This document shows positions 1-64,000 of a stretch of DNA of 64,000 bases, piece by piece. Origin of the DNA: an uncultured virus (IMG/VR IMGVR_UViG_3300034812_000685) (Duplodnaviria > Heunggongvirae > Uroviricota > Caudoviricetes); the IMG/VR virus record IMGVR_UViG_3300034812_000685; one strand, 5' to 3'. The position numbers and the translations under genes were made by a program. Position 1 is the first letter of the stretch, and every line of letters starts with the position of its first letter. Under the pieces are notes generated by a model, which saw only the letters and a list, made by a program, of their open reading frames with translations, did no database searches and was not told the DNA's origin.

Positions 1-14
1 GAAAGTCTGGGTAC

Positions 15-524
15 ATGGCATCTCCGTTGGCCCCTTATATCAATGGAAGATTGCTTGTTCCTGGGCAGGGGACTGTAAGTCTTAGTAGTGGGCGATGGGT
101 GCGGGCTGCATCTGACAGTTATTTAGTGAAGTTATTTATAAAAAGAAGTCAATATAGTGGCGTGAGCAGCGGATCAAAGCGGATTCCATTGGAGTCGCAG
201 CTCGACGGTGAGATGCTGCCTGGCGCTGGTGGTGATCAGTTCTATTACAGGGGTTATGCGTTGGAATATTCGGCCGTCAGCAGTAGCTGGGACCTCGAGA
301 CCAGTGATGAGTCAGCATTAACGTTTAGTGAGGTGACGACACAATTTGACTGGATGGAGCCTGGTGTTGAGTGTAAGTTTAGATTGGGGCAAGATCCAAT
401 CATGCATACTGCAAGAATTCAACGTTCTAGTGGTGTTTTCGGCGGCCAGGGCATTGATTCGATTATTTATGAGCAAATTTCAGGTGTTGAGATACAGATT
501 ACTGGAGGCGAGGTGCAAAATTAA
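15..524 (+). CDS. hypothetical virion protein (possible head-tail connector)
   Basis: 169-aa ORF whose stop overlaps the next start; position at the start of the tail cluster only. Confidence 0.45.
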   Translation: MASPLAPYINGRLLVPGQGTVSLSSGRWVRAASDSYLVKLFIKRSQYSGVSSGSKRIPLESQLDGEMLPGAGGDQFYYRGYALEYSAVSSSWDLETSDESALTFSEVTTQFDWMEPGVECKFRLGQDPIMHTARIQRSSGVFGGQGIDSIIYEQISGVEIQITGGEVQN

Positions 525-1051
525 TGACAAAGATCAAGATTAGGGAATCGTTGAATTTCCCGAAGATCAAATTAAAATATATGACGCCTCAAGCGAGGAC
601 AAAGGCTAAGGGTGGAATTTCCAAAGGGATGATGAATTCCAGGACGATTATTAAAACAAGCCTGTCAGAAGCGTTGCAAAAGTCCTTAAAGGCATCTGTT
701 TGGTCATGGCCCAACAAAACTCATCGCCAAAATGGCAGTATAGTTGGCACAATACGTGATATTTATGATACCGGTAAGCTGTACCGGAGTCAAAAGGTTG
801 TGAGTAAATATTCTGGTGGTGTTTTAGGATTTGCAATCAGTTATTCGGCTCCTTATGCGTATCTTGTCCATTATGGAGGCGCTCAGAGGCCCTATGGAGA
901 CGTAACCAGGCCCTTGAGGCTACTGCCAGGCAGACCATGGGTTTACGCGACTGTGAAGGGCACACACGGCATCGAGAAGTACGATTTAAACAGGCATTTA
1001 TCAGCAGCAATCAAGCAGGAATGGCTAGCTAGGTTTAATCCGTCTCAATGA
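524..1051 (+). CDS. putative tail completion/neck protein (HK97 gp10-like)
   Basis: Motifs RDIYDTGKLYRS, YSAPYAYLVHYG and PGRPW are typical of gp10-like neck proteins. Confidence 0.65.
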   Translation: MTKIKIRESLNFPKIKLKYMTPQARTKAKGGISKGMMNSRTIIKTSLSEALQKSLKASVWSWPNKTHRQNGSIVGTIRDIYDTGKLYRSQKVVSKYSGGVLGFAISYSAPYAYLVHYGGAQRPYGDVTRPLRLLPGRPWVYATVKGTHGIEKYDLNRHLSAAIKQEWLARFNPSQ

Positions 1052-1083
1052 TTTGGTAATATACTTCAGTCTTTTTAGAAAGT

Positions 1084-1620
1084 ATGGCCAGGTCCAAGAA
1101 GGGTTTGCTGCCATTTGTTGTGCAGCCAAAACTTGATAAGTATATTGATGTAATTGGTACTGAAACAAGCGGTAAGATTGAGATCGAACGACGTGGGTAT
1201 TTGTCGGTATCTGAAAAGGCAATTGTTCAAGGGGCAGCCGGCAATGACCCTGCAATGGCTGATATTTATACATTGAGCAGTGTTGTTGCTCGGGCAAAGA
1301 AGAAAAAGCCGGGGCAAGTGCTTAAGGATATGATGCAATCTGAGCGTCCTAGTTATTTGGCTGAATATGATGGAGAGATCTCACAGAAACTTTTGGCATT
1401 GATCGCATATCAAGAGAAAGTAGCAATCATTCAAGCTACTGCGTTGATTATGGGTCGAGTAGATCCGGAATGGACAGTTGAGAAAACGCTTGAGTTGCAT
1501 CCAGAATTGATCGAAGAGTTGTCAAAATTTTATAGTGAGGAGGAAGCAAAAAGCAACAAACGCATTATTGAGGCTGGAGAAGAGCAAGAGGAAAATGGAA
1601 CAGCTGAGGGAAAGTCGTAA
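1084..1620 (+). CDS. tail assembly chaperone (gpG-like)
   Basis: Ends GAG GGA AAG TCG TAA, with the lambda G/T slippery heptamer GGGAAAG at 1608-1614. Confidence 0.75.
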   Translation: MARSKKGLLPFVVQPKLDKYIDVIGTETSGKIEIERRGYLSVSEKAIVQGAAGNDPAMADIYTLSSVVARAKKKKPGQVLKDMMQSERPSYLAEYDGEISQKLLALIAYQEKVAIIQATALIMGRVDPEWTVEKTLELHPELIEELSKFYSEEEAKSNKRIIEAGEEQEENGTAEGKS

Positions 1621-1682
1621 GCCAGGAAGAAGGTATTGATTTTGAAGAATACTATTGGATCCTGAAGGCAGGTTTTCCTGGC
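1608..1682 (+). promoter_or_regulatory. programmed -1 ribosomal frameshift signal
   Basis: G GGA AAG in frame, 6-nt spacer, then stem GCCAGGAA (1621-1628)/TTCCTGGC (1675-1682); the -1 frame is open to 2237. Confidence 0.85.
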
Positions 1683-2237
1683 GATAAAGACTTTTGTTTA
1701 GAAAATTACTGGCAGTTGCCGTATGAATACGTGCTTCAAGCGACTAAAAAGCTTGCTGAGCAAAAGTTTAAAGACTTGCATAATGCTGAGAGGCCAACAG
1801 CTTTATTGGCGTCTATTTATGTCAACAGCAAAAGGGACAAGAAAAAACAACCAAAGCCTGTTGAATATATGGATTTCTGCTTTTACAGACAAGCAGATAA
1901 AACGCAAAGTGCAACCGGGCAAAACGGTGCTGCGATGCTTGAATTAATCAAGCAAGGAAAGAATCCGTCGTGGGCTTTGTTTTGCTATAAAGCTATTACT
2001 TCAAATGCGGACAAGGTATTCACAGGTGCGATTGTTGCCCTTGTGGCTGAAGACGCAATGCTTTTAAATCCGATTAAGACAGGAAGCGCTTACACTGGTC
2101 TTTTGATTGCCTTAGAATCTGCTTCTAATAAGGTTCAAAAGTTCACCTCCCCATGCGGCATACAGATAAATATGCGTGTACCACATGTAGAAACAAAGGT
2201 TGTGGCACGAGAAGGCGAGCGCTTGATGATTATTTAG
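1614..2237 (+). CDS. gpT-like frameshift extension of the tail assembly chaperone
   Basis: The -1 frame reads VVSQEEGIDFEEYYW... without a stop into track ORF 1716..2237, which has only a TTG start. Confidence 0.75.
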   Translation, partial: VVSQEEGIDFEEYYWILKAGFPGDKDFCLENYWQLPYEYVLQATKKLAEQKFKDLHNAERPTALLASIYVNSKRDKKKQPKPVEYMDFCFYRQADKTQSATGQNGAAMLELIKQGKNPSWALFCYKAITSNADKVFTGAIVALVAEDAMLLNPIKTGSAYTGLLIALESASNKVQKFTSPCGIQINMRVPHVETKVVAREGERLMII

Positions 2238-2685
2238 CATCTGTACCTGTAGGCCATTGACCCATCAGTTGATTTGCGTAATCATCGACAATCCTTGAGT
2301 CTTCCTCGTCATATCGACTGAAATGACTTAGCCCACCACTTAGCCATTGCCTAATGCGCCATTCTTTTTCTGGTGCATAAAACGATTGTTCTCTGAACCA
2401 GCTCAACCATTCTCTTGATGATTTTGCTTGATTGCAATGTGAACAGGCGGGAATGCAATTGCTTGTTCGATCTTCACCTCCAGCGCTGCGTGGCTTGACA
2501 TGATCAATTGTCAGTGATTCATCTACGATTGGTGTTGCTCCACAGTATGCACATCGATTGTTCCAGGCATCTTTAATTGATTGCCGCCATTGTTGGCGTG
2601 CTTCGCGTCTTGTTAAAGCAGTCATGTTATACAAATAATCTGATATACGCTCGTAGACGGGAGCGAAGTCCTGCGACGAATGCAT
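2230..2685 (-). CDS. HNH endonuclease
   Basis: CAYCG...TIDHVKPRSAGG...NCIPACSHCNQAK, a McrA/HNH signature. Confidence 0.9.
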   Translation of the reverse strand: MHSSQDFAPVYERISDYLYNMTALTRREARQQWRQSIKDAWNNRCAYCGATPIVDESLTIDHVKPRSAGGEDRTSNCIPACSHCNQAKSSREWLSWFREQSFYAPEKEWRIRQWLSGGLSHFSRYDEEDSRIVDDYANQLMGQWPTGTDAK

Positions 2686-2817
2686 CGAAATCAGATTATT
2701 GTAAGAATTAACAAACGGGTAATATATTCATTCATTGGCCTCATGTGTGCCTCCGTGTTGTTATTCTTGCCCTAAGTTTACCGTAGCGGAATACTAAATG
2801 GACAGATTTTTAGGCAG

Positions 2818-3255
2818 ATGGCGCAGTCTTTCCCTACAAGTGCTGAAATTATTTATAACACTTTGTCGGGGGACAGCTCATTTACTGCAATGCTTGGTAC
2901 GTATACATTTAAAGGTAATACATCTACTCTTCCTGCTATTTCTATTTTAAGTGCTGGGCAAGATTTGCCTGGCTTAAATAATGTAGGTGGCGTTGAATGT
3001 ATAATTCAAGATACTGGCGATATTATAAAGAACGAATATCTTACTGGTGATGCTGCAAGGTTAACAGTGGTTTGGAGTGTCTTTTTGATTGCTTGGGGTA
3101 ACACTACGGGAACACAATTACAGACAGCCGCCGAAAAAGTATGTAGTCATTTCCTTGGCTCACAATCAATACAAACGGTCGCGACCAGCGATGGTCTTGG
3201 ATCAACTGTACAAACCAAAGTCTTGATCAACTCTGACATGCCAATCATCAGTTAA
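2818..3255 (+). CDS. putative tail terminator protein
   Basis: 145 aa, immediately upstream of the tail tube gene; IYNTLSGDSSFTAMLG N-terminus resembles tail terminators. Confidence 0.5.
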   Translation: MAQSFPTSAEIIYNTLSGDSSFTAMLGTYTFKGNTSTLPAISILSAGQDLPGLNNVGGVECIIQDTGDIIKNEYLTGDAARLTVVWSVFLIAWGNTTGTQLQTAAEKVCSHFLGSQSIQTVATSDGLGSTVQTKVLINSDMPIIS

Positions 3256-3348
3256 TAATTACGGCATACTATTTGATTTGATTGGAAGTATAGGGTAACG
3301 GGCCGATGTGTCCGAGTACCTTCGCACGGGCCTCGCCCGATACTCTGA

Positions 3349-3948
3349 ATGGCAAATTTCTCTGCCGCATTCGGCTATGACTTCTTCATTATGCCGCTGT
3401 CGTCTGGAAACGTCGACATTACTACTGTAACTGGTACGGCCAGTTCCTTTTTGGCTACTACCGCGCCTTATGCTACTGGTGACACCGTTGCTTATAGCAG
3501 TGGTATTTTCACTGTTGGCGGCAATGCTTTTGCCATGGACGGTACTGTTGATGGCAGCTCGACTGCAGATGCTCCTGTCAAATTGATCGGCTTGACCGCT
3601 GCATCTTTGGAGACTGAGACAGGCACAGAAGAGGTGTATACCTATGACGATACCGCCAGCGGTTTCAGTCAAGCTGTTGCAACCACCAAAGGATTTTCAA
3701 TCACTCTTTCTGGTGTGGCTGATTATTCTGATGCTGGTTACAAGGTTCTGCGTTTGACCGAGCAAAACACTGTTGCTGATGATCTGCGGGTCAAGTTCCT
3801 GCGTACTGGTCCAACTGGTACCACTGAAACAATCTTTGGATATGGCACTCTGACCGGATTCACTGAAAGCAATGAGGTTACAAGCGTGGTTTCCTGGGAA
3901 TGCACCTTGACTGGATATGGTCCTTATGCCTTGAACCTTGAAAGCTGA
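3349..3948 (+). CDS. major tail tube protein
   Basis: Ser/Thr/Gly-rich 199 aa with tube-like C-terminus (FGYGTLTGFTES...VSWECTLTGYG); followed by a terminator and the tape measure gene. Confidence 0.8.
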   Translation: MANFSAAFGYDFFIMPLSSGNVDITTVTGTASSFLATTAPYATGDTVAYSSGIFTVGGNAFAMDGTVDGSSTADAPVKLIGLTAASLETETGTEEVYTYDDTASGFSQAVATTKGFSITLSGVADYSDAGYKVLRLTEQNTVADDLRVKFLRTGPTGTTETIFGYGTLTGFTESNEVTSVVSWECTLTGYGPYALNLES

Positions 3949-3973
3949 TTAAGAGCTAAAACTGAATAGATAG

Positions 3974-3994
3974 AGGCCCACCAGGGCCTTTTTT
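3974..3994 (+). terminator. intrinsic terminator
   Basis: AGGCCC-ACCA-GGGCCT followed by a T run. Confidence 0.8.
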
Positions 3995-4027
3995 CATGGA
4001 AGACTAAAACAGCTCGATGGCGTTGCA

Positions 4028-6826
4028 GTGGCCGAAAACCTACAGTTTAATCTGGAAGTTGATAATTCCAAGGCCATTCAAAGTATTGATGAGTTTTTCA
4101 ATAAGTTTCAGTCTGGCGCTAAGGTGGCTCGGGCTGTTTTGGATAACGAGTTAGGCACGAAGGGTAAGATTGAAGTTGTTGTAGATGTCAAAAATAAAAA
4201 GGCTGCAAATGAAGTTAAAAAAATTAGCGATGAGGCGAAAAAGGTAAAAGAAAACATGGCTCTGGCCAATGCCGAGCTAGGTAAAACTGCATCACAGGTA
4301 AAAAAACAAATTACAGCATTAAAAACACTTCGAGATAACACTGAGAAATTTGATCAAGCAACGGGAAAGCTTAATGCAAAATGGAAACAATTTAACGATA
4401 AATTACAAATAGCAAAAAATCAATATGGGAGGCTGAATTTTGAAGGCCCGATCAATACGTTAAAGAATGCGCTTACTGGCGTTATTGGTAAGTTTACGCT
4501 TGTTCAAACGCTTGCAAACCTTTTTACTGCTGCAATACAGGCCGTTGGCCGTGCAATAGGTGATATGGTTCAGAATGCAATACAATTTGAGGTTTTAAGT
4601 TTACAATTAGAGGCCTTTACTGGAAGTGCTAAGAATGCTCAAATAGCTTTTCAGGCGTTTGGAGCAACAGCTGCTGCTACACCGTTTGACCTAAAACAGG
4701 TTGCTCAAGCTGGTAAGACCATGATGGCTTTTGGCATGAGTACTAAAGAGTCTATGGAGATGACAGATCGGCTGGCAATAGCTGCTGCGGCCACTGGAGG
4801 TGAACTTAATAACCTTTCAAGAAACCTTGGTCAAATTCAAGCCCAGGGGCGTGCCTATACAAGAGACTTGACGCAATTTGCGATGCAAGGTATTCCGATC
4901 TGGGAGGAATTGTCGGAGGTTACAGGTGAAAGTGTCATAGCACTTAAAGATATGGCTAAGGAAGGGCAGATCGGTTTTGAGGAGGTTTCGCAAGCCATAA
5001 GAAATATGACCGACGAAGGTTCTGCTTTTGCGGAAATTGCAGAAAGAATGGGTGATACGGTTCAAGGTAGACTTGCAAGAATTCAACAAGCATCTGATAA
5101 AATGGCACTTTCGTTTGCCAAAGCTTTCAACGTAATAGATAAACAGCTACCTGTAGTGTCGGGTCTGTTAAAAAGTCTGGAGTCTGTTTTAAATTTCTTT
5201 GCTAAACACATGGAGAATATTCTCCTGTTGCTTGGGTCTATTGCACTGGCGATTGCTGGAGCTTTTGGACTCAAAGCTTTATTAATGTTAAAAACATTCA
5301 TTGCACAACAAGGCGCACTTCTTCTTATGCTAAAAGCAGTAAATATAGCATTAGGTGTGATGAAAGTACTTCTTGGCGGTTTTGGAATAGCCATGATTGC
5401 AATAGCAGCCGTCGTGGGTATATTTGGTGCTTTGAAGGGTGCTGTTAATGATGCCAAAAAGGCAGCGCAAGAGAAGGCGGAAGCAGATTTTGTTGCAATG
5501 GATGCGACGAAAAGGTTGACAGACGCAGAACTTAAAAAGGTAGCAGCTCATAATACTGCTATTGGTGTTGCAGCAAATTATGTGCTTGCGATGAGGGAAA
5601 TAGCTCAAGCATCAGCTGAAGCAACTGAAACAGAAATCACGAAGCTTGAGGAGATAATGGCAAGAAGGACGGCAGCGCATGAACAGGCCATGGAGGAACT
5701 CGATGAGGAAATCGAGGCAAAAGAACAGCAAATCCAAGATGAAAAGGATAGTTTCGAAGAGTTAATGGACTTGAAGAAACAGGCCCATGAAGACCGGCTG
5801 GATGATATTGACGAAGAGTATGAAGCTAAGAAGAAACTCATCGATGATGAGATCGCTAGCCTGCGAAAAAAAGGACCCTTCGAACAAGCCCTTTATGATT
5901 TAAGGAAAAAAGAATTACAGGATAAGATTAACTCTAACAAGCTTGAAGGCAAGGCACTGCTTCAGGCTCAAGCTCGTCTTGAGCGAATGCTAAGGACTGA
6001 AAAAATACAAAAATTACGCCTGAAGGATAAAGAACTCGAGTTTGAAAAAGCACAGAAAGTAACCGCAGAAGAAGAAAGATATGGAGATGAAGTAAAAGAA
6101 GCAACTGATAAACATGAACAAAGACTTAGTGTATTAGAGACCGAACTCCAAGGCCTTAAAGACAGAAAGTCAATAGCAGAAGAGGCGCATCAAAGGGAAC
6201 GGCAAGAAGTACAAGAGACAATTGATTCTTACCGTAATCAAAAGACAGCTATAGATGACAGCACAACTGCCTTGCACAATCAAATAAAGGTTGTCCAGAG
6301 GTTGGCTACAGAAACCAAGATTCTTGAAGATCGTGCGCGTAGAGCTGCAGCAGAATTGGACAATCTTGCCAAGAAAGAATCGAGTACACAGCACAAGGGC
6401 GGCGAAAGATCCAGGCCAAAAACTGAAAGAGCCGCTGGTGGCCCTGTGACAGGCGGAACTAGCTATACCGTTAATGAACTAGGCAAGGAAGCTTTCCTCT
6501 CGGCTCAGGGCCGTTTAAGCATGATTGACGCACCTTCTTGGGGGTCATGGACTGCTCCGGGTAAAGGTACAGTTATCCCAGCGCATTTAGCGTCACAGCT
6601 GAACATACCTACTGGCGGCATTAATTTAAATAAAGCAGCAAGCGGTAACGCGATGATGGCCAGTGAAAATCAAGGAACGGGATCGATTGTAAAAGCAATT
6701 AAATCTGCAATGATGGGCGGTGATAATATTACAAACAATGTTACGGTTCAATCTGACAATACCACTAAGACAGCAAGCGACATGCTTGTTTCGATGACAC
6801 GCCTGCGTCGGCGTAGGTATTCTTAA
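4028..6826 (+). CDS. tape measure protein
   Basis: 932 aa; tape-measure domain (AAATPFDLKQV...QFAMQGIPIWEEL), hydrophobic central helices, long coiled coil, C-terminal RAAGGPV...YTVNELGKE motif. Confidence 0.92.
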   Translation: MAENLQFNLEVDNSKAIQSIDEFFNKFQSGAKVARAVLDNELGTKGKIEVVVDVKNKKAANEVKKISDEAKKVKENMALANAELGKTASQVKKQITALKTLRDNTEKFDQATGKLNAKWKQFNDKLQIAKNQYGRLNFEGPINTLKNALTGVIGKFTLVQTLANLFTAAIQAVGRAIGDMVQNAIQFEVLSLQLEAFTGSAKNAQIAFQAFGATAAATPFDLKQVAQAGKTMMAFGMSTKESMEMTDRLAIAAAATGGELNNLSRNLGQIQAQGRAYTRDLTQFAMQGIPIWEELSEVTGESVIALKDMAKEGQIGFEEVSQAIRNMTDEGSAFAEIAERMGDTVQGRLARIQQASDKMALSFAKAFNVIDKQLPVVSGLLKSLESVLNFFAKHMENILLLLGSIALAIAGAFGLKALLMLKTFIAQQGALLLMLKAVNIALGVMKVLLGGFGIAMIAIAAVVGIFGALKGAVNDAKKAAQEKAEADFVAMDATKRLTDAELKKVAAHNTAIGVAANYVLAMREIAQASAEATETEITKLEEIMARRTAAHEQAMEELDEEIEAKEQQIQDEKDSFEELMDLKKQAHEDRLDDIDEEYEAKKKLIDDEIASLRKKGPFEQALYDLRKKELQDKINSNKLEGKALLQAQARLERMLRTEKIQKLRLKDKELEFEKAQKVTAEEERYGDEVKEATDKHEQRLSVLETELQGLKDRKSIAEEAHQRERQEVQETIDSYRNQKTAIDDSTTALHNQIKVVQRLATETKILEDRARRAAAELDNLAKKESSTQHKGGERSRPKTERAAGGPVTGGTSYTVNELGKEAFLSAQGRLSMIDAPSWGSWTAPGKGTVIPAHLASQLNIPTGGINLNKAASGNAMMASENQGTGSIVKAIKSAMMGGDNITNNVTVQSDNTTKTASDMLVSMTRLRRRRYS

Positions 6827-6843
6827 TTGCTTGACACAAAAAC

Positions 6844-7191
6844 ATGTTTGTCTTTGGAGAACCGCAGGACATTGCTGAGATGTTTAGAGTCGAAGTAGCA
6901 GCCGAATGGGATGTTGAAAAGCCGACGAATCCAATAAAAGAGCAATCGGTCGAAGAATTACAAGTCTCAATCTGTTTTGCCAGGGAAGCTTATCAACGAG
7001 CATTGCATAATGATTCAACAGAAGAATCATTGGATATACTTCTGAATGATTATGATGAGCTATTTACAGTATTGGCTACAACGAGCGAAAACTTTAGAAA
7101 TATAGTGTTGAACGGTACTCATGTAGTTATCGGCAGCAATACAACGGAGCAAAAGAACAAGTACAAAGCGATCGTAGAGAGCGTATCTTAG
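6844..7191 (+). CDS. hypothetical protein
   Basis: 115-aa ORF filling the gap between tail genes. Confidence 0.6.
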   Translation: MFVFGEPQDIAEMFRVEVAAEWDVEKPTNPIKEQSVEELQVSICFAREAYQRALHNDSTEESLDILLNDYDELFTVLATTSENFRNIVLNGTHVVIGSNTTEQKNKYKAIVESVS

Positions 7192-7218
7192 GCAACCTAA
7201 TCCAGTTGGTGGCTTGAC

Positions 7219-7617
7219 ATGGCGGCAATTGGTCTAGCATATGTTGCGCAAGATAGTGTCAGCCATAATGTTGTTATCCGTAGGTTTACCGAAGGAGCAA
7301 TACCAAGGATTTACGACGGAACCGCTGCTTACGGAAGAACGGCTAGCGGAGGTACAACCGTCGAATCTCGTGCTGGACGGCAGAAATACATCTGGGCAAT
7401 ATCTGCTCCATTGAGCAAAGCTGATGCCTTAGAGATTGATGCGATGTTTAAAGATTGGGATGAGGACAGGTCTAATGGCTATGCCTCTGCTGTTGGAGTT
7501 ACTGATGAAACTTTTGGTTCTTCACTAACGACAACTGCCGTATTTAGTACGCCGCCTTCATACGAATATGTAAATGAACATTTTGTAATAGTTACTTTTG
7601 GATTAACGGAGGTTTGA
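7219..7617 (+). CDS. putative distal tail protein
   Basis: Size and position after the tape measure gene; beta-rich sequence. Confidence 0.5.
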   Translation: MAAIGLAYVAQDSVSHNVVIRRFTEGAIPRIYDGTAAYGRTASGGTTVESRAGRQKYIWAISAPLSKADALEIDAMFKDWDEDRSNGYASAVGVTDETFGSSLTTTAVFSTPPSYEYVNEHFVIVTFGLTEV

Positions 7618-7618
7618 T

Positions 7619-9868
7619 ATGTCATATATTATCAATGGCGCTAGGCCACATGCCTTAACTATAGGCGGAACAAATTACACTTCGAGACTTGTAAACTTTA
7701 CAGTTTCAGATGGCTCGGCGTTTAAAAATGGCTTTGTCACAACTAGTGGTACGGTCACTCTGGCTACAACAAATGATGGAACAAATCTGGCTGATTACGA
7801 CCGCAACATGTTCAAGCGTGGGGCTGTAGTATTATTAGATATAACTTATGATGATGGAACTACAGAAAGACATCCCAGAGGGTATCTTTATGTAATTGGG
7901 GTTAGCTATGATATTGAAAATGAGCAGATTAATATTGAAGTTGGTTGTGAGCTTACCCTAAGAAGATTGATAAATAAAGTAGATGACATATTGACTCTAG
8001 CTCCAATCACTCTAGACCCAGAAAGAAAAACTTACGAGGGTATTTCAGGAAGTCTCGCTACTGCTGGAAAATATGCCTACCAAAACAATCAAGGCACAAT
8101 TGTTACGACAGATTCTTTTCCAAGTCAAAACGAATTCTTTGTTGATAATAATGTTTATATTTCTGTCAGGGGCACAACAGCCGTTGACGTAAACCCACTA
8201 CAGTCAGGCCCTGCGCCGGATGAAATTATATTTGAAGCAGCTGAGCCGACAGCTGGAGAAAATACATCTGGACAGGGCATGGAAGATGTAGTAACAACAA
8301 CAAGTTATTATTTTATAAAACATCCGGGACCACTTTTTAAGCAAGTAAGGTCCTGCAGTGAGGTGCAAGAATGTCTTGGAGATTTAAAAAATTCAACGCC
8401 TGACAATCAACTTCCTCCTGTTGTACCTAACAGCTGTGGCCGCGATCCTGAAACGCCACCTGAAGCTGGGTACAGCAAATGTGAAGATATGTATGAAGTC
8501 ATAGAGAATCGTATTTACCTACCGGCAAGGTCGACTCAAATACAAACAACCACTTACGGAGGACCAGCAGCTCAAGTCAGTGAGGTGGTTACCGAAACTT
8601 ACAAGTTCGCACTAGAGTTGAATCCAGGGTTCTTCTCTGATGTTTTCTATGCTTGCTGGGCCAATTTTGGAACGTATTGCAATCCAAATGGGTACTGCAG
8701 AATCGGTGGATTGCATTCCATACTCGCAGAAAGAAGAATTCAGAAAAACATATTTGGTGAAGCTAACGAAGTGGTGGAAACCCAAAACTTTGTGTATTCA
8801 AATAGCCTCGCAGTTGTAAAACCTGAGGATTATCGAAGCGGCACTGTTGATGGCGTACCACAGATTTTTACCGCAAGTGTACCGGCCAGACTGTTTCTTG
8901 CAGAATATACAAGAATTTTAAATTATAGCGAAGATAATCTTGAAGTACAAGAGACAATTACTAAGACAAGTCCAACATCAAGGGGTATTGGTGTTAGTAA
9001 AGGTCTTTATTATATTGACGCGATCCAGAATGGTATTACAACAAGACAAATCAGAAAAAGCACAAAGGCGACTGTCCTAAATATTGCGCCAGATAATGCA
9101 AATAATTCAGCAACCATAACACAAAACAGCAAGACTACAATTGAACTTGAGAATGGTGGAAAGGAGGGACCTTCTTGGCACGAAAAGTATATTGCAGAAG
9201 AAAGTGGCCTTGTACCATTTCTAATCGACAACAAGGAAGCTAGACAAGCCGCTATACGTAAGTACGAAAACTATTTGAAATACTGGTACGAAGGTGACGC
9301 CAGGGGGATACAGATAACGGAGATGTTGCGTAAAACTATTGCGACCAATTGGTATCCGACCAGAACCTTTAGATATTACGATCCTAATACCCCATACTAT
9401 GCAGCTTTCAGAATGGATGCTTCTAGCTGGGAGGTAACACCAGCTGGCTGCTACGTGGCTACTGATGGACTGTTTATAGATGAATTTAGTGGTGCCCCGA
9501 CAATACCAAACAATGTGGTAGGCGCTGCAACCCCTGACATGACTGATGGCGCTCCGACAACTCCTTCAGCACCTAACCCAGAGCCCACAGATAATGACCC
9601 GGACTTTTCAAATCCGAAAAACATGAAGATTAGATGCACGCTTGAATTGGGATTCAGTGTGAAAGCAAGATATGGCGGATTAGTCCCACCACCGATCACG
9701 AGAGCCGATGCAGATCTCAACTTTATAATGAAGATATATGTGAGCGGTATTTTGTCTCAAGTAGGTGCGTTAGTTCTTCCTACAGAACTCGGTAATCTGC
9801 CTATTACTTCAGGACAAAGGCTAATTGTTGACGACAGCAAAATTATTGACCAGGACTTATTTGCCTGA
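7619..9868 (+). CDS. putative tail tip/hub protein
   Basis: 749 aa, Thr-rich, in the canonical position after the Dit-like gene; internal Cys cluster. Confidence 0.55.
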   Translation: MSYIINGARPHALTIGGTNYTSRLVNFTVSDGSAFKNGFVTTSGTVTLATTNDGTNLADYDRNMFKRGAVVLLDITYDDGTTERHPRGYLYVIGVSYDIENEQINIEVGCELTLRRLINKVDDILTLAPITLDPERKTYEGISGSLATAGKYAYQNNQGTIVTTDSFPSQNEFFVDNNVYISVRGTTAVDVNPLQSGPAPDEIIFEAAEPTAGENTSGQGMEDVVTTTSYYFIKHPGPLFKQVRSCSEVQECLGDLKNSTPDNQLPPVVPNSCGRDPETPPEAGYSKCEDMYEVIENRIYLPARSTQIQTTTYGGPAAQVSEVVTETYKFALELNPGFFSDVFYACWANFGTYCNPNGYCRIGGLHSILAERRIQKNIFGEANEVVETQNFVYSNSLAVVKPEDYRSGTVDGVPQIFTASVPARLFLAEYTRILNYSEDNLEVQETITKTSPTSRGIGVSKGLYYIDAIQNGITTRQIRKSTKATVLNIAPDNANNSATITQNSKTTIELENGGKEGPSWHEKYIAEESGLVPFLIDNKEARQAAIRKYENYLKYWYEGDARGIQITEMLRKTIATNWYPTRTFRYYDPNTPYYAAFRMDASSWEVTPAGCYVATDGLFIDEFSGAPTIPNNVVGAATPDMTDGAPTTPSAPNPEPTDNDPDFSNPKNMKIRCTLELGFSVKARYGGLVPPPITRADADLNFIMKIYVSGILSQVGALVLPTELGNLPITSGQRLIVDDSKIIDQDLFA

Positions 9869-9899
9869 TCGGAATACTACTGCGACGGGAGGCTAATTT

Positions 9900-10625
9900 A
9901 TGGCTATTACTGGACAGGTCTCTGTAGCGGAGATTACAAAGCAAATAACTGACCGTTTTGTTGATCAATATTGTGAGTGCTTGCTAGTTAATTACAATGG
10001 CAACTATGACCCTGGGTCCACTGTTGACTCAACATTTCTTGCGTCTGAGGTTACCACTGGTACAGGTGGTTACGAGCGTCAGACGATTAAATTCGTAGCC
10101 AATGATGTCAGTGCTTACGCTAGTGAGAACGTTGGACTGCAGACAAAAGTCGTAATTTTTGAGCACGATGGCGGGTCAACCCCATTTACATTTACTCATG
10201 CTGTTTTGGTGTGGGGCACAGGAAACGTTAAGACCCTAGATGCTGCAACGCAAGATCCTGCTACGGGTACAGATGGTACTTATACGGATCTAATTACCAG
10301 TACTGACGGCTCAGGTAGTGGCGCTACGCTCGACCTGGTGGTGGCTAGTAATGTTTATACCTTTACTGTCAGCAATGCAGGCACAGGCTACGCTGCTACC
10401 GACAACCTAACGGTTTCAACCGCAACGATGATTGCAGCAGGTGCTTTGCCAAGCGGATCAACAGAACCATCAGCAATTTTACCTATTGGCACAGTTCACA
10501 CCAACACTGAGGGCGGAAATATTATCGGTGTTGTTAAGACTGACGCTGCGGTTACTGTAGACGGGGGCAATCAAGTTTCTTTCTACTGGGATATCAAACT
10601 CTTTGGACTAGACGGAACTATTTAA
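9900..10625 (+). CDS. virion structural tail protein
   Basis: EVTTGTGGYERQTI and SGSGATLDLVV...TVSNAGTGY motifs seen in phage tail/baseplate proteins. Confidence 0.6.
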   Translation: MAITGQVSVAEITKQITDRFVDQYCECLLVNYNGNYDPGSTVDSTFLASEVTTGTGGYERQTIKFVANDVSAYASENVGLQTKVVIFEHDGGSTPFTFTHAVLVWGTGNVKTLDAATQDPATGTDGTYTDLITSTDGSGSGATLDLVVASNVYTFTVSNAGTGYAATDNLTVSTATMIAAGALPSGSTEPSAILPIGTVHTNTEGGNIIGVVKTDAAVTVDGGNQVSFYWDIKLFGLDGTI

Positions 10626-10626
10626 A

Positions 10627-10884
10627 ATGGCTTCTAATCTAAGTGCCGTTCAAGCCGCCAACAGGATGATTGAGCTTGAAAGACGGGAAAGCCCTGAACC
10701 AATTCAAGGTACTATTACTGGCACAGTGGCGGCCAGTTGGATAAAGCTAGGAGAAGACGGAGCAGGCAGAGTTGAGTACAAAGATCGCGAATATATTGTA
10801 AGCACAGTTGGTTTTACTTCTTTACCAAAAGGAACAAAAGTACAAATGACCTATGGAGGGGGCGTTTATTACGCGATTTACTGA
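10627..10884 (+). CDS. small tail-module protein
   Basis: Tightly coupled ORF within the tail operon. Confidence 0.6.
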   Translation: MASNLSAVQAANRMIELERRESPEPIQGTITGTVAASWIKLGEDGAGRVEYKDREYIVSTVGFTSLPKGTKVQMTYGGGVYYAIY

Positions 10885-11096
10885 TGGCAATCAATCCACC
10901 CGGTTTCCAAGCAACACGGATTCAAGACGCTGAAAGCGTTTGTGTAAGGATGTTGGATCAAAGGCCGAGAACACTTACTGCTTTAGACCAAGCCGTAGAC
11001 CCAAATGAAATTGTAGGTTTTTATAATGCTGCCAACGGCTACGTAGAGCTATATGTATCAAGTGGTGATGGAACATTCTACTTTAAGTTGTCGTAA
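10884..11096 (+). CDS. small tail-module protein
   Basis: TGATG stop/start overlap with the upstream gene. Confidence 0.6.
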   Translation: MAINPPGFQATRIQDAESVCVRMLDQRPRTLTALDQAVDPNEIVGFYNAANGYVELYVSSGDGTFYFKLS

Positions 11097-11602
11097 TGCC
11101 TGCATGTATTGACTGCCATTTGTTTGACGGTGGTGATTTCACTACTGGAATTGCTAGCAGTGAAGCTTGTACTATTCAAATAATTTTTGATGGCGGAAAT
11201 TTTACTACAGGCGCAACGACTGATGTATTTCATTCTAACACTTGCGTTATAGATGGCAATGTTCTTGTCGGAGATAAGGGGTATGCATCACTTAATCATG
11301 TGGTGATTGTTGGGGTCAAAACTATTGAAAAGAAACTTGTACCTGTATACACAAGGCAAATTGATTCCGATCCAAGACAACCTGTCACTATAGAAAAGGA
11401 TGGTTTTATTATTAGCACTAATTTAGATCCTAAGCAACCGGGTGAGTTCATTGTTGTGAAACCTCCTGATCCTCAACTTGACGGAAGCATATTTGTATCC
11501 GCTTACGATGAATCAGGAATTCTTGCGTGGAGGCCCGTATCAATTGGTAGAACTATGAGAGATTACAGGGCCGTTAATCCAAGTAACCAAGTTACATATT
11601 AA
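11096..11602 (+). CDS. tail-module protein with N-terminal CxxC and a duplicated FDGG(D/N)FTTG motif
   Basis: TAATG coupling to the upstream gene; repeat visible in the translation. Confidence 0.6.
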   Translation: MPACIDCHLFDGGDFTTGIASSEACTIQIIFDGGNFTTGATTDVFHSNTCVIDGNVLVGDKGYASLNHVVIVGVKTIEKKLVPVYTRQIDSDPRQPVTIEKDGFIISTNLDPKQPGEFIVVKPPDPQLDGSIFVSAYDESGILAWRPVSIGRTMRDYRAVNPSNQVTY

Positions 11603-11631
11603 AGGCAAACTAACACGAACTTATAAAAGCC

Positions 11632-13161
11632 ATGCCCTGGTATAACAGTAGAGAACTTTTTAATAAGGCTGGCCTTACATTTCCATATAGACCCGGCAAT
11701 TCTAGATCTGCGTACAGGGCTGCTTCTCCAAGAGAGACAGAGAGTAGAGAAGAATTTAATTCGCCATCGCCAGTAAAATATTATAGGCCTGGATCACCCG
11801 AAAACCTTACGCGACTGGGATATAGGCCGGGTGCTAATCCAAAAGATTTGATTTTTGATAATACCAATACCACATGTGTTTCTGATTTAAATTGCGCTAC
11901 TGGATTTACCTGCATAGGAGGTAGGTGTCAGCAAGATCAAGGTGAAGCAAAGGCAGGTACTGGTAGTGGAGCTGATTGCGAAGATCCTGAACCAGATTTG
12001 CAAGATTGTCCTTGCGATGAAAGTACTTGCGGACCAAGAAAATGCTGCAATGGACCTATTTACACAAGGACCGTACCAAGACCCGGAGGCGGTTTAATTA
12101 CAATACAGCAGTGTGAGCCGTTTGAAGAACCCGACAATTGCAATAGTTTTTGCACTAATCATTACCAAACGTTTGGCACGCTTGCAAGTGGCTGCACCAT
12201 GAATCAAGTGTGTTATGCCGGGCGATGTGTGGATGGCGTATGTCAGCCAGATGAGGACAAGTGCAATATGGGAGGCAAGTGCGGTGATTGCGAAGTTTGC
12301 GACAATGATGGCAATTGCGTTTTTACCTGCGATGGTTGCAAAATAAATTGCACTAGGAGTAATTTTAAATGTCCTTGTGGCAATGTCTATGTATCAGGCG
12401 GTGCTAGTATAGCTTACTGTCAATCCGGATACGGCAGTCCAACTTGCCAACAAAAACTGCATAGAATGCTTATAAATAAGTGCGAAGCAATTGCGCCTTG
12501 TTCCCGGCCTCAGGGACAAAACTCTTGTACCACACAACAATATGGCAATACTACTTTAAGTTGTGAATGTGTAAGCTCACAGACAACTTGTCCGCAGAGT
12601 GGTGATTATGGAGGGGGTTACTGTTCAGGCTTTAGTCAGGCTGGTAAACGTTGTTACGACAGAGGGATTATATGGGTACCTGATCCAGATGCAAGATCAC
12701 AATGCTTGCCAGGCACAAAAGTTACTAAATTTGCGAAGCTTTGTAATATAAAAGAGGATGAGGATGGATGCAATGGTCCTCCTGGGTGTCCAAGTGGTCA
12801 AAAATGCAACCAACAAACCGGCTCTTGTGAAACTGATGAAGAAAAAGAGGTATGCGAAAGTGGTAACGTATGTCAAGGTAATTGCTGTGCGCAAGGAGGC
12901 GGATGTGTTGCGTATAGAAAATTTAAGATAGCTGATAATTGTCACGGACAAGGAGGAACTTTCTTTGGGCCTGCAGGCGGACCTACTTTAATAGAGGTTG
13001 CATTTGTACCCGCAGCATATTCAGTTTGCGGTAGGAGTCATACGCATTGCATGGTAATGGTAAATTGCCAACAGGTAGCAAGTCATCTTGAATGTAATAA
13101 TGGTTTAGTCGACATGGGTCCAGCTGGATTTAGTGGATGCCCCTCACCCTCTTCATGCTGA
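11632..13161 (+). CDS. cysteine-rich tail-associated protein
   Basis: About 55 Cys in 509 aa (hand count) with EGF/Dickkopf-like spacing such as CVSDLNCATGFTCIGGRC; no signal peptide; has its own promoter motif. Confidence 0.75.
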   Translation: MPWYNSRELFNKAGLTFPYRPGNSRSAYRAASPRETESREEFNSPSPVKYYRPGSPENLTRLGYRPGANPKDLIFDNTNTTCVSDLNCATGFTCIGGRCQQDQGEAKAGTGSGADCEDPEPDLQDCPCDESTCGPRKCCNGPIYTRTVPRPGGGLITIQQCEPFEEPDNCNSFCTNHYQTFGTLASGCTMNQVCYAGRCVDGVCQPDEDKCNMGGKCGDCEVCDNDGNCVFTCDGCKINCTRSNFKCPCGNVYVSGGASIAYCQSGYGSPTCQQKLHRMLINKCEAIAPCSRPQGQNSCTTQQYGNTTLSCECVSSQTTCPQSGDYGGGYCSGFSQAGKRCYDRGIIWVPDPDARSQCLPGTKVTKFAKLCNIKEDEDGCNGPPGCPSGQKCNQQTGSCETDEEKEVCESGNVCQGNCCAQGGGCVAYRKFKIADNCHGQGGTFFGPAGGPTLIEVAFVPAAYSVCGRSHTHCMVMVNCQQVASHLECNNGLVDMGPAGFSGCPSPSSC

Positions 13162-13198
13162 TAAGACAATGGAAAACTAGCCTAGCTTTGATCGTTAA

Positions 13199-16100
13199 AT
13201 GGCTGTTTTTCCAGATAAACTTATCCTAAAAAACACCACTGATTCAGTTTCGCAGATCAAACAGGTTATAAATCCTACAGACGGTAGCAACCCTATCGTT
13301 CCTGGTGAACTTGTAGTTAGACATAAACGTGGCGGGGTAGACCTCTATTCAATTGATGCAAATAACACTGTCGTCAGAGTTGGAACAGACCAGTTAATAC
13401 CAGCTGTATCGCCTAATATTCTCCTTAACTTTGAAAATACAGTTGATGATACTCCTTATTCACCAGCATTCACCACCACTTTTCCTGATACTACAGTTTA
13501 TAAGTTCGGAACCAAAGCCGCTACGTTTGAAAATGAGTTAAATTATCCTTACAAGGATGTCATAGAAATAGCAGCTAGCAACCTCGAGAATCTTAGTGTA
13601 CTTCCATGGACATTACAGTTTTGGATAAAGGGTAATCTTTCTGACTGGTATAACTACAATGATGGACTAGGTTCCGGCTTTCTTGGGATTATTGGAAGTA
13701 AATATTACGTACGTGGGCCGGGTGCTTGGCAGGTTTATTTGGATGCAGGGACATCTGATCAGCCAAATGCTGGAGGGACTTCAACTAGTGAAACCAGCGG
13801 GCAAGCAAGAGGATCTGTTGTTTTAGGCATCGGTCCAGGAGGCAACCAGACACATGATTTCTTGCCGTCTACCGGTGAGATTGTTTCTACAAGAGCCACT
13901 TCTGTTCTTGATGGTAATTGGCATCATGTTGTAATTCAACACGAGGGTGAAGGTGTATATTCTGCTTTTGTAGATGGGATATTGAAGCAGCGAAAGTTTC
14001 ATAATGAAGCTATTGATTTTGGGGATCCTGGAGATACAGGTTTTGCTTTACCTCAGCCGATAAGGATTGCAGGTAATACATCCGGACAGGATGGAGTGAC
14101 TGGTACTATTGCTGGTCTTAATGGCACTCTTGATGCTATTAGCCTTCATGTTGGGGCAGCTATATATAAGGGTTTGTATTCGTATACAGTCCCAACTGCC
14201 GCTCCAACTGATGATCCTATTACGGCGAGAAGCACAGATGAACTTAGGCGCTTGTATGATACTGATTTTGGCGATTATGCAAGTCTGGCAAATAATTCAA
14301 TAATTCAGTGGAATTCTACAGCTCAGGCATGGCAAACAGGTGTGCTACCTTCCCCTAATCTTAGCGGAAGCAGTATTGGAGATGTCTCGGATGTTGAACT
14401 CGAGGTGTATGCCAATATTGGCGAGGGAGAAACACTCAATTGGAGTATAACTGATCAGAAATTCAAAAACCAACCATTTACTATCGACAATCTTGGTAAT
14501 GTAAATATTACAAGCCTAGCAAATAATCAGTTTCTTAAATACAACAATACCAGTACTAATTGGGAGAATCATACTTTAGAATATGTTGACATAGCAGGTC
14601 GTCCTACCAGCCTTAGTGACTTAAGTGTTGATATTAATGTTGGCGACTTAGCGAATGTTGACATTTCATCGCCAATAGACAATCAAGTTCTAGTCTATAA
14701 TGCTGCAACAACAAGGTGGGAGAATGATTTTGGACCGGCGGCTAATATAAGCGCGAACAGTGTTTATGATCTATCTGATGTGCATGGCAATTCTGGAAGC
14801 ACAATTGACGATCAAGTTTTAATCTGGAACAACACGAACAACCGGTTTGAGCCTGGTTATGTTGATTATAGCGATGTTACCGGTCGTGTTGTCGATAATA
14901 TTCAAATAGCTAATGGCAGAAACTACATAACAAATATTCAAAGTGAAGATCTGGGTGATCTTTCTGATGTAACCCTAAGTTCGGTAAGCAATGGCGATAC
15001 CCTCGTTTATCAAAATGGCGCTTGGCGCAATCTACCGGCTGCTGCAGCAGATATTTCGGGCAATGTAATTGATGACTTGTCTGACGTAACTAATACTGCC
15101 AGCGGCGACGAGAAAATTCTTACGATTGAAGACGTCACTGAATTTCGTCTTGACCCTTCGTCTGCTTATATGCCTGGCGGATTTGAAAGGTGTTTGATTG
15201 CGGATCCTGAATTTGGTCTTGGGATCAAGAATTTTAGATCAAGTGATGATACTGGTACGGCTATTTATGTTGAACGCGGTCGTGGTGTCACTGTCCGTAG
15301 CGACATGGGTCGACTGCATATCCAAGGAAGGCTGGGAGCACAGTACACAAATAATACGCCAGAAATAAGAATTGATAGCGGCGATTCGGGTGCAGATACA
15401 CCTACAGGTTATTACGTTGGTTTTACTATACCCTCGAACCTTACCGAAAGCACTGATTATGTGTTGCCGAACGAAGATGGAGATGTAGGAGATGTCCTTG
15501 CTACAAATGGAAACGGTGCATTAACATGGGTAGCCCAGGTTTCTTCTGGCAGCATTAATGATCTATCAAATGTAGATATATCTTCTACGCCACCTACTGA
15601 TGGCACTTTCCTTCGTTATAACAGTCTGGCAGCTTCCTACCTGGTCCATACACTCAGCCTGGGTGACGCGAGTAACGTTGACCTGACAACAACAACTCCT
15701 ACAGATGGCCAAGCCCTGGTCTATGTAGCCGCTGACAACGAATGGGTGGCAGGAGATGTCGCGCAGGATTTGAGTACTGCAAGTATTGATGAATTACAGG
15801 ATGTTGACACAACAACAACTGTACCAACTAACGGTCAAGTACTCAAATGGAGTGGGTCTACATGGGTGCCAGGGGATGTCGTGGCCGATCTTAGTACATT
15901 TAGTATTGATGATTTATCAGATGTAAACACTACAACCATCGCTCCTTCTGATGGGCAAACGTTGCTCTGGTCTGCTGCAAACTCTGAATTTAGGCCAGGT
16001 AATGCAATTCTGCCAGGCACTGTAACTGTAACAAAGACCGAGAATTCAATAGCCTCCAATAGTACTAGTCAATTTGATAAGGCTGTAGTTAATGGAGCTG

Positions 16101-16372
16101 GCTTAATCCATAGTGCAAGCAGTGACGTAGCAGGTTGGTTGCGGATTTACGAATCATCTGCGGCGAGGACTGCGGACGCAGGCAGGCTTAGGACTGTTGA
16201 TCCTGAAGTAGCTGATGGAGTAATTCTTGAAATTATCTTTACAGGAAATGAAACCTATACTTTTACACCGAAGGCTTCTTACTACACAAATACTCTTTAC
16301 TACGCATTTACAAATGATTCAAATACAACAGCAAATGTGACTATTAACTTGGTGACGGTTGGGCTTGCTTAA
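13199..16372 (+). CDS. tail fibre with LamG/concanavalin A-like domain and shaft repeats
   Basis: WTLQFWIK...DGNWHHVVI...FVDG LamG motif; many DLSDV...GQxLxW repeats. Confidence 0.85.
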   Translation: MAVFPDKLILKNTTDSVSQIKQVINPTDGSNPIVPGELVVRHKRGGVDLYSIDANNTVVRVGTDQLIPAVSPNILLNFENTVDDTPYSPAFTTTFPDTTVYKFGTKAATFENELNYPYKDVIEIAASNLENLSVLPWTLQFWIKGNLSDWYNYNDGLGSGFLGIIGSKYYVRGPGAWQVYLDAGTSDQPNAGGTSTSETSGQARGSVVLGIGPGGNQTHDFLPSTGEIVSTRATSVLDGNWHHVVIQHEGEGVYSAFVDGILKQRKFHNEAIDFGDPGDTGFALPQPIRIAGNTSGQDGVTGTIAGLNGTLDAISLHVGAAIYKGLYSYTVPTAAPTDDPITARSTDELRRLYDTDFGDYASLANNSIIQWNSTAQAWQTGVLPSPNLSGSSIGDVSDVELEVYANIGEGETLNWSITDQKFKNQPFTIDNLGNVNITSLANNQFLKYNNTSTNWENHTLEYVDIAGRPTSLSDLSVDINVGDLANVDISSPIDNQVLVYNAATTRWENDFGPAANISANSVYDLSDVHGNSGSTIDDQVLIWNNTNNRFEPGYVDYSDVTGRVVDNIQIANGRNYITNIQSEDLGDLSDVTLSSVSNGDTLVYQNGAWRNLPAAAADISGNVIDDLSDVTNTASGDEKILTIEDVTEFRLDPSSAYMPGGFERCLIADPEFGLGIKNFRSSDDTGTAIYVERGRGVTVRSDMGRLHIQGRLGAQYTNNTPEIRIDSGDSGADTPTGYYVGFTIPSNLTESTDYVLPNEDGDVGDVLATNGNGALTWVAQVSSGSINDLSNVDISSTPPTDGTFLRYNSLAASYLVHTLSLGDASNVDLTTTTPTDGQALVYVAADNEWVAGDVAQDLSTASIDELQDVDTTTTVPTNGQVLKWSGSTWVPGDVVADLSTFSIDDLSDVNTTTIAPSDGQTLLWSAANSEFRPGNAILPGTVTVTKTENSIASNSTSQFDKAVVNGAGLIHSASSDVAGWLRIYESSAARTADAGRLRTVDPEVADGVILEIIFTGNETYTFTPKASYYTNTLYYAFTNDSNTTANVTINLVTVGLA

Positions 16373-16415
16373 TTAAATTGCAGTAGGAATAATAGAAAGA
16401 ATTAGGTCTGCATTA

Positions 16416-17258
16416 ATGGCTTGGGCAAAAGCTTATACATCTACTGACAGTGTATCTCTCGCAAGCAGTGCAGACACCATTAGTGTTCTTGATGAGTATT
16501 TTGATACTTGGCTGACCAGCAAGGGATGGTCGACCTCTAAATTTCTCAACTCAGGCGCAAGTACAAAGTTTTACTATGCATCAAAAAATATACAATTGTT
16601 CGGAGGCAGTACAAAAAGATTTGGAATTTGCTTGCAGTATGAATTTAGTGGTTCAACCGAAGTTTTTTATCAATACCATTTTGGTTCAGAAGAAACTCCA
16701 AGTGCTTCGGGTCCCAGTGGGTCAGCATACGAGAGTGATAATGTAAGCACTAATCACACGGGTCAATGGAACTTCTGGACTGACTCGCAAGACAGCGATT
16801 GTTTTGCTATCATTACTGATCAGGGAAAGGTTGTAGCATTTTGGCCACCAGAGGGTAGTTTGGTCGGTACTGCTTATAGCGGAGCCAGGTCTAATAGTCA
16901 GCCATCTCAACCGATTACACCGATGATAGTAAACAACGTATCTGTAGACGAATATTTTGTTGATACATACCAGGGTGGTGGAAAGATTTATACAATAGGT
17001 ACATATACTTCTTTCCCTGATACATTCACAGTGCCAACAGCCTTTTATAATTATGGTTTCGCTGTAGCTGCTACTGGCGGTCTTTATATGTATGATACAA
17101 GCGGCCGTACTGCAACGTATGTAGAAGACTACACCAGTAGCAGTCCACATATAGACGATAATTCTGGTACTTTGCAAGTTGGGACAATTTATTATATTAG
17201 ACTTGGTGGCAACAACTCTATTCTTCTTAATTGCGGCACTACTGATCCTGGTGTTTAA
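16416..17258 (+). CDS. hypothetical tail-associated protein
   Basis: Ser/Thr/Tyr-rich 280-aa ORF after the fibre gene, preceded by the promoter motif. Confidence 0.55.
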   Translation: MAWAKAYTSTDSVSLASSADTISVLDEYFDTWLTSKGWSTSKFLNSGASTKFYYASKNIQLFGGSTKRFGICLQYEFSGSTEVFYQYHFGSEETPSASGPSGSAYESDNVSTNHTGQWNFWTDSQDSDCFAIITDQGKVVAFWPPEGSLVGTAYSGARSNSQPSQPITPMIVNNVSVDEYFVDTYQGGGKIYTIGTYTSFPDTFTVPTAFYNYGFAVAATGGLYMYDTSGRTATYVEDYTSSSPHIDDNSGTLQVGTIYYIRLGGNNSILLNCGTTDPGV

Positions 17259-17260
17259 TT

Positions 17261-17446
17261 ATGGCGTTAACTGTTTTTCCTGGAAGCGGTATCCAGCCTT
17301 CACCGGCAAACCCTAGTTTTCAGTTGCATGTTCTAACTACTGTTGGGACTGAAGACGTAAGTTTTGCTTTCTTTGGTACACCTAATATCGGCGGCACTCA
17401 GGGCAGACCTTCATCAGGAATTGTATGGCCTCGGCGTTTAGGATAA
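17261..17446 (+). CDS. small virion-associated protein
   Basis: 61-aa ORF coupled to the upstream gene. Confidence 0.55.
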   Translation: MALTVFPGSGIQPSPANPSFQLHVLTTVGTEDVSFAFFGTPNIGGTQGRPSSGIVWPRRLG

Positions 17447-17475
17447 AGGTATACTACGTCAACTAAAAATAGGCA

Positions 17476-17853
17476 ATGAATATTGGCAGGGAATTAATGA
17501 CCGATGGTGTTATGCCTGCTGGTCCTGTTTGTGGTTGGCCTAAAGAAAGGCATGACAGGCTCTTCTTGATGGCTGGATCTGACTTGAAAGACGAAAAGCC
17601 AAAAAAAGATAAGCATGTAAAAGCAGGTCTAGGATCGATGGCAAAAGGTGTGATCAAAAGCACCTATCAAGCGGTTGCAAACGGAAAGGTCTCCAAAGAG
17701 ATCAGGGAAGAAAGATATGCTATTTGCCAACAATGTCCACATTTTATTGAGGACTCTAAAAGGTGTTCGCAGTGCGGATGTTTTATGGAGGCAAAAACGT
17801 GGATTGGTGGTGATCCAGATCAATTGTGTCCAAAAGCAAAATGGCCAAGATAA
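17476..17853 (+). CDS. Cys-motif protein (DUF6171-like)
   Basis: ERYAICQQCPHF...RCSQCGCFM..KT...CPKAKW pattern. Confidence 0.7.
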   Translation: MNIGRELMTDGVMPAGPVCGWPKERHDRLFLMAGSDLKDEKPKKDKHVKAGLGSMAKGVIKSTYQAVANGKVSKEIREERYAICQQCPHFIEDSKRCSQCGCFMEAKTWIGGDPDQLCPKAKWPR

Positions 17854-17903
17854 AGTAGGAATACTATGTGGAATTTTTCCCAAGGGTGATCCTTGGCAAT
17901 CAC

Positions 17904-18629
17904 ATGGCTGAAGAGACTAAAGTTTCCGAGACGGAATCGCAATCTCAACAAGATTTCACGACCACAGAATCTGCTGAACCCGATCAGAACAACGAAGGCC
18001 TTTACCGGGCACTAAAAGCTGAACGAGAAGCCCGTAAAAATTACGAACGACAAGTTAAAGAACAAGCTGCAATGCTTGCTCGGTTTGAAGAAACCAATCC
18101 TGATGAGGTTAAATCACTCCGCGAAGAAGCGGCCAAAGCAGCACAGCTGCAGGCACAATTTGGCGAGGCTCGTGAAGCTATTGAATTGAAGTATTCAAAA
18201 GAAGCTGAAGCCGCTCGTGAAAGTGAGGCACTTGCAAAAGCAAACCTTGCTGAATTCCGTAAAAAATATGCACTTGAAAAGGTGTTTCTTGCTGCTGGAG
18301 GTAAGACGGATTCTGCAGACGGAATTAGCTTTTTTGATATGCTAAGCAATCAGATTTCTGGATCATTCCGACAGGAAGAAGACGGCAGTCTTACGGTAGT
18401 CGATGCAGCTGGCGATCCTATTTTGGACAAAGAGTCCGGCAAACGTATTGATCCGCTGGACTTTGTGTCTAGCTATAAAATTCATCCAGTGTACGGAACT
18501 TTCTTCAAAGGAGCTAAAGGTACTGGCGCTGGTATCGGGTACGGAGGCACAGACGCTAACGGCATGCCTGTTGAAGACATGACTAACTTGTCTAGGGATG
18601 AAATGTTCCGACGTGCATTTGGTACCTGA
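17904..18629 (+). CDS. capsid scaffolding protein
   Basis: Acidic coiled coil (ALKAEREARK) with C-terminal FFKGAKGTGAG, directly upstream of the capsid gene; ATG at 17904 preferred over the track start at 17868. Confidence 0.8.
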   Translation: MAEETKVSETESQSQQDFTTTESAEPDQNNEGLYRALKAEREARKNYERQVKEQAAMLARFEETNPDEVKSLREEAAKAAQLQAQFGEAREAIELKYSKEAEAARESEALAKANLAEFRKKYALEKVFLAAGGKTDSADGISFFDMLSNQISGSFRQEEDGSLTVVDAAGDPILDKESGKRIDPLDFVSSYKIHPVYGTFFKGAKGTGAGIGYGGTDANGMPVEDMTNLSRDEMFRRAFGT

Positions 18630-18810
18630 TTTCGGTAATCTTCTAATTAGAGGTAAAAGTTACTACCAAATATATAGGTATCATAACAGTAGATCACCCC
18701 AAGGGCTTCTCTGAGACGGAGTCGACTGGACGGGTGTCGAGCTGTTATCTGCGCGATGCTTTTAATCAGCAACCTCACCCAATCTTTTCTCTCCTCTCTA
18801 GGTATTAAAA

Positions 18811-19701
18811 ATGGCCCTTACTCTGCTTGAAGCGCAGAAGCATGCAACCACCCCGGCTGAGCTTGCAGTTGTAACTGAACTCGCCGCTGGTCCTCTGCTG
18901 TCTGTGCTTCCTTTCCGCAATATTGAAGGCAACGGTCTGTTCTGGAAGCGTGAAGAGTCCCTGCCCGATGTCGGCTTCCGTAACTACAACGGTGCCCTCG
19001 CCGAGTCCTACGCTGAAGTCAGCCAACAGTCCGAGAGCCTGAAGCTCTTCGGCGGCGACATCAAGGTTGACCGCGCTATCGTGGACCTCGAAGGCGCTGA
19101 AGCCAAGGCTTATCAGATCCAAGCTCGTGTTCGCGCAATGCGTCTGGCATGGGAAAGCCTGTTCATCACCGGCGATTCTGATCAGTCTCCTTCTGAATTC
19201 GACGGCCTGCAGGCTCGTATCGGTTCTGGCTCTTCTCAGTACATTGCTAACGGCTCTGGTGCTCTGAACCTGGACAAACTGGACGAAGCTATCGATGCAG
19301 TTGATGCCCAGGGCGGCACTAAGTACCTGGTCATGTCGAAGTCTGCTCGTCGTCACCTGAGCAAGCACGCTCGCGCTAACGGTCAGATCGAGATCACCCG
19401 TAACGACTTCGGTTACCAGCAGCTCGTCTATGGCGGCGTGCCGGTGCTCGAAGTTGATCGCGACCACAAGAACGTTGCTATCCTCGACGGCACCCCTTCC
19501 GACCAGGACATCTACTGCGTGTCCTTCGGTAACGACCTCCTGACTGGCATCCAGAACGGTGGCGTGAACGTGCGTGAACTGGGCGAGTCCCACGACCAGC
19601 CCCAGCTGATCACCCGCGTTGAGTGGTACTGCGGACTGGCCCTGATCAACGGCCGCGCTGCTGCCCGTCTGGCTGGTGTTGACGCAACTGCTTCCGTCTG
19701 A
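18811..19701 (+). CDS. major capsid protein (HK97 fold)
   Basis: LLSVLPF...REESLP...FRNYN, GGDIKVD, EFDGL and TRVEWYCGLA motifs; strongly biased codon usage; followed by a terminator. Confidence 0.9.
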   Translation: MALTLLEAQKHATTPAELAVVTELAAGPLLSVLPFRNIEGNGLFWKREESLPDVGFRNYNGALAESYAEVSQQSESLKLFGGDIKVDRAIVDLEGAEAKAYQIQARVRAMRLAWESLFITGDSDQSPSEFDGLQARIGSGSSQYIANGSGALNLDKLDEAIDAVDAQGGTKYLVMSKSARRHLSKHARANGQIEITRNDFGYQQLVYGGVPVLEVDRDHKNVAILDGTPSDQDIYCVSFGNDLLTGIQNGGVNVRELGESHDQPQLITRVEWYCGLALINGRAAARLAGVDATASV

Positions 19702-19726
19702 TACTGATAACCAACTGAATAGGATT

Positions 19727-19750
19727 AAGGGACCTTCGGGTCCCTTTTTT
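19727..19750 (+). terminator. intrinsic terminator
   Basis: AAGGGACC-TTCG-GGTCCCTT followed by a T run. Confidence 0.9.
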
Positions 19751-19804
19751 AATGCTTTGACATAGGTAGCCTAGTGCAACAAAATTACGCCGCAGGAGGG
19801 CGTT

Positions 19805-19987
19805 ATGGCTACTACTCTTTCTACTCGAGGTCTAAACCTCCCCGCTCACGATACTGTTGAGCCCGCTGGCCATAACGCTGATGGTAATCCTGCGACCATC
19901 ACATACAAGCTTGACGGTTCTACTGTTGCTACCCTGACGTTTACTTATGACGCCAGTGGTAACTGCACTTCCATCGCACGGAGCTAA
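19805..19987 (+). CDS. small virion protein
   Basis: ITYK..G.TVATLTFTYD..GN motif common in small phage structural proteins. Confidence 0.6.
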   Translation: MATTLSTRGLNLPAHDTVEPAGHNADGNPATITYKLDGSTVATLTFTYDASGNCTSIARS

Positions 19988-19992
19988 GGATA

Positions 19993-21822
19993 GTGTCCGC
20001 ACATTTCAACGCCCTGACTGGGCAGTTTGTGCTCAGTGAGCAGCTGATTCCTACTGGCAAGAGTCAGCACTATGACCTGCAGAGCGGCAATATCGTCTTT
20101 GCCGATTTTCTGGTACCGAAGCTTGGCAAGACACTGTTCGATGACGCCGCGCTGGATCTAAACTTTGCCGGAAACAAGAGTCTGACTGACAGTGTCAGCG
20201 GCAATAACCTTATCACGTTTACCCGCGCCAGCAGCGGAACGTTTGTCGGTGCAGATGGTCTGATTAAGACTACGCCGGTTAATATTTTGCTATACAGCGA
20301 GCAGATGAATGAATGGATCGTCGGCAACGGAAGTAGTGTTACAGCAAACCAAGCTGTAGCACCCGACGGTACAAACACAGCTGATCGCGTTCAACACGGT
20401 AGCGGTGGATCGTCTTGGATTCGGCAAGACATTTTGACCGCTGGCACAACTTATACGGCTTCTGTCTATGCAAAAGCTGTGACCCCTGGCACCAGTAATC
20501 AGTTTACTTTTGACATTGGCGGTTTAAGCAGTGTTTTCACTGCGACAAACGAATGGCAGCGATTCACATTTACGGGCACAGCATCTAATGCATCTTTTTA
20601 TTTAAACAACGGTGATGACAGCTTTGCGACTGACGTTTATTTTTGGGGCGCACAAGTAGAAGAAGGTTCAGTTGCAACTGACTACATCCCCACCGGAAGT
20701 ACAATTTCTGGCGCTCCCCGCTTTGACCATGACCCTGTAACTAATGCAAGCCTTGGGCTGTTGATCGAAGAAGCAAGAACCAACAAAATTGCTAACAACT
20801 GGTCTTTAAGTAACACTGCTTCAGGCTTAACTTTATCTGAAGACACTTCTATCTCGAATCCTGACGGGACAACAGGCGCGATCAAAATGTTAGCGGCTTC
20901 GGGTAGCTCAAGACACGATGTTCAAATACAATCAGCATCTGAAACCACTAATCATGCACACAGTGTTTTTGTAAAGAAAGGCAATCATCGTTATATTGGA
21001 TTCTGTCAAGGCGGAACGGCTAATAATATTTACGCTATTTTTGACACTGATACAAAGACTATAACTAGAGATGGTGCTCATAACAACGCCACCTTAGTTT
21101 CTTCTGGGGTTAAAGAATACGGTAATGGTTGGTTTCGTATACATGTAGTTGGTTTCACCTCTGGCACTACGTTGCGTGTTTTCCTAGCTGGCGGTGCTTC
21201 TCAGGCTGGTTTTAAAAGCTGGAGTGCCACGGGTAATGAGTTTGCCTACACCTGGGGTCCACAAAAAGAATTTGGCGATTTCCCAGCTTCCTTTATACCT
21301 ACCTCCGGTTCTTCCGTGACCCGTGCGGCTGACGTTGTTGAGATCACTGGCACTAACTTCAGCAGCTTCTATAATTCGAGTGAGGGTACGATTTACTCTG
21401 AGGTTGCGTTTGCTGGAATAGACAACAGTAGCTTTCCTCGTGTTTATCAATTTGGAGATGAATCAGCAAGCGACAGTTATCACAGGTTGATCATAGACAG
21501 CTCTGCAGCGCCCTTCCATTTAGATGCTAGCACCAACATAACTGCTAGTGGCACTCAGGCATCATTTAACTCAAATACAGTCACTATTGGGCAGGCTGTT
21601 AAAACTGCCTATGCCTATAAGGCCAATGATTTTAAAGTTGACTACAGCGTAGACTCTTCTGGGGCATCCGCTGATACTAGCGGCGCAGTTCCAGCCGGAA
21701 TTGACGAGCTACTGATTGGTAATCGCCCAAATGGCAGTGCACCTCTTACTGGGCATATTAAGCGTCTTGCTTTCTTCTCTGTTAGGAAGACTGACGAAGA
21801 ACTCGAGGAGCTGACCAGCTGA
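19993..21822 (+). CDS. virion fibre/spike protein with carbohydrate-binding-like domains
   Basis: TFTRASSGT, APDGTNTAD, WGAQVEEG, GLLIEEARTN and SFIPTSGSSVTRAAD motifs. Confidence 0.75.
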   Translation: MSAHFNALTGQFVLSEQLIPTGKSQHYDLQSGNIVFADFLVPKLGKTLFDDAALDLNFAGNKSLTDSVSGNNLITFTRASSGTFVGADGLIKTTPVNILLYSEQMNEWIVGNGSSVTANQAVAPDGTNTADRVQHGSGGSSWIRQDILTAGTTYTASVYAKAVTPGTSNQFTFDIGGLSSVFTATNEWQRFTFTGTASNASFYLNNGDDSFATDVYFWGAQVEEGSVATDYIPTGSTISGAPRFDHDPVTNASLGLLIEEARTNKIANNWSLSNTASGLTLSEDTSISNPDGTTGAIKMLAASGSSRHDVQIQSASETTNHAHSVFVKKGNHRYIGFCQGGTANNIYAIFDTDTKTITRDGAHNNATLVSSGVKEYGNGWFRIHVVGFTSGTTLRVFLAGGASQAGFKSWSATGNEFAYTWGPQKEFGDFPASFIPTSGSSVTRAADVVEITGTNFSSFYNSSEGTIYSEVAFAGIDNSSFPRVYQFGDESASDSYHRLIIDSSAAPFHLDASTNITASGTQASFNSNTVTIGQAVKTAYAYKANDFKVDYSVDSSGASADTSGAVPAGIDELLIGNRPNGSAPLTGHIKRLAFFSVRKTDEELEELTS

Positions 21823-22172
21823 TGTTTTGTTACCGCTTTCCCGACCGCGAAACCTTCCTGGGACTGTGCGATACTCTTGGATGGCTCTCAGTAATTACCG
21901 ATGAGTCTCCAGAGGCCACTTTAATCGCCTACACGTCCGATCGCGCCATCGACGAGGTTGGCTCTATTGAGGTGACCCCAGGTGCCTATGACGAGGAAGG
22001 AAATGAATTGACTCCTCCAGTCATGGACACGCGCCACCATGTGAACTTTATCGGCGAGCATCCTGCAGAGTTTGATGCGTACCTCATTTTGGTCAATAGT
22101 CCTTACAGGCAGTTTGCTGGCAGCAGTGGTCCAAGTGCTGACCCCAACGCCCCTGTCGAGCCAGGAGAGTAA
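21822..22172 (+). CDS. fibre-associated small protein
   Basis: TGATG coupling; TPGAYDEEGNELTPP motif typical of fibre partner genes. Confidence 0.65.
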   Translation: MFCYRFPDRETFLGLCDTLGWLSVITDESPEATLIAYTSDRAIDEVGSIEVTPGAYDEEGNELTPPVMDTRHHVNFIGEHPAEFDAYLILVNSPYRQFAGSSGPSADPNAPVEPGE

Positions 22173-22225
22173 ATCGGCATACTACTACTTTTTTTGTCTT
22201 TAAACTGAATAAGTTCCAATTCGTC

Positions 22226-22825
22226 ATGACTGAATATATCGTTTGGGTTGGTGGCAAGCATCCCTGGGACAGTTGTTATCAATCAGAAGTTGGTGGAGTA
22301 AAGCTCACCTTAGAGCAAAAAGCAAAATACTTCGAGGAAGATGAGGATGGATTCATTATTTTTAATGCTGATGTCATTTCTGAGCAAACAGACTGGCGCA
22401 ACGAAGGGGCAGAATTACCTACATGGGATACGATTACAGACGGAAGTATTGGATGGGGTGCATACACAGATCAATTGCTGGGAGTATGTAAAACCGATGA
22501 CGAAGACAATCCTATTTACTTAAGGGACGTCAGGGATTGCCCGATAAGAACTTATGCAGAGCCAAGAATTGAAAACGAAGATGATGTATATATTTTTTAT
22601 AACAGCAATGAAAAAGGAAACTTTTTAGGTACTTTCGAGCTGCCTGATGGAGAAGTGTTTGATTCTAAAAAGCTGATTGTTGAGACGACCCTGGTAATCG
22701 ATGAGTTTGAAATTGTCACTGACGTTATTTATGCGGGGCAAGCTTTATGCATGAGTGGCGATACTGTTGGAAAAGGAGTTGATTGGTATGTGTATTACAA
22801 AGGAAATGCAACTTCTTTTAAATAA
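22226..22825 (+). CDS. acidic hypothetical protein (possible moron)
   Basis: 199-aa D/E-rich ORF inserted among head genes. Confidence 0.6.
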   Translation: MTEYIVWVGGKHPWDSCYQSEVGGVKLTLEQKAKYFEEDEDGFIIFNADVISEQTDWRNEGAELPTWDTITDGSIGWGAYTDQLLGVCKTDDEDNPIYLRDVRDCPIRTYAEPRIENEDDVYIFYNSNEKGNFLGTFELPDGEVFDSKKLIVETTLVIDEFEIVTDVIYAGQALCMSGDTVGKGVDWYVYYKGNATSFK

Positions 22826-22905
22826 TGGTAATATAAAATGTAGCGCCATTCGCTTCATCTCTCTACGAGAAGGTTTAGGCGCACTTACTTAACCAGAGGT
22901 TCCAA

Positions 22906-23256
22906 ATGGCTCAACGTTCAACTCAGATTTTCCCACGCGAAGGTTTTAACCTGGACGATTCGGCGAAAATCACCGCTACCGCAACTGGTACTGATGCTCC
23001 TGTCACCTTGACTGCCATCAAGACTATCCGCGTTATTGTTATCGGTGCATCCGGTATTGATAATGCTGGCACCAACAAGATCACCGTCACCCTTGGCGGT
23101 CAAGACGTGGTCTTTAATGCTGCTGACCTTGATCGCAACGGTGTGGGTATTGCCCATGTCCGTGGCGCTCTGTGTGATGCAGATGACAACGACGCTTACG
23201 TCACCCTTGGCGGCACCGCTGCTCACAATGGTGTGTTCCTGGAACTGGTCGACTGA
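22906..23256 (+). CDS. putative capsid decoration/minor head protein
   Basis: Highly expressed-type codon usage like the capsid gene; own promoter motif and terminator. Confidence 0.55.
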   Translation: MAQRSTQIFPREGFNLDDSAKITATATGTDAPVTLTAIKTIRVIVIGASGIDNAGTNKITVTLGGQDVVFNAADLDRNGVGIAHVRGALCDADDNDAYVTLGGTAAHNGVFLELVD

Positions 23257-23280
23257 TCGATCTTTTAACTTGGAATACTA

Positions 23281-23307
23281 GGGGGATCTTCAGGGTCCCC
23301 TTTTTTT
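23281..23307 (+). terminator. intrinsic terminator
   Basis: GGGGGATC-TTCAG-GGTCCCCT followed by a T run. Confidence 0.75.
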
Positions 23308-23312
23308 GTGAT

Positions 23313-23687
23313 ATGGCACATCTTAAAAAGCAGCCAACTTGGTTTGTAAAAAACGGAGAACGTCGTAAGGCATTTTTTACCGTTGAGGCTCGTGAACTGA
23401 TTACTAACGGCTGGAAAGAAGAGGGGGCTAAGGCAGAGCCAGCACCACCGTCAAAGCCATTGCCAGAAATTTTGGTTGAAGCAGGCACCGATGCTTTTGA
23501 TGATGATTCTGTAAAAGATTCAATTGGTGAAATGCTTGAAGAAATGACTAAGGCTGAATTGATTGAGTGGGCTGCTGAAAACGGCTCTACAGATATCAAT
23601 CCATATTCAACAAAATCTGTGATTTTTGCAAAGTGCAAAGAACTTGAAGCTCAGCTAGAAGCTGAAGAGGGGTTGAAAGATGACTGA
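23313..23687 (+). CDS. hypothetical protein with C-terminal helix-extension-helix (Rho-N/HeH-like) motif
   Basis: LEEMTKAELIEWAAENG...TKSVI. Confidence 0.55.
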   Translation: MAHLKKQPTWFVKNGERRKAFFTVEARELITNGWKEEGAKAEPAPPSKPLPEILVEAGTDAFDDDSVKDSIGEMLEEMTKAELIEWAAENGSTDINPYSTKSVIFAKCKELEAQLEAEEGLKDD

Positions 23688-23856
23688 TGTAACTTACAGC
23701 AAAGGACCACGTTATATCGATGGTATTAATATTGACGCTGATGTAGACGCTTCTTTTCCTGTCGAGGAGGAAGTTAATATTGCAGATTCTGTCACTGGCA
23801 TGAAAGGCAAAGGGTATGAACCTGGCCAGAAAAACAAAGATGGTGGAGACCTGTAA
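23680..23856 (+). CDS. small hypothetical protein (58 aa, not in ORF track)
   Basis: MTDVTYSKGPRYIDG...DGGDL; overlaps the upstream stop and fills the gap exactly. Confidence 0.55.
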   Translation: MTDVTYSKGPRYIDGINIDADVDASFPVEEEVNIADSVTGMKGKGYEPGQKNKDGGDL

Positions 23857-23887
23857 AAAGGTAATCTAAAAATAGCATGAGAATTCC

Positions 23888-24241
23888 ATGAGCCCTGAGG
23901 TGCTGTTACCAATGGCTATTGCATCACTTTTGGGTTGGGGTGGATTCACCTGGCGTAAATCTGAAGATGCTCTTTCAAGAGCAAATAATGCGCAAGATTT
24001 AGTTGACAAGTTAGAAATTAAAATTGCAGAAAAATACGTAACCAAAGAAGAGCTTAAAGATAGCGTAAATATTGTGGCCCAAGAGTTGGCAAGAATGCGA
24101 GAGGATATCTCTCGTTCTTTTGATTTGATTAGAGAGCAAAACAAGGAATCCTATAACCAGCTGACAACAACTTTGACTCGCGTTGAAGACAAGGTTGATT
24201 ACAGGATGTCAGATGTCAACATCATTGACCGCAACCAATGA
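23888..24241 (+). CDS. membrane-anchored coiled-coil protein (possible lysis accessory)
   Basis: N-terminal hydrophobic helix followed by coiled coil with YVTKEEL. Confidence 0.55.
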   Translation: MSPEVLLPMAIASLLGWGGFTWRKSEDALSRANNAQDLVDKLEIKIAEKYVTKEELKDSVNIVAQELARMREDISRSFDLIREQNKESYNQLTTTLTRVEDKVDYRMSDVNIIDRNQ

Positions 24242-24513
24242 AAAAGTCAGCTTCCGCCAAGTTCTATGCTCGAAACCCAAAGGCTAGGGCTAAGAAGAAG
24301 GTGTACGACACAAAGTATCATTCAACAGAAGAACGTAAGCGATATAGACGAGAACTAGCCCGTAAGCGTAGATTAAAAAAGATCATGGGTAAAGGCGGTA
24401 AAGACGTAAGTCATACAAAAGGAGGCGGTACAAAACTCGAAGCAAAAAGCAAGAATCGTGCTCGTAACGGTTCAAACGGCAAATCTACCAAAGCACCCAG
24501 GACAAGAAAATGA
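24238..24513 (+). CDS. basic protein with degenerate HNH-like motif
   Basis: K/R-rich; GKDVSH...NRARNG. Confidence 0.6.
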   Translation: MKKSASAKFYARNPKARAKKKVYDTKYHSTEERKRYRRELARKRRLKKIMGKGGKDVSHTKGGGTKLEAKSKNRARNGSNGKSTKAPRTRK

Positions 24514-24914
24514 GCACTGCAACCAAGACAAAACCATCACTTTGGAAAAGCAAGGTAGCTGCGGCTAAACGTAAGTTTGGCAAATGGTCAGGTCGTGCTG
24601 CTCAGTGGGCAACGCGTGAATACAAGAAAGCCGGCGGCGGATACAGGGGGTCTAAATCTTCTGGTAATTCATTGTCACGCTGGTCTAAGCAGAAATGGCG
24701 CACTCGTGATGGCAAAAAGGCTGCACGGACTGACAGAAAAGGCCGCAAGGTTACGGCGAGATATCTTCCCGACAAGGCCTGGAAATCAATGAGCAAGTCA
24801 GAGGCACGAGCTACAGACGCCAAAAAACGAGCAGGTAGCCGTCGCGGCAAAGGTGCTGTCTCCAACACCCGTAAAGCCAAGGCTGCTGGCCGCAGGGCTC
24901 GGAACTCTAACTAA
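24510..24914 (+). CDS. highly basic protein (DUF5872-like)
   Basis: GKWSGRAAQ...EYKKAGGGY...SLSRWSKQKWRT...RYLP. Confidence 0.7.
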   Translation: MSTATKTKPSLWKSKVAAAKRKFGKWSGRAAQWATREYKKAGGGYRGSKSSGNSLSRWSKQKWRTRDGKKAARTDRKGRKVTARYLPDKAWKSMSKSEARATDAKKRAGSRRGKGAVSNTRKAKAAGRRARNSN

Positions 24915-24929
24915 GAAACAACTATGAGC

Positions 24930-25034
24930 ATGCCTCTCGTCAGTGGTCAAAAATTCCCTTACACCAAAAAAGGTAAGGCTGCAGCTGCTAAAGCCAAAAA
25001 GAAAAAGAAGTCCTACAAGAAAGGAAAGAAGTAA
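24930..25034 (+). CDS. lysine-rich peptide (34 aa, not in ORF track)
   Basis: MPLVSGQKFPYTKKGKAAAAKAKKKKKSYKKGKK; stop abuts the next ATG. Confidence 0.6.
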   Translation: MPLVSGQKFPYTKKGKAAAAKAKKKKKSYKKGKK

Positions 25035-25328
25035 ATGGCAGCAAAGAAAAAAGATCCTCGCCTTGCTCGTGCTGGCGTTAGTGGTTACAACAAGCCAAAG
25101 CGGACGCCCTCGCATCCGACGAAATCACACGTTGTTGTTGCCAAGCAGGGCGACAAAATTAGATTGATTCGATTTGGTCAGCAGGGAGCAAAGACCGCTG
25201 GAAAACCACGCAAAGGCGAGTCTTCTCGTATGACCAAAAAACGCGCAAGTTTTAAAGCCCGCCATGCCAAAAATATTGCTAAAGGCAAAATGTCAGCGGC
25301 ATATTGGGCTAATCGTGAGAAGTGGTAA
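25035..25328 (+). CDS. highly basic protein
   Basis: GYNKPKRTPSHPTKSHVVVA...IRFGQQG...SFKARH...SAAYWA motif. Confidence 0.75.
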   Translation: MAAKKKDPRLARAGVSGYNKPKRTPSHPTKSHVVVAKQGDKIRLIRFGQQGAKTAGKPRKGESSRMTKKRASFKARHAKNIAKGKMSAAYWANREKW

Positions 25329-25378
25329 TCACTTCTTTTTACTTGCATAAGGGAAAACTGTACGCAATACCTCAATAA

Positions 25379-25504
25379 GTTCTTGCACAATTCCGTTGCC
25401 TTTTAGTGGCGTATAGGGCAAGATTTCAGAGATAACAAGCAGGACAAGACCGATGGTACTGACGAGTTCCATGAGGCGGTTTTATAAGGCAACATAGTCT
25501 GCCC
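25379..25504 (+). ncRNA. candidate structured non-coding RNA (unnamed)
   Basis: Nested stems and a possible pseudoknot in a 210-nt intergenic gap downstream of a promoter-like motif. Confidence 0.4.
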
Positions 25505-25538
25505 AGATCGGAAACCTAGTCCGAAAAATAAAGCTGCT

Positions 25539-28500
25539 ATGCCAGTCCCTACCAATCGCAATAAGATACTTCCAGCGCGAGGAAATTTTACGGATCTGGA
25601 TAGCAATAAAAGCTCTTTGCTTGATGGTGAAATTTGCTATGCGATTGATCAGGACCAATATTATCAAAAAGAGGGTGCTGTCCTTGTTTCTGTAGGCGCA
25701 ACAAAAGCACAAGGTCTTTTGGCCGATAGCGCATTGCAGTCCGGTGATAATATCTCTGTTCTAAACAATGATTCTGGTTACCTTACAAATGCGAGTCTAC
25801 AGATATCAAACGCTAATGATGTTAATTTAACCAACATTGAGGAGGATCAAGTACTGTTTTGGGATGGCACTGACTTTATCAATGGGTCTGCCCCAGTAAT
25901 GATTGAAGTCAAAAATAGCTCTGGATCAACAATCAGTAAAGGTACTCCTGTATATGTTTCTGGAACTCACACCTCCGGCAAGCCAGAAATTTCCCTTGCT
26001 GATAATGATGGTGCGTCTACACATCCGGCAATAGGCCTAGTCCATAAAGATATTGCAAATGGAGACGAGGGACATGTAACAGTTTCGGGCATGCTCTTCA
26101 ACGTAAACACTTCGTTCTCTGGATGGAGTGCTGGTGATGCGTTGTATCTGAGTGACTCCCCTGGCACTTTGACTAACGTTAGGCCAACGTTGACTGCACA
26201 AAAAGTACAAAAAGTTGCTCTTGTAACTCGTGTACATTCAACTGCTGGCAGTGTTCTTGTTATTGGTGCTGGCCGTACAAATGATATTCCCAACGATCTC
26301 GTAACCCTTACAGGCGTTAGCTTAGGTGATACTACACTAGGCACATTTACCGGCAGTACAATTTCTGATAACGAAAGCATTAAAGATGCCTTACAAACAC
26401 TAGAGACAGCCGTTGAAAATAATGCGCAACCTTCAAATGTACTAACAACAACCACTCAATTTGGTGGCGACGTTAGTGGTACCTATAACAATATTGTCAT
26501 AACTGATGGTACCGGAAGCAACTTAGATGCAGATCTCCTTGATGGTCAGCAAGGTACTTACTACTTAGATTATACAAATTTCACTAATACTCCAACTATC
26601 CCTGTCGATTCTGTTAATACCCAGACAGGCGCAGTAGTTCTTGATGCCGACGATATTGACGATGCTGCAACTTCTCATAAGTTTGTAACCGCTTCTGACG
26701 TTACCGCTTTAAGCACGCTAAGCACTGACCTGGCCGGCAAAGCTGATCTAGTTGGAGGTGTGCTTGATACCAGTCAATTGCCTGATATTGCTATCAGTGA
26801 GTACAAGGGGGCAGTTGCAAACCAGACCGCAATGCTGGCAATTAGCGGCGAAAAGGGTGACTGGGTAATTCGTAATGATGACTCAAAAGTTTATGTGATT
26901 ACTGGCAATACACCTAGTAGCGCTAGCAGTTGGACTGCACTTAGCTATCCGGCTGGATTCTCTGGGGCGTATTCCGACTTGACTGGTACCCCAACAATAC
27001 CTACGGCTACCAGTGATCTGACTAATGATTCTGGCTTTATCAGTGATATAACAACACAGACAGACCCTAAGTATCTAAGGTCCGACGCTGCTGATACATT
27101 CAGTGGTGACTTAACATCTTCAGGATCTGCAAGAATTATTCTGAAGAAAACGGACAATAACGTCTCCGATCACATCCAGTTTTTCAACGGCACCACCAGG
27201 GTTGGTGAAATTGGTTGCGAAAATAATAATTTTTTGGAGATTAATAAGGAAACCGCCAATAATATTTTCACTCCGCGTTACATCCGCGCTGATTCTGGTT
27301 TTTTTGTAGATGGTACAACTAAAGGCATTGACAGCAGCGGCAACTTTATTGGTGGCACGATTGCTGGTGCGTCTGATTATGCCGATTTAACCAACAACAC
27401 TCACACCGTCGAAGCAGCCACTAATCTTGCGGTCGGTTGGTACACAATCGCAACCAACGTAGGTGATAGAGCAGTGGCAAGATTTGGTCTTCGTGACACA
27501 AACGCTAGCGATCATCAAAGCCTTGTTTTTTATGCGTCTCACCATTATGGAAGTAATTCTGAACTAACTGTTTTACACAGCAGCAGATTTTCAGGTAGTC
27601 CGTTTAGATATATGCGAATTAAAGAGGGTGGTACGTATGACGGTGCCATGCTGCAAGTGTATATTGATGACGCTAGCAACAATGTTGGAGTTTATCTTCT
27701 TGGAGATAACTTCCAAAGTAGCGGCTGGGTGCTAAAAGACTGGGTAAGTGACGGGACTAACCCAGGCGGTTTAAACAACTTTAGTGCATTAACTAACACT
27801 GCTGTTCAGATTGATATTGACCAATTTATAGACGGGGGAATAGCAACAACTGGGAATATTTACGCAGGCGGAAACACGACCCAATACAGGGTACTTACCA
27901 CTGCTGACGAAGGTTCGGGCAACAACCTTGATGCCGACACTCTTGATGGTCAAGAAGGTTCTTATTACCTTGACTACAACAACTTTACCAATACACCAAC
28001 GATAGGTGCGAGCGCACAGCTGCAAGGATATCAGGATTATGAGGCATTAATTGACTTTGGATCAGATACTGCCGGTACGGAAAGACGGATTATAAGTGCT
28101 GCACTGGCCAATCAAATATATAGCACTATTGCTTTTCAAATTGACGTTGTCGACAATCTTTCTAATCACGCACAATCAGCAAGAGCTAGTACCAATGAAA
28201 AGTCAACTTATTATGTTTATTGCAGCAGGACAGATGCAACAAGCCTAAATTCTCCTAACAATGTTACAATCAAAGGGCCTACTTCTGGAGATTTGATCAG
28301 AGCAAGACAAATTAGTCAGGGCAATTACGAGGTAACTATTAAAAATACTTCACAATACCGAGAGTACAGAATTAGCGTCAAAGTTATCGGCGTAAATGGT
28401 AGTCATACAATAACTTATCGAAATGGAGATACTCCTTCTACAGCAACAGCTTCTTATACTTCAAGCTCATCCTCTACAAATATTGATTACTTTCAGGCAG

Positions 28501-29036
28501 TAACAGCTGATTCGTATACCGGTAATGGTTCCGCCCTAACTAATGTGGATGCTGACACTCTTGATGGAGCGCAGCCCGATGTAAATAGATCTAGCAGCAC
28601 AATTGTTCAGCGTCACTCCAACGGCTGGATCTACGCCAACTATTTCAACACAACTCCCAACGATGTTAATGACGGCAGTACCATTACTAAGGTCTGCATT
28701 GAGACTGGTAATGATGGGTTCATCCGCCATGGCTCGGCTGATGCGGTAAGAGAATTTCTGGCAGAGGAAGCTACTCTGACTAGCGCCGCTTGGGATATCT
28801 CAACCAGTAACAACTGGACCTCCAGCACCTCCTTCACGGTTGCTGCGCCATCAGGTGCCGTTAATGGATTGACTGGTTTGTTCCGTATTACCGCTGGAAC
28901 ACTGGTTTGGAATTCTGTATTCAAGTTCCCTGGCGGTTCGGCTCCAAGCATCACCTCCTACCCTGCGATCATTCCTTACTACGTGCAGGACAGTAGCAAT
29001 ATCCTTATGGGCAACGTTACCGAAGGCATTACCTAA
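25539..29036 (+). CDS. long mosaic tail fibre protein
   Basis: Mtd-N-like start (LLDGEICYAIDQ), repeated LDAD.LDG motifs, VDSVNTQTGAVVL and KYLRSDAAD fibre motifs. Confidence 0.85.
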   Translation: MPVPTNRNKILPARGNFTDLDSNKSSLLDGEICYAIDQDQYYQKEGAVLVSVGATKAQGLLADSALQSGDNISVLNNDSGYLTNASLQISNANDVNLTNIEEDQVLFWDGTDFINGSAPVMIEVKNSSGSTISKGTPVYVSGTHTSGKPEISLADNDGASTHPAIGLVHKDIANGDEGHVTVSGMLFNVNTSFSGWSAGDALYLSDSPGTLTNVRPTLTAQKVQKVALVTRVHSTAGSVLVIGAGRTNDIPNDLVTLTGVSLGDTTLGTFTGSTISDNESIKDALQTLETAVENNAQPSNVLTTTTQFGGDVSGTYNNIVITDGTGSNLDADLLDGQQGTYYLDYTNFTNTPTIPVDSVNTQTGAVVLDADDIDDAATSHKFVTASDVTALSTLSTDLAGKADLVGGVLDTSQLPDIAISEYKGAVANQTAMLAISGEKGDWVIRNDDSKVYVITGNTPSSASSWTALSYPAGFSGAYSDLTGTPTIPTATSDLTNDSGFISDITTQTDPKYLRSDAADTFSGDLTSSGSARIILKKTDNNVSDHIQFFNGTTRVGEIGCENNNFLEINKETANNIFTPRYIRADSGFFVDGTTKGIDSSGNFIGGTIAGASDYADLTNNTHTVEAATNLAVGWYTIATNVGDRAVARFGLRDTNASDHQSLVFYASHHYGSNSELTVLHSSRFSGSPFRYMRIKEGGTYDGAMLQVYIDDASNNVGVYLLGDNFQSSGWVLKDWVSDGTNPGGLNNFSALTNTAVQIDIDQFIDGGIATTGNIYAGGNTTQYRVLTTADEGSGNNLDADTLDGQEGSYYLDYNNFTNTPTIGASAQLQGYQDYEALIDFGSDTAGTERRIISAALANQIYSTIAFQIDVVDNLSNHAQSARASTNEKSTYYVYCSRTDATSLNSPNNVTIKGPTSGDLIRARQISQGNYEVTIKNTSQYREYRISVKVIGVNGSHTITYRNGDTPSTATASYTSSSSSTNIDYFQAVTADSYTGNGSALTNVDADTLDGAQPDVNRSSSTIVQRHSNGWIYANYFNTTPNDVNDGSTITKVCIETGNDGFIRHGSADAVREFLAEEATLTSAAWDISTSNNWTSSTSFTVAAPSGAVNGLTGLFRITAGTLVWNSVFKFPGGSAPSITSYPAIIPYYVQDSSNILMGNVTEGIT

Positions 29037-31063
29037 TGAGTACATTCTTTTTCAGCAACTCAGTGGAGTCAGAAGCACGCTCCCTGAGGTTTGATAGAGG
29101 CGCTGATGCAGAACTGACGAGAACCCCTTCCTCCAATGGCGACAGCGTGAACTTCTCCTTTAGCTGCTGGATTAAGCGGGGGAAGCTCTCTGATACGAGC
29201 ATTCAAGATTTTACGCTGTTGAGTGCTTACAGCTCCATCAGCAACAATACAGAGTTCTACATCGATTCATCTTACGGGCACCTCCAGTTCGAAGTTACTG
29301 GCAGCGGTTCAACGCAGGTCAATCTGAGCACCGCTATGGAGCTGCGCGATCCTGCGGCTTGGTATCACATCTTGCTCACCATGAAATCTGGTTTCCAGGG
29401 GGCAACAAAGATCTATGTGAATAACGAGCTGGCGGCTCAAACATCGGATACGGGAGGCGGCCGACTCAATAAGTCTTCACCCCATGGTATTGGGGCGCAG
29501 ATGGGTAATCTTGGTGGCAGCGCACACTTCGATGGCCTGATGGCGGAGGTCTACATGATCGACGGCCAGACGAAATTGCCGACTGACTTCGGTGAATACG
29601 ACTCGAACGGTCTCTGGGTTCCAAAGGCATATAGCGGAGGCTATGGGACCAATGGTTTCCACCTAAACTTCTCGAACAATTCGAGCACTTCGAACCTCGG
29701 AAAAGATTATAGCGGAAATGGTAACAACTGGACCGTCACCAACTTCAGTGTCACGACGGGTTCTGGAGACGACAGTTTCATCGATATACCAACAAACAAC
29801 TTTGCAACCCTGAATCCTCTGGATGAGTCTCCGTCAGGAGTGGATAACGGGAACCTGGACGCAACCTCTGCCAATGCGTACCCAACCATTATCCCAGGCT
29901 CAGGAACCTGGTACTACGAGGTGAATGGAACTGGCTACACATGGAACGGCACTCGTTCTGGTTGGACCAAAAGGTCTGGCTCCCACAACTTCGGTCAAAG
30001 AACATTCAACGGCACTGCAACTGCTGATACGCTGTGTGCTGCTAACTTGCCCACTCCAGTGATTGCCGATCCGTCGGAGCACATGGACATCGCGACGTAC
30101 ACAGGTAATCAGAGCAGCAGAAACATCACTGGGATAAACCATTCCCCCGATGTTGTCTGGATAAAGCAGCGAGGCAGCGAGGCGGTTGCGCACAGGCTTA
30201 CAAATACCTTGCGAGGCACGGGCAAATATCTTGCACCCAACAACGGCGGTCAAGAGGGAACGGATACTAACGGCGTTACATCCTTTAATTCCAATGGCTT
30301 TAGTCTTGGCAACAACAACTTTTACAACCGGTCTGGTCGTGCCTATGTCGCCTGGTGCTGGAATGTCGCCGAAGGCAATAGTAGCAACAACGTTGGCACC
30401 ATTAACAACACCCTTCGAATTAACTATACTGCTGATTTTGCGCTAATTCAGTACGAAGGGAATGGTACTGCAGGAGCGACTGTAGGCCACGGCCTGGGTG
30501 CAGAGCCTGAGTTCATTATTGTCAAAAACCTCGATCGAAGCGTTCATTGGCAGGTTTACCACAAACAGCTGGGAAATAACAAGCGCTTCAGGATGAGTGC
30601 TGGTGGTGCGGCGAACACAGGCAGCCAGTTCTGGAACAGCACGACCCCTACTAATACCGTTTTCACCTTAGGTGCCAATAATGGTGTGAATGCAAACGGT
30701 GAAACTCACTTGGCTATGTGCTGGGCTGGTATTGAGGGTTACAGCAAATTTGACACCTACACTGGCAACGGTTCCACTGACGGCCCATTTGTTAATCTTA
30801 ACTTCAGACCTAAGTGGATCATGATCAAAGCAGATGCTTCAATAAACTGGAACATGTTCGACGCTGACAGGGATGGTCACAATCCAGACAACAACCGCTT
30901 GATCACCAACACATCTGCCATAGAAAATACCGATGACTACCTAGACCTCCTTAGCAACGGTTTCAAGATTCGCTCTACAAATAGCGGAGTGAACCAGACT
31001 AGCACTAACTACTACTACGCCGCTTTTGCCGAGATGCCGTTCGTTTATGCCAACGCTCGCTAA
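29036..31063 (+). CDS. fibre tip/receptor-binding protein with LamG domain and repeated YxGNG modules
   Basis: SLRF, FSFSCWIKRG, RDPAAWYHI, YGTNGFHLNF; three Y(T/E)GN...P(D/E/K)xxxxK modules; ends FAEMPFVYANAR. Confidence 0.8.
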   Translation: MSTFFFSNSVESEARSLRFDRGADAELTRTPSSNGDSVNFSFSCWIKRGKLSDTSIQDFTLLSAYSSISNNTEFYIDSSYGHLQFEVTGSGSTQVNLSTAMELRDPAAWYHILLTMKSGFQGATKIYVNNELAAQTSDTGGGRLNKSSPHGIGAQMGNLGGSAHFDGLMAEVYMIDGQTKLPTDFGEYDSNGLWVPKAYSGGYGTNGFHLNFSNNSSTSNLGKDYSGNGNNWTVTNFSVTTGSGDDSFIDIPTNNFATLNPLDESPSGVDNGNLDATSANAYPTIIPGSGTWYYEVNGTGYTWNGTRSGWTKRSGSHNFGQRTFNGTATADTLCAANLPTPVIADPSEHMDIATYTGNQSSRNITGINHSPDVVWIKQRGSEAVAHRLTNTLRGTGKYLAPNNGGQEGTDTNGVTSFNSNGFSLGNNNFYNRSGRAYVAWCWNVAEGNSSNNVGTINNTLRINYTADFALIQYEGNGTAGATVGHGLGAEPEFIIVKNLDRSVHWQVYHKQLGNNKRFRMSAGGAANTGSQFWNSTTPTNTVFTLGANNGVNANGETHLAMCWAGIEGYSKFDTYTGNGSTDGPFVNLNFRPKWIMIKADASINWNMFDADRDGHNPDNNRLITNTSAIENTDDYLDLLSNGFKIRSTNSGVNQTSTNYYYAAFAEMPFVYANAR

Positions 31064-31094
31064 TCGGCATCCTACCCCTAGCCAGGCTTGAACC

Positions 31095-31883
31095 GTGTAT
31101 CACCTCAGTGGAACCCCTCTGCCTTTAGATCGACCATTCGTCGATGGCGACGGGAACCAATATCCCGGCAACTGGCTGCGTAATTCCACTCAGGATCAGC
31201 GCGATGCAGTAGGAATTGTCTGGGTGGCTCCAGACCCGTCCCTGGAGTACGACCAGCGCTTCTACTGGGGGCCGAGCAATCCCAAGGATCTAGACACCTT
31301 GAAGGCTCAGTGGGTCGGCAAGCAGAAGGAGTATGTGAACAAGACCTTGCTCCAAACTGACTGGTACGCCGCTAGGGCTCATGATACGGGCGTCCCTGTG
31401 CCCGAAGCTGTTGCCACCTATCGTAACGAACTGAGAACGATCTCAGGTCAACGCGAGGCGGAGATCAAGGCATGTGTGGACGTTGATGAGCTGGTTGCAC
31501 TGGTCACTGCTGACCTCACCATCGAGGTTGACGGTGCAGACGTGCCCAACCCTGATGGATTGACACCATGGACCGAGATGGGCGAAGTGGTCGAATATCC
31601 AGCCGTTGATTATCGCACCTTCTACGGCGCACTCCAGCTGAGCACGGTTTACGCGACCATCCGCACGCAAGCGGCCACAACACTGGCTGTGAACGTGTAT
31701 TGCACTGAGTTTATCGCTTCGATCGGCGAAGCCAAGGCTGGACTGCCTAAGCCAGTATCGATTCAACAGTGTATCAACGATCTGATTGACGCTGTAACGC
31801 TTACAGCTGCTGAGCGTACCGAGCTTGAGGGTCTGATGGCTGCTTACGGGTTGTCCGGAATCTACACGCTGCCTGCTGCATGA
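31095..31883 (+). CDS. tail fibre assembly/chaperone-like protein
   Basis: QYPGNWLR, YDQRFYWG and LLQTDWY...YRNELR motifs; follows the fibre genes. Confidence 0.7.
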   Translation: MYHLSGTPLPLDRPFVDGDGNQYPGNWLRNSTQDQRDAVGIVWVAPDPSLEYDQRFYWGPSNPKDLDTLKAQWVGKQKEYVNKTLLQTDWYAARAHDTGVPVPEAVATYRNELRTISGQREAEIKACVDVDELVALVTADLTIEVDGADVPNPDGLTPWTEMGEVVEYPAVDYRTFYGALQLSTVYATIRTQAATTLAVNVYCTEFIASIGEAKAGLPKPVSIQQCINDLIDAVTLTAAERTELEGLMAAYGLSGIYTLPAA

Positions 31884-31891
31884 TAGGCACC

Positions 31892-32440
31892 TTAAATCAA
31901 GTCTGTTGAGCTAAAGGTTTGCACAGCCAAGATGTCATCTTGGTCAAACCCCATAGGACGTTTGCCGTCATCTATTGCGACAGTAACAGTGAACTGATCA
32001 AAGCCTTGCAGCTTGTCAAACACCGATCCACCGGCATAAATAGTTTGCTGGCTACTGCCTTCCCAATAGCTGCCATTTGCTAGTGTTGTACGTTGGGTCA
32101 TTGTCTCAAACCCGCCATTCGCTTTACGCCTTGTCGCCTGCACTTGCATCAACAACGGATCGCCGCCGGTAAAGGTATCATCAACTTCTGAATCATAGAT
32201 CTCAATATCAACTCCGTTCTCTCGCATGGTAATACCGAACAAATCCTCTGAATCCTTGGTGGAGTAAGAAGTGATTGGATCTGGAGTTATTTTGTCGAGG
32301 CGTTTTTGTAGCTTTAAAACACGATTTTGAAGACGCTCTAATCGTCTTGCCCTGCGTTCTGTGATTCGCTTACTTCCCAGCAACTCAATTCTGTCCTGAA
32401 GCGTTTCAAGTCGCCCAGTAATCTCATCGTAGGCAAGCAT
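31892..32440 (-). CDS. hypothetical protein
   Basis: 182 aa with N-terminal coiled coil; promoter motif 30 nt upstream on the minus strand. Confidence 0.65.
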   Translation of the reverse strand: MLAYDEITGRLETLQDRIELLGSKRITERRARRLERLQNRVLKLQKRLDKITPDPITSYSTKDSEDLFGITMRENGVDIEIYDSEVDDTFTGGDPLLMQVQATRRKANGGFETMTQRTTLANGSYWEGSSQQTIYAGGSVFDKLQGFDQFTVTVAIDDGKRPMGFDQDDILAVQTFSSTDLI

Positions 32441-32570
32441 GATTTTTTTGTAGCTACATATTAAAGTTCCTAAGGGAAATTTTTGATTGGTATAATGTCA
32501 TTAGCACAGTGGAAACAACTTAATAACGCTTTAAAATCTAAATAGATCAGCAGTACTTTTACTGTTAAAA

Positions 32571-33275
32571 ATGGCCAACGATAGTAACAAGGAAAGCTTT
32601 CTTGAAAAAGCGGCTTATGACTATCGGTGTGAACCGCATCAGATTGCTGCGTGGAGGGCTTTAGAGGCGTCAGTAAGCAGCAGGCGTCTTAATGCCTTTA
32701 AAACGCGTTACAGCGGCTTAGAGGGGCCACGCAGGGTCTTTTTGGATGTACCTTATTTCAAGCAGAAAAAGCGCCAATCCGGCCATGCTGAAAAGCTGTC
32801 ATTTGGCTATTCAATGGCTATGGCAATGGAACACTTGGACCCTTACGCTATTGATGGAGATGTTGAATGGTATTTACAGATTGTTTCCTACTACGGAGAC
32901 AGTGTGTCTATAGCTGCGCAGATTTCGGCAGCTAGGTCTGTTGGTTTTGATACTTTGTTTGCTGATGATGGTAGAGAAGCAGATTTGATAATGCACCTGG
33001 ACAGACAGATCCCTGTACCGATCGGTATCTTGCATCGAGGTCCAATAGATAACTGCACCGGAGGTGGACATTGGATTTGTCTGGTCGGCTATGATGATAA
33101 GTATTTCTACGCACATGACCCACTTGGCACTCTCGACCTCGTGGCAGGGACTTACGATACCTCAGATAAAAATAGTGGGGAATTTGTCAAGTATGATCGT
33201 AAAAACCTTTTAGCACGATGGAACATTAATACCAACAATGACGGCTGGTATGTGCAGTTTGGCTATGCAATTTGA
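32571..33275 (+). CDS. C39-like peptidase-fold protein (putative endolysin)
   Basis: LDVPYFKQ, PVPIGILHRG, GGGHWICLVGYD and HDPLG motifs; the expected catalytic Cys appears to be Ser. Confidence 0.75.
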   Translation: MANDSNKESFLEKAAYDYRCEPHQIAAWRALEASVSSRRLNAFKTRYSGLEGPRRVFLDVPYFKQKKRQSGHAEKLSFGYSMAMAMEHLDPYAIDGDVEWYLQIVSYYGDSVSIAAQISAARSVGFDTLFADDGREADLIMHLDRQIPVPIGILHRGPIDNCTGGGHWICLVGYDDKYFYAHDPLGTLDLVAGTYDTSDKNSGEFVKYDRKNLLARWNINTNNDGWYVQFGYAI

Positions 33276-33306
33276 TTAGGTAACCTTTTAAGAATTTTAA
33301 ATAAAG

Positions 33307-33519
33307 ATGCAAGCCGTATTGTCATGGCTGCCGGGTTACATGTTTGATGGCTATAACCTGGTCTCTACAGGAGCTGCCATACCTCCAACACAACATATCT
33401 CCGAAAAAACAGGAGAAGTGATGTACTACTGCAGGCCCATATTTACTTGTGGTCCAACCGTAGGTTTGTATGTTCGCAAAAAGGGTATTATCGAAGCAAT
33501 TGAAAATGGGCACTACTAA
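33307..33519 (+). CDS. hypothetical protein
   Basis: Promoter motif 28 nt upstream of the ATG. Confidence 0.5.
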   Translation: MQAVLSWLPGYMFDGYNLVSTGAAIPPTQHISEKTGEVMYYCRPIFTCGPTVGLYVRKKGIIEAIENGHY

Positions 33520-33959
33520 TCATCAGCACCATAATTAAGGTCAGGGATTTTCTCTACAACTTCTTTGAAGTATTGATGTATAGAGTCTTCATCCCAATCA
33601 AAAGTATTGGCCAAGTTATTGCCGATAGCTTGTAATGCCTCTGAATGATGATCAGTCCAGTCGCCGGTCTTCATAGCATGATCGCGAATAGTAACTGCTG
33701 ATCCGAGAAGCTTAAGTTCAGTTTGTTGATCTTCCAGGGAAGATTTTGATTTACCCATCGAGTCAATCATGTTTTCATAAAGTTTAACTTTTTTAGCATC
33801 CACAACCTTCATTGCTGTGTAGCCAATCTTACCTAGTACAACCCTAGTGTTTTCATATATAAACCTAAAGATTGCCTGCTGAAAACCATACAAGTTATCG
33901 AGAATCTTTAATGAAAATACAGACGCGTTACTGACAAACCTGAAAAGCTTTTTCTGCAT
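33516..33959 (-). CDS. hypothetical protein
   Basis: 147-aa ORF downstream of the helicase gene. Confidence 0.6.
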   Translation of the reverse strand: MQKKLFRFVSNASVFSLKILDNLYGFQQAIFRFIYENTRVVLGKIGYTAMKVVDAKKVKLYENMIDSMGKSKSSLEDQQTELKLLGSAVTIRDHAMKTGDWTDHHSEALQAIGNNLANTFDWDEDSIHQYFKEVVEKIPDLNYGADD

Positions 33960-33978
33960 GATATTACTTGCTGTATAA

Positions 33979-35673
33979 TCAGTTTACCTGCGAGCTGGTT
34001 TCATCCCTCATCACTGATGACATGGGGTAATTCATTGTCAACAATGAGCATTCGACATTATGTTTTAATCCTTTGATTTTAGATCCATTCCAATAAGCTT
34101 GACGGCCACGGATCTTTGCATGCCAAAACTCAAGCTTTTTTGTTGATGTGTCAGCAGGGCTACCCTCTTGTTGCTCTAACTGTTGTTTCCTAACGATCCA
34201 GACCGCATGACTTACATGCGCCAAAGCATCAGTGCCACGGATTTGATCAAGAGTAGGAGCGTTTTTAGATGAAAGAGAATCCATTCCAACACGATTCATT
34301 TGAGCCAGAACAATAAGATCAATACCAAGCTCTTTTGCTGCGGTCATCAATTTATAAGCGCGATCTTCCATCATGCTGGAATCATTCGGAGGAGCACCTT
34401 TATGACGTGCCAAGCAGTGAAAGTGATCAAGGACTGCAGCTCTCAGATCAGGCATTTTCGCCTTCATGCTGCGCAGGATTGTGATAACTGTATCTACATC
34501 CGCTCCCCAGGGCGCTTCGACTAAAAGCTCACCACCACCATCTTGCAGTCTATTCAAAGCACTACTTAAATTCTCTGCAACTTTTTCTCGATTATTTGCC
34601 TCGGGTTGCTTAATATCACCAACGCTAGACCATTCATAATTCGTATTACATAACTTTGTGGCACATGCACTAATTCTTGTCCAGATTTCATCTTCATCAA
34701 GCTCTGCAGATACAAAACCAACTTTTAAACCACCTTTTACAAGGCCAACGGCAGCATTAACACCAAGAATTGTTTTACCAACACCAGTGCGAGCAGCAAG
34801 GGTAAAAAGCCGTCCACCATTGAATATTGTCCCAGGTGGATATACACCGCCTTCCATGTCTAAATCCATTGCGGGTATCGTTGTAGTTACTGGCTGTATC
34901 ACTTCTTCTGCCCGCAAAACCTTGTCGATCAATCCTGGCCTGCCTGTGTTGCCAAAAAGAATATCTCCCATTGTTTTGGCGTTGCCTTGCTGGCCAATTG
35001 ACCCGCGAAGCATGCCTAAGCACTCCATCAATTTTGATTGTTGAAATTCAATCGTCTTTTCCATCTTTGTATCAGCACGATGTGCCTGCATAACTGCATG
35101 CATGGTATCTGAGTAAATAGACTTTACTCGTGCTTGCCTTAAAAGATCTAGGGCAACACCCCATTCAGAAGCAGCATCGCCATAGGCATCCAAAGAATCT
35201 GGAGAACTAAGTTCATCTACAGCTTGTTTGAATGCATCATAAGAAACCCCTTGTGGATTATTTGGCAGTGATTGATATTCATGTAATAATGATTTACGAC
35301 TAATAAGTTCTGAGTTCCTTTCACCTAAAAAGGTGAAATCAATCTCGTTACCTATTGCCCTGAATGTCTTAGTAGACCATAGCGATAACGGTACTGATTG
35401 ATCATGCGCCACGCCAAGGCTAATCCTAAGTTGCGACCAAAGCTCACGGGCAACACCGCTTGGAGATGACAATACCCTGGCAAGAATTATAGATTCCTGA
35501 ACTGTTGTGCTTTCATTTTTAACAATTGTTGTAGGCTGAATCTTTTCAATGACACGGCTAATCCCAAGTATTGTCTCGCATGATTGCTCTGAAACTCCAA
35601 TGATTTTGCCATCAGCTTCCTGAAGAAGGCCAAGCTCTACAGCGTGCTGAATGTAACTTGGGAAAAAGCTCAT
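33979..35673 (-). CDS. dnaB: DnaB-like replicative helicase
   Basis: Walker A AARTGVGKT, VSAE, Walker B AVLDHF, LAQMNR, IRGTDAL, KIRG. Confidence 0.88.
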   Translation of the reverse strand: MSFFPSYIQHAVELGLLQEADGKIIGVSEQSCETILGISRVIEKIQPTTIVKNESTTVQESIILARVLSSPSGVARELWSQLRISLGVAHDQSVPLSLWSTKTFRAIGNEIDFTFLGERNSELISRKSLLHEYQSLPNNPQGVSYDAFKQAVDELSSPDSLDAYGDAASEWGVALDLLRQARVKSIYSDTMHAVMQAHRADTKMEKTIEFQQSKLMECLGMLRGSIGQQGNAKTMGDILFGNTGRPGLIDKVLRAEEVIQPVTTTIPAMDLDMEGGVYPPGTIFNGGRLFTLAARTGVGKTILGVNAAVGLVKGGLKVGFVSAELDEDEIWTRISACATKLCNTNYEWSSVGDIKQPEANNREKVAENLSSALNRLQDGGGELLVEAPWGADVDTVITILRSMKAKMPDLRAAVLDHFHCLARHKGAPPNDSSMMEDRAYKLMTAAKELGIDLIVLAQMNRVGMDSLSSKNAPTLDQIRGTDALAHVSHAVWIVRKQQLEQQEGSPADTSTKKLEFWHAKIRGRQAYWNGSKIKGLKHNVECSLLTMNYPMSSVMRDETSSQVN

Positions 35674-36626
35674 AGGAAATCAGGGATGTACAGAAAACGT
35701 GCTTGACCTCGATAGGTCCATGTTACTGGGTTTTCCTCGGATGTAATAAAAAAGATTTGAGCTACATTATCAGGCCTTTCGGGAGTCGCTGAATCATCAA
35801 AATATTTTTGCCGTTGTTCATCATTTTCAAAGTGCATAAACTCTACAGAGTTTATAGAAGGGTCGTAAGATTGATACCACTGCAACCAATGCTGTTTGTT
35901 GCTTTTATCAAATCTTGGCTTCATGTGAGCCGCACCACTCCTGTAAAATTGCTCAACAGCGATAAACTTTTTATCAGGAATATCAAGAGTGCCAAATACA
36001 CTTCCAATTCTAAAATTACCACCTGTTGGCCACCATTTATCTTCCTTTAAGCCTGCTAGCACTTGCTCTACGAATTTGGGATAGTCAGGCCTACTGATAC
36101 CAAGCCTTTTTGCTTGTGTTTCTAAACCAATAAAAGCAATTTTATCGATGTTTTCTTTCATCGTTAAGTACATTTCTGGCTTCTTCTCATCCCATACTTT
36201 TTTGATTTGCTGCCAACTTTCCTTAGCAGTTATGCCGGATGGTTTTCTTCTTGGCTGTGAGTCTATGGCCTCACTGATAGTATCTGGGCCTTTCTTTTTT
36301 GGCCTTGTATTAATCTTGTCGCCGTCAACATCTACGGGTTTTACATTAATTTCGTCAGGTATTTTTACCTGAACAATACCATCACCAATTCTTATGCCTC
36401 CAAGCTCTATCAAGCGTGTAAATGATCGATGAAAGTTGCTATATGGCACACCAAGCATACTTGCACAGCCTTTTTTGCCACGTTCGATATAAACCTCAGT
36501 GTCTTTTCTGCAAAGGCTAAGTAACTGCATCCACGTCACTTTTAACGACGCAGGCCAATTACCATTCAAGATTTCATTGGGCACAACAGTGTAATTAGCA
36601 GTCGTACATGGTCCGGCGATACGCAT
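35670..36626 (-). CDS. replication initiator protein (N-terminal winged HTH)
   Basis: NYTVVPNEIL...SLKVTWMQLLS start typical of phage initiators; coupled to the helicase; next to iterons; ATG at 36626 preferred over 36722. Confidence 0.65.
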   Translation of the reverse strand: MRIAGPCTTANYTVVPNEILNGNWPASLKVTWMQLLSLCRKDTEVYIERGKKGCASMLGVPYSNFHRSFTRLIELGGIRIGDGIVQVKIPDEINVKPVDVDGDKINTRPKKKGPDTISEAIDSQPRRKPSGITAKESWQQIKKVWDEKKPEMYLTMKENIDKIAFIGLETQAKRLGISRPDYPKFVEQVLAGLKEDKWWPTGGNFRIGSVFGTLDIPDKKFIAVEQFYRSGAAHMKPRFDKSNKQHWLQWYQSYDPSINSVEFMHFENDEQRQKYFDDSATPERPDNVAQIFFITSEENPVTWTYRGQARFLYIPDFL

Positions 36627-36851
36627 GCGAGGGAAGGGTGTGTGAGTGCGTCGAGCTGTTTCTGGAAGCCTTGCTTTGGTCAGTAAGAACAGTCTGCCAA
36701 GGGCGGCAACTGGAAAGTACATGCCTTGCCAAAGCTGTCAAGGGGACTGTGATGCGTTTTTGGGGTTTATGTTCATTCACACACTTTTTAACCTATCTTA
36801 TTGATAGTCTCAAGTGAGAATTCGATGGCCTCCAGCAAACGTCTAGAAAAG

Positions 36852-36905
36852 TTTTCCACAGACTCTCGACACCTTTCTTTTGGCTGTTTCCACAAGTTTT
36901 CCACA
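36852..36905 (+). promoter_or_regulatory. three DnaA-box-like sites
   Basis: TTTTCCACA at 36852 and 36897, GTTTCCACA at 36886. Confidence 0.7.
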
Positions 36906-36914
36906 GGGCCTTCG

Positions 36915-37020
36915 ATCATCAAAATGACAACCCGATCATCAAAATGACAACCGGCTCGATCATCAAAGTGACAACCCAAAAATCATCAAAGTGACAACTC
37001 TCGATCATCAAAATGACAAC
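36915..37020 (+). repeat. five 17-bp iterons, putative replication origin
   Basis: ATCATCAAARTGACAAC at 36915, 36935, 36959, 36982 and 37004, followed by AT-rich ATATGAAATAC x2. Confidence 0.85.
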
Positions 37021-37067
37021 CCCTCTATATATGAAATACATATGAAATACACGTTGAAGTACCGCGC

Positions 37068-37373
37068 GTGACCAGGAAACCAAGGGGATGGAAGGCCAAG
37101 TCCAGGGCGGCCTACGAGGACGGTGGAGAAGCCATCGGCAAAATCATGCTCTGGAATCCGGAGCGCGAACCTGAGATTTGGCGTCTCATCGCCGGCACGC
37201 AGCTTTGGCCTCGGTGGTACCTCTCCGCATTCCGGACGCACTACATTCGGGACAACCCGACCGACTACTCGCTCTGGAAAAACCGCAAATGGCGCAAGAA
37301 GCACCAGAAGGCACGGGCGGAGCGTGACCTAAAAAGGAAACGCAGGCAGGCAAGAGAGTCCCTGGAGAAATAA
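37068..37373 (+). CDS. basic hypothetical protein
   Basis: 101-aa ORF, first gene of the rightward arm; GC-richer than its neighbours. Confidence 0.45.
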   Translation: MTRKPRGWKAKSRAAYEDGGEAIGKIMLWNPEREPEIWRLIAGTQLWPRWYLSAFRTHYIRDNPTDYSLWKNRKWRKKHQKARAERDLKRKRRQARESLEK

Positions 37374-37409
37374 CTCTCTACGATCAAAACAGTTTTTCTG
37401 ATCACACCG

Positions 37410-38105
37410 ATGGCTGAAATTCAAAACCTTGCCGGAGTTGCGACAAGTGATCTTGTTGACAAGATCGGTACCGGACGTTTTGAAGCCAGTTATATCAACT
37501 GGGCACGTACCGCCAACCTGCTTCACCAGCATGCCCCTGGCTGGATGGTTGATTACATCCCGGCTGCAGATGGCGGCTTGCTTCATCGTTCGCCCGTTGG
37601 CGGCTACCTGCTGATCGGTTTTAAGCATCAGGACGGGACGACCACCCCGGCAGTTCCGCAGGCGGTGATGGACAATCGCAATAAGTCAATTGATTTCGAC
37701 AGCATCACGTCACGCGACATCACGGACACTCAGCGTCGGGGCATGTGCATGGCAGCAGCCATGACGTTTGGGCTTGCATTTGAGCTGTGGGCCAAGATGC
37801 CAATGGAATCTGGCTATGCCGCTCAAGGAGGCGAGCAAGGCCCAAAAGAAACAACAACAGGTACTCCCCAACAGGCCCCCTCTGCGGCGGATGCCAAGGG
37901 ATCTAGCCCTACCGAGGCAGCGTTCCGCGAAGCAGCCACCAAGATGGGCGTAAATACGGCTGTAATTGACACTTTGGTAGAGAAGCTCAACGGAGCTTTT
38001 GCCAAGGGCCTGGAGACGCTTCAGAAGACCACTGGTGAGGCCTTAAATGCCAAGTACGGATCAGCTGCGCTTAAGGAAAAGAAAACCACTGCCAGTCAAT
38101 GGTGA
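37410..38105 (+). CDS. single-strand annealing protein (Sak3/DUF1071-like)
   Basis: SYINWA...VMDNRNKSI...DITDTQRR...FGLAFELW motif. Confidence 0.7.
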   Translation: MAEIQNLAGVATSDLVDKIGTGRFEASYINWARTANLLHQHAPGWMVDYIPAADGGLLHRSPVGGYLLIGFKHQDGTTTPAVPQAVMDNRNKSIDFDSITSRDITDTQRRGMCMAAAMTFGLAFELWAKMPMESGYAAQGGEQGPKETTTGTPQQAPSAADAKGSSPTEAAFREAATKMGVNTAVIDTLVEKLNGAFAKGLETLQKTTGEALNAKYGSAALKEKKTTASQW

Positions 38106-38199
38106 TCTCTTAAGTTTTTGTCAATATTTTTCAGGAGTAATTGTTGACATTTCGCTTGAAGGGGGTTGACACCCCTTTCAGGCTTCTCATAATCCAACA

Positions 38200-39096
38200 G
38201 TGCTGACGCTCAATCCCTTGCAAACAGACCCCGTAGCTCGTTGGCTTGATCAAGCCTCCAGGTATCCAGTCTTGCCTAAGGCAGAAATTATCGCTCTTGC
38301 AAAAAGGCGTGACGCATTAGACAAGAATGACGTTGCCTACCAGCAAAAGTATCTGAAAATCATTAACAAGATTACGCAGCATAATCTTTTGCTCATCAAG
38401 AAGGTCGTTGACATTTACGTCAGCAAACGCCAGACACTTCATGCTCACAGCGACGTGGTTCCTGATCTTCTTCAGGCAGGCTTTTCCGGGCTTCGAAGGG
38501 CCGCTGAGCTGTACGACGGAACACGAGGATATACCTTTAGCACCTACGCAATCCCATGGATTCGCCAGGCAGTCTCTAGGCAGGGTCATGTCTTGCAAAA
38601 TGTTGTTTACATTCCCGAAGGCACTTTCCGTGCTGCAATTCACTACAAGCAGACCGGAGAAATTTCAGAATTGACCACTGGCACCAAGAACCCACGGTTG
38701 TTGCGGTCAGCTGTCCAGTCGATGGATGTTGGTTCGCTAGATATCGATGTTATGACTGGTCATGCCACCGGCCACGGAAGCTCAAGGAGTAATGATCCGC
38801 TTACGCGGATGGAAACTATTTCAGAAGCAAACAAATTGATTGCTAATGAACCATCTTCTGATTATGGAAAGCTTTTGGACGAATTTATGAGCAAGGCTGG
38901 CATCAAAGGCAAGACTGCAGAGCTTATCCATGCCTACGGGCGGCTAGGTCGTATTGACAGTGCTGCTCGTGTAGTTGGTATCACCGCAAACGATGCTCGC
39001 CGTATTAAAAAAGCTGCTTTACAAAGGATGCGTGGTTTAGTGACAAAAATGGATGAAGAAAAACGTGAGATGTGGGCTGCCTACCTGGCTCGCTAA
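38200..39096 (+). CDS. RNA polymerase sigma-70 family factor (RpoD/group 2-like)
   Basis: Region 1.2 DPVARWLDQASRYPVL; region 2 DLLQAGFSGLRRAAELYDGTRGYTFSTYAIPWIRQ. Confidence 0.9.
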   Translation: MLTLNPLQTDPVARWLDQASRYPVLPKAEIIALAKRRDALDKNDVAYQQKYLKIINKITQHNLLLIKKVVDIYVSKRQTLHAHSDVVPDLLQAGFSGLRRAAELYDGTRGYTFSTYAIPWIRQAVSRQGHVLQNVVYIPEGTFRAAIHYKQTGEISELTTGTKNPRLLRSAVQSMDVGSLDIDVMTGHATGHGSSRSNDPLTRMETISEANKLIANEPSSDYGKLLDEFMSKAGIKGKTAELIHAYGRLGRIDSAARVVGITANDARRIKKAALQRMRGLVTKMDEEKREMWAAYLAR

Positions 39097-39125
39097 AATG
39101 TAGTAAACCATTCTTTTGACTATCA

Positions 39126-39467
39126 ATGGCACAAGCAACTGTTTCTGGAACTGTTGTCTGCAAAGAGGGCCAGAGCCCAGTTACTCTTCGGGAGTTGACT
39201 CCCAGCTACAAGGTCGCTGAGTTTAGCGTTCGGGACACTGAGTATTTCTACTATAAAGGCGACGATAAGCCCGGACAGTTCTACTCGGTGCAAGTCACAG
39301 GCAAGCAGGCTGAATTCCTTTCGGATCGCATTGAGCGTGGCGACTTTGTGTCTGTAACAGGCCAGCTTGTGCAGCGTGTCTGGAAAGACAAGGTTTACCT
39401 GGACGTAAAAGATGCTCGGGTCAACCAACCTTATAAAGACACTGCATCCAGCAGTTCGCCGTTTTGA
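39126..39467 (+). CDS. ssb: single-stranded DNA-binding protein
   Basis: OB-fold pattern GKQAEFLSDRIERGDFVSVTGQL and C-terminal PF. Confidence 0.85.
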   Translation: MAQATVSGTVVCKEGQSPVTLRELTPSYKVAEFSVRDTEYFYYKGDDKPGQFYSVQVTGKQAEFLSDRIERGDFVSVTGQLVQRVWKDKVYLDVKDARVNQPYKDTASSSSPF

Positions 39468-39470
39468 ATC

Positions 39471-39495
39471 AAGGCCTCCTTCGGGAGGCTTTTTT
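39471..39495 (+). terminator. intrinsic terminator
   Basis: GCCTCC-TTCG-GGAGGC followed by a T run. Confidence 0.85.
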
Positions 39496-39500
39496 ACTAT

Positions 39501-39941
39501 TTGGAATTATTTACTAAAGGATTTGACTTGATGGATCTTAAGGAATCGATTGCTTGCCCAAGTTCAATTGGGTTGCTTCATGATGTCACGCCGCAATTGA
39601 CCTTTGCGAATGTAAGAGCGTTTGTGTGGGCGATTCTTTTGTATCAGGGGCACATCAGCATTTCTGACGCACTCGGGTCAATTACACCTGTTTGCGGTAC
39701 CTGGGAATTGCGAACTGACTGGCAAGACTGCTCTGAAGAAGCTTGTGACATTACACGAGCACAATGGCTGGTCGAGCAAGTTATTGGCGACATGACTGCT
39801 TCTGGCATATTAATTTACAGGGTCGATACAGATGATTGGGAGCTGACAACTGGTGAGAATCACAAGTATCTACACGAAATCATCAAGGCTGTCTCGGGTC
39901 TTAATGCAAGCCTTCCTAACAATATCAAGATGAGTATCTAA
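39501..39941 (+). CDS. hypothetical protein
   Basis: ORF coupled to the downstream gene; start uncertain. Confidence 0.55.
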   Translation: MELFTKGFDLMDLKESIACPSSIGLLHDVTPQLTFANVRAFVWAILLYQGHISISDALGSITPVCGTWELRTDWQDCSEEACDITRAQWLVEQVIGDMTASGILIYRVDTDDWELTTGENHKYLHEIIKAVSGLNASLPNNIKMSI

Positions 39942-40198
39942 TGAGAATACTGAAAGATGGCACTATAAAATCCAAGCCTTCAGCAATTAAAGCAGCAGAG
40001 TGGATGAATCAAAAGCCATTGCCTATGCGATCTTTTCGCAAAGGTGAAGAGGTTTTTGTATATATGGGTGCCGGCTGGGAAAAAGGAAAAGTTTTATACT
40101 GGCAAAAAGAAGGTGTATCTGTTTGGTTATTTAGAAAGCAACAGCAAAGAGTGGTCCGCGACAACCGAAACATCAAAACACCATCAGAGAAAAAATGA
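39941..40198 (+). CDS. hypothetical protein (SH3/KOW-like)
   Basis: FRKGEEVFV...WEKGKVL pattern. Confidence 0.55.
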   Translation: MRILKDGTIKSKPSAIKAAEWMNQKPLPMRSFRKGEEVFVYMGAGWEKGKVLYWQKEGVSVWLFRKQQQRVVRDNRNIKTPSEKK

Positions 40199-40488
40199 AC
40201 AACGATCAGATTGACAATCCGTCACACTACGCTGCAGGACGCAAGGTCCAACCTATAGATGCAATAGAGGATTGGGAACTTGGTTTTAATCTTGGTAATG
40301 TGGTCAAGTATGTTAGCCGAGCTGGAAGAAAAGGTGATTGTCCAGTAAGTGATTTAAAGAAAGCTGCCTGGTACCTGGAACGTGAAATCAAAATGCACAA
40401 AAAACTTAAATCACTTGTTCAGCATGGCTCAGATCTTCATGACGAGGTAGTCCGGTACTACGGCGAGACGTTGGATCGGTATTCTTGA
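40195..40488 (+). CDS. DUF3310 family protein
   Basis: DQIDNPSHY...FNLGNVVKYVSRAGRK...DLKKAAWYLEREI. Confidence 0.88.
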   Translation: MNNDQIDNPSHYAAGRKVQPIDAIEDWELGFNLGNVVKYVSRAGRKGDCPVSDLKKAAWYLEREIKMHKKLKSLVQHGSDLHDEVVRYYGETLDRYS

Positions 40489-40505
40489 CAAGACGCTTTT
40501 AAAGG

Positions 40506-40877
40506 TTGGATACCATTAACTGCTACGACTTGGTCGTAAACATGCCTTTGTTCTCGAAGGCTCGGCCGCGTGTTACCAGCAAGGGCACATTTATGCCGAA
40601 GGCGTATAAAGATAAGCAAAAGGAGATGAAGCGGCAGCTCAAGGAACAGTGGCACCAGGAACCATTGCAAGGGCCTTTGCGTCTTGTTCTAAATATCCAG
40701 GGTGAAGCTAGAGCTGATGCAGACAATATTATTGGTGCGTTGATGGACAGTGCAAATGGTTTGCTATGGGTAGACGACAGGGTATCAATCATTCCTGAGA
40801 TTGAGGTTCGCTGGGTCAAGAGCAGTCAAAAGGATTCAAGGTGGTCGATTACCATCTGCGAGCTAATTCCTTTTTGA
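40506..40877 (+). CDS. rusA: RusA-like Holliday junction resolvase
   Basis: SKARPR, DADNII..LMD..NG..WVDD. Confidence 0.85.
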   Translation: MDTINCYDLVVNMPLFSKARPRVTSKGTFMPKAYKDKQKEMKRQLKEQWHQEPLQGPLRLVLNIQGEARADADNIIGALMDSANGLLWVDDRVSIIPEIEVRWVKSSQKDSRWSITICELIPF

Positions 40878-40916
40878 TTTTGGTCGTTACACTTTCATTA
40901 CAGCGCTTGTTATGAC

Positions 40917-41762
40917 GTGGCTACTGTTTGCTATAACCAGCCCGACCACAAGTATCGGAATGAGAACGGTGTCAACCAGTCAAGCCTAAAAAAGATCCTA
41001 GATAGCCCTGCTCATTACAAAGCGGCATTAACAAACAAATTTATTCCGACTCCAGCGATGGAGATGGGTACTGCTCTGCACGCGATTGCGCTTGATGGGG
41101 AAGAAGCTTTTGACGCACAATATATTCGCAAACCAGACGGCCTCAACCTTTCCACAAAAGAAGGCAAGGCATGGAAAGCCGAAGTGGGCAAGAAAAAGGT
41201 CCTTAACTGCGGCGGCAAAGATGACCCCTGGGGGTCTGTGATTGGAATGTACAAGTCACTGCAGAGGCTTGATTGGTTTGACCCTACGCAGCCTGATTAC
41301 ATTAAACACAATGAGGTTTCGATCTATTGGGAATGGAGTGGCGTTCCCTGCAAAGCTCGGCTAGATCGTGTCCTAATTGACGAAGGCATTGTCCTTGACC
41401 TTAAGACCACTGACTCCGTAGAGCCTGAAATTTTCACCAAAAAGGTTGTGGGACTTGGCTACGACTTTCAAGCGGCTTTTTATGCAAAGGCGGCTGAGGT
41501 TGCCTTCGGAAAACCCTTTCGATTTATCTTTGCTGCTGTAGAAAGGAAGGCCCCTTATACGGTCGATTTGTTTGAAGTCGATAAGCACATGATGGAAGAA
41601 GCTTTGCGAAAGTGTGATTCTGCTATGTACATCTACAACATGTGCTCTGACCTTGGAAATTGGCCAAATCGTGAGCCAAAACTTAGGACTCTTACCTATC
41701 CTGGTTGGTATAAGCAGTTTAAATTTCCGCCTGGATTTGCCTACGAGCCGGACCCTTTTTGA
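40917..41762 (+). CDS. PD-(D/E)xK exonuclease (RecE/Exo VIII, DUF3799-like)
   Basis: SSLKKILDSPAHY, GTALH, CKARLD...DLKTT, YDFQAAFY. Confidence 0.88.
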   Translation: MATVCYNQPDHKYRNENGVNQSSLKKILDSPAHYKAALTNKFIPTPAMEMGTALHAIALDGEEAFDAQYIRKPDGLNLSTKEGKAWKAEVGKKKVLNCGGKDDPWGSVIGMYKSLQRLDWFDPTQPDYIKHNEVSIYWEWSGVPCKARLDRVLIDEGIVLDLKTTDSVEPEIFTKKVVGLGYDFQAAFYAKAAEVAFGKPFRFIFAAVERKAPYTVDLFEVDKHMMEEALRKCDSAMYIYNMCSDLGNWPNREPKLRTLTYPGWYKQFKFPPGFAYEPDPF

Positions 41763-42424
41763 TGTGCCAAACTTCAATGAATAAAGAACGTCACAGCGCC
41801 CATCTTGTAAGCATTACGCCTGATGCTGAAAAGCAAATCGTTTACATGGCACGGGTATCCAATCCGAAAAATCAGGGCAACCATGAAACATCTGCCAAGC
41901 TCATTAAGTATTTGATTAAGCACAAGCATTGGAGTCCATTTGAAATGGCAACCATGCAAGTTGAGATCAATACAACTCGTGCAATCGCAGCACAAGTACT
42001 TAGGCATCGTAGCTTTTCGTACCAGGAGTTTTCTCAAAGGTATTCATCTGTTGATCAGCTTGGTGCTGTAGGCATGCCTTACCTGCGTCGACAAGACAAC
42101 AAAAACAAGCAGGCTAGTCATGATGATCTCGATCCAGAGATGAAAGGGTTGATGGAGTTGCAGATCCAGCAGCTTTACAACGCTTCTTTTGACTATTACG
42201 AGTACTTGTTGTCAAAAGGTGTCGCTAAGGAATGCGCTCGCAGCATCCTGCCCCTGGGAACACCGACACGTCTTTACATGTCTGGCAGCATCCGTTCTTG
42301 GATTCATTACGTACAGATTCGAGCTGGTATTGAAACCCAACTTGAGCATCGGATGATTGCCCAGGACGTAAAAGAAATTCTGCGCAAAAACCTTCCTGCT
42401 GTTTACGAAGCATCTTTTTGCTGA
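41759..42424 (+). CDS. thyX: flavin-dependent thymidylate synthase
   Basis: HWSPFE and QVLRHRSFSYQEFSQRY ThyX signature; start may be 41777. Confidence 0.96.
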   Translation: MMCQTSMNKERHSAHLVSITPDAEKQIVYMARVSNPKNQGNHETSAKLIKYLIKHKHWSPFEMATMQVEINTTRAIAAQVLRHRSFSYQEFSQRYSSVDQLGAVGMPYLRRQDNKNKQASHDDLDPEMKGLMELQIQQLYNASFDYYEYLLSKGVAKECARSILPLGTPTRLYMSGSIRSWIHYVQIRAGIETQLEHRMIAQDVKEILRKNLPAVYEASFC

Positions 42425-42425
42425 A

Positions 42426-42938
42426 ATGAGTGACCAGATTCCTGCCGGCCACAAGAAATGCACTAAGTGTAAAAACGTTTTGCCTTTAGATAATTTTTAT
42501 ACAGAGAAAAGAGCAAAAGATGGTAAGTCGAGCCATTGCAAACCTTGCGTGAGTAGACGAGAGAGAGAAAACAGGAAAGAAAACAGGGCAGCCAAAAATT
42601 TATCTTATTACAGTCAGAGAAGAGCTAAATTAAAAAATAAAGGATGTACCGATAGAAATTTAACAGCAGAAACTATTATGGCATTAGAAATATTATCTAA
42701 TGGAGTTTGCGATTTGAGTGGGCAAAAAATAAAAAATCTCGTTGTTGATCATGACCATGATACTGGCCTGATTAGAGGGATATTAGAAAGCCAAGTAAAT
42801 TTAATGATCGGACATATTGAAAATGCAAGCAAGCTTGGATTTTGCAAGCCTACTGGCGCGGTGGCAGAATATCTTGCTAACCCTCCTGCGCAAAAACTCA
42901 TTAAACAAATGAATGCCTTTGAGGAAGACTTCGAATGA
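42426..42938 (+). CDS. endonuclease VII-like (His-Me) nuclease, possible homing endonuclease
   Basis: CTKC...CKPC zinc finger and VDHDHDTGLIRGIL; AT-rich. Confidence 0.8.
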   Translation: MSDQIPAGHKKCTKCKNVLPLDNFYTEKRAKDGKSSHCKPCVSRRERENRKENRAAKNLSYYSQRRAKLKNKGCTDRNLTAETIMALEILSNGVCDLSGQKIKNLVVDHDHDTGLIRGILESQVNLMIGHIENASKLGFCKPTGAVAEYLANPPAQKLIKQMNAFEEDFE

Positions 42939-42967
42939 TAGGTAAAAATTCTTTGATTAATAGAGTA

Positions 42968-43102
42968 ATGCCAGCAAGATGGTGTCCTGAATGCAACACC
43001 CTTAAGCTTGCTGAGTACTTTATCAGCGAAGAAGATGACCATAGTTTTGTAGACGTCTGTCTTGACTGCCGTAGAAAGAAAAGGGGCGAATCGGCACACT
43101 AA
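42968..43102 (+). CDS. small CxxC-CxxC peptide (44 aa, not in ORF track)
   Basis: MPARWCPEC...VCLDCRRKK fills the gap before the small terminase gene. Confidence 0.45.
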   Translation: MPARWCPECNTLKLAEYFISEEDDHSFVDVCLDCRRKKRGESAH

Positions 43103-43111
43103 CCAGACGAG

Positions 43112-43750
43112 ATGTCAGTTATGTCAAGTGATCCCAACTCCTGGAAGGAGTACAAAGCAAAAGTTGCACCAGGTCCCATCTGGGCGCATACAAGGGGTTA
43201 CGTAGTTGCAGAAGCTGGCAGACATGAATCCGCAGAGCAATATCGTGCATTTCAGTTTTACATGAACTCCGGCGGCAACAGAACGATCACTGCCACTGCA
43301 GAATTTACCGGGCATGGAGTCATGACCTTGTCAGGCTGGCATAAGAAGTACAACTGGGAGCGCAGAGCTGCAGCCTTTGACAAGCAACAGCTGACATTGG
43401 CTTTTAAGGAAGCAAACAAGATCGAACGAAACAAGCACAGAGATGCCATCAAAGAGTTTCGTGAGGCCAATGAGGAGCAGGCAAAACTGATGATGGGTGT
43501 CAGCTCCGATCTGATGAACATTATTCAAAAACGTATTGCCAAAGCTGAGGCAGAAGGGGAAGACATTCCCATGGGTCTGGTTTCAGGGCTGATGCGTGCA
43601 GCTGCAAATATCAGCGATTCCGGCAGGCAAGCCTGGGCAACGTCTCTTGGTGTCAATGAATTGATGCAGGTTGTTGAGACAGAGCTTGAAGAAGCCCGTC
43701 AAGAACTCGAAGAGGTTGATGTGTACGAAATCCCTTTGGATGAAGACTGA
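43112..43750 (+). CDS. terminase small subunit (putative)
   Basis: ES..QYRAFQFY...W.KKYNWERRAAAFD motif; stop overlaps the TerL start; the start may be 43121. Confidence 0.7.
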   Translation: MSVMSSDPNSWKEYKAKVAPGPIWAHTRGYVVAEAGRHESAEQYRAFQFYMNSGGNRTITATAEFTGHGVMTLSGWHKKYNWERRAAAFDKQQLTLAFKEANKIERNKHRDAIKEFREANEEQAKLMMGVSSDLMNIIQKRIAKAEAEGEDIPMGLVSGLMRAAANISDSGRQAWATSLGVNELMQVVETELEEARQELEEVDVYEIPLDED

Positions 43751-45267
43751 TGGCTGCCAAACTAGGTCGTGATTATCTCGAAAGGGCTGCCCAGGGGCAA
43801 GATCTTGTCAAGGCAGTAAAGGCCAAAAAGGCCGACAAAGGCCCTGGCAAAGATGTTGTCTTTTGGAAATTCATCCGGAAAGTTTTTCCTCAATACAAGT
43901 TTTACAAGTTTCATGCAGAGGTCATTAAACAGCTCCAAAAAGTCATCACAGGCGAATGCAAGCGGCTCATCTTACAAGTCCCACCGAGACACGGAAAATC
44001 TCTTCTTGCGTCACAGCTTCTTCCTGCTGCTTACCTGTTGGCTCATCCTGATCGCTTCGTCGGAGTCAGTTCTTATTCAGCAGAACTTGCAGAAGGATTC
44101 AGTCGTAAAGCCAGAGAGTTTTACAGAGAAGGTGGAGGCCTTTTAAATCCGACCTCACAGGCGGTCAATGCCTGGGGTACTGAATCAGGTGGCGGGCTAT
44201 GGGCTGCAGGTGTTGGGGGCGCAATCACGGGCCGATCAGGTCATTTGCTGATTATTGATGACCCAGTCAAAAACAGAGAAGATGCAGAATCAGATCGACT
44301 TATGCAAAAACTTAATGACTGGTATACATCAACTCTGTACACACGACTCGAGCCACATGTAGGTTCGATTGTTGTCATTCAAACCCGATGGTCCGAAAAC
44401 GACATGATCGGGCAGCTGCTGGAGAATGAGAAGAACGTCAGCGAAAAGGGCAGAGAAAACTGGACGATTGTTGACTTGCCGGCTCTGTATGAAGATGCCG
44501 ATAGCAGGCCTTTGTTGCCTGAACATTGTGAGGTGATACCTGACTGGCGGGAAGAGGAAAATCAGGCGCTTTGCCCTCAGCGCTATGACACAGATGACCT
44601 GGAAAGAATACGGGAGGCAGTCGGCTCACGAGACTTTGCGTCTCTGTACCAGCAGCGACCAGCACCTGAGGGCGGTAACCTTTTCGATCCAACTTGGTGG
44701 CAATATTACAACTGGGATACAGATCTACCTGAGTTCCAGCGAATAATGCTTTCAGTTGACTGTACGTTTACTGATGCAAAAAAGAGCGACTATGTAGTAG
44801 GTACTGTCGTAGGCCAGGCTGGCAATACGTTCTACGTACTGGATCTGGTGCGTGAGAAGCTTGATGTGATTGGAACAATGGCCATGATGGCCAGGATGTA
44901 TAAACGTCATGCACTTTCAGGAACGGTCATTGAGCTTGCGGCTTCTGGATATGCGGTGTATCAGATGATGAGCAAAAAGGTTCCTGGGTTGATTGGCTTT
45001 AGGCCTGAGAAGAGTAAAACAGCGAGAGCATCAGGTATTGTGCCATTAGTTGAAGCTGGTAATGTTTTCTTGCCCGCGAGTGCTAGTTGGCTAGATGCAT
45101 TTTTAAATGAGTTTGCATTGTTTCCCGCTTCTAAAAATGATGACATGGTCGATAGTTTGACTATGGCTATTAACTATTGCAGTCAAAGAACAGCGCCACA
45201 AATGACAGAAGTTACTTGGGGTCGTGGCAACAGACCACTACCGAATGGGAAAATTAATACCTGGTAG
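43750..45267 (+). CDS. terL: terminase large subunit
   Basis: Walker A PPRHGKS, Walker B LIIDDP, IQTRW, nuclease DDMVD. Confidence 0.95.
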   Translation: MAAKLGRDYLERAAQGQDLVKAVKAKKADKGPGKDVVFWKFIRKVFPQYKFYKFHAEVIKQLQKVITGECKRLILQVPPRHGKSLLASQLLPAAYLLAHPDRFVGVSSYSAELAEGFSRKAREFYREGGGLLNPTSQAVNAWGTESGGGLWAAGVGGAITGRSGHLLIIDDPVKNREDAESDRLMQKLNDWYTSTLYTRLEPHVGSIVVIQTRWSENDMIGQLLENEKNVSEKGRENWTIVDLPALYEDADSRPLLPEHCEVIPDWREEENQALCPQRYDTDDLERIREAVGSRDFASLYQQRPAPEGGNLFDPTWWQYYNWDTDLPEFQRIMLSVDCTFTDAKKSDYVVGTVVGQAGNTFYVLDLVREKLDVIGTMAMMARMYKRHALSGTVIELAASGYAVYQMMSKKVPGLIGFRPEKSKTARASGIVPLVEAGNVFLPASASWLDAFLNEFALFPASKNDDMVDSLTMAINYCSQRTAPQMTEVTWGRGNRPLPNGKINTW

Positions 45268-45291
45268 ACTTAAAAAAGTTGCAACATATTG

Positions 45292-46020
45292 GTGGCACGT
45301 AAAACTAAAAAATTTACGATGTCTCCAGAGCAGCAAAGACTTGCATCTGAAAATTTAAATCTTGCACGTCGTGAAGCATGGAGGATACAAAGGTCGACTG
45401 GTATTGACTATCAAACCCTGGAATCAGTTGCTTTTGAAGGATTGTGCAAGGCTGCATACAGGTACGACCCCGAAAGGCCACATCCAATAACAGGTAAAAG
45501 CATGAAGTTTTCAAGCTTAGCTATACCTACGATACGAGGCGAGCTATTGCACTGGGTTAGGGATAAAACATATTCAATAAGACTTAGTCACAAAATGAGA
45601 GAGAACTGGGTCAAGGGCAGGAAGCTGCTGTACAGGGGATCATCTGACCTTGAAATTGCTGCAGAGCTTGGTATTTCCAAGGAAGAGTGGATAGAAGTTA
45701 GAAAAGTTTGCTCAGGACCACCATTGGAGTTAAAGGAACAAGCCAAACCGACAGAAGCACTGGAACCTGACGAAGTAAACTTTGCTGACATGTATATCGA
45801 CAATGCTGTAAAGGCAATTCAAGCAAATGGAGATGAGCAAATTTTAAAAGATCTTGAAATTTATTTGACTGGAGTTGGGAACGTAATACCTAAAAAGCAA
45901 ATTAACAGACTGCTGCTATTAGCTGGCTGTGAAGAGACCGACTGGTCTGATGAGGACATAGATTTGATTAATGGTTGGGAAGAAATTGGCAACGGAAGAT
46001 TGCAGGGAAATCTGTTTTGA
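45292..46020 (+). CDS. alternative sigma factor (SigF/SigB-like)
   Basis: ENLNLAR..A, GLCKAAYRYDP, KFSSLAIPTIRGELLHWVRDK..SIRL, EIAAELGIS.EEW. Confidence 0.88.
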   Translation: MARKTKKFTMSPEQQRLASENLNLARREAWRIQRSTGIDYQTLESVAFEGLCKAAYRYDPERPHPITGKSMKFSSLAIPTIRGELLHWVRDKTYSIRLSHKMRENWVKGRKLLYRGSSDLEIAAELGISKEEWIEVRKVCSGPPLELKEQAKPTEALEPDEVNFADMYIDNAVKAIQANGDEQILKDLEIYLTGVGNVIPKKQINRLLLLAGCEETDWSDEDIDLINGWEEIGNGRLQGNLF

Positions 46021-46032
46021 TTACCATGGCGC

Positions 46033-47634
46033 ATGGGGATTTCACAGAAGACTCTTCAGCGCCTCAAGGACGTCTCTTTGGCAGATGTCATACAGGCTTG
46101 CGGGAGCACTCTTAAAAAAGCCGGCAGAGAGTATCAGACCCATTGCCTGTGGCATGACGACAAACGGCCATCGCTGAATGTTGTTGAGGACAAAGGATTT
46201 ATGTTTTGCCCGGTGTGTCACGCCAGGGCAGATGCGATTGATTATGTAGGGCAGAAGTTTGGACTGGAGTGGCGCGATGCTGTTGAGAAGACGGCAGATC
46301 TTTGTGGTATTGCTGTTGAGCTTGATGGCGTCGATCCAGAAGTTGCTGCGAAGCAAAGGGAGGAAAGGCGCAATGACATCAAAAAATTAGAACTTCAACA
46401 ATCAACTTTTAAAAAGAACATTAAGGATCCACGGGCTGAGCGAATACGTCAAATCCTTGTAAACAGGGGTTTCGGCCCTGATTCTGCAAATGAATTTGGG
46501 ATTGGATTCTGTGCTGAAGGCTTCTTTGCAGGTCGAATTACAATCCCGATCTATAATCATCGCAATGAACTTGTAGGGTTTACTGGCAGGACAACAACAG
46601 ACGATCAACCTAAGTATAAAAACTCATACGAAAGTGATTTATTTATAAAAAAGAATATCGTCTTTAACGAAGTCAGGGCAAAGGTCGCCGCTCGTGAGGC
46701 TAATAGTTTGATCTTTGTTGAAGGCCATCTAGATGTCGTGTCAATGTGGCAACAGGGCATCAAAAATGTAGTGGCCTTGCAAGGTACTGGCGCTCCAGAG
46801 ACCTTAGTATTAAAACGCTTAGCAAAAGCAGCCAGTAATTTTGTCCTTTGTTTCGACGGAGATCAAGGTGGCAAAAAGGCCGTTGAATTATTCATATCTG
46901 CAGCAGGTCCGATGGCGATGTCCGGTGAAATCTCCATTAATGTTGCCACACTGCCGAGTGGTTCTGATCCAGATGAAGTCATCAAAACTGGCGGCAACTT
47001 ATACAACTACATTGCAAATGCACCTAACTGGCTTGATTGGGTTATTGATGAATGGGTTAAAGATCTTGATAAGACCGACACTAAACAGGTGACACTGGTC
47101 GAGAAAAAGCTTAAAGATTTAATTAATGGCCTGCGATCAAATGCCCTTAGGACTCATTACATTGATCGTGCAGCTCGAATGTTGGCAAAGAGCAACAAAG
47201 ACGCTGAAAAGATTGCAAAGACATGGAGTTCTCAATGGGACAACTTATTTGTATCTGACTGGAAGCCAAGGACTGCAACCGAAATTAGGACTGCTGCTGA
47301 AAAAAGAATGCTCCGAATATACGTACATAAGCCTCAACACCGAGGAAGACTAAAAAAGCTTATGAGCGCAGTACACAACCCCGCATTAAGGTGGTTAGTG
47401 GTACGACTTAGTGAGCTTGAGGAATACAGCTCAACAGATTTAACACCTCACAGCGTGATGGCGGTTGTCTGTGTAGCTGAACCTCACTTTGTACAACAAC
47501 TTAGGTCTGTGGTATGTCCAACAATTCATCTTGACGATACCGAAGGTGTGCTGCTGCACATCGAAAAAATCTTAGGTCAAGAAGTAATTGCTTCTGACTT
47601 GCTGCCACAAAGCGAACCATCCCAAACAAACTGA
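46033..47634 (+). CDS. dnaG: DNA primase
   Basis: CHC2 zinc finger, FAGRITIPI, KYKNS, TOPRIM VEGHLDV...FDGDQGG. Confidence 0.95.
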   Translation: MGISQKTLQRLKDVSLADVIQACGSTLKKAGREYQTHCLWHDDKRPSLNVVEDKGFMFCPVCHARADAIDYVGQKFGLEWRDAVEKTADLCGIAVELDGVDPEVAAKQREERRNDIKKLELQQSTFKKNIKDPRAERIRQILVNRGFGPDSANEFGIGFCAEGFFAGRITIPIYNHRNELVGFTGRTTTDDQPKYKNSYESDLFIKKNIVFNEVRAKVAAREANSLIFVEGHLDVVSMWQQGIKNVVALQGTGAPETLVLKRLAKAASNFVLCFDGDQGGKKAVELFISAAGPMAMSGEISINVATLPSGSDPDEVIKTGGNLYNYIANAPNWLDWVIDEWVKDLDKTDTKQVTLVEKKLKDLINGLRSNALRTHYIDRAARMLAKSNKDAEKIAKTWSSQWDNLFVSDWKPRTATEIRTAAEKRMLRIYVHKPQHRGRLKKLMSAVHNPALRWLVVRLSELEEYSSTDLTPHSVMAVVCVAEPHFVQQLRSVVCPTIHLDDTEGVLLHIEKILGQEVIASDLLPQSEPSQTN

Positions 47635-47635
47635 A

Positions 47636-47833
47636 ATGACTGCAACCATCCATACTCTGCCCCAATGCCCCTGGTGCGTACGGGCCAAAAAGCTTTTGGA
47701 TCTAAAAGGAATTACCTACGAAGAGGTGGACGGTAAGTCACCAGATTGGAAAACTGTTCCGTACATCCAGATTGATGGTGAACCCATTGGAGGCTTTACT
47801 GAACTGACTTCTTATCTGCGTAGTTTGATTTAA
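47636..47833 (+). CDS. glutaredoxin
   Basis: CPWC active site, TVP and IGGF motifs; ATG at 47636. Confidence 0.92.
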   Translation: MTATIHTLPQCPWCVRAKKLLDLKGITYEEVDGKSPDWKTVPYIQIDGEPIGGFTELTSYLRSLI

Positions 47834-47838
47834 ACTGT

Positions 47839-48465
47839 ATGGACTCAAAGCTTTTCTGTGTGCCAGCTGCTGTAATTTTTACAATCTGCTTTTATGGCTT
47901 TGGCATTGCCAAGGTCATTTGTACAGATACAAAAAACAGAGAATTGCTCACAAAAATTAGGCCACTAGGTGACTTGATAGCTTCTGGCGAAGGTGACTAT
48001 GGTTCAGTTAATCGCGGCAGAGCAGGAGATACACCTGGAGGCCTTGAGTCCATCACTGGAAAACCACATAGTGCGACAACCATTAAAGAGATTACTGATT
48101 TGCAACGCAATAAGATCTTTGCTGTTGGCAGGTATCAGTTCATTCCATCCACTATGCAGGTTGCACTGAAGCATTCATGCATACATAACAATGATTTATT
48201 TACGAAAGAAACGCAAGAGAAGTTGTTTGCAGTATTGATATTTCACAAAAGGCCATTAGTAGGTGGTTACATCAAAGGTGAGCATGATGACTTGAGCCTT
48301 GCGGGCCGTGAACTTGCCAAAGAGTTTGCTGCTGTTGAATATAAATCAGGTCGCGGGTTTTATGACGGAATACACGGCAACAAAGCCAAAATAACACAGA
48401 GCCAAGTTCGCAAGGCTCTTATTCATTTGAGGAAATCTTGGCGAGTCTCTGAGGTTAAGTCATGA
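47839..48465 (+). CDS. lysozyme/lytic transglycosylase-like endolysin with N-terminal hydrophobic anchor
   Basis: IASGEG.Y, AVGRYQFIPST, F..ETQEKL, LAKEFAA. Confidence 0.75.
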   Translation: MDSKLFCVPAAVIFTICFYGFGIAKVICTDTKNRELLTKIRPLGDLIASGEGDYGSVNRGRAGDTPGGLESITGKPHSATTIKEITDLQRNKIFAVGRYQFIPSTMQVALKHSCIHNNDLFTKETQEKLFAVLIFHKRPLVGGYIKGEHDDLSLAGRELAKEFAAVEYKSGRGFYDGIHGNKAKITQSQVRKALIHLRKSWRVSEVKS

Positions 48466-48930
48466 ACTCTGCAATCCAAGGGATTATGAAACGCTTCATA
48501 GTTACCTATAAGATTAGTACAACAGAGGGCTTGACAGAAACAATGCTTGTCAGTAGTAAAGATATCTTTTCTGCAGTGGCAGAAGCCCAAGAGTTATTGC
48601 ATCAAGATTGTGTAATTACAACCATCACAGATCATGATTGACGATTCTTTTTCTCAAGTATTTGTTTTTAACTACGTGCTGTTGATGTCGGTGACAATTT
48701 TAATAGTATTAATACCTAATGAGTTTATTAGTGTGATCACACTAGTCTATTTAAAAATTAATCTTTTCTTTTTAAATTACAAAATGAAGTGGATGGCTTG
48801 GTGTCAGTACAGGCAACTGGTACGCCTGTTAAGAAAAGCTGACTCAAAAACTATTCCCAGTTTTAAATTTGTCAACCTATGGGAGAGGAATGACAACAGT
48901 TGATACACTTTCTTTAGATCGTGTTATTTC

Positions 48931-49074
48931 ATGTACAAGATTTCCTCCAACCATCTACATCGCGACGGCCATGTCATGGGCAAGCGCAACAAGGCAACTT
49001 CGATCGGGAACGGTCGTCGTAAGCGCAGCTCTTTGAAAGGCAAAAAACCTTACCGGGGTCAAGGTCGCCGCTGA
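48931..49074 (+). CDS. small basic peptide ending KKPYRGQGRR (47 aa, not in ORF track)
   Basis: Hand translation MYKISSNH...KATSIGNGRRKRSSLKGKKPYRGQGRR. Confidence 0.6.
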   Translation: MYKISSNHLHRDGHVMGKRNKATSIGNGRRKRSSLKGKKPYRGQGRR

Positions 49075-49109
49075 TGGGTTGTAAACGCTGTTCACTCTGT
49101 CGAGGGACC

Positions 49110-49247
49110 ATGGCCAACTGTTTAAAGAAAACATCCGACAAACCGGAACCAAAACCTTACAAGGATCCTGCATATCGAAAGGAATACTGGAAGAAGTATT
49201 GCGAGGAAGATCCAAGTTGCTTGGAATGCAAGTTGTTTGATCTATGA
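49110..49247 (+). CDS. cp12: CP12-like peptide, C-terminal domain only (45 aa, not in ORF track)
   Basis: YWKKYCEEDPSCLECKLFDL matches the CP12 C-terminal C-x8-C motif; GAGGGA ribosome-binding-like site upstream. Confidence 0.7.
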   Translation: MANCLKKTSDKPEPKPYKDPAYRKEYWKKYCEEDPSCLECKLFDL

Positions 49248-49480
49248 GCTATGAAAAAGTACGAAATGTTGTACAGGTTTGGCACTGGTCCTTGGTTTGG
49301 CAGGAAGGTTATTGACGCATTAGACCTGAAGGACGCACAACAAAAATTCTATTCGGACGCCAAGCACTGGACTTTGGTGAACGTTTATGAATTGCCTGAA
49401 AAAGATGCCTGATTTAAAAGCCAAACCCCTTCTTTGCAGGTAGATTCTGTAGGCATCCTGAGCCTACCCGCATTCAATAG

Positions 49481-51802
49481 ATGAAGGAATTTCGTCAATC
49501 AGCCCCTTCCGCCGAAGCTGTTTTCTATCGTACCTACAGCCGTCGCAAAGCTAATGGCACGAGGGAAAGCTTTTATGATGCAATGTGTCGCACTATTGAT
49601 GATATTGCAGAAATCGGCAAATTCAATCAAGAGCAGTACGACTTGGTAAGGCGTGAAGCTTTGGGCCAACGTGCATTCCCTTCTGGGCGTGCTTTCTGGG
49701 TTGCTGGTACAAAGTGGGGAAAGAAACAAGAAAACTTTTCTGGTTATTACAACTGCACGTCAACTCATATTCAAGACATTGAAGCTTTTGGGCTGCTAGT
49801 TGATCTTGCAATGATGGGATCTGGTACTGGTGCTGTGTTAGAACCAGAAGTGATTGCAAAACTGCCGACAGTAAAAAACAAGCTTGAGATTGTTTCAGTC
49901 AAGGAAATCGGAACCTTGCCAGCTGATCAGCGGCACGATAACAGTAGGATGGACACCAATTTGCCTTCTGGTGTAATCCAAATCTCCGTTGGAGACAGTC
50001 GCCATGGTTGGCAGCAGGCTTATCAAATGTTGCTAAATCTTGGTTTCTTTGGTGCTCCTAATCATGAAGGCACTATTAGGATTCATCTCGATCTTTCAAG
50101 TGTTCGGCCTTCAGGAGAGCGTTTGAAAGGTTTTGGCGGCACAGCTAATCCAGTTAAGCTTGAAGAGGCATTCCGCAAGGTTGCTGATATTTTTACTGAT
50201 GCGGTCGGCCGGCAGCTTACCTCTGTTGAAGCTTGTCTGCTGATTGACGAGGCGGCTACTGCTGTTGTGGCAGGGAACATCCGACGCAGTGCTGGTATGC
50301 GCCAATTCGGGCAAGATGATACGGATGCCGCAACGGCAAAGCTTGGCTTGTACACACAGGACGAAGAAGGTAATTGGCGCGTAGATCCAAAAAAAGAAGC
50401 CTTGCGTATGGCAAATCACACTCGTTGCTTTCATACAAAGCCTTCACTTGAAGAAGTTACTGATGCAGTTACAAAGCAGTTTCATTCCGGTGAAGGTGCA
50501 ATTCAATATGTACCGGAAGCTGTTTGCCGTGCAAATGTAGACGTTTTAAATTCTATCAAATTACGCAAGCAGTTTCTTGCTACATATACCCGACACGGGC
50601 GCAACACTGCCAAGGGTTTTCTTTTCAATACAGCTGCCATGCAGGGTGGTTGCGAGCTTGACCAACGCGAACTTGATCATCGGATGGATCGCTATGGGCT
50701 CAATCCTTGTGGTGAAATTATCGGCCGTGACTTCCACTGCAACCTTGCTGAGGTCCATCTTAATACCATTTCACCTGATAACAAAGAACAGCAAGAAGAT
50801 GCTTTCTATGCTGCTGGCCTGCAGGTCGCTGCGTTGCTCCAGCATGAATTTGTACATGAACGTTATCAGTACTCACGGGAAATTGATCCGATCGTTGGTG
50901 TCAGCTTTACCGGTTTGTTCGATTTTTTTGTTCATGCCTTTGGCAGTGAATGGCTGAAATGGATGATGGAAGGTCGCCCAGATGATGGTCGCCGGGCTGC
51001 AAAGTTCACCAGTTCGGAGCAAATGTTCCTTGCTCGTTGGCGTACTTCTGCCCGTAAAGCAGTCATCGAATACTGTAAACAGCACAATATCCGCGTACCA
51101 AATCGGATCACCACAGTTCAACCAGCTGGTACTAAAAGTCTTTTGACGGGCGCTTCTTCCGGATGGCATCCTCCTAAAGCTCAGCGTTTTATTCGTCGGA
51201 TCACCCTGGGAGTCTCTGATCCTTTGGTGCCATCTTTGATCGAGTATGGATTCAATGTGATCCCTGCTCAATCGGCACGAGATGAAGAGGGGAATCTGCT
51301 TGACGACATTTCAGACCCACGAGTACAAGAGGTGCTTGTTGAAATCCCGACTGAAGTAAGTTGGGCCAATCTCCCTGGGTGTGATCAATTTGATCTTGCA
51401 AATTTGCCTGTTGAAGCTCAATATGGTCTTTACATGCAGGTGCAAACTCACTACACGGACCACAACACTTCTGCAACAATTGAGCTGCGGGAACATGAAA
51501 TCGAGACACTGTCAAAGCTGATTTATGAAACCATCCAGAAAGATGGCGGATATATTTCAGCAGCCTTGCTTGCCAGGTTTGACGCTAACGAAACGTTCCC
51601 TCGTCTTCCCTTTGAGCCAATTAGTAAGGAAAAGTATGACGACGAAGTCATCATTAATATGTTCTCTCGCGATTCTGAAAATTTTCTCAGTATTCTCAAT
51701 AAGTACGACAGCGAGGATTGGTCGATCGAATCAGTAGCAGGTTGTCAATCGGCAGCTTGTCTCGACAAGGCCGACAAAGATGAAAGGGACAAGGGTCTTT
51801 AA
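49481..51802 (+). CDS. nrdJ: class II (adenosylcobalamin-dependent) ribonucleotide reductase
   Basis: FYRTYSR, YNCT, GNIRRSA, GLNPCGEI, TTVQPAGTKSLL and C-terminal Cys pair; no beta subunit gene nearby. Confidence 0.95.
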   Translation: MKEFRQSAPSAEAVFYRTYSRRKANGTRESFYDAMCRTIDDIAEIGKFNQEQYDLVRREALGQRAFPSGRAFWVAGTKWGKKQENFSGYYNCTSTHIQDIEAFGLLVDLAMMGSGTGAVLEPEVIAKLPTVKNKLEIVSVKEIGTLPADQRHDNSRMDTNLPSGVIQISVGDSRHGWQQAYQMLLNLGFFGAPNHEGTIRIHLDLSSVRPSGERLKGFGGTANPVKLEEAFRKVADIFTDAVGRQLTSVEACLLIDEAATAVVAGNIRRSAGMRQFGQDDTDAATAKLGLYTQDEEGNWRVDPKKEALRMANHTRCFHTKPSLEEVTDAVTKQFHSGEGAIQYVPEAVCRANVDVLNSIKLRKQFLATYTRHGRNTAKGFLFNTAAMQGGCELDQRELDHRMDRYGLNPCGEIIGRDFHCNLAEVHLNTISPDNKEQQEDAFYAAGLQVAALLQHEFVHERYQYSREIDPIVGVSFTGLFDFFVHAFGSEWLKWMMEGRPDDGRRAAKFTSSEQMFLARWRTSARKAVIEYCKQHNIRVPNRITTVQPAGTKSLLTGASSGWHPPKAQRFIRRITLGVSDPLVPSLIEYGFNVIPAQSARDEEGNLLDDISDPRVQEVLVEIPTEVSWANLPGCDQFDLANLPVEAQYGLYMQVQTHYTDHNTSATIELREHEIETLSKLIYETIQKDGGYISAALLARFDANETFPRLPFEPISKEKYDDEVIINMFSRDSENFLSILNKYDSEDWSIESVAGCQSAACLDKADKDERDKGL

Positions 51803-51814
51803 AATGAGGTAAAC

Positions 51815-51839
51815 AAGGCCCGAAAGGGCCTTTTCTTTT
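51815..51839 (+). terminator. intrinsic terminator
   Basis: AAGGCCC-GAAA-GGGCCTT followed by TTCTTT. Confidence 0.85.
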
Positions 51840-51847
51840 AGGTAGCC

Positions 51848-52093
51848 ATGCCCTGGAATGCACTGCATGTAAACGAAATTGACTATCCAGATAACCCAGA
51901 GTTGCAACAGGCTTTGGACAATTTCAGGCAACAGTATTCATGGTATGAATCACAGCTAAAATGCAATAGGTACAGCATTGATCTCACTGTTGTGCAAACG
52001 GCTTGGGACAACTATCTGAGACTAAGGAATCGCTATGACTACAATCGTCGATCATCAAATCCGTCAGCTCTCAAGGGATCTCGGTCTCGTTGA
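51848..52093 (+). CDS. hypothetical protein
   Basis: 81-aa ORF between nrdJ and dcd. Confidence 0.45.
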   Translation: MPWNALHVNEIDYPDNPELQQALDNFRQQYSWYESQLKCNRYSIDLTVVQTAWDNYLRLRNRYDYNRRSSNPSALKGSRSR

Positions 52094-52535
52094 GCCATTT
52101 AACCCTGAGATGGTCAACCCGGCCTCTATAGATGTTACCCTTGGTTCGCAGATCAAAGTAGAGAACCAGGAAGGTGGTTGGCGTGATGTAGATATTTCCA
52201 GGTATGGCTACGCGATGGCCCCCGGCCAGTTTGTTCTGGCACATACGGAAGAGCTGATAAGGGTACCTAACAATATGAAATGTCAGTTTCTGCTTAAGTC
52301 GTCTCGTGGGCGCGAAGGATATCAGCATGCACTCGCAACATTCTGTGATCCTGGTTTTGTTGGTCAGGTGACACTCGAGCTGACAAACCTTCGCAGGTAT
52401 CAATCATTGCCCCTGAGAAAAGGCCTGCGGATCGGTCAGTTGATGTTTTCTAAGTTGGATGAAATCCCTATGCGTTCTTATGCGGTCACCGGCAGGTATC
52501 AAAACGATATGGGTGCGCAAATCTCAAAAGGTTAA
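52035..52535 (+). CDS. dcd: dCTP deaminase
   Basis: NPASIDVTLG, KSSRGR.G, DPGFVGQVTLE, RIGQLMF, GRYQ. Confidence 0.93.
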   Translation: MTTIVDHQIRQLSRDLGLVEPFNPEMVNPASIDVTLGSQIKVENQEGGWRDVDISRYGYAMAPGQFVLAHTEELIRVPNNMKCQFLLKSSRGREGYQHALATFCDPGFVGQVTLELTNLRRYQSLPLRKGLRIGQLMFSKLDEIPMRSYAVTGRYQNDMGAQISKG

Positions 52536-52577
52536 TTACACTGAATTGTTCACCCGTTGGACGGTTTAAGGAATACC

Positions 52578-52599
52578 AAAGACCTTCGGGTCTTTTTTT
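52578..52599 (+). terminator. intrinsic terminator
   Basis: AAAGACC-TTCG-GGTCTTT followed by a T run. Confidence 0.85.
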
Positions 52600-52683
52600 A
52601 TGTCCGGCAACCTAATAGGACGAGGGTTGCGAGATGCTTCCTGGTCGATCTTAGGTATGACGCCTTTCACGCAGTGACTGCAA

Positions 52684-54201
52684 ATGCACGGAATCTCTCA
52701 TCCGACCAATGATCCAACACTGGTCTCTTATCACAGGCCAGAACTTTTACGTCTTTTGCCACAACTAGAGCAGGCTAACGATTGCTTTTGCCTGTTAAAT
52801 ACTGAAAGTCTTGGATCTGCTAAGCATAAATACCTGCACCGAGAGCCGGCGGAACCAGAACCTGCATATGCTGCCAGACTGGGTAGATCTACTTATACGC
52901 CTATTTATAGAGATTCAATTCGTTCTTACGCTGGGCTGCTCAGTCGGTTCCAGGTTATTGACGGACCGCAAAGCCTGACCGAAAACACTGACAATGTGGA
53001 TCTGCAAGGCTCAAGCCTTCAGACATTTATGACCATGGCCGATGAGATGGCGCTGCGGGATGGCGGTACCTACATCATGGTCGACATGATGCCTGACAAC
53101 GGAGCTGATAACTTCTTTGATCAGATGAGTGACGGGCGTCATCCGTACTTTATTTCGATCAAACGTGCTGATGTAATCAACTGGAGTGTGTCCTATGAGC
53201 GCGGTATTGAATCTGTTGACCAGGTAACAATTCGTCAACTCAAGTCGACTCAATCCACCGAAGGCCAATTTGGAGTTAACGTTGAGCCGATTTATTATGT
53301 GCTGACACCCGGTAAAGTCGAAACATATCGACTAGTGAAGACGGCCGCACGTCGTTACGAAAATCAAAAGATCGACGAAATCACAACCAGCCTGCCAATT
53401 GTTCCCCTTGTTTACTACGGAGCTACGACGACTCGGTTTGCTCAGGGCGATTTACCAATGGATGGCTTAGCTGATCTGAGCATTCAGCATTATCAAATGC
53501 GTTCCGACCTGGCGGAGCTGCTACATAAATGCGCCATGCCTGTACCTGTAAGAAAAGGTGCTCCTGTTGGGACTGATGGCCGCCCTGCACCCCTCGTGCT
53601 TGGCCCTAACACTGCTGTGGACCTTCCGGCAGAAGGTGGTGACTTCGGTTTCTCAGAGCCGTCCGGTCGTTCACTGGAACGCCATCAGAGCGAGATAGAA
53701 CACATTGAGAAGTTGATGGATCGCAGTTCTTTGAACTTCTTGTATGGAGCAAATGTTAAGACCGCGACAGAAGCTTCTCTTCGTGCTTCGCAAATCGCCT
53801 CAAGTGTTTCTGCTTTAGTCCGCAATAAAACGTCGATGTTCGGGACCTTGATGCGTCTGTGGGCCTGGTATGCGGGAGAGCAAGCTTCGATCACAAAGGA
53901 GTCCGGCATTCATGTCAATGATTCACTCATTAACAAGCCTCTAGGAGCCTCTGAGATGGCCCAATTAGTGAATCTGTACTCACAGGGTCTTATGTCCCGT
54001 TTGACGGTCTTACAGGAGCTTCAGAGGGGCGGTGCGCTTGATCCTGACCTATTCATTGATGAAGAGATCGAAAGGATCAAGGAAGACAAAGAAGAGAAGA
54101 TGGCAGAAATGCCCCAAATGATGCCTGCAGAAGAGCCAGAACAGGAAGAAGAAGTGACTGAGCAGGAAAGGGTCGAACAGGCGGCAAAAGTTGCTCAGTA
54201 A
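52684..54201 (+). CDS. portal protein (DUF4055-type)
   Basis: YL.REPAE...Y.ARL, NVDLQG.SL, LADLSIQHYQ..SD, KTATEA motifs. Confidence 0.88.
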   Translation: MHGISHPTNDPTLVSYHRPELLRLLPQLEQANDCFCLLNTESLGSAKHKYLHREPAEPEPAYAARLGRSTYTPIYRDSIRSYAGLLSRFQVIDGPQSLTENTDNVDLQGSSLQTFMTMADEMALRDGGTYIMVDMMPDNGADNFFDQMSDGRHPYFISIKRADVINWSVSYERGIESVDQVTIRQLKSTQSTEGQFGVNVEPIYYVLTPGKVETYRLVKTAARRYENQKIDEITTSLPIVPLVYYGATTTRFAQGDLPMDGLADLSIQHYQMRSDLAELLHKCAMPVPVRKGAPVGTDGRPAPLVLGPNTAVDLPAEGGDFGFSEPSGRSLERHQSEIEHIEKLMDRSSLNFLYGANVKTATEASLRASQIASSVSALVRNKTSMFGTLMRLWAWYAGEQASITKESGIHVNDSLINKPLGASEMAQLVNLYSQGLMSRLTVLQELQRGGALDPDLFIDEEIERIKEDKEEKMAEMPQMMPAEEPEQEEEVTEQERVEQAAKVAQ

Positions 54202-54245
54202 AAATTATGTGCGAGCTAAACTGTTTGTATGCGTGATCACGAAAA

Positions 54246-54467
54246 ATGCAATTCGACCCCGATAACAACGTAATCGTCAGGTTTCAGTTCAAAGAAGATC
54301 GTGCAAGCGAATTCAGTGAAGATGGCAACTGCATTATCGAACAACAGTTCGACGACTTAGATGACGTCATTGAGTATTGCCGTGAATTTGAAGATGCGTT
54401 GCAAAACGTAACAGTGCTATTTGCCGAAGAAATCATCCAGTTGACTGATTTTAATATTGAATCTTGA
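54246..54467 (+). CDS. acidic hypothetical protein
   Basis: 73-aa ORF. Confidence 0.5.
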   Translation: MQFDPDNNVIVRFQFKEDRASEFSEDGNCIIEQQFDDLDDVIEYCREFEDALQNVTVLFAEEIIQLTDFNIES

Positions 54468-54569
54468 TTTGGCACAAGTCACCACTCAGATTGAGTACTA
54501 CTCTCTAGCTGTCAACTTTATTTTCACCACCCTTTTGCTTCCGTTGGCAGTATTAATTGGGCTCTGCCT

Positions 54570-54938
54570 TTGTGTTTGCCTTTACAGGAACAAAGACTAT
54601 TTTCTTTAATGATCTACGAAGCTGGCAAACGCATCAAATCTCCTGGTGGCTCATTTGTTTATGAAGTCATCGGCCCCATCTGCAGGCTTTATGACAGAGA
54701 GGGGTTGCCATGGCCGTCATGCTCCCTACAATGGAAAGGCAAACAACCCTCATGGCGACGGATAGGCAGACGTCTGATCCCAGACATTGCCGCTCAACGC
54801 TGTCCCAGCTACCAAGTAGTAGGGGTTGACTCTACGGGCACCCGTTGGGAGCAGCCCTTGACCTTGTACTCACACCGTCTTTCTCGGATTGAGAAGGAAT
54901 GGTGGTACAGCAAGATCAAGCCCAATGACAAACACTAA
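54570..54938 (+). CDS. hypothetical protein
   Basis: Trp-rich ORF (CRLYDRE.LPWPSCSLQWKGKQPSW); start probably internal at MIYEAG. Confidence 0.6.
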   Translation: MCLPLQEQRLFSLMIYEAGKRIKSPGGSFVYEVIGPICRLYDREGLPWPSCSLQWKGKQPSWRRIGRRLIPDIAAQRCPSYQVVGVDSTGTRWEQPLTLYSHRLSRIEKEWWYSKIKPNDKH

Positions 54939-55304
54939 CAAACGGAGTTCATCCCTTGATTGGAATCAATTTTTCAAAGATCGTCCCGACCTTGAGCCAC
55001 CTGGTTACAGGGAGACAGTCCAACGCATCAATGCACGGAAAGCCGAAAACGATGCTGAGGGCCTGCGAAATCCTGGCGGACCACATTGATAGTCTTGACT
55101 CTGAATGCGATCCTCACGTTTACTGGCTCAAAAAAGAACTTATTTCATTGTTAAATGATGACCTGTCACGCCAAGAGCTTGCTGAAGACTATGACGTCTC
55201 CATCGAGTTTGAAAGTTTGTATTTTTGACCTTACGGCCTAGCTCTTGACAGGCGGTACCTTGTTGCTGTATTAAAAGAGACTGACCCATAGAGGATTTAA
55301 TCCC

Positions 55305-55739
55305 ATGACACGCTCTAACAAGTGGGTGACCGAGAAGGTCGCCTGCTACCTTGACGATTACTGCAATTTCCCCGATTGTATGGAGTTTGCCTGGAAGGGT
55401 CTGACTGTTGAGTCAGATACTCAATACTTCATCGTCAAGATCTTTGGTAATGAGGTCTATCGCCTGTACATGAGAGATGGTACCCCAGATTCCATCCGGG
55501 TTACGAATGGCTTTTATCTGGATGGCTATGGGCTGCCGACCAGGCAGACTCGTGAAGTCCTGAATGGGTTGCTTGATGTTTCCGGTGAGCTGGGCCTGAT
55601 CCCTAGCGGGGTTCGTGTCTTCAAAGATGGCACTGGTTATGCCGTTGGCAAAGGTGAGTACATGGCATCATTGGACAAGCAGCATCCTTTTCGTTTTCTG
55701 CGTTTTGACAAAGCCGAAGAATCTTTTTCGATTTCATGA
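55305..55739 (+). CDS. hypothetical early protein
   Basis: 144 aa; TTGACA promoter element at 55245 upstream. Confidence 0.65.
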   Translation: MTRSNKWVTEKVACYLDDYCNFPDCMEFAWKGLTVESDTQYFIVKIFGNEVYRLYMRDGTPDSIRVTNGFYLDGYGLPTRQTREVLNGLLDVSGELGLIPSGVRVFKDGTGYAVGKGEYMASLDKQHPFRFLRFDKAEESFSIS

Positions 55740-55767
55740 GCCTGCTCACGGTAAACTTAGTTTGAAG

Positions 55768-55827
55768 CGTCCGTAGCGGTTGATACCGTTATGCAGTCCG
55801 ACTCAGACCATAGGACGGGGATCTGAG
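55768..55827 (+). ncRNA. Downstream-peptide (glutamine-II) riboswitch-like element
   Basis: P1 CGTCC/GGACG, P2 TAGCGG/CCGTTA, GCAG junction, pseudoknot CTCAGA (55802)/TCTGAG (55822); directly upstream of a YRG-motif peptide. Confidence 0.75.
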
Positions 55828-55843
55828 CACTGAGGGAAACGTT

Positions 55844-56014
55844 ATGAACTTCCTCGATGTCATCAAACAGGCTCAAGTCAAGCGCAATCGTCTTTGGGAG
55901 GCAAAACTCTTGCACCTGAAGGCTTATCGCGGCGTGCCTTACGAAAAAGCAGAGAGTATCTCTGTTTTGACCAAGAAAACGTATATTTACAGGGGTAAAA
56001 CTTACGTTGCTTGA
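55844..56014 (+). CDS. YRG-repeat small protein (DUF4278-like; 56 aa, not in ORF track)
   Basis: MNFLDVIKQ...AYRGVPY...YIYRGKTYVA; GAGGGA ribosome-binding-like site; terminator follows. Confidence 0.8.
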   Translation: MNFLDVIKQAQVKRNRLWEAKLLHLKAYRGVPYEKAESISVLTKKTYIYRGKTYVA

Positions 56015-56027
56015 TTGTTTATTTACA

Positions 56028-56053
56028 CGAGGGGCTAGGCCCCTCTTTTTTTT
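56028..56053 (+). terminator. intrinsic terminator
   Basis: GAGGGGC-TAG-GCCCCTC followed by a T run. Confidence 0.85.
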
Positions 56054-56309
56054 GTTGTTACTATTACATATATGCCTTGATCTATGAAGACCCCAGCTAT
56101 TGCCATAATTAGTGTTGAACTTAAAAATAACAGTCAATCAGTGAAAATACTTACGAGATTAAGCAAACAGAGTTTTGTTCAATATAAAATGACAAATCAA
56201 AGAACACTTTTGGCAAAATTTACAATTCCATTTGACGAGGTGCATGAATCGATCACCTCCTGGATCATTGATCAAGGCATTCGCGAAAATGACATCCTAA
56301 ATATAGGAT

Positions 56310-56522
56310 TTGATTATTAAAATGACTCACTCCAGGGAAGAGATCGTATCAAAGCTAACCAAGTGGTACGTAGCTGCACAAGAAGCTACTTCCAGAAAAA
56401 CAGCACAAAAAGCTTTGAAAAAGACAAAAAAACATGCAAAAAGGCTCAGCGCCTTATATGATATGTCTAGTTCTGAACCTGAGCCTGACCATGATCAGCC
56501 CAGTAGCAAGGAAACTGATTAG
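56310..56522 (+). CDS. hypothetical protein
   Basis: AQEATSRKTAQKALKK small basic ORF. Confidence 0.5.
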   Translation: MIIKMTHSREEIVSKLTKWYVAAQEATSRKTAQKALKKTKKHAKRLSALYDMSSSEPEPDHDQPSSKETD

Positions 56523-56770
56523 GGTAAAGTCATTTTCTGACCTTGAATTAGCTATTAATTCTTTTAAGGTATTTGCTGGTAATGGATTAGTTGCACTTAT
56601 CGGTGCCCAAGGTGTTTGGCGAGATTTCATGTTCGGTTCATATATTATCAGTTGTAAAATTTCTCCACGAAAGGTTTTTGGACTGCATCTAGGCACTAAG
56701 ATGCGTGTATGGGTCAACGGCGATCCGCTCAGCGCTGGAGGCCTGCAGTCCTTGTTTGACTGATCTCTTA

Positions 56771-56843
56771 AGGGGTCTAGCAATCTGGTGAATGCAGCGA
56801 ACTCATAATTCGCCTAAGGCGAGTTCGATCCTCGCGACCCCTA
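56771..56843 (+). tRNA. tRNA with CAT anticodon (Ile2 likely, Met possible)
   Basis: Acceptor AGGGGTC/GACCCCT, D-arm GCA..GG..TGC, anticodon arm GCGAA-CTCATAA-TTCGC, T-arm GCGAG-TTCGATC-CTCGC; CCA not fully encoded. Confidence 0.92.
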
Positions 56844-56871
56844 CCTCATAGCACATTCAACACGACAACCA

Positions 56872-57138
56872 ATGTCACAACGGCACCAAGCCCTCGATGC
56901 AGCAGAAAAACTTGGCCGAGAGGTTGAGAAGAACATTGATTCTGTTATTGACTGCATAAAGACGCACAGTGATATTTGCTGGAAAAATGATTCGCCAACC
57001 GAGTTTGTACCAGATGCTGAATATATCGACAGGATTCAAGAAAAGTTAACTGAAATCCAATTTTATTTAAGTGATATCAAGACAGCTAGGTCTGTCACCG
57101 ATTATCGAAGAAAAGTTGCAGGCAAATGGAATAATTAA
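56872..57138 (+). CDS. hypothetical protein
   Basis: 88-aa ORF downstream of the tRNA. Confidence 0.55.
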   Translation: MSQRHQALDAAEKLGREVEKNIDSVIDCIKTHSDICWKNDSPTEFVPDAEYIDRIQEKLTEIQFYLSDIKTARSVTDYRRKVAGKWNN

Positions 57139-57156
57139 TTAGCCGCATGGCTGATC

Positions 57157-57768
57157 TTGCCTGAACCTTTAAATATCCCAAACCTAATACTACCGGTGCC
57201 GCCAGATATTCCTGTGCCGGCAATAGAGCTTCCTAAAATACTACATCCCCAATACCCTCAGGTACGTTTTCCTTCAGAGATTCAACCTGGGGAAGTTGGT
57301 CAGGAAGCTCCTTCGGAAGAGACTGAAGAGGATCTGGAATCGCCTTCAAAGGAGCAAACAAGTAAGACTCCAGAACCCCAAATAAAAATAGAGGAGATAC
57401 AAACATACATAGGACGAAACCCAATACTAGATATGCAAGACGAGTGGCCATGGGAAGAGGAAATCGAACCTAGTGTTCCTGAGGAGGAAACTACTGAAGG
57501 CATCGTCACAGTAACTGTGGGTAACGTCGATTTGCCTGTACCCGAACCACAAATATTAGTAGCAGCTGGTGCTACAGCTACAACATCAGTGGCAGCAACC
57601 TTGGCATCAACAGCATTAATAAAAAGGCTTTCCGTCGTAATGAAGCCAATTATCAAGAATTTTATTTCCCGCTTCCAGGGTCAGGACCCTGTGGATCAAT
57701 TGACTTGGGCGCGACAGCGATTGGTACAACGTCGGAGCAAACGATACTGTAAGGACTTTCAGGCCTAA
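57157..57768 (+). CDS. Pro/Glu-rich membrane-anchored protein
   Basis: Pro/Glu-rich N-terminus, hydrophobic ILVAAGATATTSVAATLAS segment, basic tail; promoter motif 29 nt upstream. Confidence 0.6.
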   Translation: MPEPLNIPNLILPVPPDIPVPAIELPKILHPQYPQVRFPSEIQPGEVGQEAPSEETEEDLESPSKEQTSKTPEPQIKIEEIQTYIGRNPILDMQDEWPWEEEIEPSVPEEETTEGIVTVTVGNVDLPVPEPQILVAAGATATTSVAATLASTALIKRLSVVMKPIIKNFISRFQGQDPVDQLTWARQRLVQRRSKRYCKDFQA

Positions 57769-58262
57769 TCATGAATCCCATGTTAAGCAATTCTGCGCAC
57801 TTTATAGCCCTCACAAGTGCATAATCCAGCCGTTCTTTTTCTAGTCTCTTCCTTGCCAAGCTTTTGCATGTTTCTACCATGCCACCGTCTAGAGGGAAGC
57901 TTAAGGTAGCTTGAATACCAAAATTTTGACCTCTTGTGTAGTTGGGGTGGTTATCGTTGCCTGTATAAAATGGAGTTACAGTAAGAGTTGAAGAATTACA
58001 ATAATGTCCTCTACCATAGCTTTGTGTTGAATAACCACCTTGATTAATTTGAACGGCCTGATTATTCACTGAGCCAGAAGAAGTGGCCACGGGATTAGCC
58101 GTGACCGAAGTTCCTCCTTCTGCTTTAGCTGGTAATGAATAAATTAAACCTACTGAGAGAAGACCGACAAGGAAGTAATTGTAGTTGCTTGATCGATGGT
58201 TCGATCGATTACAGTTGATTCTACAAGACTGCCTGCAGTTCTTTCCACTATTTCCATCTGCC
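57662..58262 (-). CDS. exported protein with signal peptide (start uncertain)
   Basis: FLVGLLSVGLIYSLPAKA signal, TANPVATSSGSVNNQAVQIN, NFGIQATLSFPLD, paired Cys. Confidence 0.6.
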
Positions 58263-58509
58263 AATCTTCTCCTGGCGTTGTAATCGTGTAAGTTGTGGTT
58301 GGATCGTTGATGTTCCCACTTGCTGTTACATTTGTCCCAGACCAGCTTTTGTAAGCGTTGCCATATAGTTCTGTTGTGATGTTCTCCGTTACCTGTGTGG
58401 ACGTGTTCGTTGTTGACGTCATGCTTCCTGACGTGAAATTCGGATAATTCTGCGCCTGGGCCATGGGTGCGGCCAGAGACATCGCGATAATCGAAATCCA
58501 TAGTTTCAT
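58150..58509 (-). CDS. exported Thr-rich protein with signal peptide
   Basis: MKLWISIIAMSLAAPMAQA signal; PNFTSGSMTSTT; ends SVFSQ. Confidence 0.7.
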   Translation of the reverse strand: MKLWISIIAMSLAAPMAQAQNYPNFTSGSMTSTTNTSTQVTENITTELYGNAYKSWSGTNVTASGNINDPTTTYTITTPGEDWQMEIVERTAGSLVESTVIDRTIDQATTITSLSVFSQ

Positions 58510-58745
58510 GGCTTTTTCACGGGTTGTGGGTCAACGGTTGGGGGTTTCTTTTTAGAGTCATCCTTGCTTTGACCCGTTCTTGTTATACCGTAATGCGCTA
58601 AACATCCGGTAAAAATGCTCGCCACAAACGTCGGATCGGCCTTGATGATATTTAAATATCCGGCCGTCAGAATCGTGGCAGACCATCCAAGAACAGACAA
58701 ATGGACAAGAGCGGCTACGCGCCCGTCCTTTTCTTCCTTCTCCAT
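58506..58745 (-). CDS. two-TM membrane protein (holin-like)
   Basis: Two hydrophobic helices (DPTFVASIFTG) and a charged tail; promoter motif 30 nt upstream supports ATG 58745. Confidence 0.6.
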   Translation of the reverse strand: MEKEEKDGRVAALVHLSVLGWSATILTAGYLNIIKADPTFVASIFTGCLAHYGITRTGQSKDDSKKKPPTVDPQPVKKP

Positions 58746-58964
58746 GAAAGATCGGATGACTCTTTTCAGGTTTCCTAGTTGACGCATCATTCTGTAGGCA
58801 TTAAACTCTGCAAAATTGCAAGGGCTTGACCCGTGAATCCAAGCGATTACATCGCAGCCGCTAAGGCCAGGGCAAAAGGAACTTTGATTGATCCTTCACC
58901 AAAATTAACTGCACTTGAAAAAGCTTTCCGCCAGAAGTTCATCAGCGAATCCTTACAAGAGGAC

Positions 58965-58993
58965 TTGACAGTTAAAAAAGCCTCTGATAACTT
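58965..58993 (+). promoter_or_regulatory. host sigma70-type early promoter
   Basis: TTGACA-N17-TAACTT with a TGn extension. Confidence 0.7.
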
Positions 58994-59020
58994 TGACGAG
59001 TAAACCAAAGGGCCTGACCC

Positions 59021-59797
59021 ATGGACATCAAAGCCAAAATTGCAAAGCTTCTGCGTATGCAGGAGTCGAGCAACGTCAATGAAGCAGCTAATGCTGCACA
59101 CCTGATTCAAGCTCTTTGCCAAAAGCATGGAGTCACCGTTCAGGATTGTCTGTCTCAATATGATCCCGAACGCGACAAGGCCGTCTTCTGGACGATGGGA
59201 CGAGTATTCAAAAGGGTTGATCCGGCCTTCTGGAGCCTGCTTGATCATGTTGCCACTTATTTCAACGGAACGACTGTTAATACGAATGCCACAAAGCATT
59301 TTGATTTCAATTTGAAGTCATGCAATGAAACCCATAGGGTTATTGAAGTCATCGCCACTCAGGGTAATAAGGTTCAAATCGAATTGTATTTTGAATATTT
59401 GTGTGAAGTAATGGAAAAAATGGCCGCCGAGGCTAAGTTAGAACGCTTGAAAAATGGATATTATGGTGACCGTACCTTCAAAGCTAATTTCAGGAAAGGC
59501 TTTGCCCGTGCTATTGGTATCAAGCTTCGCGACCAAAAGCGTGCAGAACAGATTTATCAAGAAAAGCAAAAGGCTTCTGATAACCCTGCCCCAGACGCCC
59601 TTGCATTGTTTGAACGTAACAAGATCGAGAAAGAGCAGGTGCTAGCCCTGGTTAAACGTCGGTTTCCAAAGCTTGGCAAGTCCACTGGATCTGCTTATGG
59701 CGGCAGTGGCACAGAGGTTGGCTTTAACGCAGGCAAGAAGACATCAACCCAACGGCAAGTAACCCGTGTTGAATTACCTCGTCTGGGAGGTGGGTGA
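59021..59797 (+). CDS. DUF2786-domain protein
   Basis: KIAKLLRMQESSNVNEAANAA..IQAL..KHG N-terminal motif; FRKGFA. Confidence 0.8.
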   Translation: MDIKAKIAKLLRMQESSNVNEAANAAHLIQALCQKHGVTVQDCLSQYDPERDKAVFWTMGRVFKRVDPAFWSLLDHVATYFNGTTVNTNATKHFDFNLKSCNETHRVIEVIATQGNKVQIELYFEYLCEVMEKMAAEAKLERLKNGYYGDRTFKANFRKGFARAIGIKLRDQKRAEQIYQEKQKASDNPAPDALALFERNKIEKEQVLALVKRRFPKLGKSTGSAYGGSGTEVGFNAGKKTSTQRQVTRVELPRLGGG

Positions 59798-59846
59798 CAA
59801 CTACTAGAGACTGACTACGATTGGTTTGCCTCTATACCTATGTCCC

Positions 59847-60059
59847 ATGGATAGATTCAAAGAGATTAAGGCGATTGCAGTGGAATTTAATTTCACCCTC
59901 CATAGAGAGGGCAAACATTACATCTGGAAATCGCCTTCTGGAGCGCTTGTGACAACAGGCAAGACCCTGTCAGACAGAAAGGCCCTTAAGAACATCAGAT
60001 CAATGTTCCGCAGGGCTTCTGTTGCGAATTGTAAAAGGCCTTGGCATAAGGGGGGCTGA
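59847..60059 (+). CDS. HicA-like protein
   Basis: F.LHREGKHYIWK.PSGALVT..KT.SD.KA.KN, a dsRBD-like HicA pattern. Confidence 0.65.
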   Translation: MDRFKEIKAIAVEFNFTLHREGKHYIWKSPSGALVTTGKTLSDRKALKNIRSMFRRASVANCKRPWHKGG

Positions 60060-60069
60060 CCTGTATAGT
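60041..60069 (+). promoter_or_regulatory. host sigma70-type early promoter
   Basis: TTGGCA-N17-TATAGT. Confidence 0.65.
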
Positions 60070-60097
60070 TAAAGAGGTCAAACAAAGGGCACGACCC

Positions 60098-60577
60098 ATG
60101 AACACATTTTCCCGCTTCACCCGCGATCCCCATTTCCACCTGGGCGATGAGCCAGGCAACCAGGAGATCGTTCAAGCCGTCAGGGCTGCTGTCAATGCTG
60201 GCAGAGTTGTCTGCAAAATTGCTCCCAGGGAGTACTGGGTCGACATCTGCGAGAGAAGGCAGGACGAATGGGCTGATTACAGCAAAAGCCGTGGGGTCAT
60301 CCTTTGGAGTCTCAGCCGCATCAACGACATCATTGCCAATGCTGAGAGCAAAATCCTCAACAGCTTTGGTGAGGTCTGGGAGCTGAGGTCGCCTGAAAGC
60401 CTCCCATGGGCTCTTGGGGCTGAGCTGGGCGAAGAGATCATCAAAGCCGCTGCTAAAGCCCAGGGGATCGACATCACAGGCAATTTCCAACATTTTGCTG
60501 ACTCCTCTACAACCGTCGACTACAGCATCACTTGGCATAACGTCACTTGTGACGGTCGCTACGGAATCGGCAACTAA
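60098..60577 (+). CDS. hypothetical early protein
   Basis: Shares its leader motif with the gene at 59021; has its own promoter. Confidence 0.65.
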   Translation: MNTFSRFTRDPHFHLGDEPGNQEIVQAVRAAVNAGRVVCKIAPREYWVDICERRQDEWADYSKSRGVILWSLSRINDIIANAESKILNSFGEVWELRSPESLPWALGAELGEEIIKAAAKAQGIDITGNFQHFADSSTTVDYSITWHNVTCDGRYGIGN

Positions 60578-60660
60578 ACAATTTATTTCTCGGCCTGGGG
60601 GTTGTCTTCTCAGCCCCCGTCGCTAAGCTTCAATCGTCTAACACCAACGGATTTAATCCC

Positions 60661-60966
60661 ATGACAGACCTTCACCCTCATTCCCAGCAGATCCGTGAGA
60701 TCATCGAACAGGCTGGCAGCACTTTTGTTCGTGTTAAGTTCATCAAGAGGGATGGATCGGAACGCGAAATTACGTTTAACCCAAAGGACTATAACGAGAT
60801 CAAAGGCACAGGCAAAGCAAGCTCTAATCCAAATACTTTCAGGATTCGTGAAGTCCAAAACAAAGAAACTGGAAAAACTGTTTGGCGCAGCTTTGACGGA
60901 ACTCGTGTACTTCGCATCTCTGCAAAAGGTAGGACTGTGAATTTCGATGTAGTCAGCGACAGCTGA
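60661..60966 (+). CDS. SH3/WYL-like beta-barrel protein
   Basis: VKFIKRDGSEREI...WRSF motif. Confidence 0.7.
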   Translation: MTDLHPHSQQIREIIEQAGSTFVRVKFIKRDGSEREITFNPKDYNEIKGTGKASSNPNTFRIREVQNKETGKTVWRSFDGTRVLRISAKGRTVNFDVVSDS

Positions 60967-61170
60967 TTACTTTTGCAAATTTATTTCTCGCATCATGCAA
61001 AAAGACGAAGACATCCCGCTCATACATCCTCGAATGGCCGAGTTGTATGCAGCCAAGCATCCAAAGACTGAAGAACAGTTGTTGTTTCCAAGAAGAAAAC
61101 CTTCAAGGAACTATCGCCTCAAACGTGGTGCTTTTGCCCGCTTCATTCAATCACAACGGGACGCTTCCTG

Positions 61171-61350
61171 ATGAATCTGTACGTCACAAAAACCGGTCGC
61201 CCAAGGACTCGTCTTTTTCCGCCAGAAAAAGTTGTATTGATCCGGCAAATGTATACGGATGGTTGCTCGATGGCCGAACTTGCTAGGCTATTTGGTGTTA
61301 GTTCAAATACTATCAGGCAATACGTTAACGAACCCTTGAGCCAAATGTAA
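61171..61350 (+). CDS. small HTH DNA-binding protein (59 aa, not in ORF track)
   Basis: GRPR...SMAELARLFGVSSNTIRQY, a resolvase-type HTH. Confidence 0.7.
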   Translation: MNLYVTKTGRPRTRLFPPEKVVLIRQMYTDGCSMAELARLFGVSSNTIRQYVNEPLSQM

Positions 61351-61381
61351 ATAGGTATCTTATTCAAGACATACGTTTCTT

Positions 61382-61879
61382 ATGGGCGACATCATTATCC
61401 ATAAGGAGCGAGTTTTCCGCAAGACCGATGGAGTTCACTTTGCTGACATCAGCATTGCGGGCTCCAACGGCATGGACCTGGTCGAACACAAGGGCAAAGC
61501 AGTTAGCCCACCAAGCATGCTCGGGATCTCCCGTTGGTACATGCATCGCCATCAGACAGATAACAACCGTGTAATTCAAGGTTGCAGACTGTTTGAATTA
61601 TTTTGTGATCACTTCAAGCATCCACACTGGTATGTATTTCTCGACCAAGACATTGGTGCTCTTGAAATTCCACCCTTTTGCTATCATCGGTCGATTTCTG
61701 GTAAGAAAGGCAGCGTCTTAGTCAATCATGCAATTCGTGATGAGCGTTATAATGAAAAGCATGAATTCAGGCCGGGCTTCTGTTATTTTGCTGGTTTAGT
61801 TCCTCCAAAGTATTATAATATTAGCCCTTTTGAAGTTTCTTATTTCAAAGAACATGGCGTAATGCCTACGTGGTTATGA
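61382..61879 (+). CDS. cupin-fold (RmlC-like) protein
   Basis: WYMHRHQTDNNRVIQG.R.FEL...LEIPP..YHRSISG. Confidence 0.7.
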   Translation: MGDIIIHKERVFRKTDGVHFADISIAGSNGMDLVEHKGKAVSPPSMLGISRWYMHRHQTDNNRVIQGCRLFELFCDHFKHPHWYVFLDQDIGALEIPPFCYHRSISGKKGSVLVNHAIRDERYNEKHEFRPGFCYFAGLVPPKYYNISPFEVSYFKEHGVMPTWL

Positions 61880-61966
61880 TTCATACCCTTGCCCTATACT
61901 TCAATTGTGTACTCTTGGTGTCTTTATTCGTAGGCATCATTTATCAGCTGGACAAAGAGTTGAACG

Positions 61967-62260
61967 ATGATTCATGATAATGACCCTTCAAATATTGAAG
62001 ACCTGGTAGAGCTTGCCATTAAGAATGCTCGACAACCCGCTGAAGATTACAGCATCGATCATGCAATTGAATTTGTTCGTCAATTTGTTAGTGCATTGAA
62101 ATGGGGTTCAATCGTGGAATCCGATGTAGATAATATTACTTTGATCTATCAATGTATGTATGCATGCGAAACATTCAGAATTTTATTTGTCAAGGCATAT
62201 ATCGCAGAGCATGAGCGAATGGAAACAATCGATAAATTAAAAAGAATGTTTGAGATGTAA
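61967..62260 (+). CDS. hypothetical protein
   Basis: 97-aa ORF. Confidence 0.5.
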   Translation: MIHDNDPSNIEDLVELAIKNARQPAEDYSIDHAIEFVRQFVSALKWGSIVESDVDNITLIYQCMYACETFRILFVKAYIAEHERMETIDKLKRMFEM

Positions 62261-62293
62261 ATAGGAAGTCTGACCTGTGTTCATCTTGAACAG

Positions 62294-62593
62294 ATGGCGT
62301 TACCAACCAGCGACTTTTCTGACCCAGATCATACCTTTTACGGCGTTCAAGATCTGATCCTTTCAGTCGCATACTTCATCATTGACTTGCCAAGAACTTT
62401 TAATGATTTCTTTAGATTAGATGTAGATACTCTTGGCGCTCACATCAGGGATTTAACAATAATATTTGTACGTATTTCGCTTTATTTCTTCATAGCAGGA
62501 ATCCAATTCAGGCAAATTCTTTTGGTATTCAATAGAATGCAAAGTGTGGGCAAATTCCGCACCGCACTGAAAACCCTTACTAAACAATCATGA
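62294..62593 (+). CDS. hypothetical membrane protein
   Basis: Hydrophobic segments; promoter motif 30 nt upstream; stop overlaps the next start. Confidence 0.5.
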   Translation: MALPTSDFSDPDHTFYGVQDLILSVAYFIIDLPRTFNDFFRLDVDTLGAHIRDLTIIFVRISLYFFIAGIQFRQILLVFNRMQSVGKFRTALKTLTKQS

Positions 62594-62946
62594 TCAAACT
62601 TTCCGCAGCCTTGGCAACTGCCTTTTCCCTAGCTCCTGCTGCTGCTCTGGCTGGCCCATATGCCAACGTGGAAACCAACGCAGGATTTCTTGGCTCTGAG
62701 TATCAGGCGGCCACGACAGACGTCCATGTGGGTTACGAAAGCACTTCAGGAGATTTCTCCTGGTACCTGCAGGGCGGTCCAGCCATCTTGACCAGTGATG
62801 AAGACTCTTCCGTAGAACTCTCTGGTAAAGTCGGGGCCTCGGTGGCTGCCACGGAAAAGCTTAGTTTCTATGGGGAATTGAGCGGTATCACTGGCGACGA
62901 TGAAAATGCCTACGGCTTGAAAGCTGGCGCTAAATATTCTTTCTGA
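62590..62946 (+). CDS. small outer-membrane beta-strand protein
   Basis: Signal peptide (APAAALA/GPY), amphipathic beta strands, C-terminal GAKYSF beta-signal. Confidence 0.8.
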   Translation: MIKLSAALATAFSLAPAAALAGPYANVETNAGFLGSEYQAATTDVHVGYESTSGDFSWYLQGGPAILTSDEDSSVELSGKVGASVAATEKLSFYGELSGITGDDENAYGLKAGAKYSF

Positions 62947-62970
62947 TAGAATATCAATGCGAGGACACGG

Positions 62971-62996
62971 GGACCCTATCATGGGTCCTTTTTTTT
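62971..62996 (+). terminator. intrinsic terminator
   Basis: GGACCC-TATCAT-GGGTCC followed by a T run. Confidence 0.8.
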
Positions 62997-63412
62997 ACCC
63001 TATGGATGATCCAGTTGCCTCGTTTTCATACAACCTGAAGGCATTGCGGCTGGAATACAAAACAACCTGTGACGCCTTACGGAATTGGTCTGGTGGTGAC
63101 CCAGAAGAGCAACGGTTTCTAGTTCACAAAAAAGAACAGGTGTTCCGGTTGCTTCTTGAGTATTCATTCCTAGAATAAAAAAGCGTTGAGGGGACGCAGT
63201 AGGGACCCTACCCAGGGTCTCTATTTTTTTTACCTGTTCGCAATGACAATTTTTACAGTTTGTTGGCGCGATGATTCAAGTGAAAAACGATACGTGTTGA
63301 TCGAATCTCCCTCGGCACAAGAAGCCCGCCTCGAAGCAATGAATCGAGAAAAATATATTGCCCAGCATCCAAATTGTATTATTTACATCATGCCGGGTAT
63401 CTACAAATAATT

Positions 63413-63607
63413 TTATGCAGCTGCTGGTCCTTCTTCATTCGTAGGCTCTACTTGTGGAAGCTCCACCAGGTCATATCGATTTAACATATTAGATAGGTTT
63501 TCTTGAGCAAATCGCCTCAAGATTTCATCTCCACTAACTTCAGCACAAGCAAAAGATTTAATCAATTTAACCAATACCTCTTTCGGACTGACTGCCTGTT
63601 CGGTCAT
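63413..63607 (-). CDS. hypothetical protein
   Basis: 64-aa ORF reading away from the AT-rich region. Confidence 0.55.
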   Translation of the reverse strand: MTEQAVSPKEVLVKLIKSFACAEVSGDEILRRFAQENLSNMLNRYDLVELPQVEPTNEEGPAAA

Positions 63608-63702
63608 AGATCAAATCAAAATAATTGCCCCATAAGATACCAATTTAATTTTTTTAGGTTTTATTTTTTTATTTTTTTTATTTTTTTCTCCCTTTTCTTC
63701 GA

Positions 63703-63780
63703 TTGTCATTTTGATGATCCAAAACCCATTTATGGGATCCAAAACCCATTTACGGGATTCAGGATTGTCATTTTGATGAT
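63703..63780 (-). repeat. two inverted copies of the origin iteron flanking a 20-bp tandem repeat
   Basis: TTGTCATTTTGATGAT at 63703 and 63765 (reverse complement of ATCATCAAAATGACAA); CCAAAACCCATTTAYGGGAT x2 at 63719-63758. Confidence 0.85.
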
Positions 63781-64000
63781 TCTCATACTTAATATATATA
63801 ATAAATACATGTAATACCTATTAACAAACCTTAGTATTCATTTATAAATAAATAACCTATAGGTATTTAAGGCCGACAGATCTGGTTACGCCAGTAGGGT
63901 TTGTTACGTGTTGTTTCTGGTCTTATTAGTTGTTCTGATGGCAAAAGGTACAAATACTTAAGTAGTTTATATATTTGGGATTCTGATGGATGGTGATGTG

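Follow-up and report, generated by a model that had tools for sequence, protein, structure and literature searches.

The 64,000-nt stretch of DNA analysed here (IMG/VR record IMGVR_UViG_3300034812_000685; the window) comes from an S-CBS2/P-SS2-like cyanosiphovirus, i.e. a marine cyanobacterial virus, and encodes among its tail genes a protein of extreme cysteine content. The locus raises the question of what this protein is, how it could be held together, and whether other cysteine-bearing proteins of the virus take part. A sequence-only reading had proposed a disulfide- or metal-knotted fibre or spike, folded with the help of a DUF6171-like protein and/or a glutaredoxin.

A cysteine-rich protein in the tail-tip block

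The genes concerned are arranged as follows:

7619..9868, + strand: hub-like tail-tip protein, 749 aa (role assigned by its position after the tape measure and a 132-aa gene)
9900..10625, + strand: conserved tail-block protein, 241 aa
10627..11096, + strand: two small conserved genes before the Cys-rich gene, 85 and 70 aa
11096..11602, + strand: variable slot protein, 168 aa, with a lineage-specific N-terminal CxxC
11604..11612, + strand: promoter-like motif GGCAAACTA, 28 nt before the 11632 start (candidate function)
11632..13161, + strand: Cys-rich modular protein, 509 aa, 55 Cys (composition, homologue alignment, model)
13199..16372, + strand: Cys-poor tail fibre-like protein, 1057 aa, 1 Cys, weak laminin-G-like match
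16416..17446, + strand: two lineage-specific genes between fibre and DUF6171-like gene, 280 and 61 aa
17448..17456, + strand: the same promoter-like motif, GGTATACTA, 28 nt before the DUF6171-like gene
17476..17853, + strand: DUF6171-like six-Cys protein, 125 aa, candidate non-virion maturation helper

The product of 11632–13161 divides into:

Residues 1–81: Cys-free N-terminus
Residues 82–99 (11875..11928, + strand): four-Cys module, C-x5-C-x5-C-x4-C
Residues 100–169: block A, 7 Cys
Residues 170–399: block B, 32 Cys
Residues 400–509: variable C-terminal domain, 12 Cys

The count of about 55 cysteines and the position among tail-tip genes, both taken from the earlier reading, are borne out: the protein has exactly 55 Cys in 509 aa (10.8%; p ~3e-34 against an assumed background of 1.2% Cys), and the next most Cys-rich listed ORF of at least 150 aa reaches 4.1%. 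Three homologues, 49–67% identical across 99% of the length, leave 52 Cys invariant compared with 151 of 436 other ungapped columns, and the ORF is therefore real. One contig shows no differences from the window over 7600–18700 and may be its source, while parts of the ORF recur, with a few substitutions, in contigs from a second study. The reported lack of a signal peptide also holds in a simple hydropathy test (11-residue window, not SignalP), with a maximum of 0.33 in the first 40 aa; none of the 56 Cys-rich family members has an N-terminus reaching 2.0.

The EGF/Dickkopf-like spacing was confirmed only as a pattern: CxxxxxCxxxxxCxxGxC occurs once, at residues 82–99, and a looser form twice. 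Membership of either family is unsupported: neither the product nor the 56 family members matched such a profile. In a relative, L041, the four-Cys module is repeated 15 times and there matches Pfam DUF7107 (PF23416; 57.9 bits, cut-off 24.6), which P-SS2 ORF084 also passes (24.9 bits); the window product had no DUF7107 match in the family profile search. Among the 56 members, DUF7107 (2/56) and Peptidase_S74 (1/56) were the only Pfam families matched. The L041 repeat region also has a weak match to Nab2 CCCH zinc fingers (E 0.005). Structure prediction for the window protein gave a moderate-confidence model, searched as a whole chain, with S–S distances outside its scope.

The gene had further been credited with a promoter motif of its own. 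The motif, GGHAHWMTA, has 19 plus-strand and 3 minus-strand copies in the window (22 observed versus 15.75 ± 3.58 in shuffles, with 6 of 100 shuffles reaching 22). Eight copies precede a gene start by 28–30 nt, among these starts 11632, 13199, 16416 and 17476, and in 21 of 56 relatives the motif precedes the Cys-rich gene, against a 1.1% background. It is common to many structural genes and not specific to this one.

Two neighbours had been drawn into the same system. The CxxC of the 11096 product drops out, being present in just 2 of 54 distinct slot proteins. The hub, which is 34–36% identical to S-CBS2 gp024 and S-CRES proteins and 27% to P-SS2 ORF079, retains part of its internal cluster: C110, C273, C288, C346, C354 and C360 are conserved in 92–98% of 61 hubs, whereas C246 and C252 are not. 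These six recall λ gpL-type Fe–S tail-tip proteins, in which a siphovirus tip protein likewise has conserved Cys (PMC10721106), yet their spacing is unlike gpL C173/C182/C205/C212 and the P-SS2 hub has 4 Cys in total, a comparison made on hub sequences without folding. Moreover, gpL devotes four ligands to one cluster, compared with 55 Cys in the 11632–13161 product.

The slot is conserved and its P-SS2 occupant is in virions

In all 59 related loci the 11632–13161 slot is occupied by a Cys-rich gene, and in 35 of 35 a DUF6171-like gene lies downstream; the loci were retrieved via another gene, with 9900..10625 as a DUF6171-independent anchor. Gene order and slot are the same in S-CBS2 (gp029/gp034), S-CRES1 (gp85/gp87) and S-CRES3 (gp92/gp97). 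In the S-CBS2 and S-CRES phages the slot protein is likewise Cys-rich at 500–540 aa (59 Cys in gp029, 53 in S-CRES1 gp85), the DUF6171-like gene is 46–54% identical to that of the window, and the annotations are all hypothetical or 'RNA polymerase-like'. Their Cys-rich proteins have diverged too far for tblastn. Most relatives, unlike the window, carry a second Cys-rich gene downstream of DUF6171.

P-SS2 provides virion data. Like the window it has a Cys-rich gene in the slot and a DUF6171-like gene, but the Cys-rich protein is five times longer (ORF084; 2612 aa, 282 Cys) and the DUF6171-like gene (ORF085) is immediately adjacent. ORF084 gave 43 virion peptides and ORF085 none, although ORFs 076–083 and 086–091 all gave peptides, some of them being just 66–89 aa; these include the hub counterpart ORF079 and ORFs 082 and 083, which occupy the place of the 10627..11096 genes. 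The virion samples were reduced and alkylated, and the word cysteine is absent from the text of the paper (PMC2784084). The similarity between the window protein and ORF084 does not exceed composition, as the reversed sequence scores as high (463.7 versus 458.3 bits) and profile comparison gives a probability of 1.4%; the virion evidence thus transfers by gene position only. Counting against a virion location, S-CBS2 gp029 is labelled hypothetical and gp024, 025 and 030–032 structural, though these are annotation labels only. By position, we infer that the 11632–13161 product is a virion protein. The original proposal of a Cys-knotted tail part is supported by the P-SS2 slot protein in virions; the EGF/Dickkopf type is not supported.

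DUF6171 accompanies cysteine clusters in unrelated phages

The 17476–17853 product scores 23.9 bits (E 5.4e-5) against PF19668 (DUF6171), below the gathering cut-off of 27, and matches PHROG 13558 at E 1e-11; the first Atlas match is DUF6171 (0.94). By sequence it is DUF6171-like rather than a curated PF19668 member. Its invariant residues are C84, C87, C97, C100, C102, K107, C118, P119 and W123, and the motif CxxC-x(7-9)-CxxCxC-x(12-16)-CP..W is invariant across 148 aligned sequences, including ones passing the PF19668 cut-off; 147 of these match PF19668 at E ≤ 1 (best 2.7e-11). The six-Cys motif reported at the end of the tail block is thus confirmed, with a sub-threshold family score. The protein shares this motif and the C-terminal CP..W with PF19668 and PHROG 13558, and differs from PF19668, a family with no recorded function, by a clade-specific N-terminal extension. 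Among the 25 listed of 86 families matched by DUF6171 members there is no thioredoxin or Erv family. Family profile searches gave no match to known fibre chaperone families. The literature searched, which took in few subscription papers, contained no paper on DUF6171 or the Cys-rich family.

In loci from outside the clade, Cys clusters are present in the gene preceding DUF6171 in 25 of 127 cases, compared with 8 of 832 other genes (15/64 versus 4/433, replicated at 10/63 versus 4/399; pooled odds ratio 25). Controls starting from the tip agree: DUF6171 accompanies 3 of 3 Cys-tipped and 0 of 49 Cys-poor FN3-type fibres, 26 of 26 versus 1 of 4 in a second fibre family, and 17 of 18 Cys-tipped variants in a third, in which Cys counts are even in all 18 tip clusters. 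The Cys-tipped fibres preceding DUF6171 differ in sequence type (PASTA, FN3, gp38-like and ConA-like). About three-quarters of DUF6171 loci have no Cys-rich neighbour, and a same-strand cluster lies within the examined flank in just 18 of 73 and 14 of 71 loci. Four whole genomes with DUF6171 (W01, W02, W04 and G004) contained no convincing Cys-rich structural gene, and contigs of cellular genomes showed no significant link (2/26 versus 2/112). The suggested co-occurrence with ORFs above 8% Cys is found in this clade but elsewhere in only 1 of 65 and 1 of 63 nearest upstream genes; outside the clade the association is with local Cys clusters in fibre tips, not with whole-protein Cys content. 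Co-occurrence in unrelated phages and absence from P-SS2 virions support the proposed functional tie between the DUF6171-like protein and the Cys-rich tip.

A probable disulfide-stapled appendage and its possible helper

We propose, at about an even chance, that the 11632–13161 product is a disulfide-stapled tail appendage and the DUF6171-like protein its non-virion maturation helper. The 509-aa protein would form a virion tail-tip appendage, a chain of small modules held by ~27 disulfide bonds; one spare Cys in residues 100–169 would join it to another chain, and the variable C-terminal domain would be the likely host-binding end. In the host cytoplasm, the helper would act on the thiols of Cys-rich tips, most likely pairing or reshuffling them via its own six Cys. 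If DUF6171 does serve the tip, catalysis of pairing or shuffling is a tentative first choice; shielding of thiols until lysis is somewhat less probable, and metal delivery and binding as an ordinary fibre chaperone are each a little less probable again.

The strongest alternative, although we consider it rather unlikely, is that disulfides form spontaneously in oxic water, upon lysis or later. On this view DUF6171 is a conventional chaperone of assembly, a holdase of the Tfa or Pam3 gp25 kind, and its six Cys do no more than bind structural zinc. Tail-fibre assembly chaperones such as λ Tfa, T4 gp38/gp57A and Pam3 gp25 are encoded by a small gene behind the fibre genes, and their products are not in the particle. 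Any such chaperone fits the placement of DUF6171 after fibre tips and its absence from virions, the latter seen in P-SS2 only. In Pfam, DUF6171 members show weak matches to zinc ribbons, neither the window proteins scanned nor these members (25 listed of 86 families) match an oxidase family, and oxidation during or after lysis was raised by the authors of the Jabs study (10.64898/2026.07.24.740622). Unlike Tfa-type chaperones, however, DUF6171 tracks cysteines rather than fibres as such, being absent from all the Cys-poor FN3-type tips, and it serves tips of unrelated sequence, so a shape-specific chaperone is not easily the explanation. R80 and K107, invariant beside the DUF6171 Cys, also suggest an active site.

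Distinctly unlikely is a tip knotted by metals (Zn or Fe–S), with DUF6171 as a metal or Fe–S carrier loading the tip and possibly the six conserved Cys of the hub. In clusters at 50% identity, the block A count is odd in 29 of 31 (7, 9, 11, 13, 15, 19 or 21) and the block B count even in 15 of 17; for the C-terminal part, 13 of 14 counts are even, of which 8 are not multiples of 4. Shared ancestry links these counts, and for 29 of the 46 clusters segmentation is incomplete. C479 and C509 are gained or lost jointly among close homologues. That counts shift by two at a time and leave one odd Cys speaks for disulfides rather than Cys4 metal sites. Little His is available to complete sites (0.8%). 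Counting the other way, against disulfides, CxxC spacing makes up 14.4% of Cys gaps in the family, and L041 has its weak Nab2 zinc-finger match. Mirror-spaced Cys ladders in other DUF6171-linked tips would resemble cross-strand disulfides, and the anamorsin family is absent from the 25 listed of 86 families.

It is very unlikely that the two genes have no functional link in this phage, both being inherited core genes with DUF6171 doing another job (e.g. as a nucleotide-metabolism protein or a mobile passenger), or that the Cys-rich protein is no virion part. Inside the clade neither gene is ever missing, which makes co-occurrence there uninformative, and in the window they are 4.3 kb apart. 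DUF6171 also occurs amid non-tail genes in Moby, BUDD, ACP17, S-CBWM1 and S-CBS1, and adjoins nrdB in three loci. Against this stand two results from unrelated phages, the replicated enrichment by position and the controls that start from the tip, together with the adjacency of the two genes in P-SS2 and the promoter-like motif common to both window genes.

The glutaredoxin probably belongs with ribonucleotide reductase

The remaining candidate and its neighbour are:

47636..47833, + strand: glutaredoxin (CPWC), 65 aa; PF00462, 41 bits (cut-off 22.9)
49481..51802, + strand: class II (adenosylcobalamin) ribonucleoside-triphosphate reductase; TIGR02505, 641.7 bits (cut-off 340.05)

The CPWC glutaredoxin was correctly recognized, as sequence and PF00462 match confirm, but its assignment to tail folding finds no support: it lies in the replication block, 1.6 kb before the reductase and 30 kb from the tail genes. 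Most likely it is the electron donor of ribonucleotide reductase and not part of a tail system, the class II enzyme being its likely client. P-SS2 offers a parallel, in which thioredoxin ORF010 precedes ORF011.

The poxvirus E10R–A2.5L–G4L pathway (PMC1318495), a works-like analogy only, also gives virus-encoded help to disulfides in cytoplasm-made virion proteins; the window candidate differs in being one unrelated small protein. An Erv/ALR-type FAD sulfhydryl oxidase (E10R) was found in none of the 30 + 12 window proteins scanned, a part of the ORFs in a window smaller than the genome, nor was a G4L-like dedicated carrier, the only glutaredoxin being, by gene context, that of the reductase. 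A relay with DUF6171 as oxidase and the glutaredoxin handing disulfides to tail proteins is barely credible, even though S-CBS2 and S-CRES1-3 have conserved the glutaredoxin (52–73%) and thioredoxin-fold genes immediately precede DUF6171 in L653, L165 and S-IOM18, since such neighbours (3–4 among ~150 DUF6171 loci) are near chance level and glutaredoxin relatives occur in 190 phage records compared with 45–56 with DUF6171.

Disulfides in phage particles and the place of DUF6171

The premise that virion disulfides are exceptional needs softening, as Pam3 (PMC9942802) and Jabs (10.64898/2026.07.24.740622), whose particles are assembled in the cytoplasm, have disulfides in tail and adhesion parts. 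There, a few Cys per protein cross-link ordinary folds, whereas the window protein exceeds 10% Cys and comes with a candidate helper gene. How the virion bonds form is called an open question in the Jabs study (10.64898/2026.07.24.740622). The system described here names a candidate gene and extreme substrates for disulfide formation in a reducing cytoplasm, and its occurrence in cultured phages (S-CBS2, S-CRES1-3, P-SS2 and S-SRM01) makes the disulfide question directly testable.

A bolder and rather doubtful reading is that DUF6171 alone, a phage gene product with no sequence relation to thioredoxin, Erv, DsbB or Mia40, catalyses disulfide formation in the bacterial cytoplasm; it would let aquatic phages build hypervariable disulfide-stapled adhesins like secreted eukaryotic proteins and would have spread with Cys-rich tips to many unrelated fibre types. 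On that reading P-SS2 ORF084 would hold up to ~140 bonds. A catalytic helper would represent a novel type of disulfide catalyst, of use in producing disulfide-rich proteins in bacteria. Even with a non-catalytic helper, the system would assign DUF6171 its first function and add a new tail-appendage design.

A conserved gene position encodes a cysteine-rich, probable tail protein

The window carries tape measure, tail tube, scaffold, major capsid, primase, sigma factor, ThyX, dCTP deaminase and class II reductase genes, which identify a cyanosiphovirus. The best cultured relatives of its hub-like protein (7619-9868) and of its six-cysteine, DUF6171-like protein (17476-17853) are S-CRES1-3, S-CBS2 and P-SS2, with the same gene order. 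The extreme cysteine content read from ORF 11632-13161 in the tail-tip block was confirmed (55 Cys in 509 aa). In line with the proposed lack of a signal peptide, a hydrophobic leader is absent from this protein and from 55 relatives. The EGF-like spacing held in part: the exact pattern is present, yet as a single copy. Three homologues share 49-67% identity with the protein; an alignment of all four has 52 invariant Cys, versus 151 of 436 other columns. It had no match in Pfam, PHROG or NCBIfam, none by tblastn against cultured phages, and no usable one in an Atlas search with residues 78-410.

The predicted structure is a chain of small domains, locally confident and with relative orientation not fixed (pLDDT 72.4, pTM 0.31). 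It had no PDB match (best Z 4.1, with residues 234-378 alone well tested), which does not amount to a new fold. The alignments of the Cys protein and of DUF6171 retrieved nothing at E<=1 among sequences of solved structures. The single strong match in a viral structure library was F4YCL0 (500 aa, E 1e-13), which from its equal length we infer to be S-CBS2 gp029. This gene is labelled hypothetical, as are gp026-028, whose positional P-SS2 counterparts were detected in virions according to the available part of the proteome data.

Using the 241-aa gene at 9900-10625 as an anchor, we collected 73 relative loci blind to cysteine content. The gene position of the Cys protein, hereafter the slot, was covered in 59 loci, and all 59 encode an ORF of at least 250 aa with at least 7% Cys there. 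These proteins span 313-854 aa and 38-111 Cys at a mutual identity of about 25%. A DUF6171-like gene lies ahead of the scaffold gene in 35/35 loci that reach the latter. Because both genes are always present, co-occurrence within the clade was discarded as a test. In four loci (L093, L096, L100 and L102) the gene before the Cys gene has grown to about 300-330 aa, and three of them also have an inserted 274-aa Cys-free gene. A second, variable Cys-bearing ORF lies behind DUF6171 in 27/35 relatives and is missing from the window; three that were tested had no Pfam match.

Examples of the second Cys-bearing ORF (locus:coordinates)
L009:971-2191
L017:10387-11343
L052:10871-11788
L057:10427-11587
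L063:16295-17335

The slot gene of P-SS2, ORF084, encodes 2612 aa with 282 Cys. The portion of the virion proteome report available (PMC2784084) gives a mean of 43 peptides for ORF084 and 0 for the DUF6171-like ORF085, with every neighbour from 076 through 091 detected. Homology between the Cys family and ORF084 was not demonstrable, as reversed ORF084 scores equally on the family profile, and a profile comparison was not significant. The tie to ORF084 consists of gene position and a common type of four-Cys module (DUF7107, present in the relative L041 and in ORF084).

Cysteine parity and the choice between disulfides and metal

We used the parity of Cys counts as a disulfide/metal test on clusters at 50% identity, which share ancestry and are not independent. 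The total count is odd in 31/46 clusters. Block A (residues 100-169), which follows the first module, has an odd count in 29/31, stepping through 7, 9, 11, 13 and 15, and block B (170-399) is even in 15/17. The C-terminal variable part (400-509) is even in 13/14, and 8 of these 13 counts are not multiples of four. Twenty-nine clusters, the window included, were not fully segmentable by pattern; the window was divided by alignment as 4+7+32+12. Pairwise gain and loss with one leftover cysteine is the pattern that disulfides plus one inter-chain bond would be expected to leave. Histidine makes up 0.8% of residues. Against the disulfide reading, CxxC accounts for 14.4% of Cys gaps in the family, the L041 repeats weakly match Nab2 zinc fingers, and Fe-S clusters are possible in siphovirus tips, according to the available text of PMC10721106.

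Other proposed components and the upstream motif

The sequence-only reading had also drawn the hub, the 168-aa gene at 11096 and the glutaredoxin at 47636 into the system. Six Cys of the hub are kept family-wide. The CxxC of 11096 was dropped, being present in just 2/54 proteins at that position. Glutaredoxin supplies electrons to ribonucleotide reductase, and the gene at 47636 lies behind the primase and 1.6 kb ahead of the class II reductase; electron supply to this neighbour most likely explains it, in place of a tail role. Its relatives occur in 190 phage records, and in P-SS2 a thioredoxin stands immediately ahead of the class II reductase (PMC2784084, in the part available).

The promoter thought to be specific to 11632 proved to be a motif, GGHAHWMTA, common to many genes, with 8 copies 28-30 nt before starts, including that of the DUF6171-like gene. 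It precedes the Cys gene in 21/56 relatives against a background of 1.1%, and its total count in the window is by itself not clearly beyond chance. Seventeen of the 22 copies fall within the first 25 kb (1055-23868). The motif is a candidate late promoter, perhaps read by the sigma factor at 38200 or 45289. A sigma-70 scan of the window gave 25 sites versus 32.4 expected, none upstream of 11632.

At 17868-31063 the tail block gives way to scaffold and capsid genes and three further fibre-like genes (19993, 25539, and 29036 with DUF7483). The 280-aa gene at 16416-17258 is strongly divergent in contigs of sequencing run X5 (63 substitutions plus gaps over 16880-17581) between near-identical flanks, which suggests a variable locus.

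The DUF6171-like protein belongs to a large, mostly viral family

The DUF6171-like family is large and chiefly viral, with 1325 representatives at E<=0.001 and Atlas clusters that are 79-97% viral. Its six Cys are invariant, as are K107, P119 and W123. A confident model of the 125-aa protein (mean pLDDT 88.9) shows a pair of helices, a hairpin and some short helices; no PDB entry matched it at E<=0.001 (best Z 2.7 in 48,161 chains), again not to be equated with a new fold. Predicting a complex of Cys protein residues 78-509 with DUF6171 residues 46-125 scored 0.00, which is no verdict either way. The "RNA polymerase-like" GenBank labels of S-CBS2 gp034 and P-SS2 ORF085 are unsupported; these two and the like label in ACP17 are probably mislabels derived from the CxxC pattern. 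Unannotated copies occur in S-LBS1, S-CBWM1, Sf-FP1 and BUDD, that of S-LBS1 directly behind a 13-Cys tail protein. Some members are fused to a glycosyltransferase-2 plus methyltransferase protein, others to N-terminal domains without assignment, and some phages have two copies, in tandem or in separate cassettes (L052:9998-10869; L145/L146; L147/L148).

DUF6171-like genes and proteins (locus:coordinates or protein)
L062:18284-18703, S-CBS2, labelled RNA polymerase-like
L065:20531-21088, P-SS2, labelled RNA polymerase-like
L075:11992-12198, ACP17, labelled RNA polymerase-like
L069:14989-15129, without annotation
L073:11998-12201, without annotation
L074:11974-12132, without annotation
L071:11968-12168, without annotation
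P0138, L628:4611-6326, P0096, P0045, P0073, P0134, fusion proteins

DUF6171 accompanies Cys-rich tips outside the clade

A first DNA motif scan found at least 122 stretches, 80 of which were fetched, and loci were clustered at 75%. We asked whether the nearest upstream same-strand ORF of at least 150 aa contained a 60-residue stretch with 7 or more Cys. It did in 15/65 loci, compared with 4/447 other same-strand ORFs (p 2e-11); 0/20,000 within-locus permutations reached this, and thresholds of 6 and 8 concur. The identical rule gave 10/63 versus 4/399 (p 7e-7) in a second scan, which used a different spacing and yielded 120 stretches, 80 of them retrieved. In the first set, the upstream genes encode fibre-type proteins (PASTA-, FN3-, ConA- and gp38-like).

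Whether DUF6171 follows fibres or cysteines was addressed by retrieving fibre families through their N-terminal domains; the seeds came from DUF6171 loci, and the statistics ignore kinship. For the FN3 type, the best 80 of 599 matches gave 75 loci, 60 usable, in 52 clusters. Among these best 80 of 599, DUF6171 lies within 2 kb of all fibre ends (tips) that reach 5 Cys per 60 aa (3/3) and of none below that density (0/49); minus the query, 2/2 Cys tips have it (p 8e-4). For the gp38 type (80 loci, 65 usable, 30 clusters), DUF6171 accompanies 26/26 Cys-rich clusters versus 1/4 Cys-poor ones, the latter four being the most distant relatives. The ConA type (39 loci, 33 usable, 18 clusters) is Cys-rich with even counts throughout and has DUF6171 in 17/18; six of the 39 loci, five of them DUF6171-bearing, were left out for short flank. 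As this family has no Cys-poor variants, it offers no contrast. In ConA-like tips (L716, L735, L712 and L699; match near 5001 or 2180) the Cys form mirror-spaced ladders, with repeats added to both arms.

The link is one-sided

Cys-rich tips nearly always come with DUF6171, and the reverse is not true. A Cys cluster lies in the flank of only 18/73 DUF6171 loci in the first scan and 14/71 in the second. The proposed co-occurrence with ORFs above 8% Cys overall is uncommon beyond the window's clade, and that threshold was dropped there. DUF6171 does not adjoin tail genes in Moby, BUDD, ACP17, S-CBWM1 or S-CBS1. In six records inspected whole, where many Cys clusters were shadow frames discarded by eye, G001 had one 12-Cys candidate, W01, W02, W04 and G004 had no convincing Cys-rich gene, and G006 had strongly Cys-rich genes at least about 15 kb from its DUF6171 gene (L457:13015-17906 and L458:2912-4894; 1456 aa/56 Cys, 660 aa/35 Cys and 172 aa/12 Cys). 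The association was not significant in contigs from cellular genomes, 37 of which were confirmed among 80 retrieved. Given this one-sidedness and the non-tail contexts, either DUF6171 serves a broader or additional function, or the gene persists once tips are swapped.

Neighbours were scanned within 400 nt at 100-700 aa (96/135 upstream, 92/125 downstream). DUF6171 was seen between or before nrdA/nrdB, behind thioredoxin-fold or peroxiredoxin genes, and ahead of ferritin-like and radical-SAM/SPASM genes (L625, L580, L204; L653, L165, L067:11580-11993; L190; L176; L161, L175). Enrichment of thioredoxin, nrdB, ferritin and radical-SAM neighbours was set aside on too few cases. 2OG-Fe(II) oxygenases and glycosyltransferases often lie behind DUF6171.

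A proposed maturation route for the tail tip

Tail-fibre chaperones are known, and the Cys protein and the DUF6171-like protein may work like such a fibre-plus-chaperone pair, although by sequence they are not members of one. They possibly work like the cytoplasmic disulfide pathway of poxviruses (PMC1318495, as far as its available text goes), again without belonging to it by sequence. Virion disulfides have precedents in Pam3 (PMC9942802) and mycobacteriophage Jabs (10.64898/2026.07.24.740622), each per the sections available; the accessible part of the phiCbK paper (PMC3556154) holds nothing bearing on a Cys-rich tip system. In the route considered most likely, the Cys protein would be synthesised in the cytoplasm, where the six-Cys helper would handle its thiols by pairing, shielding or metal-loading. 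Attachment to the tail tip would then be through either the leftover Cys or the N-terminus, which lacks Cys; the end state would be a fast-evolving appendage stapled by disulfides.
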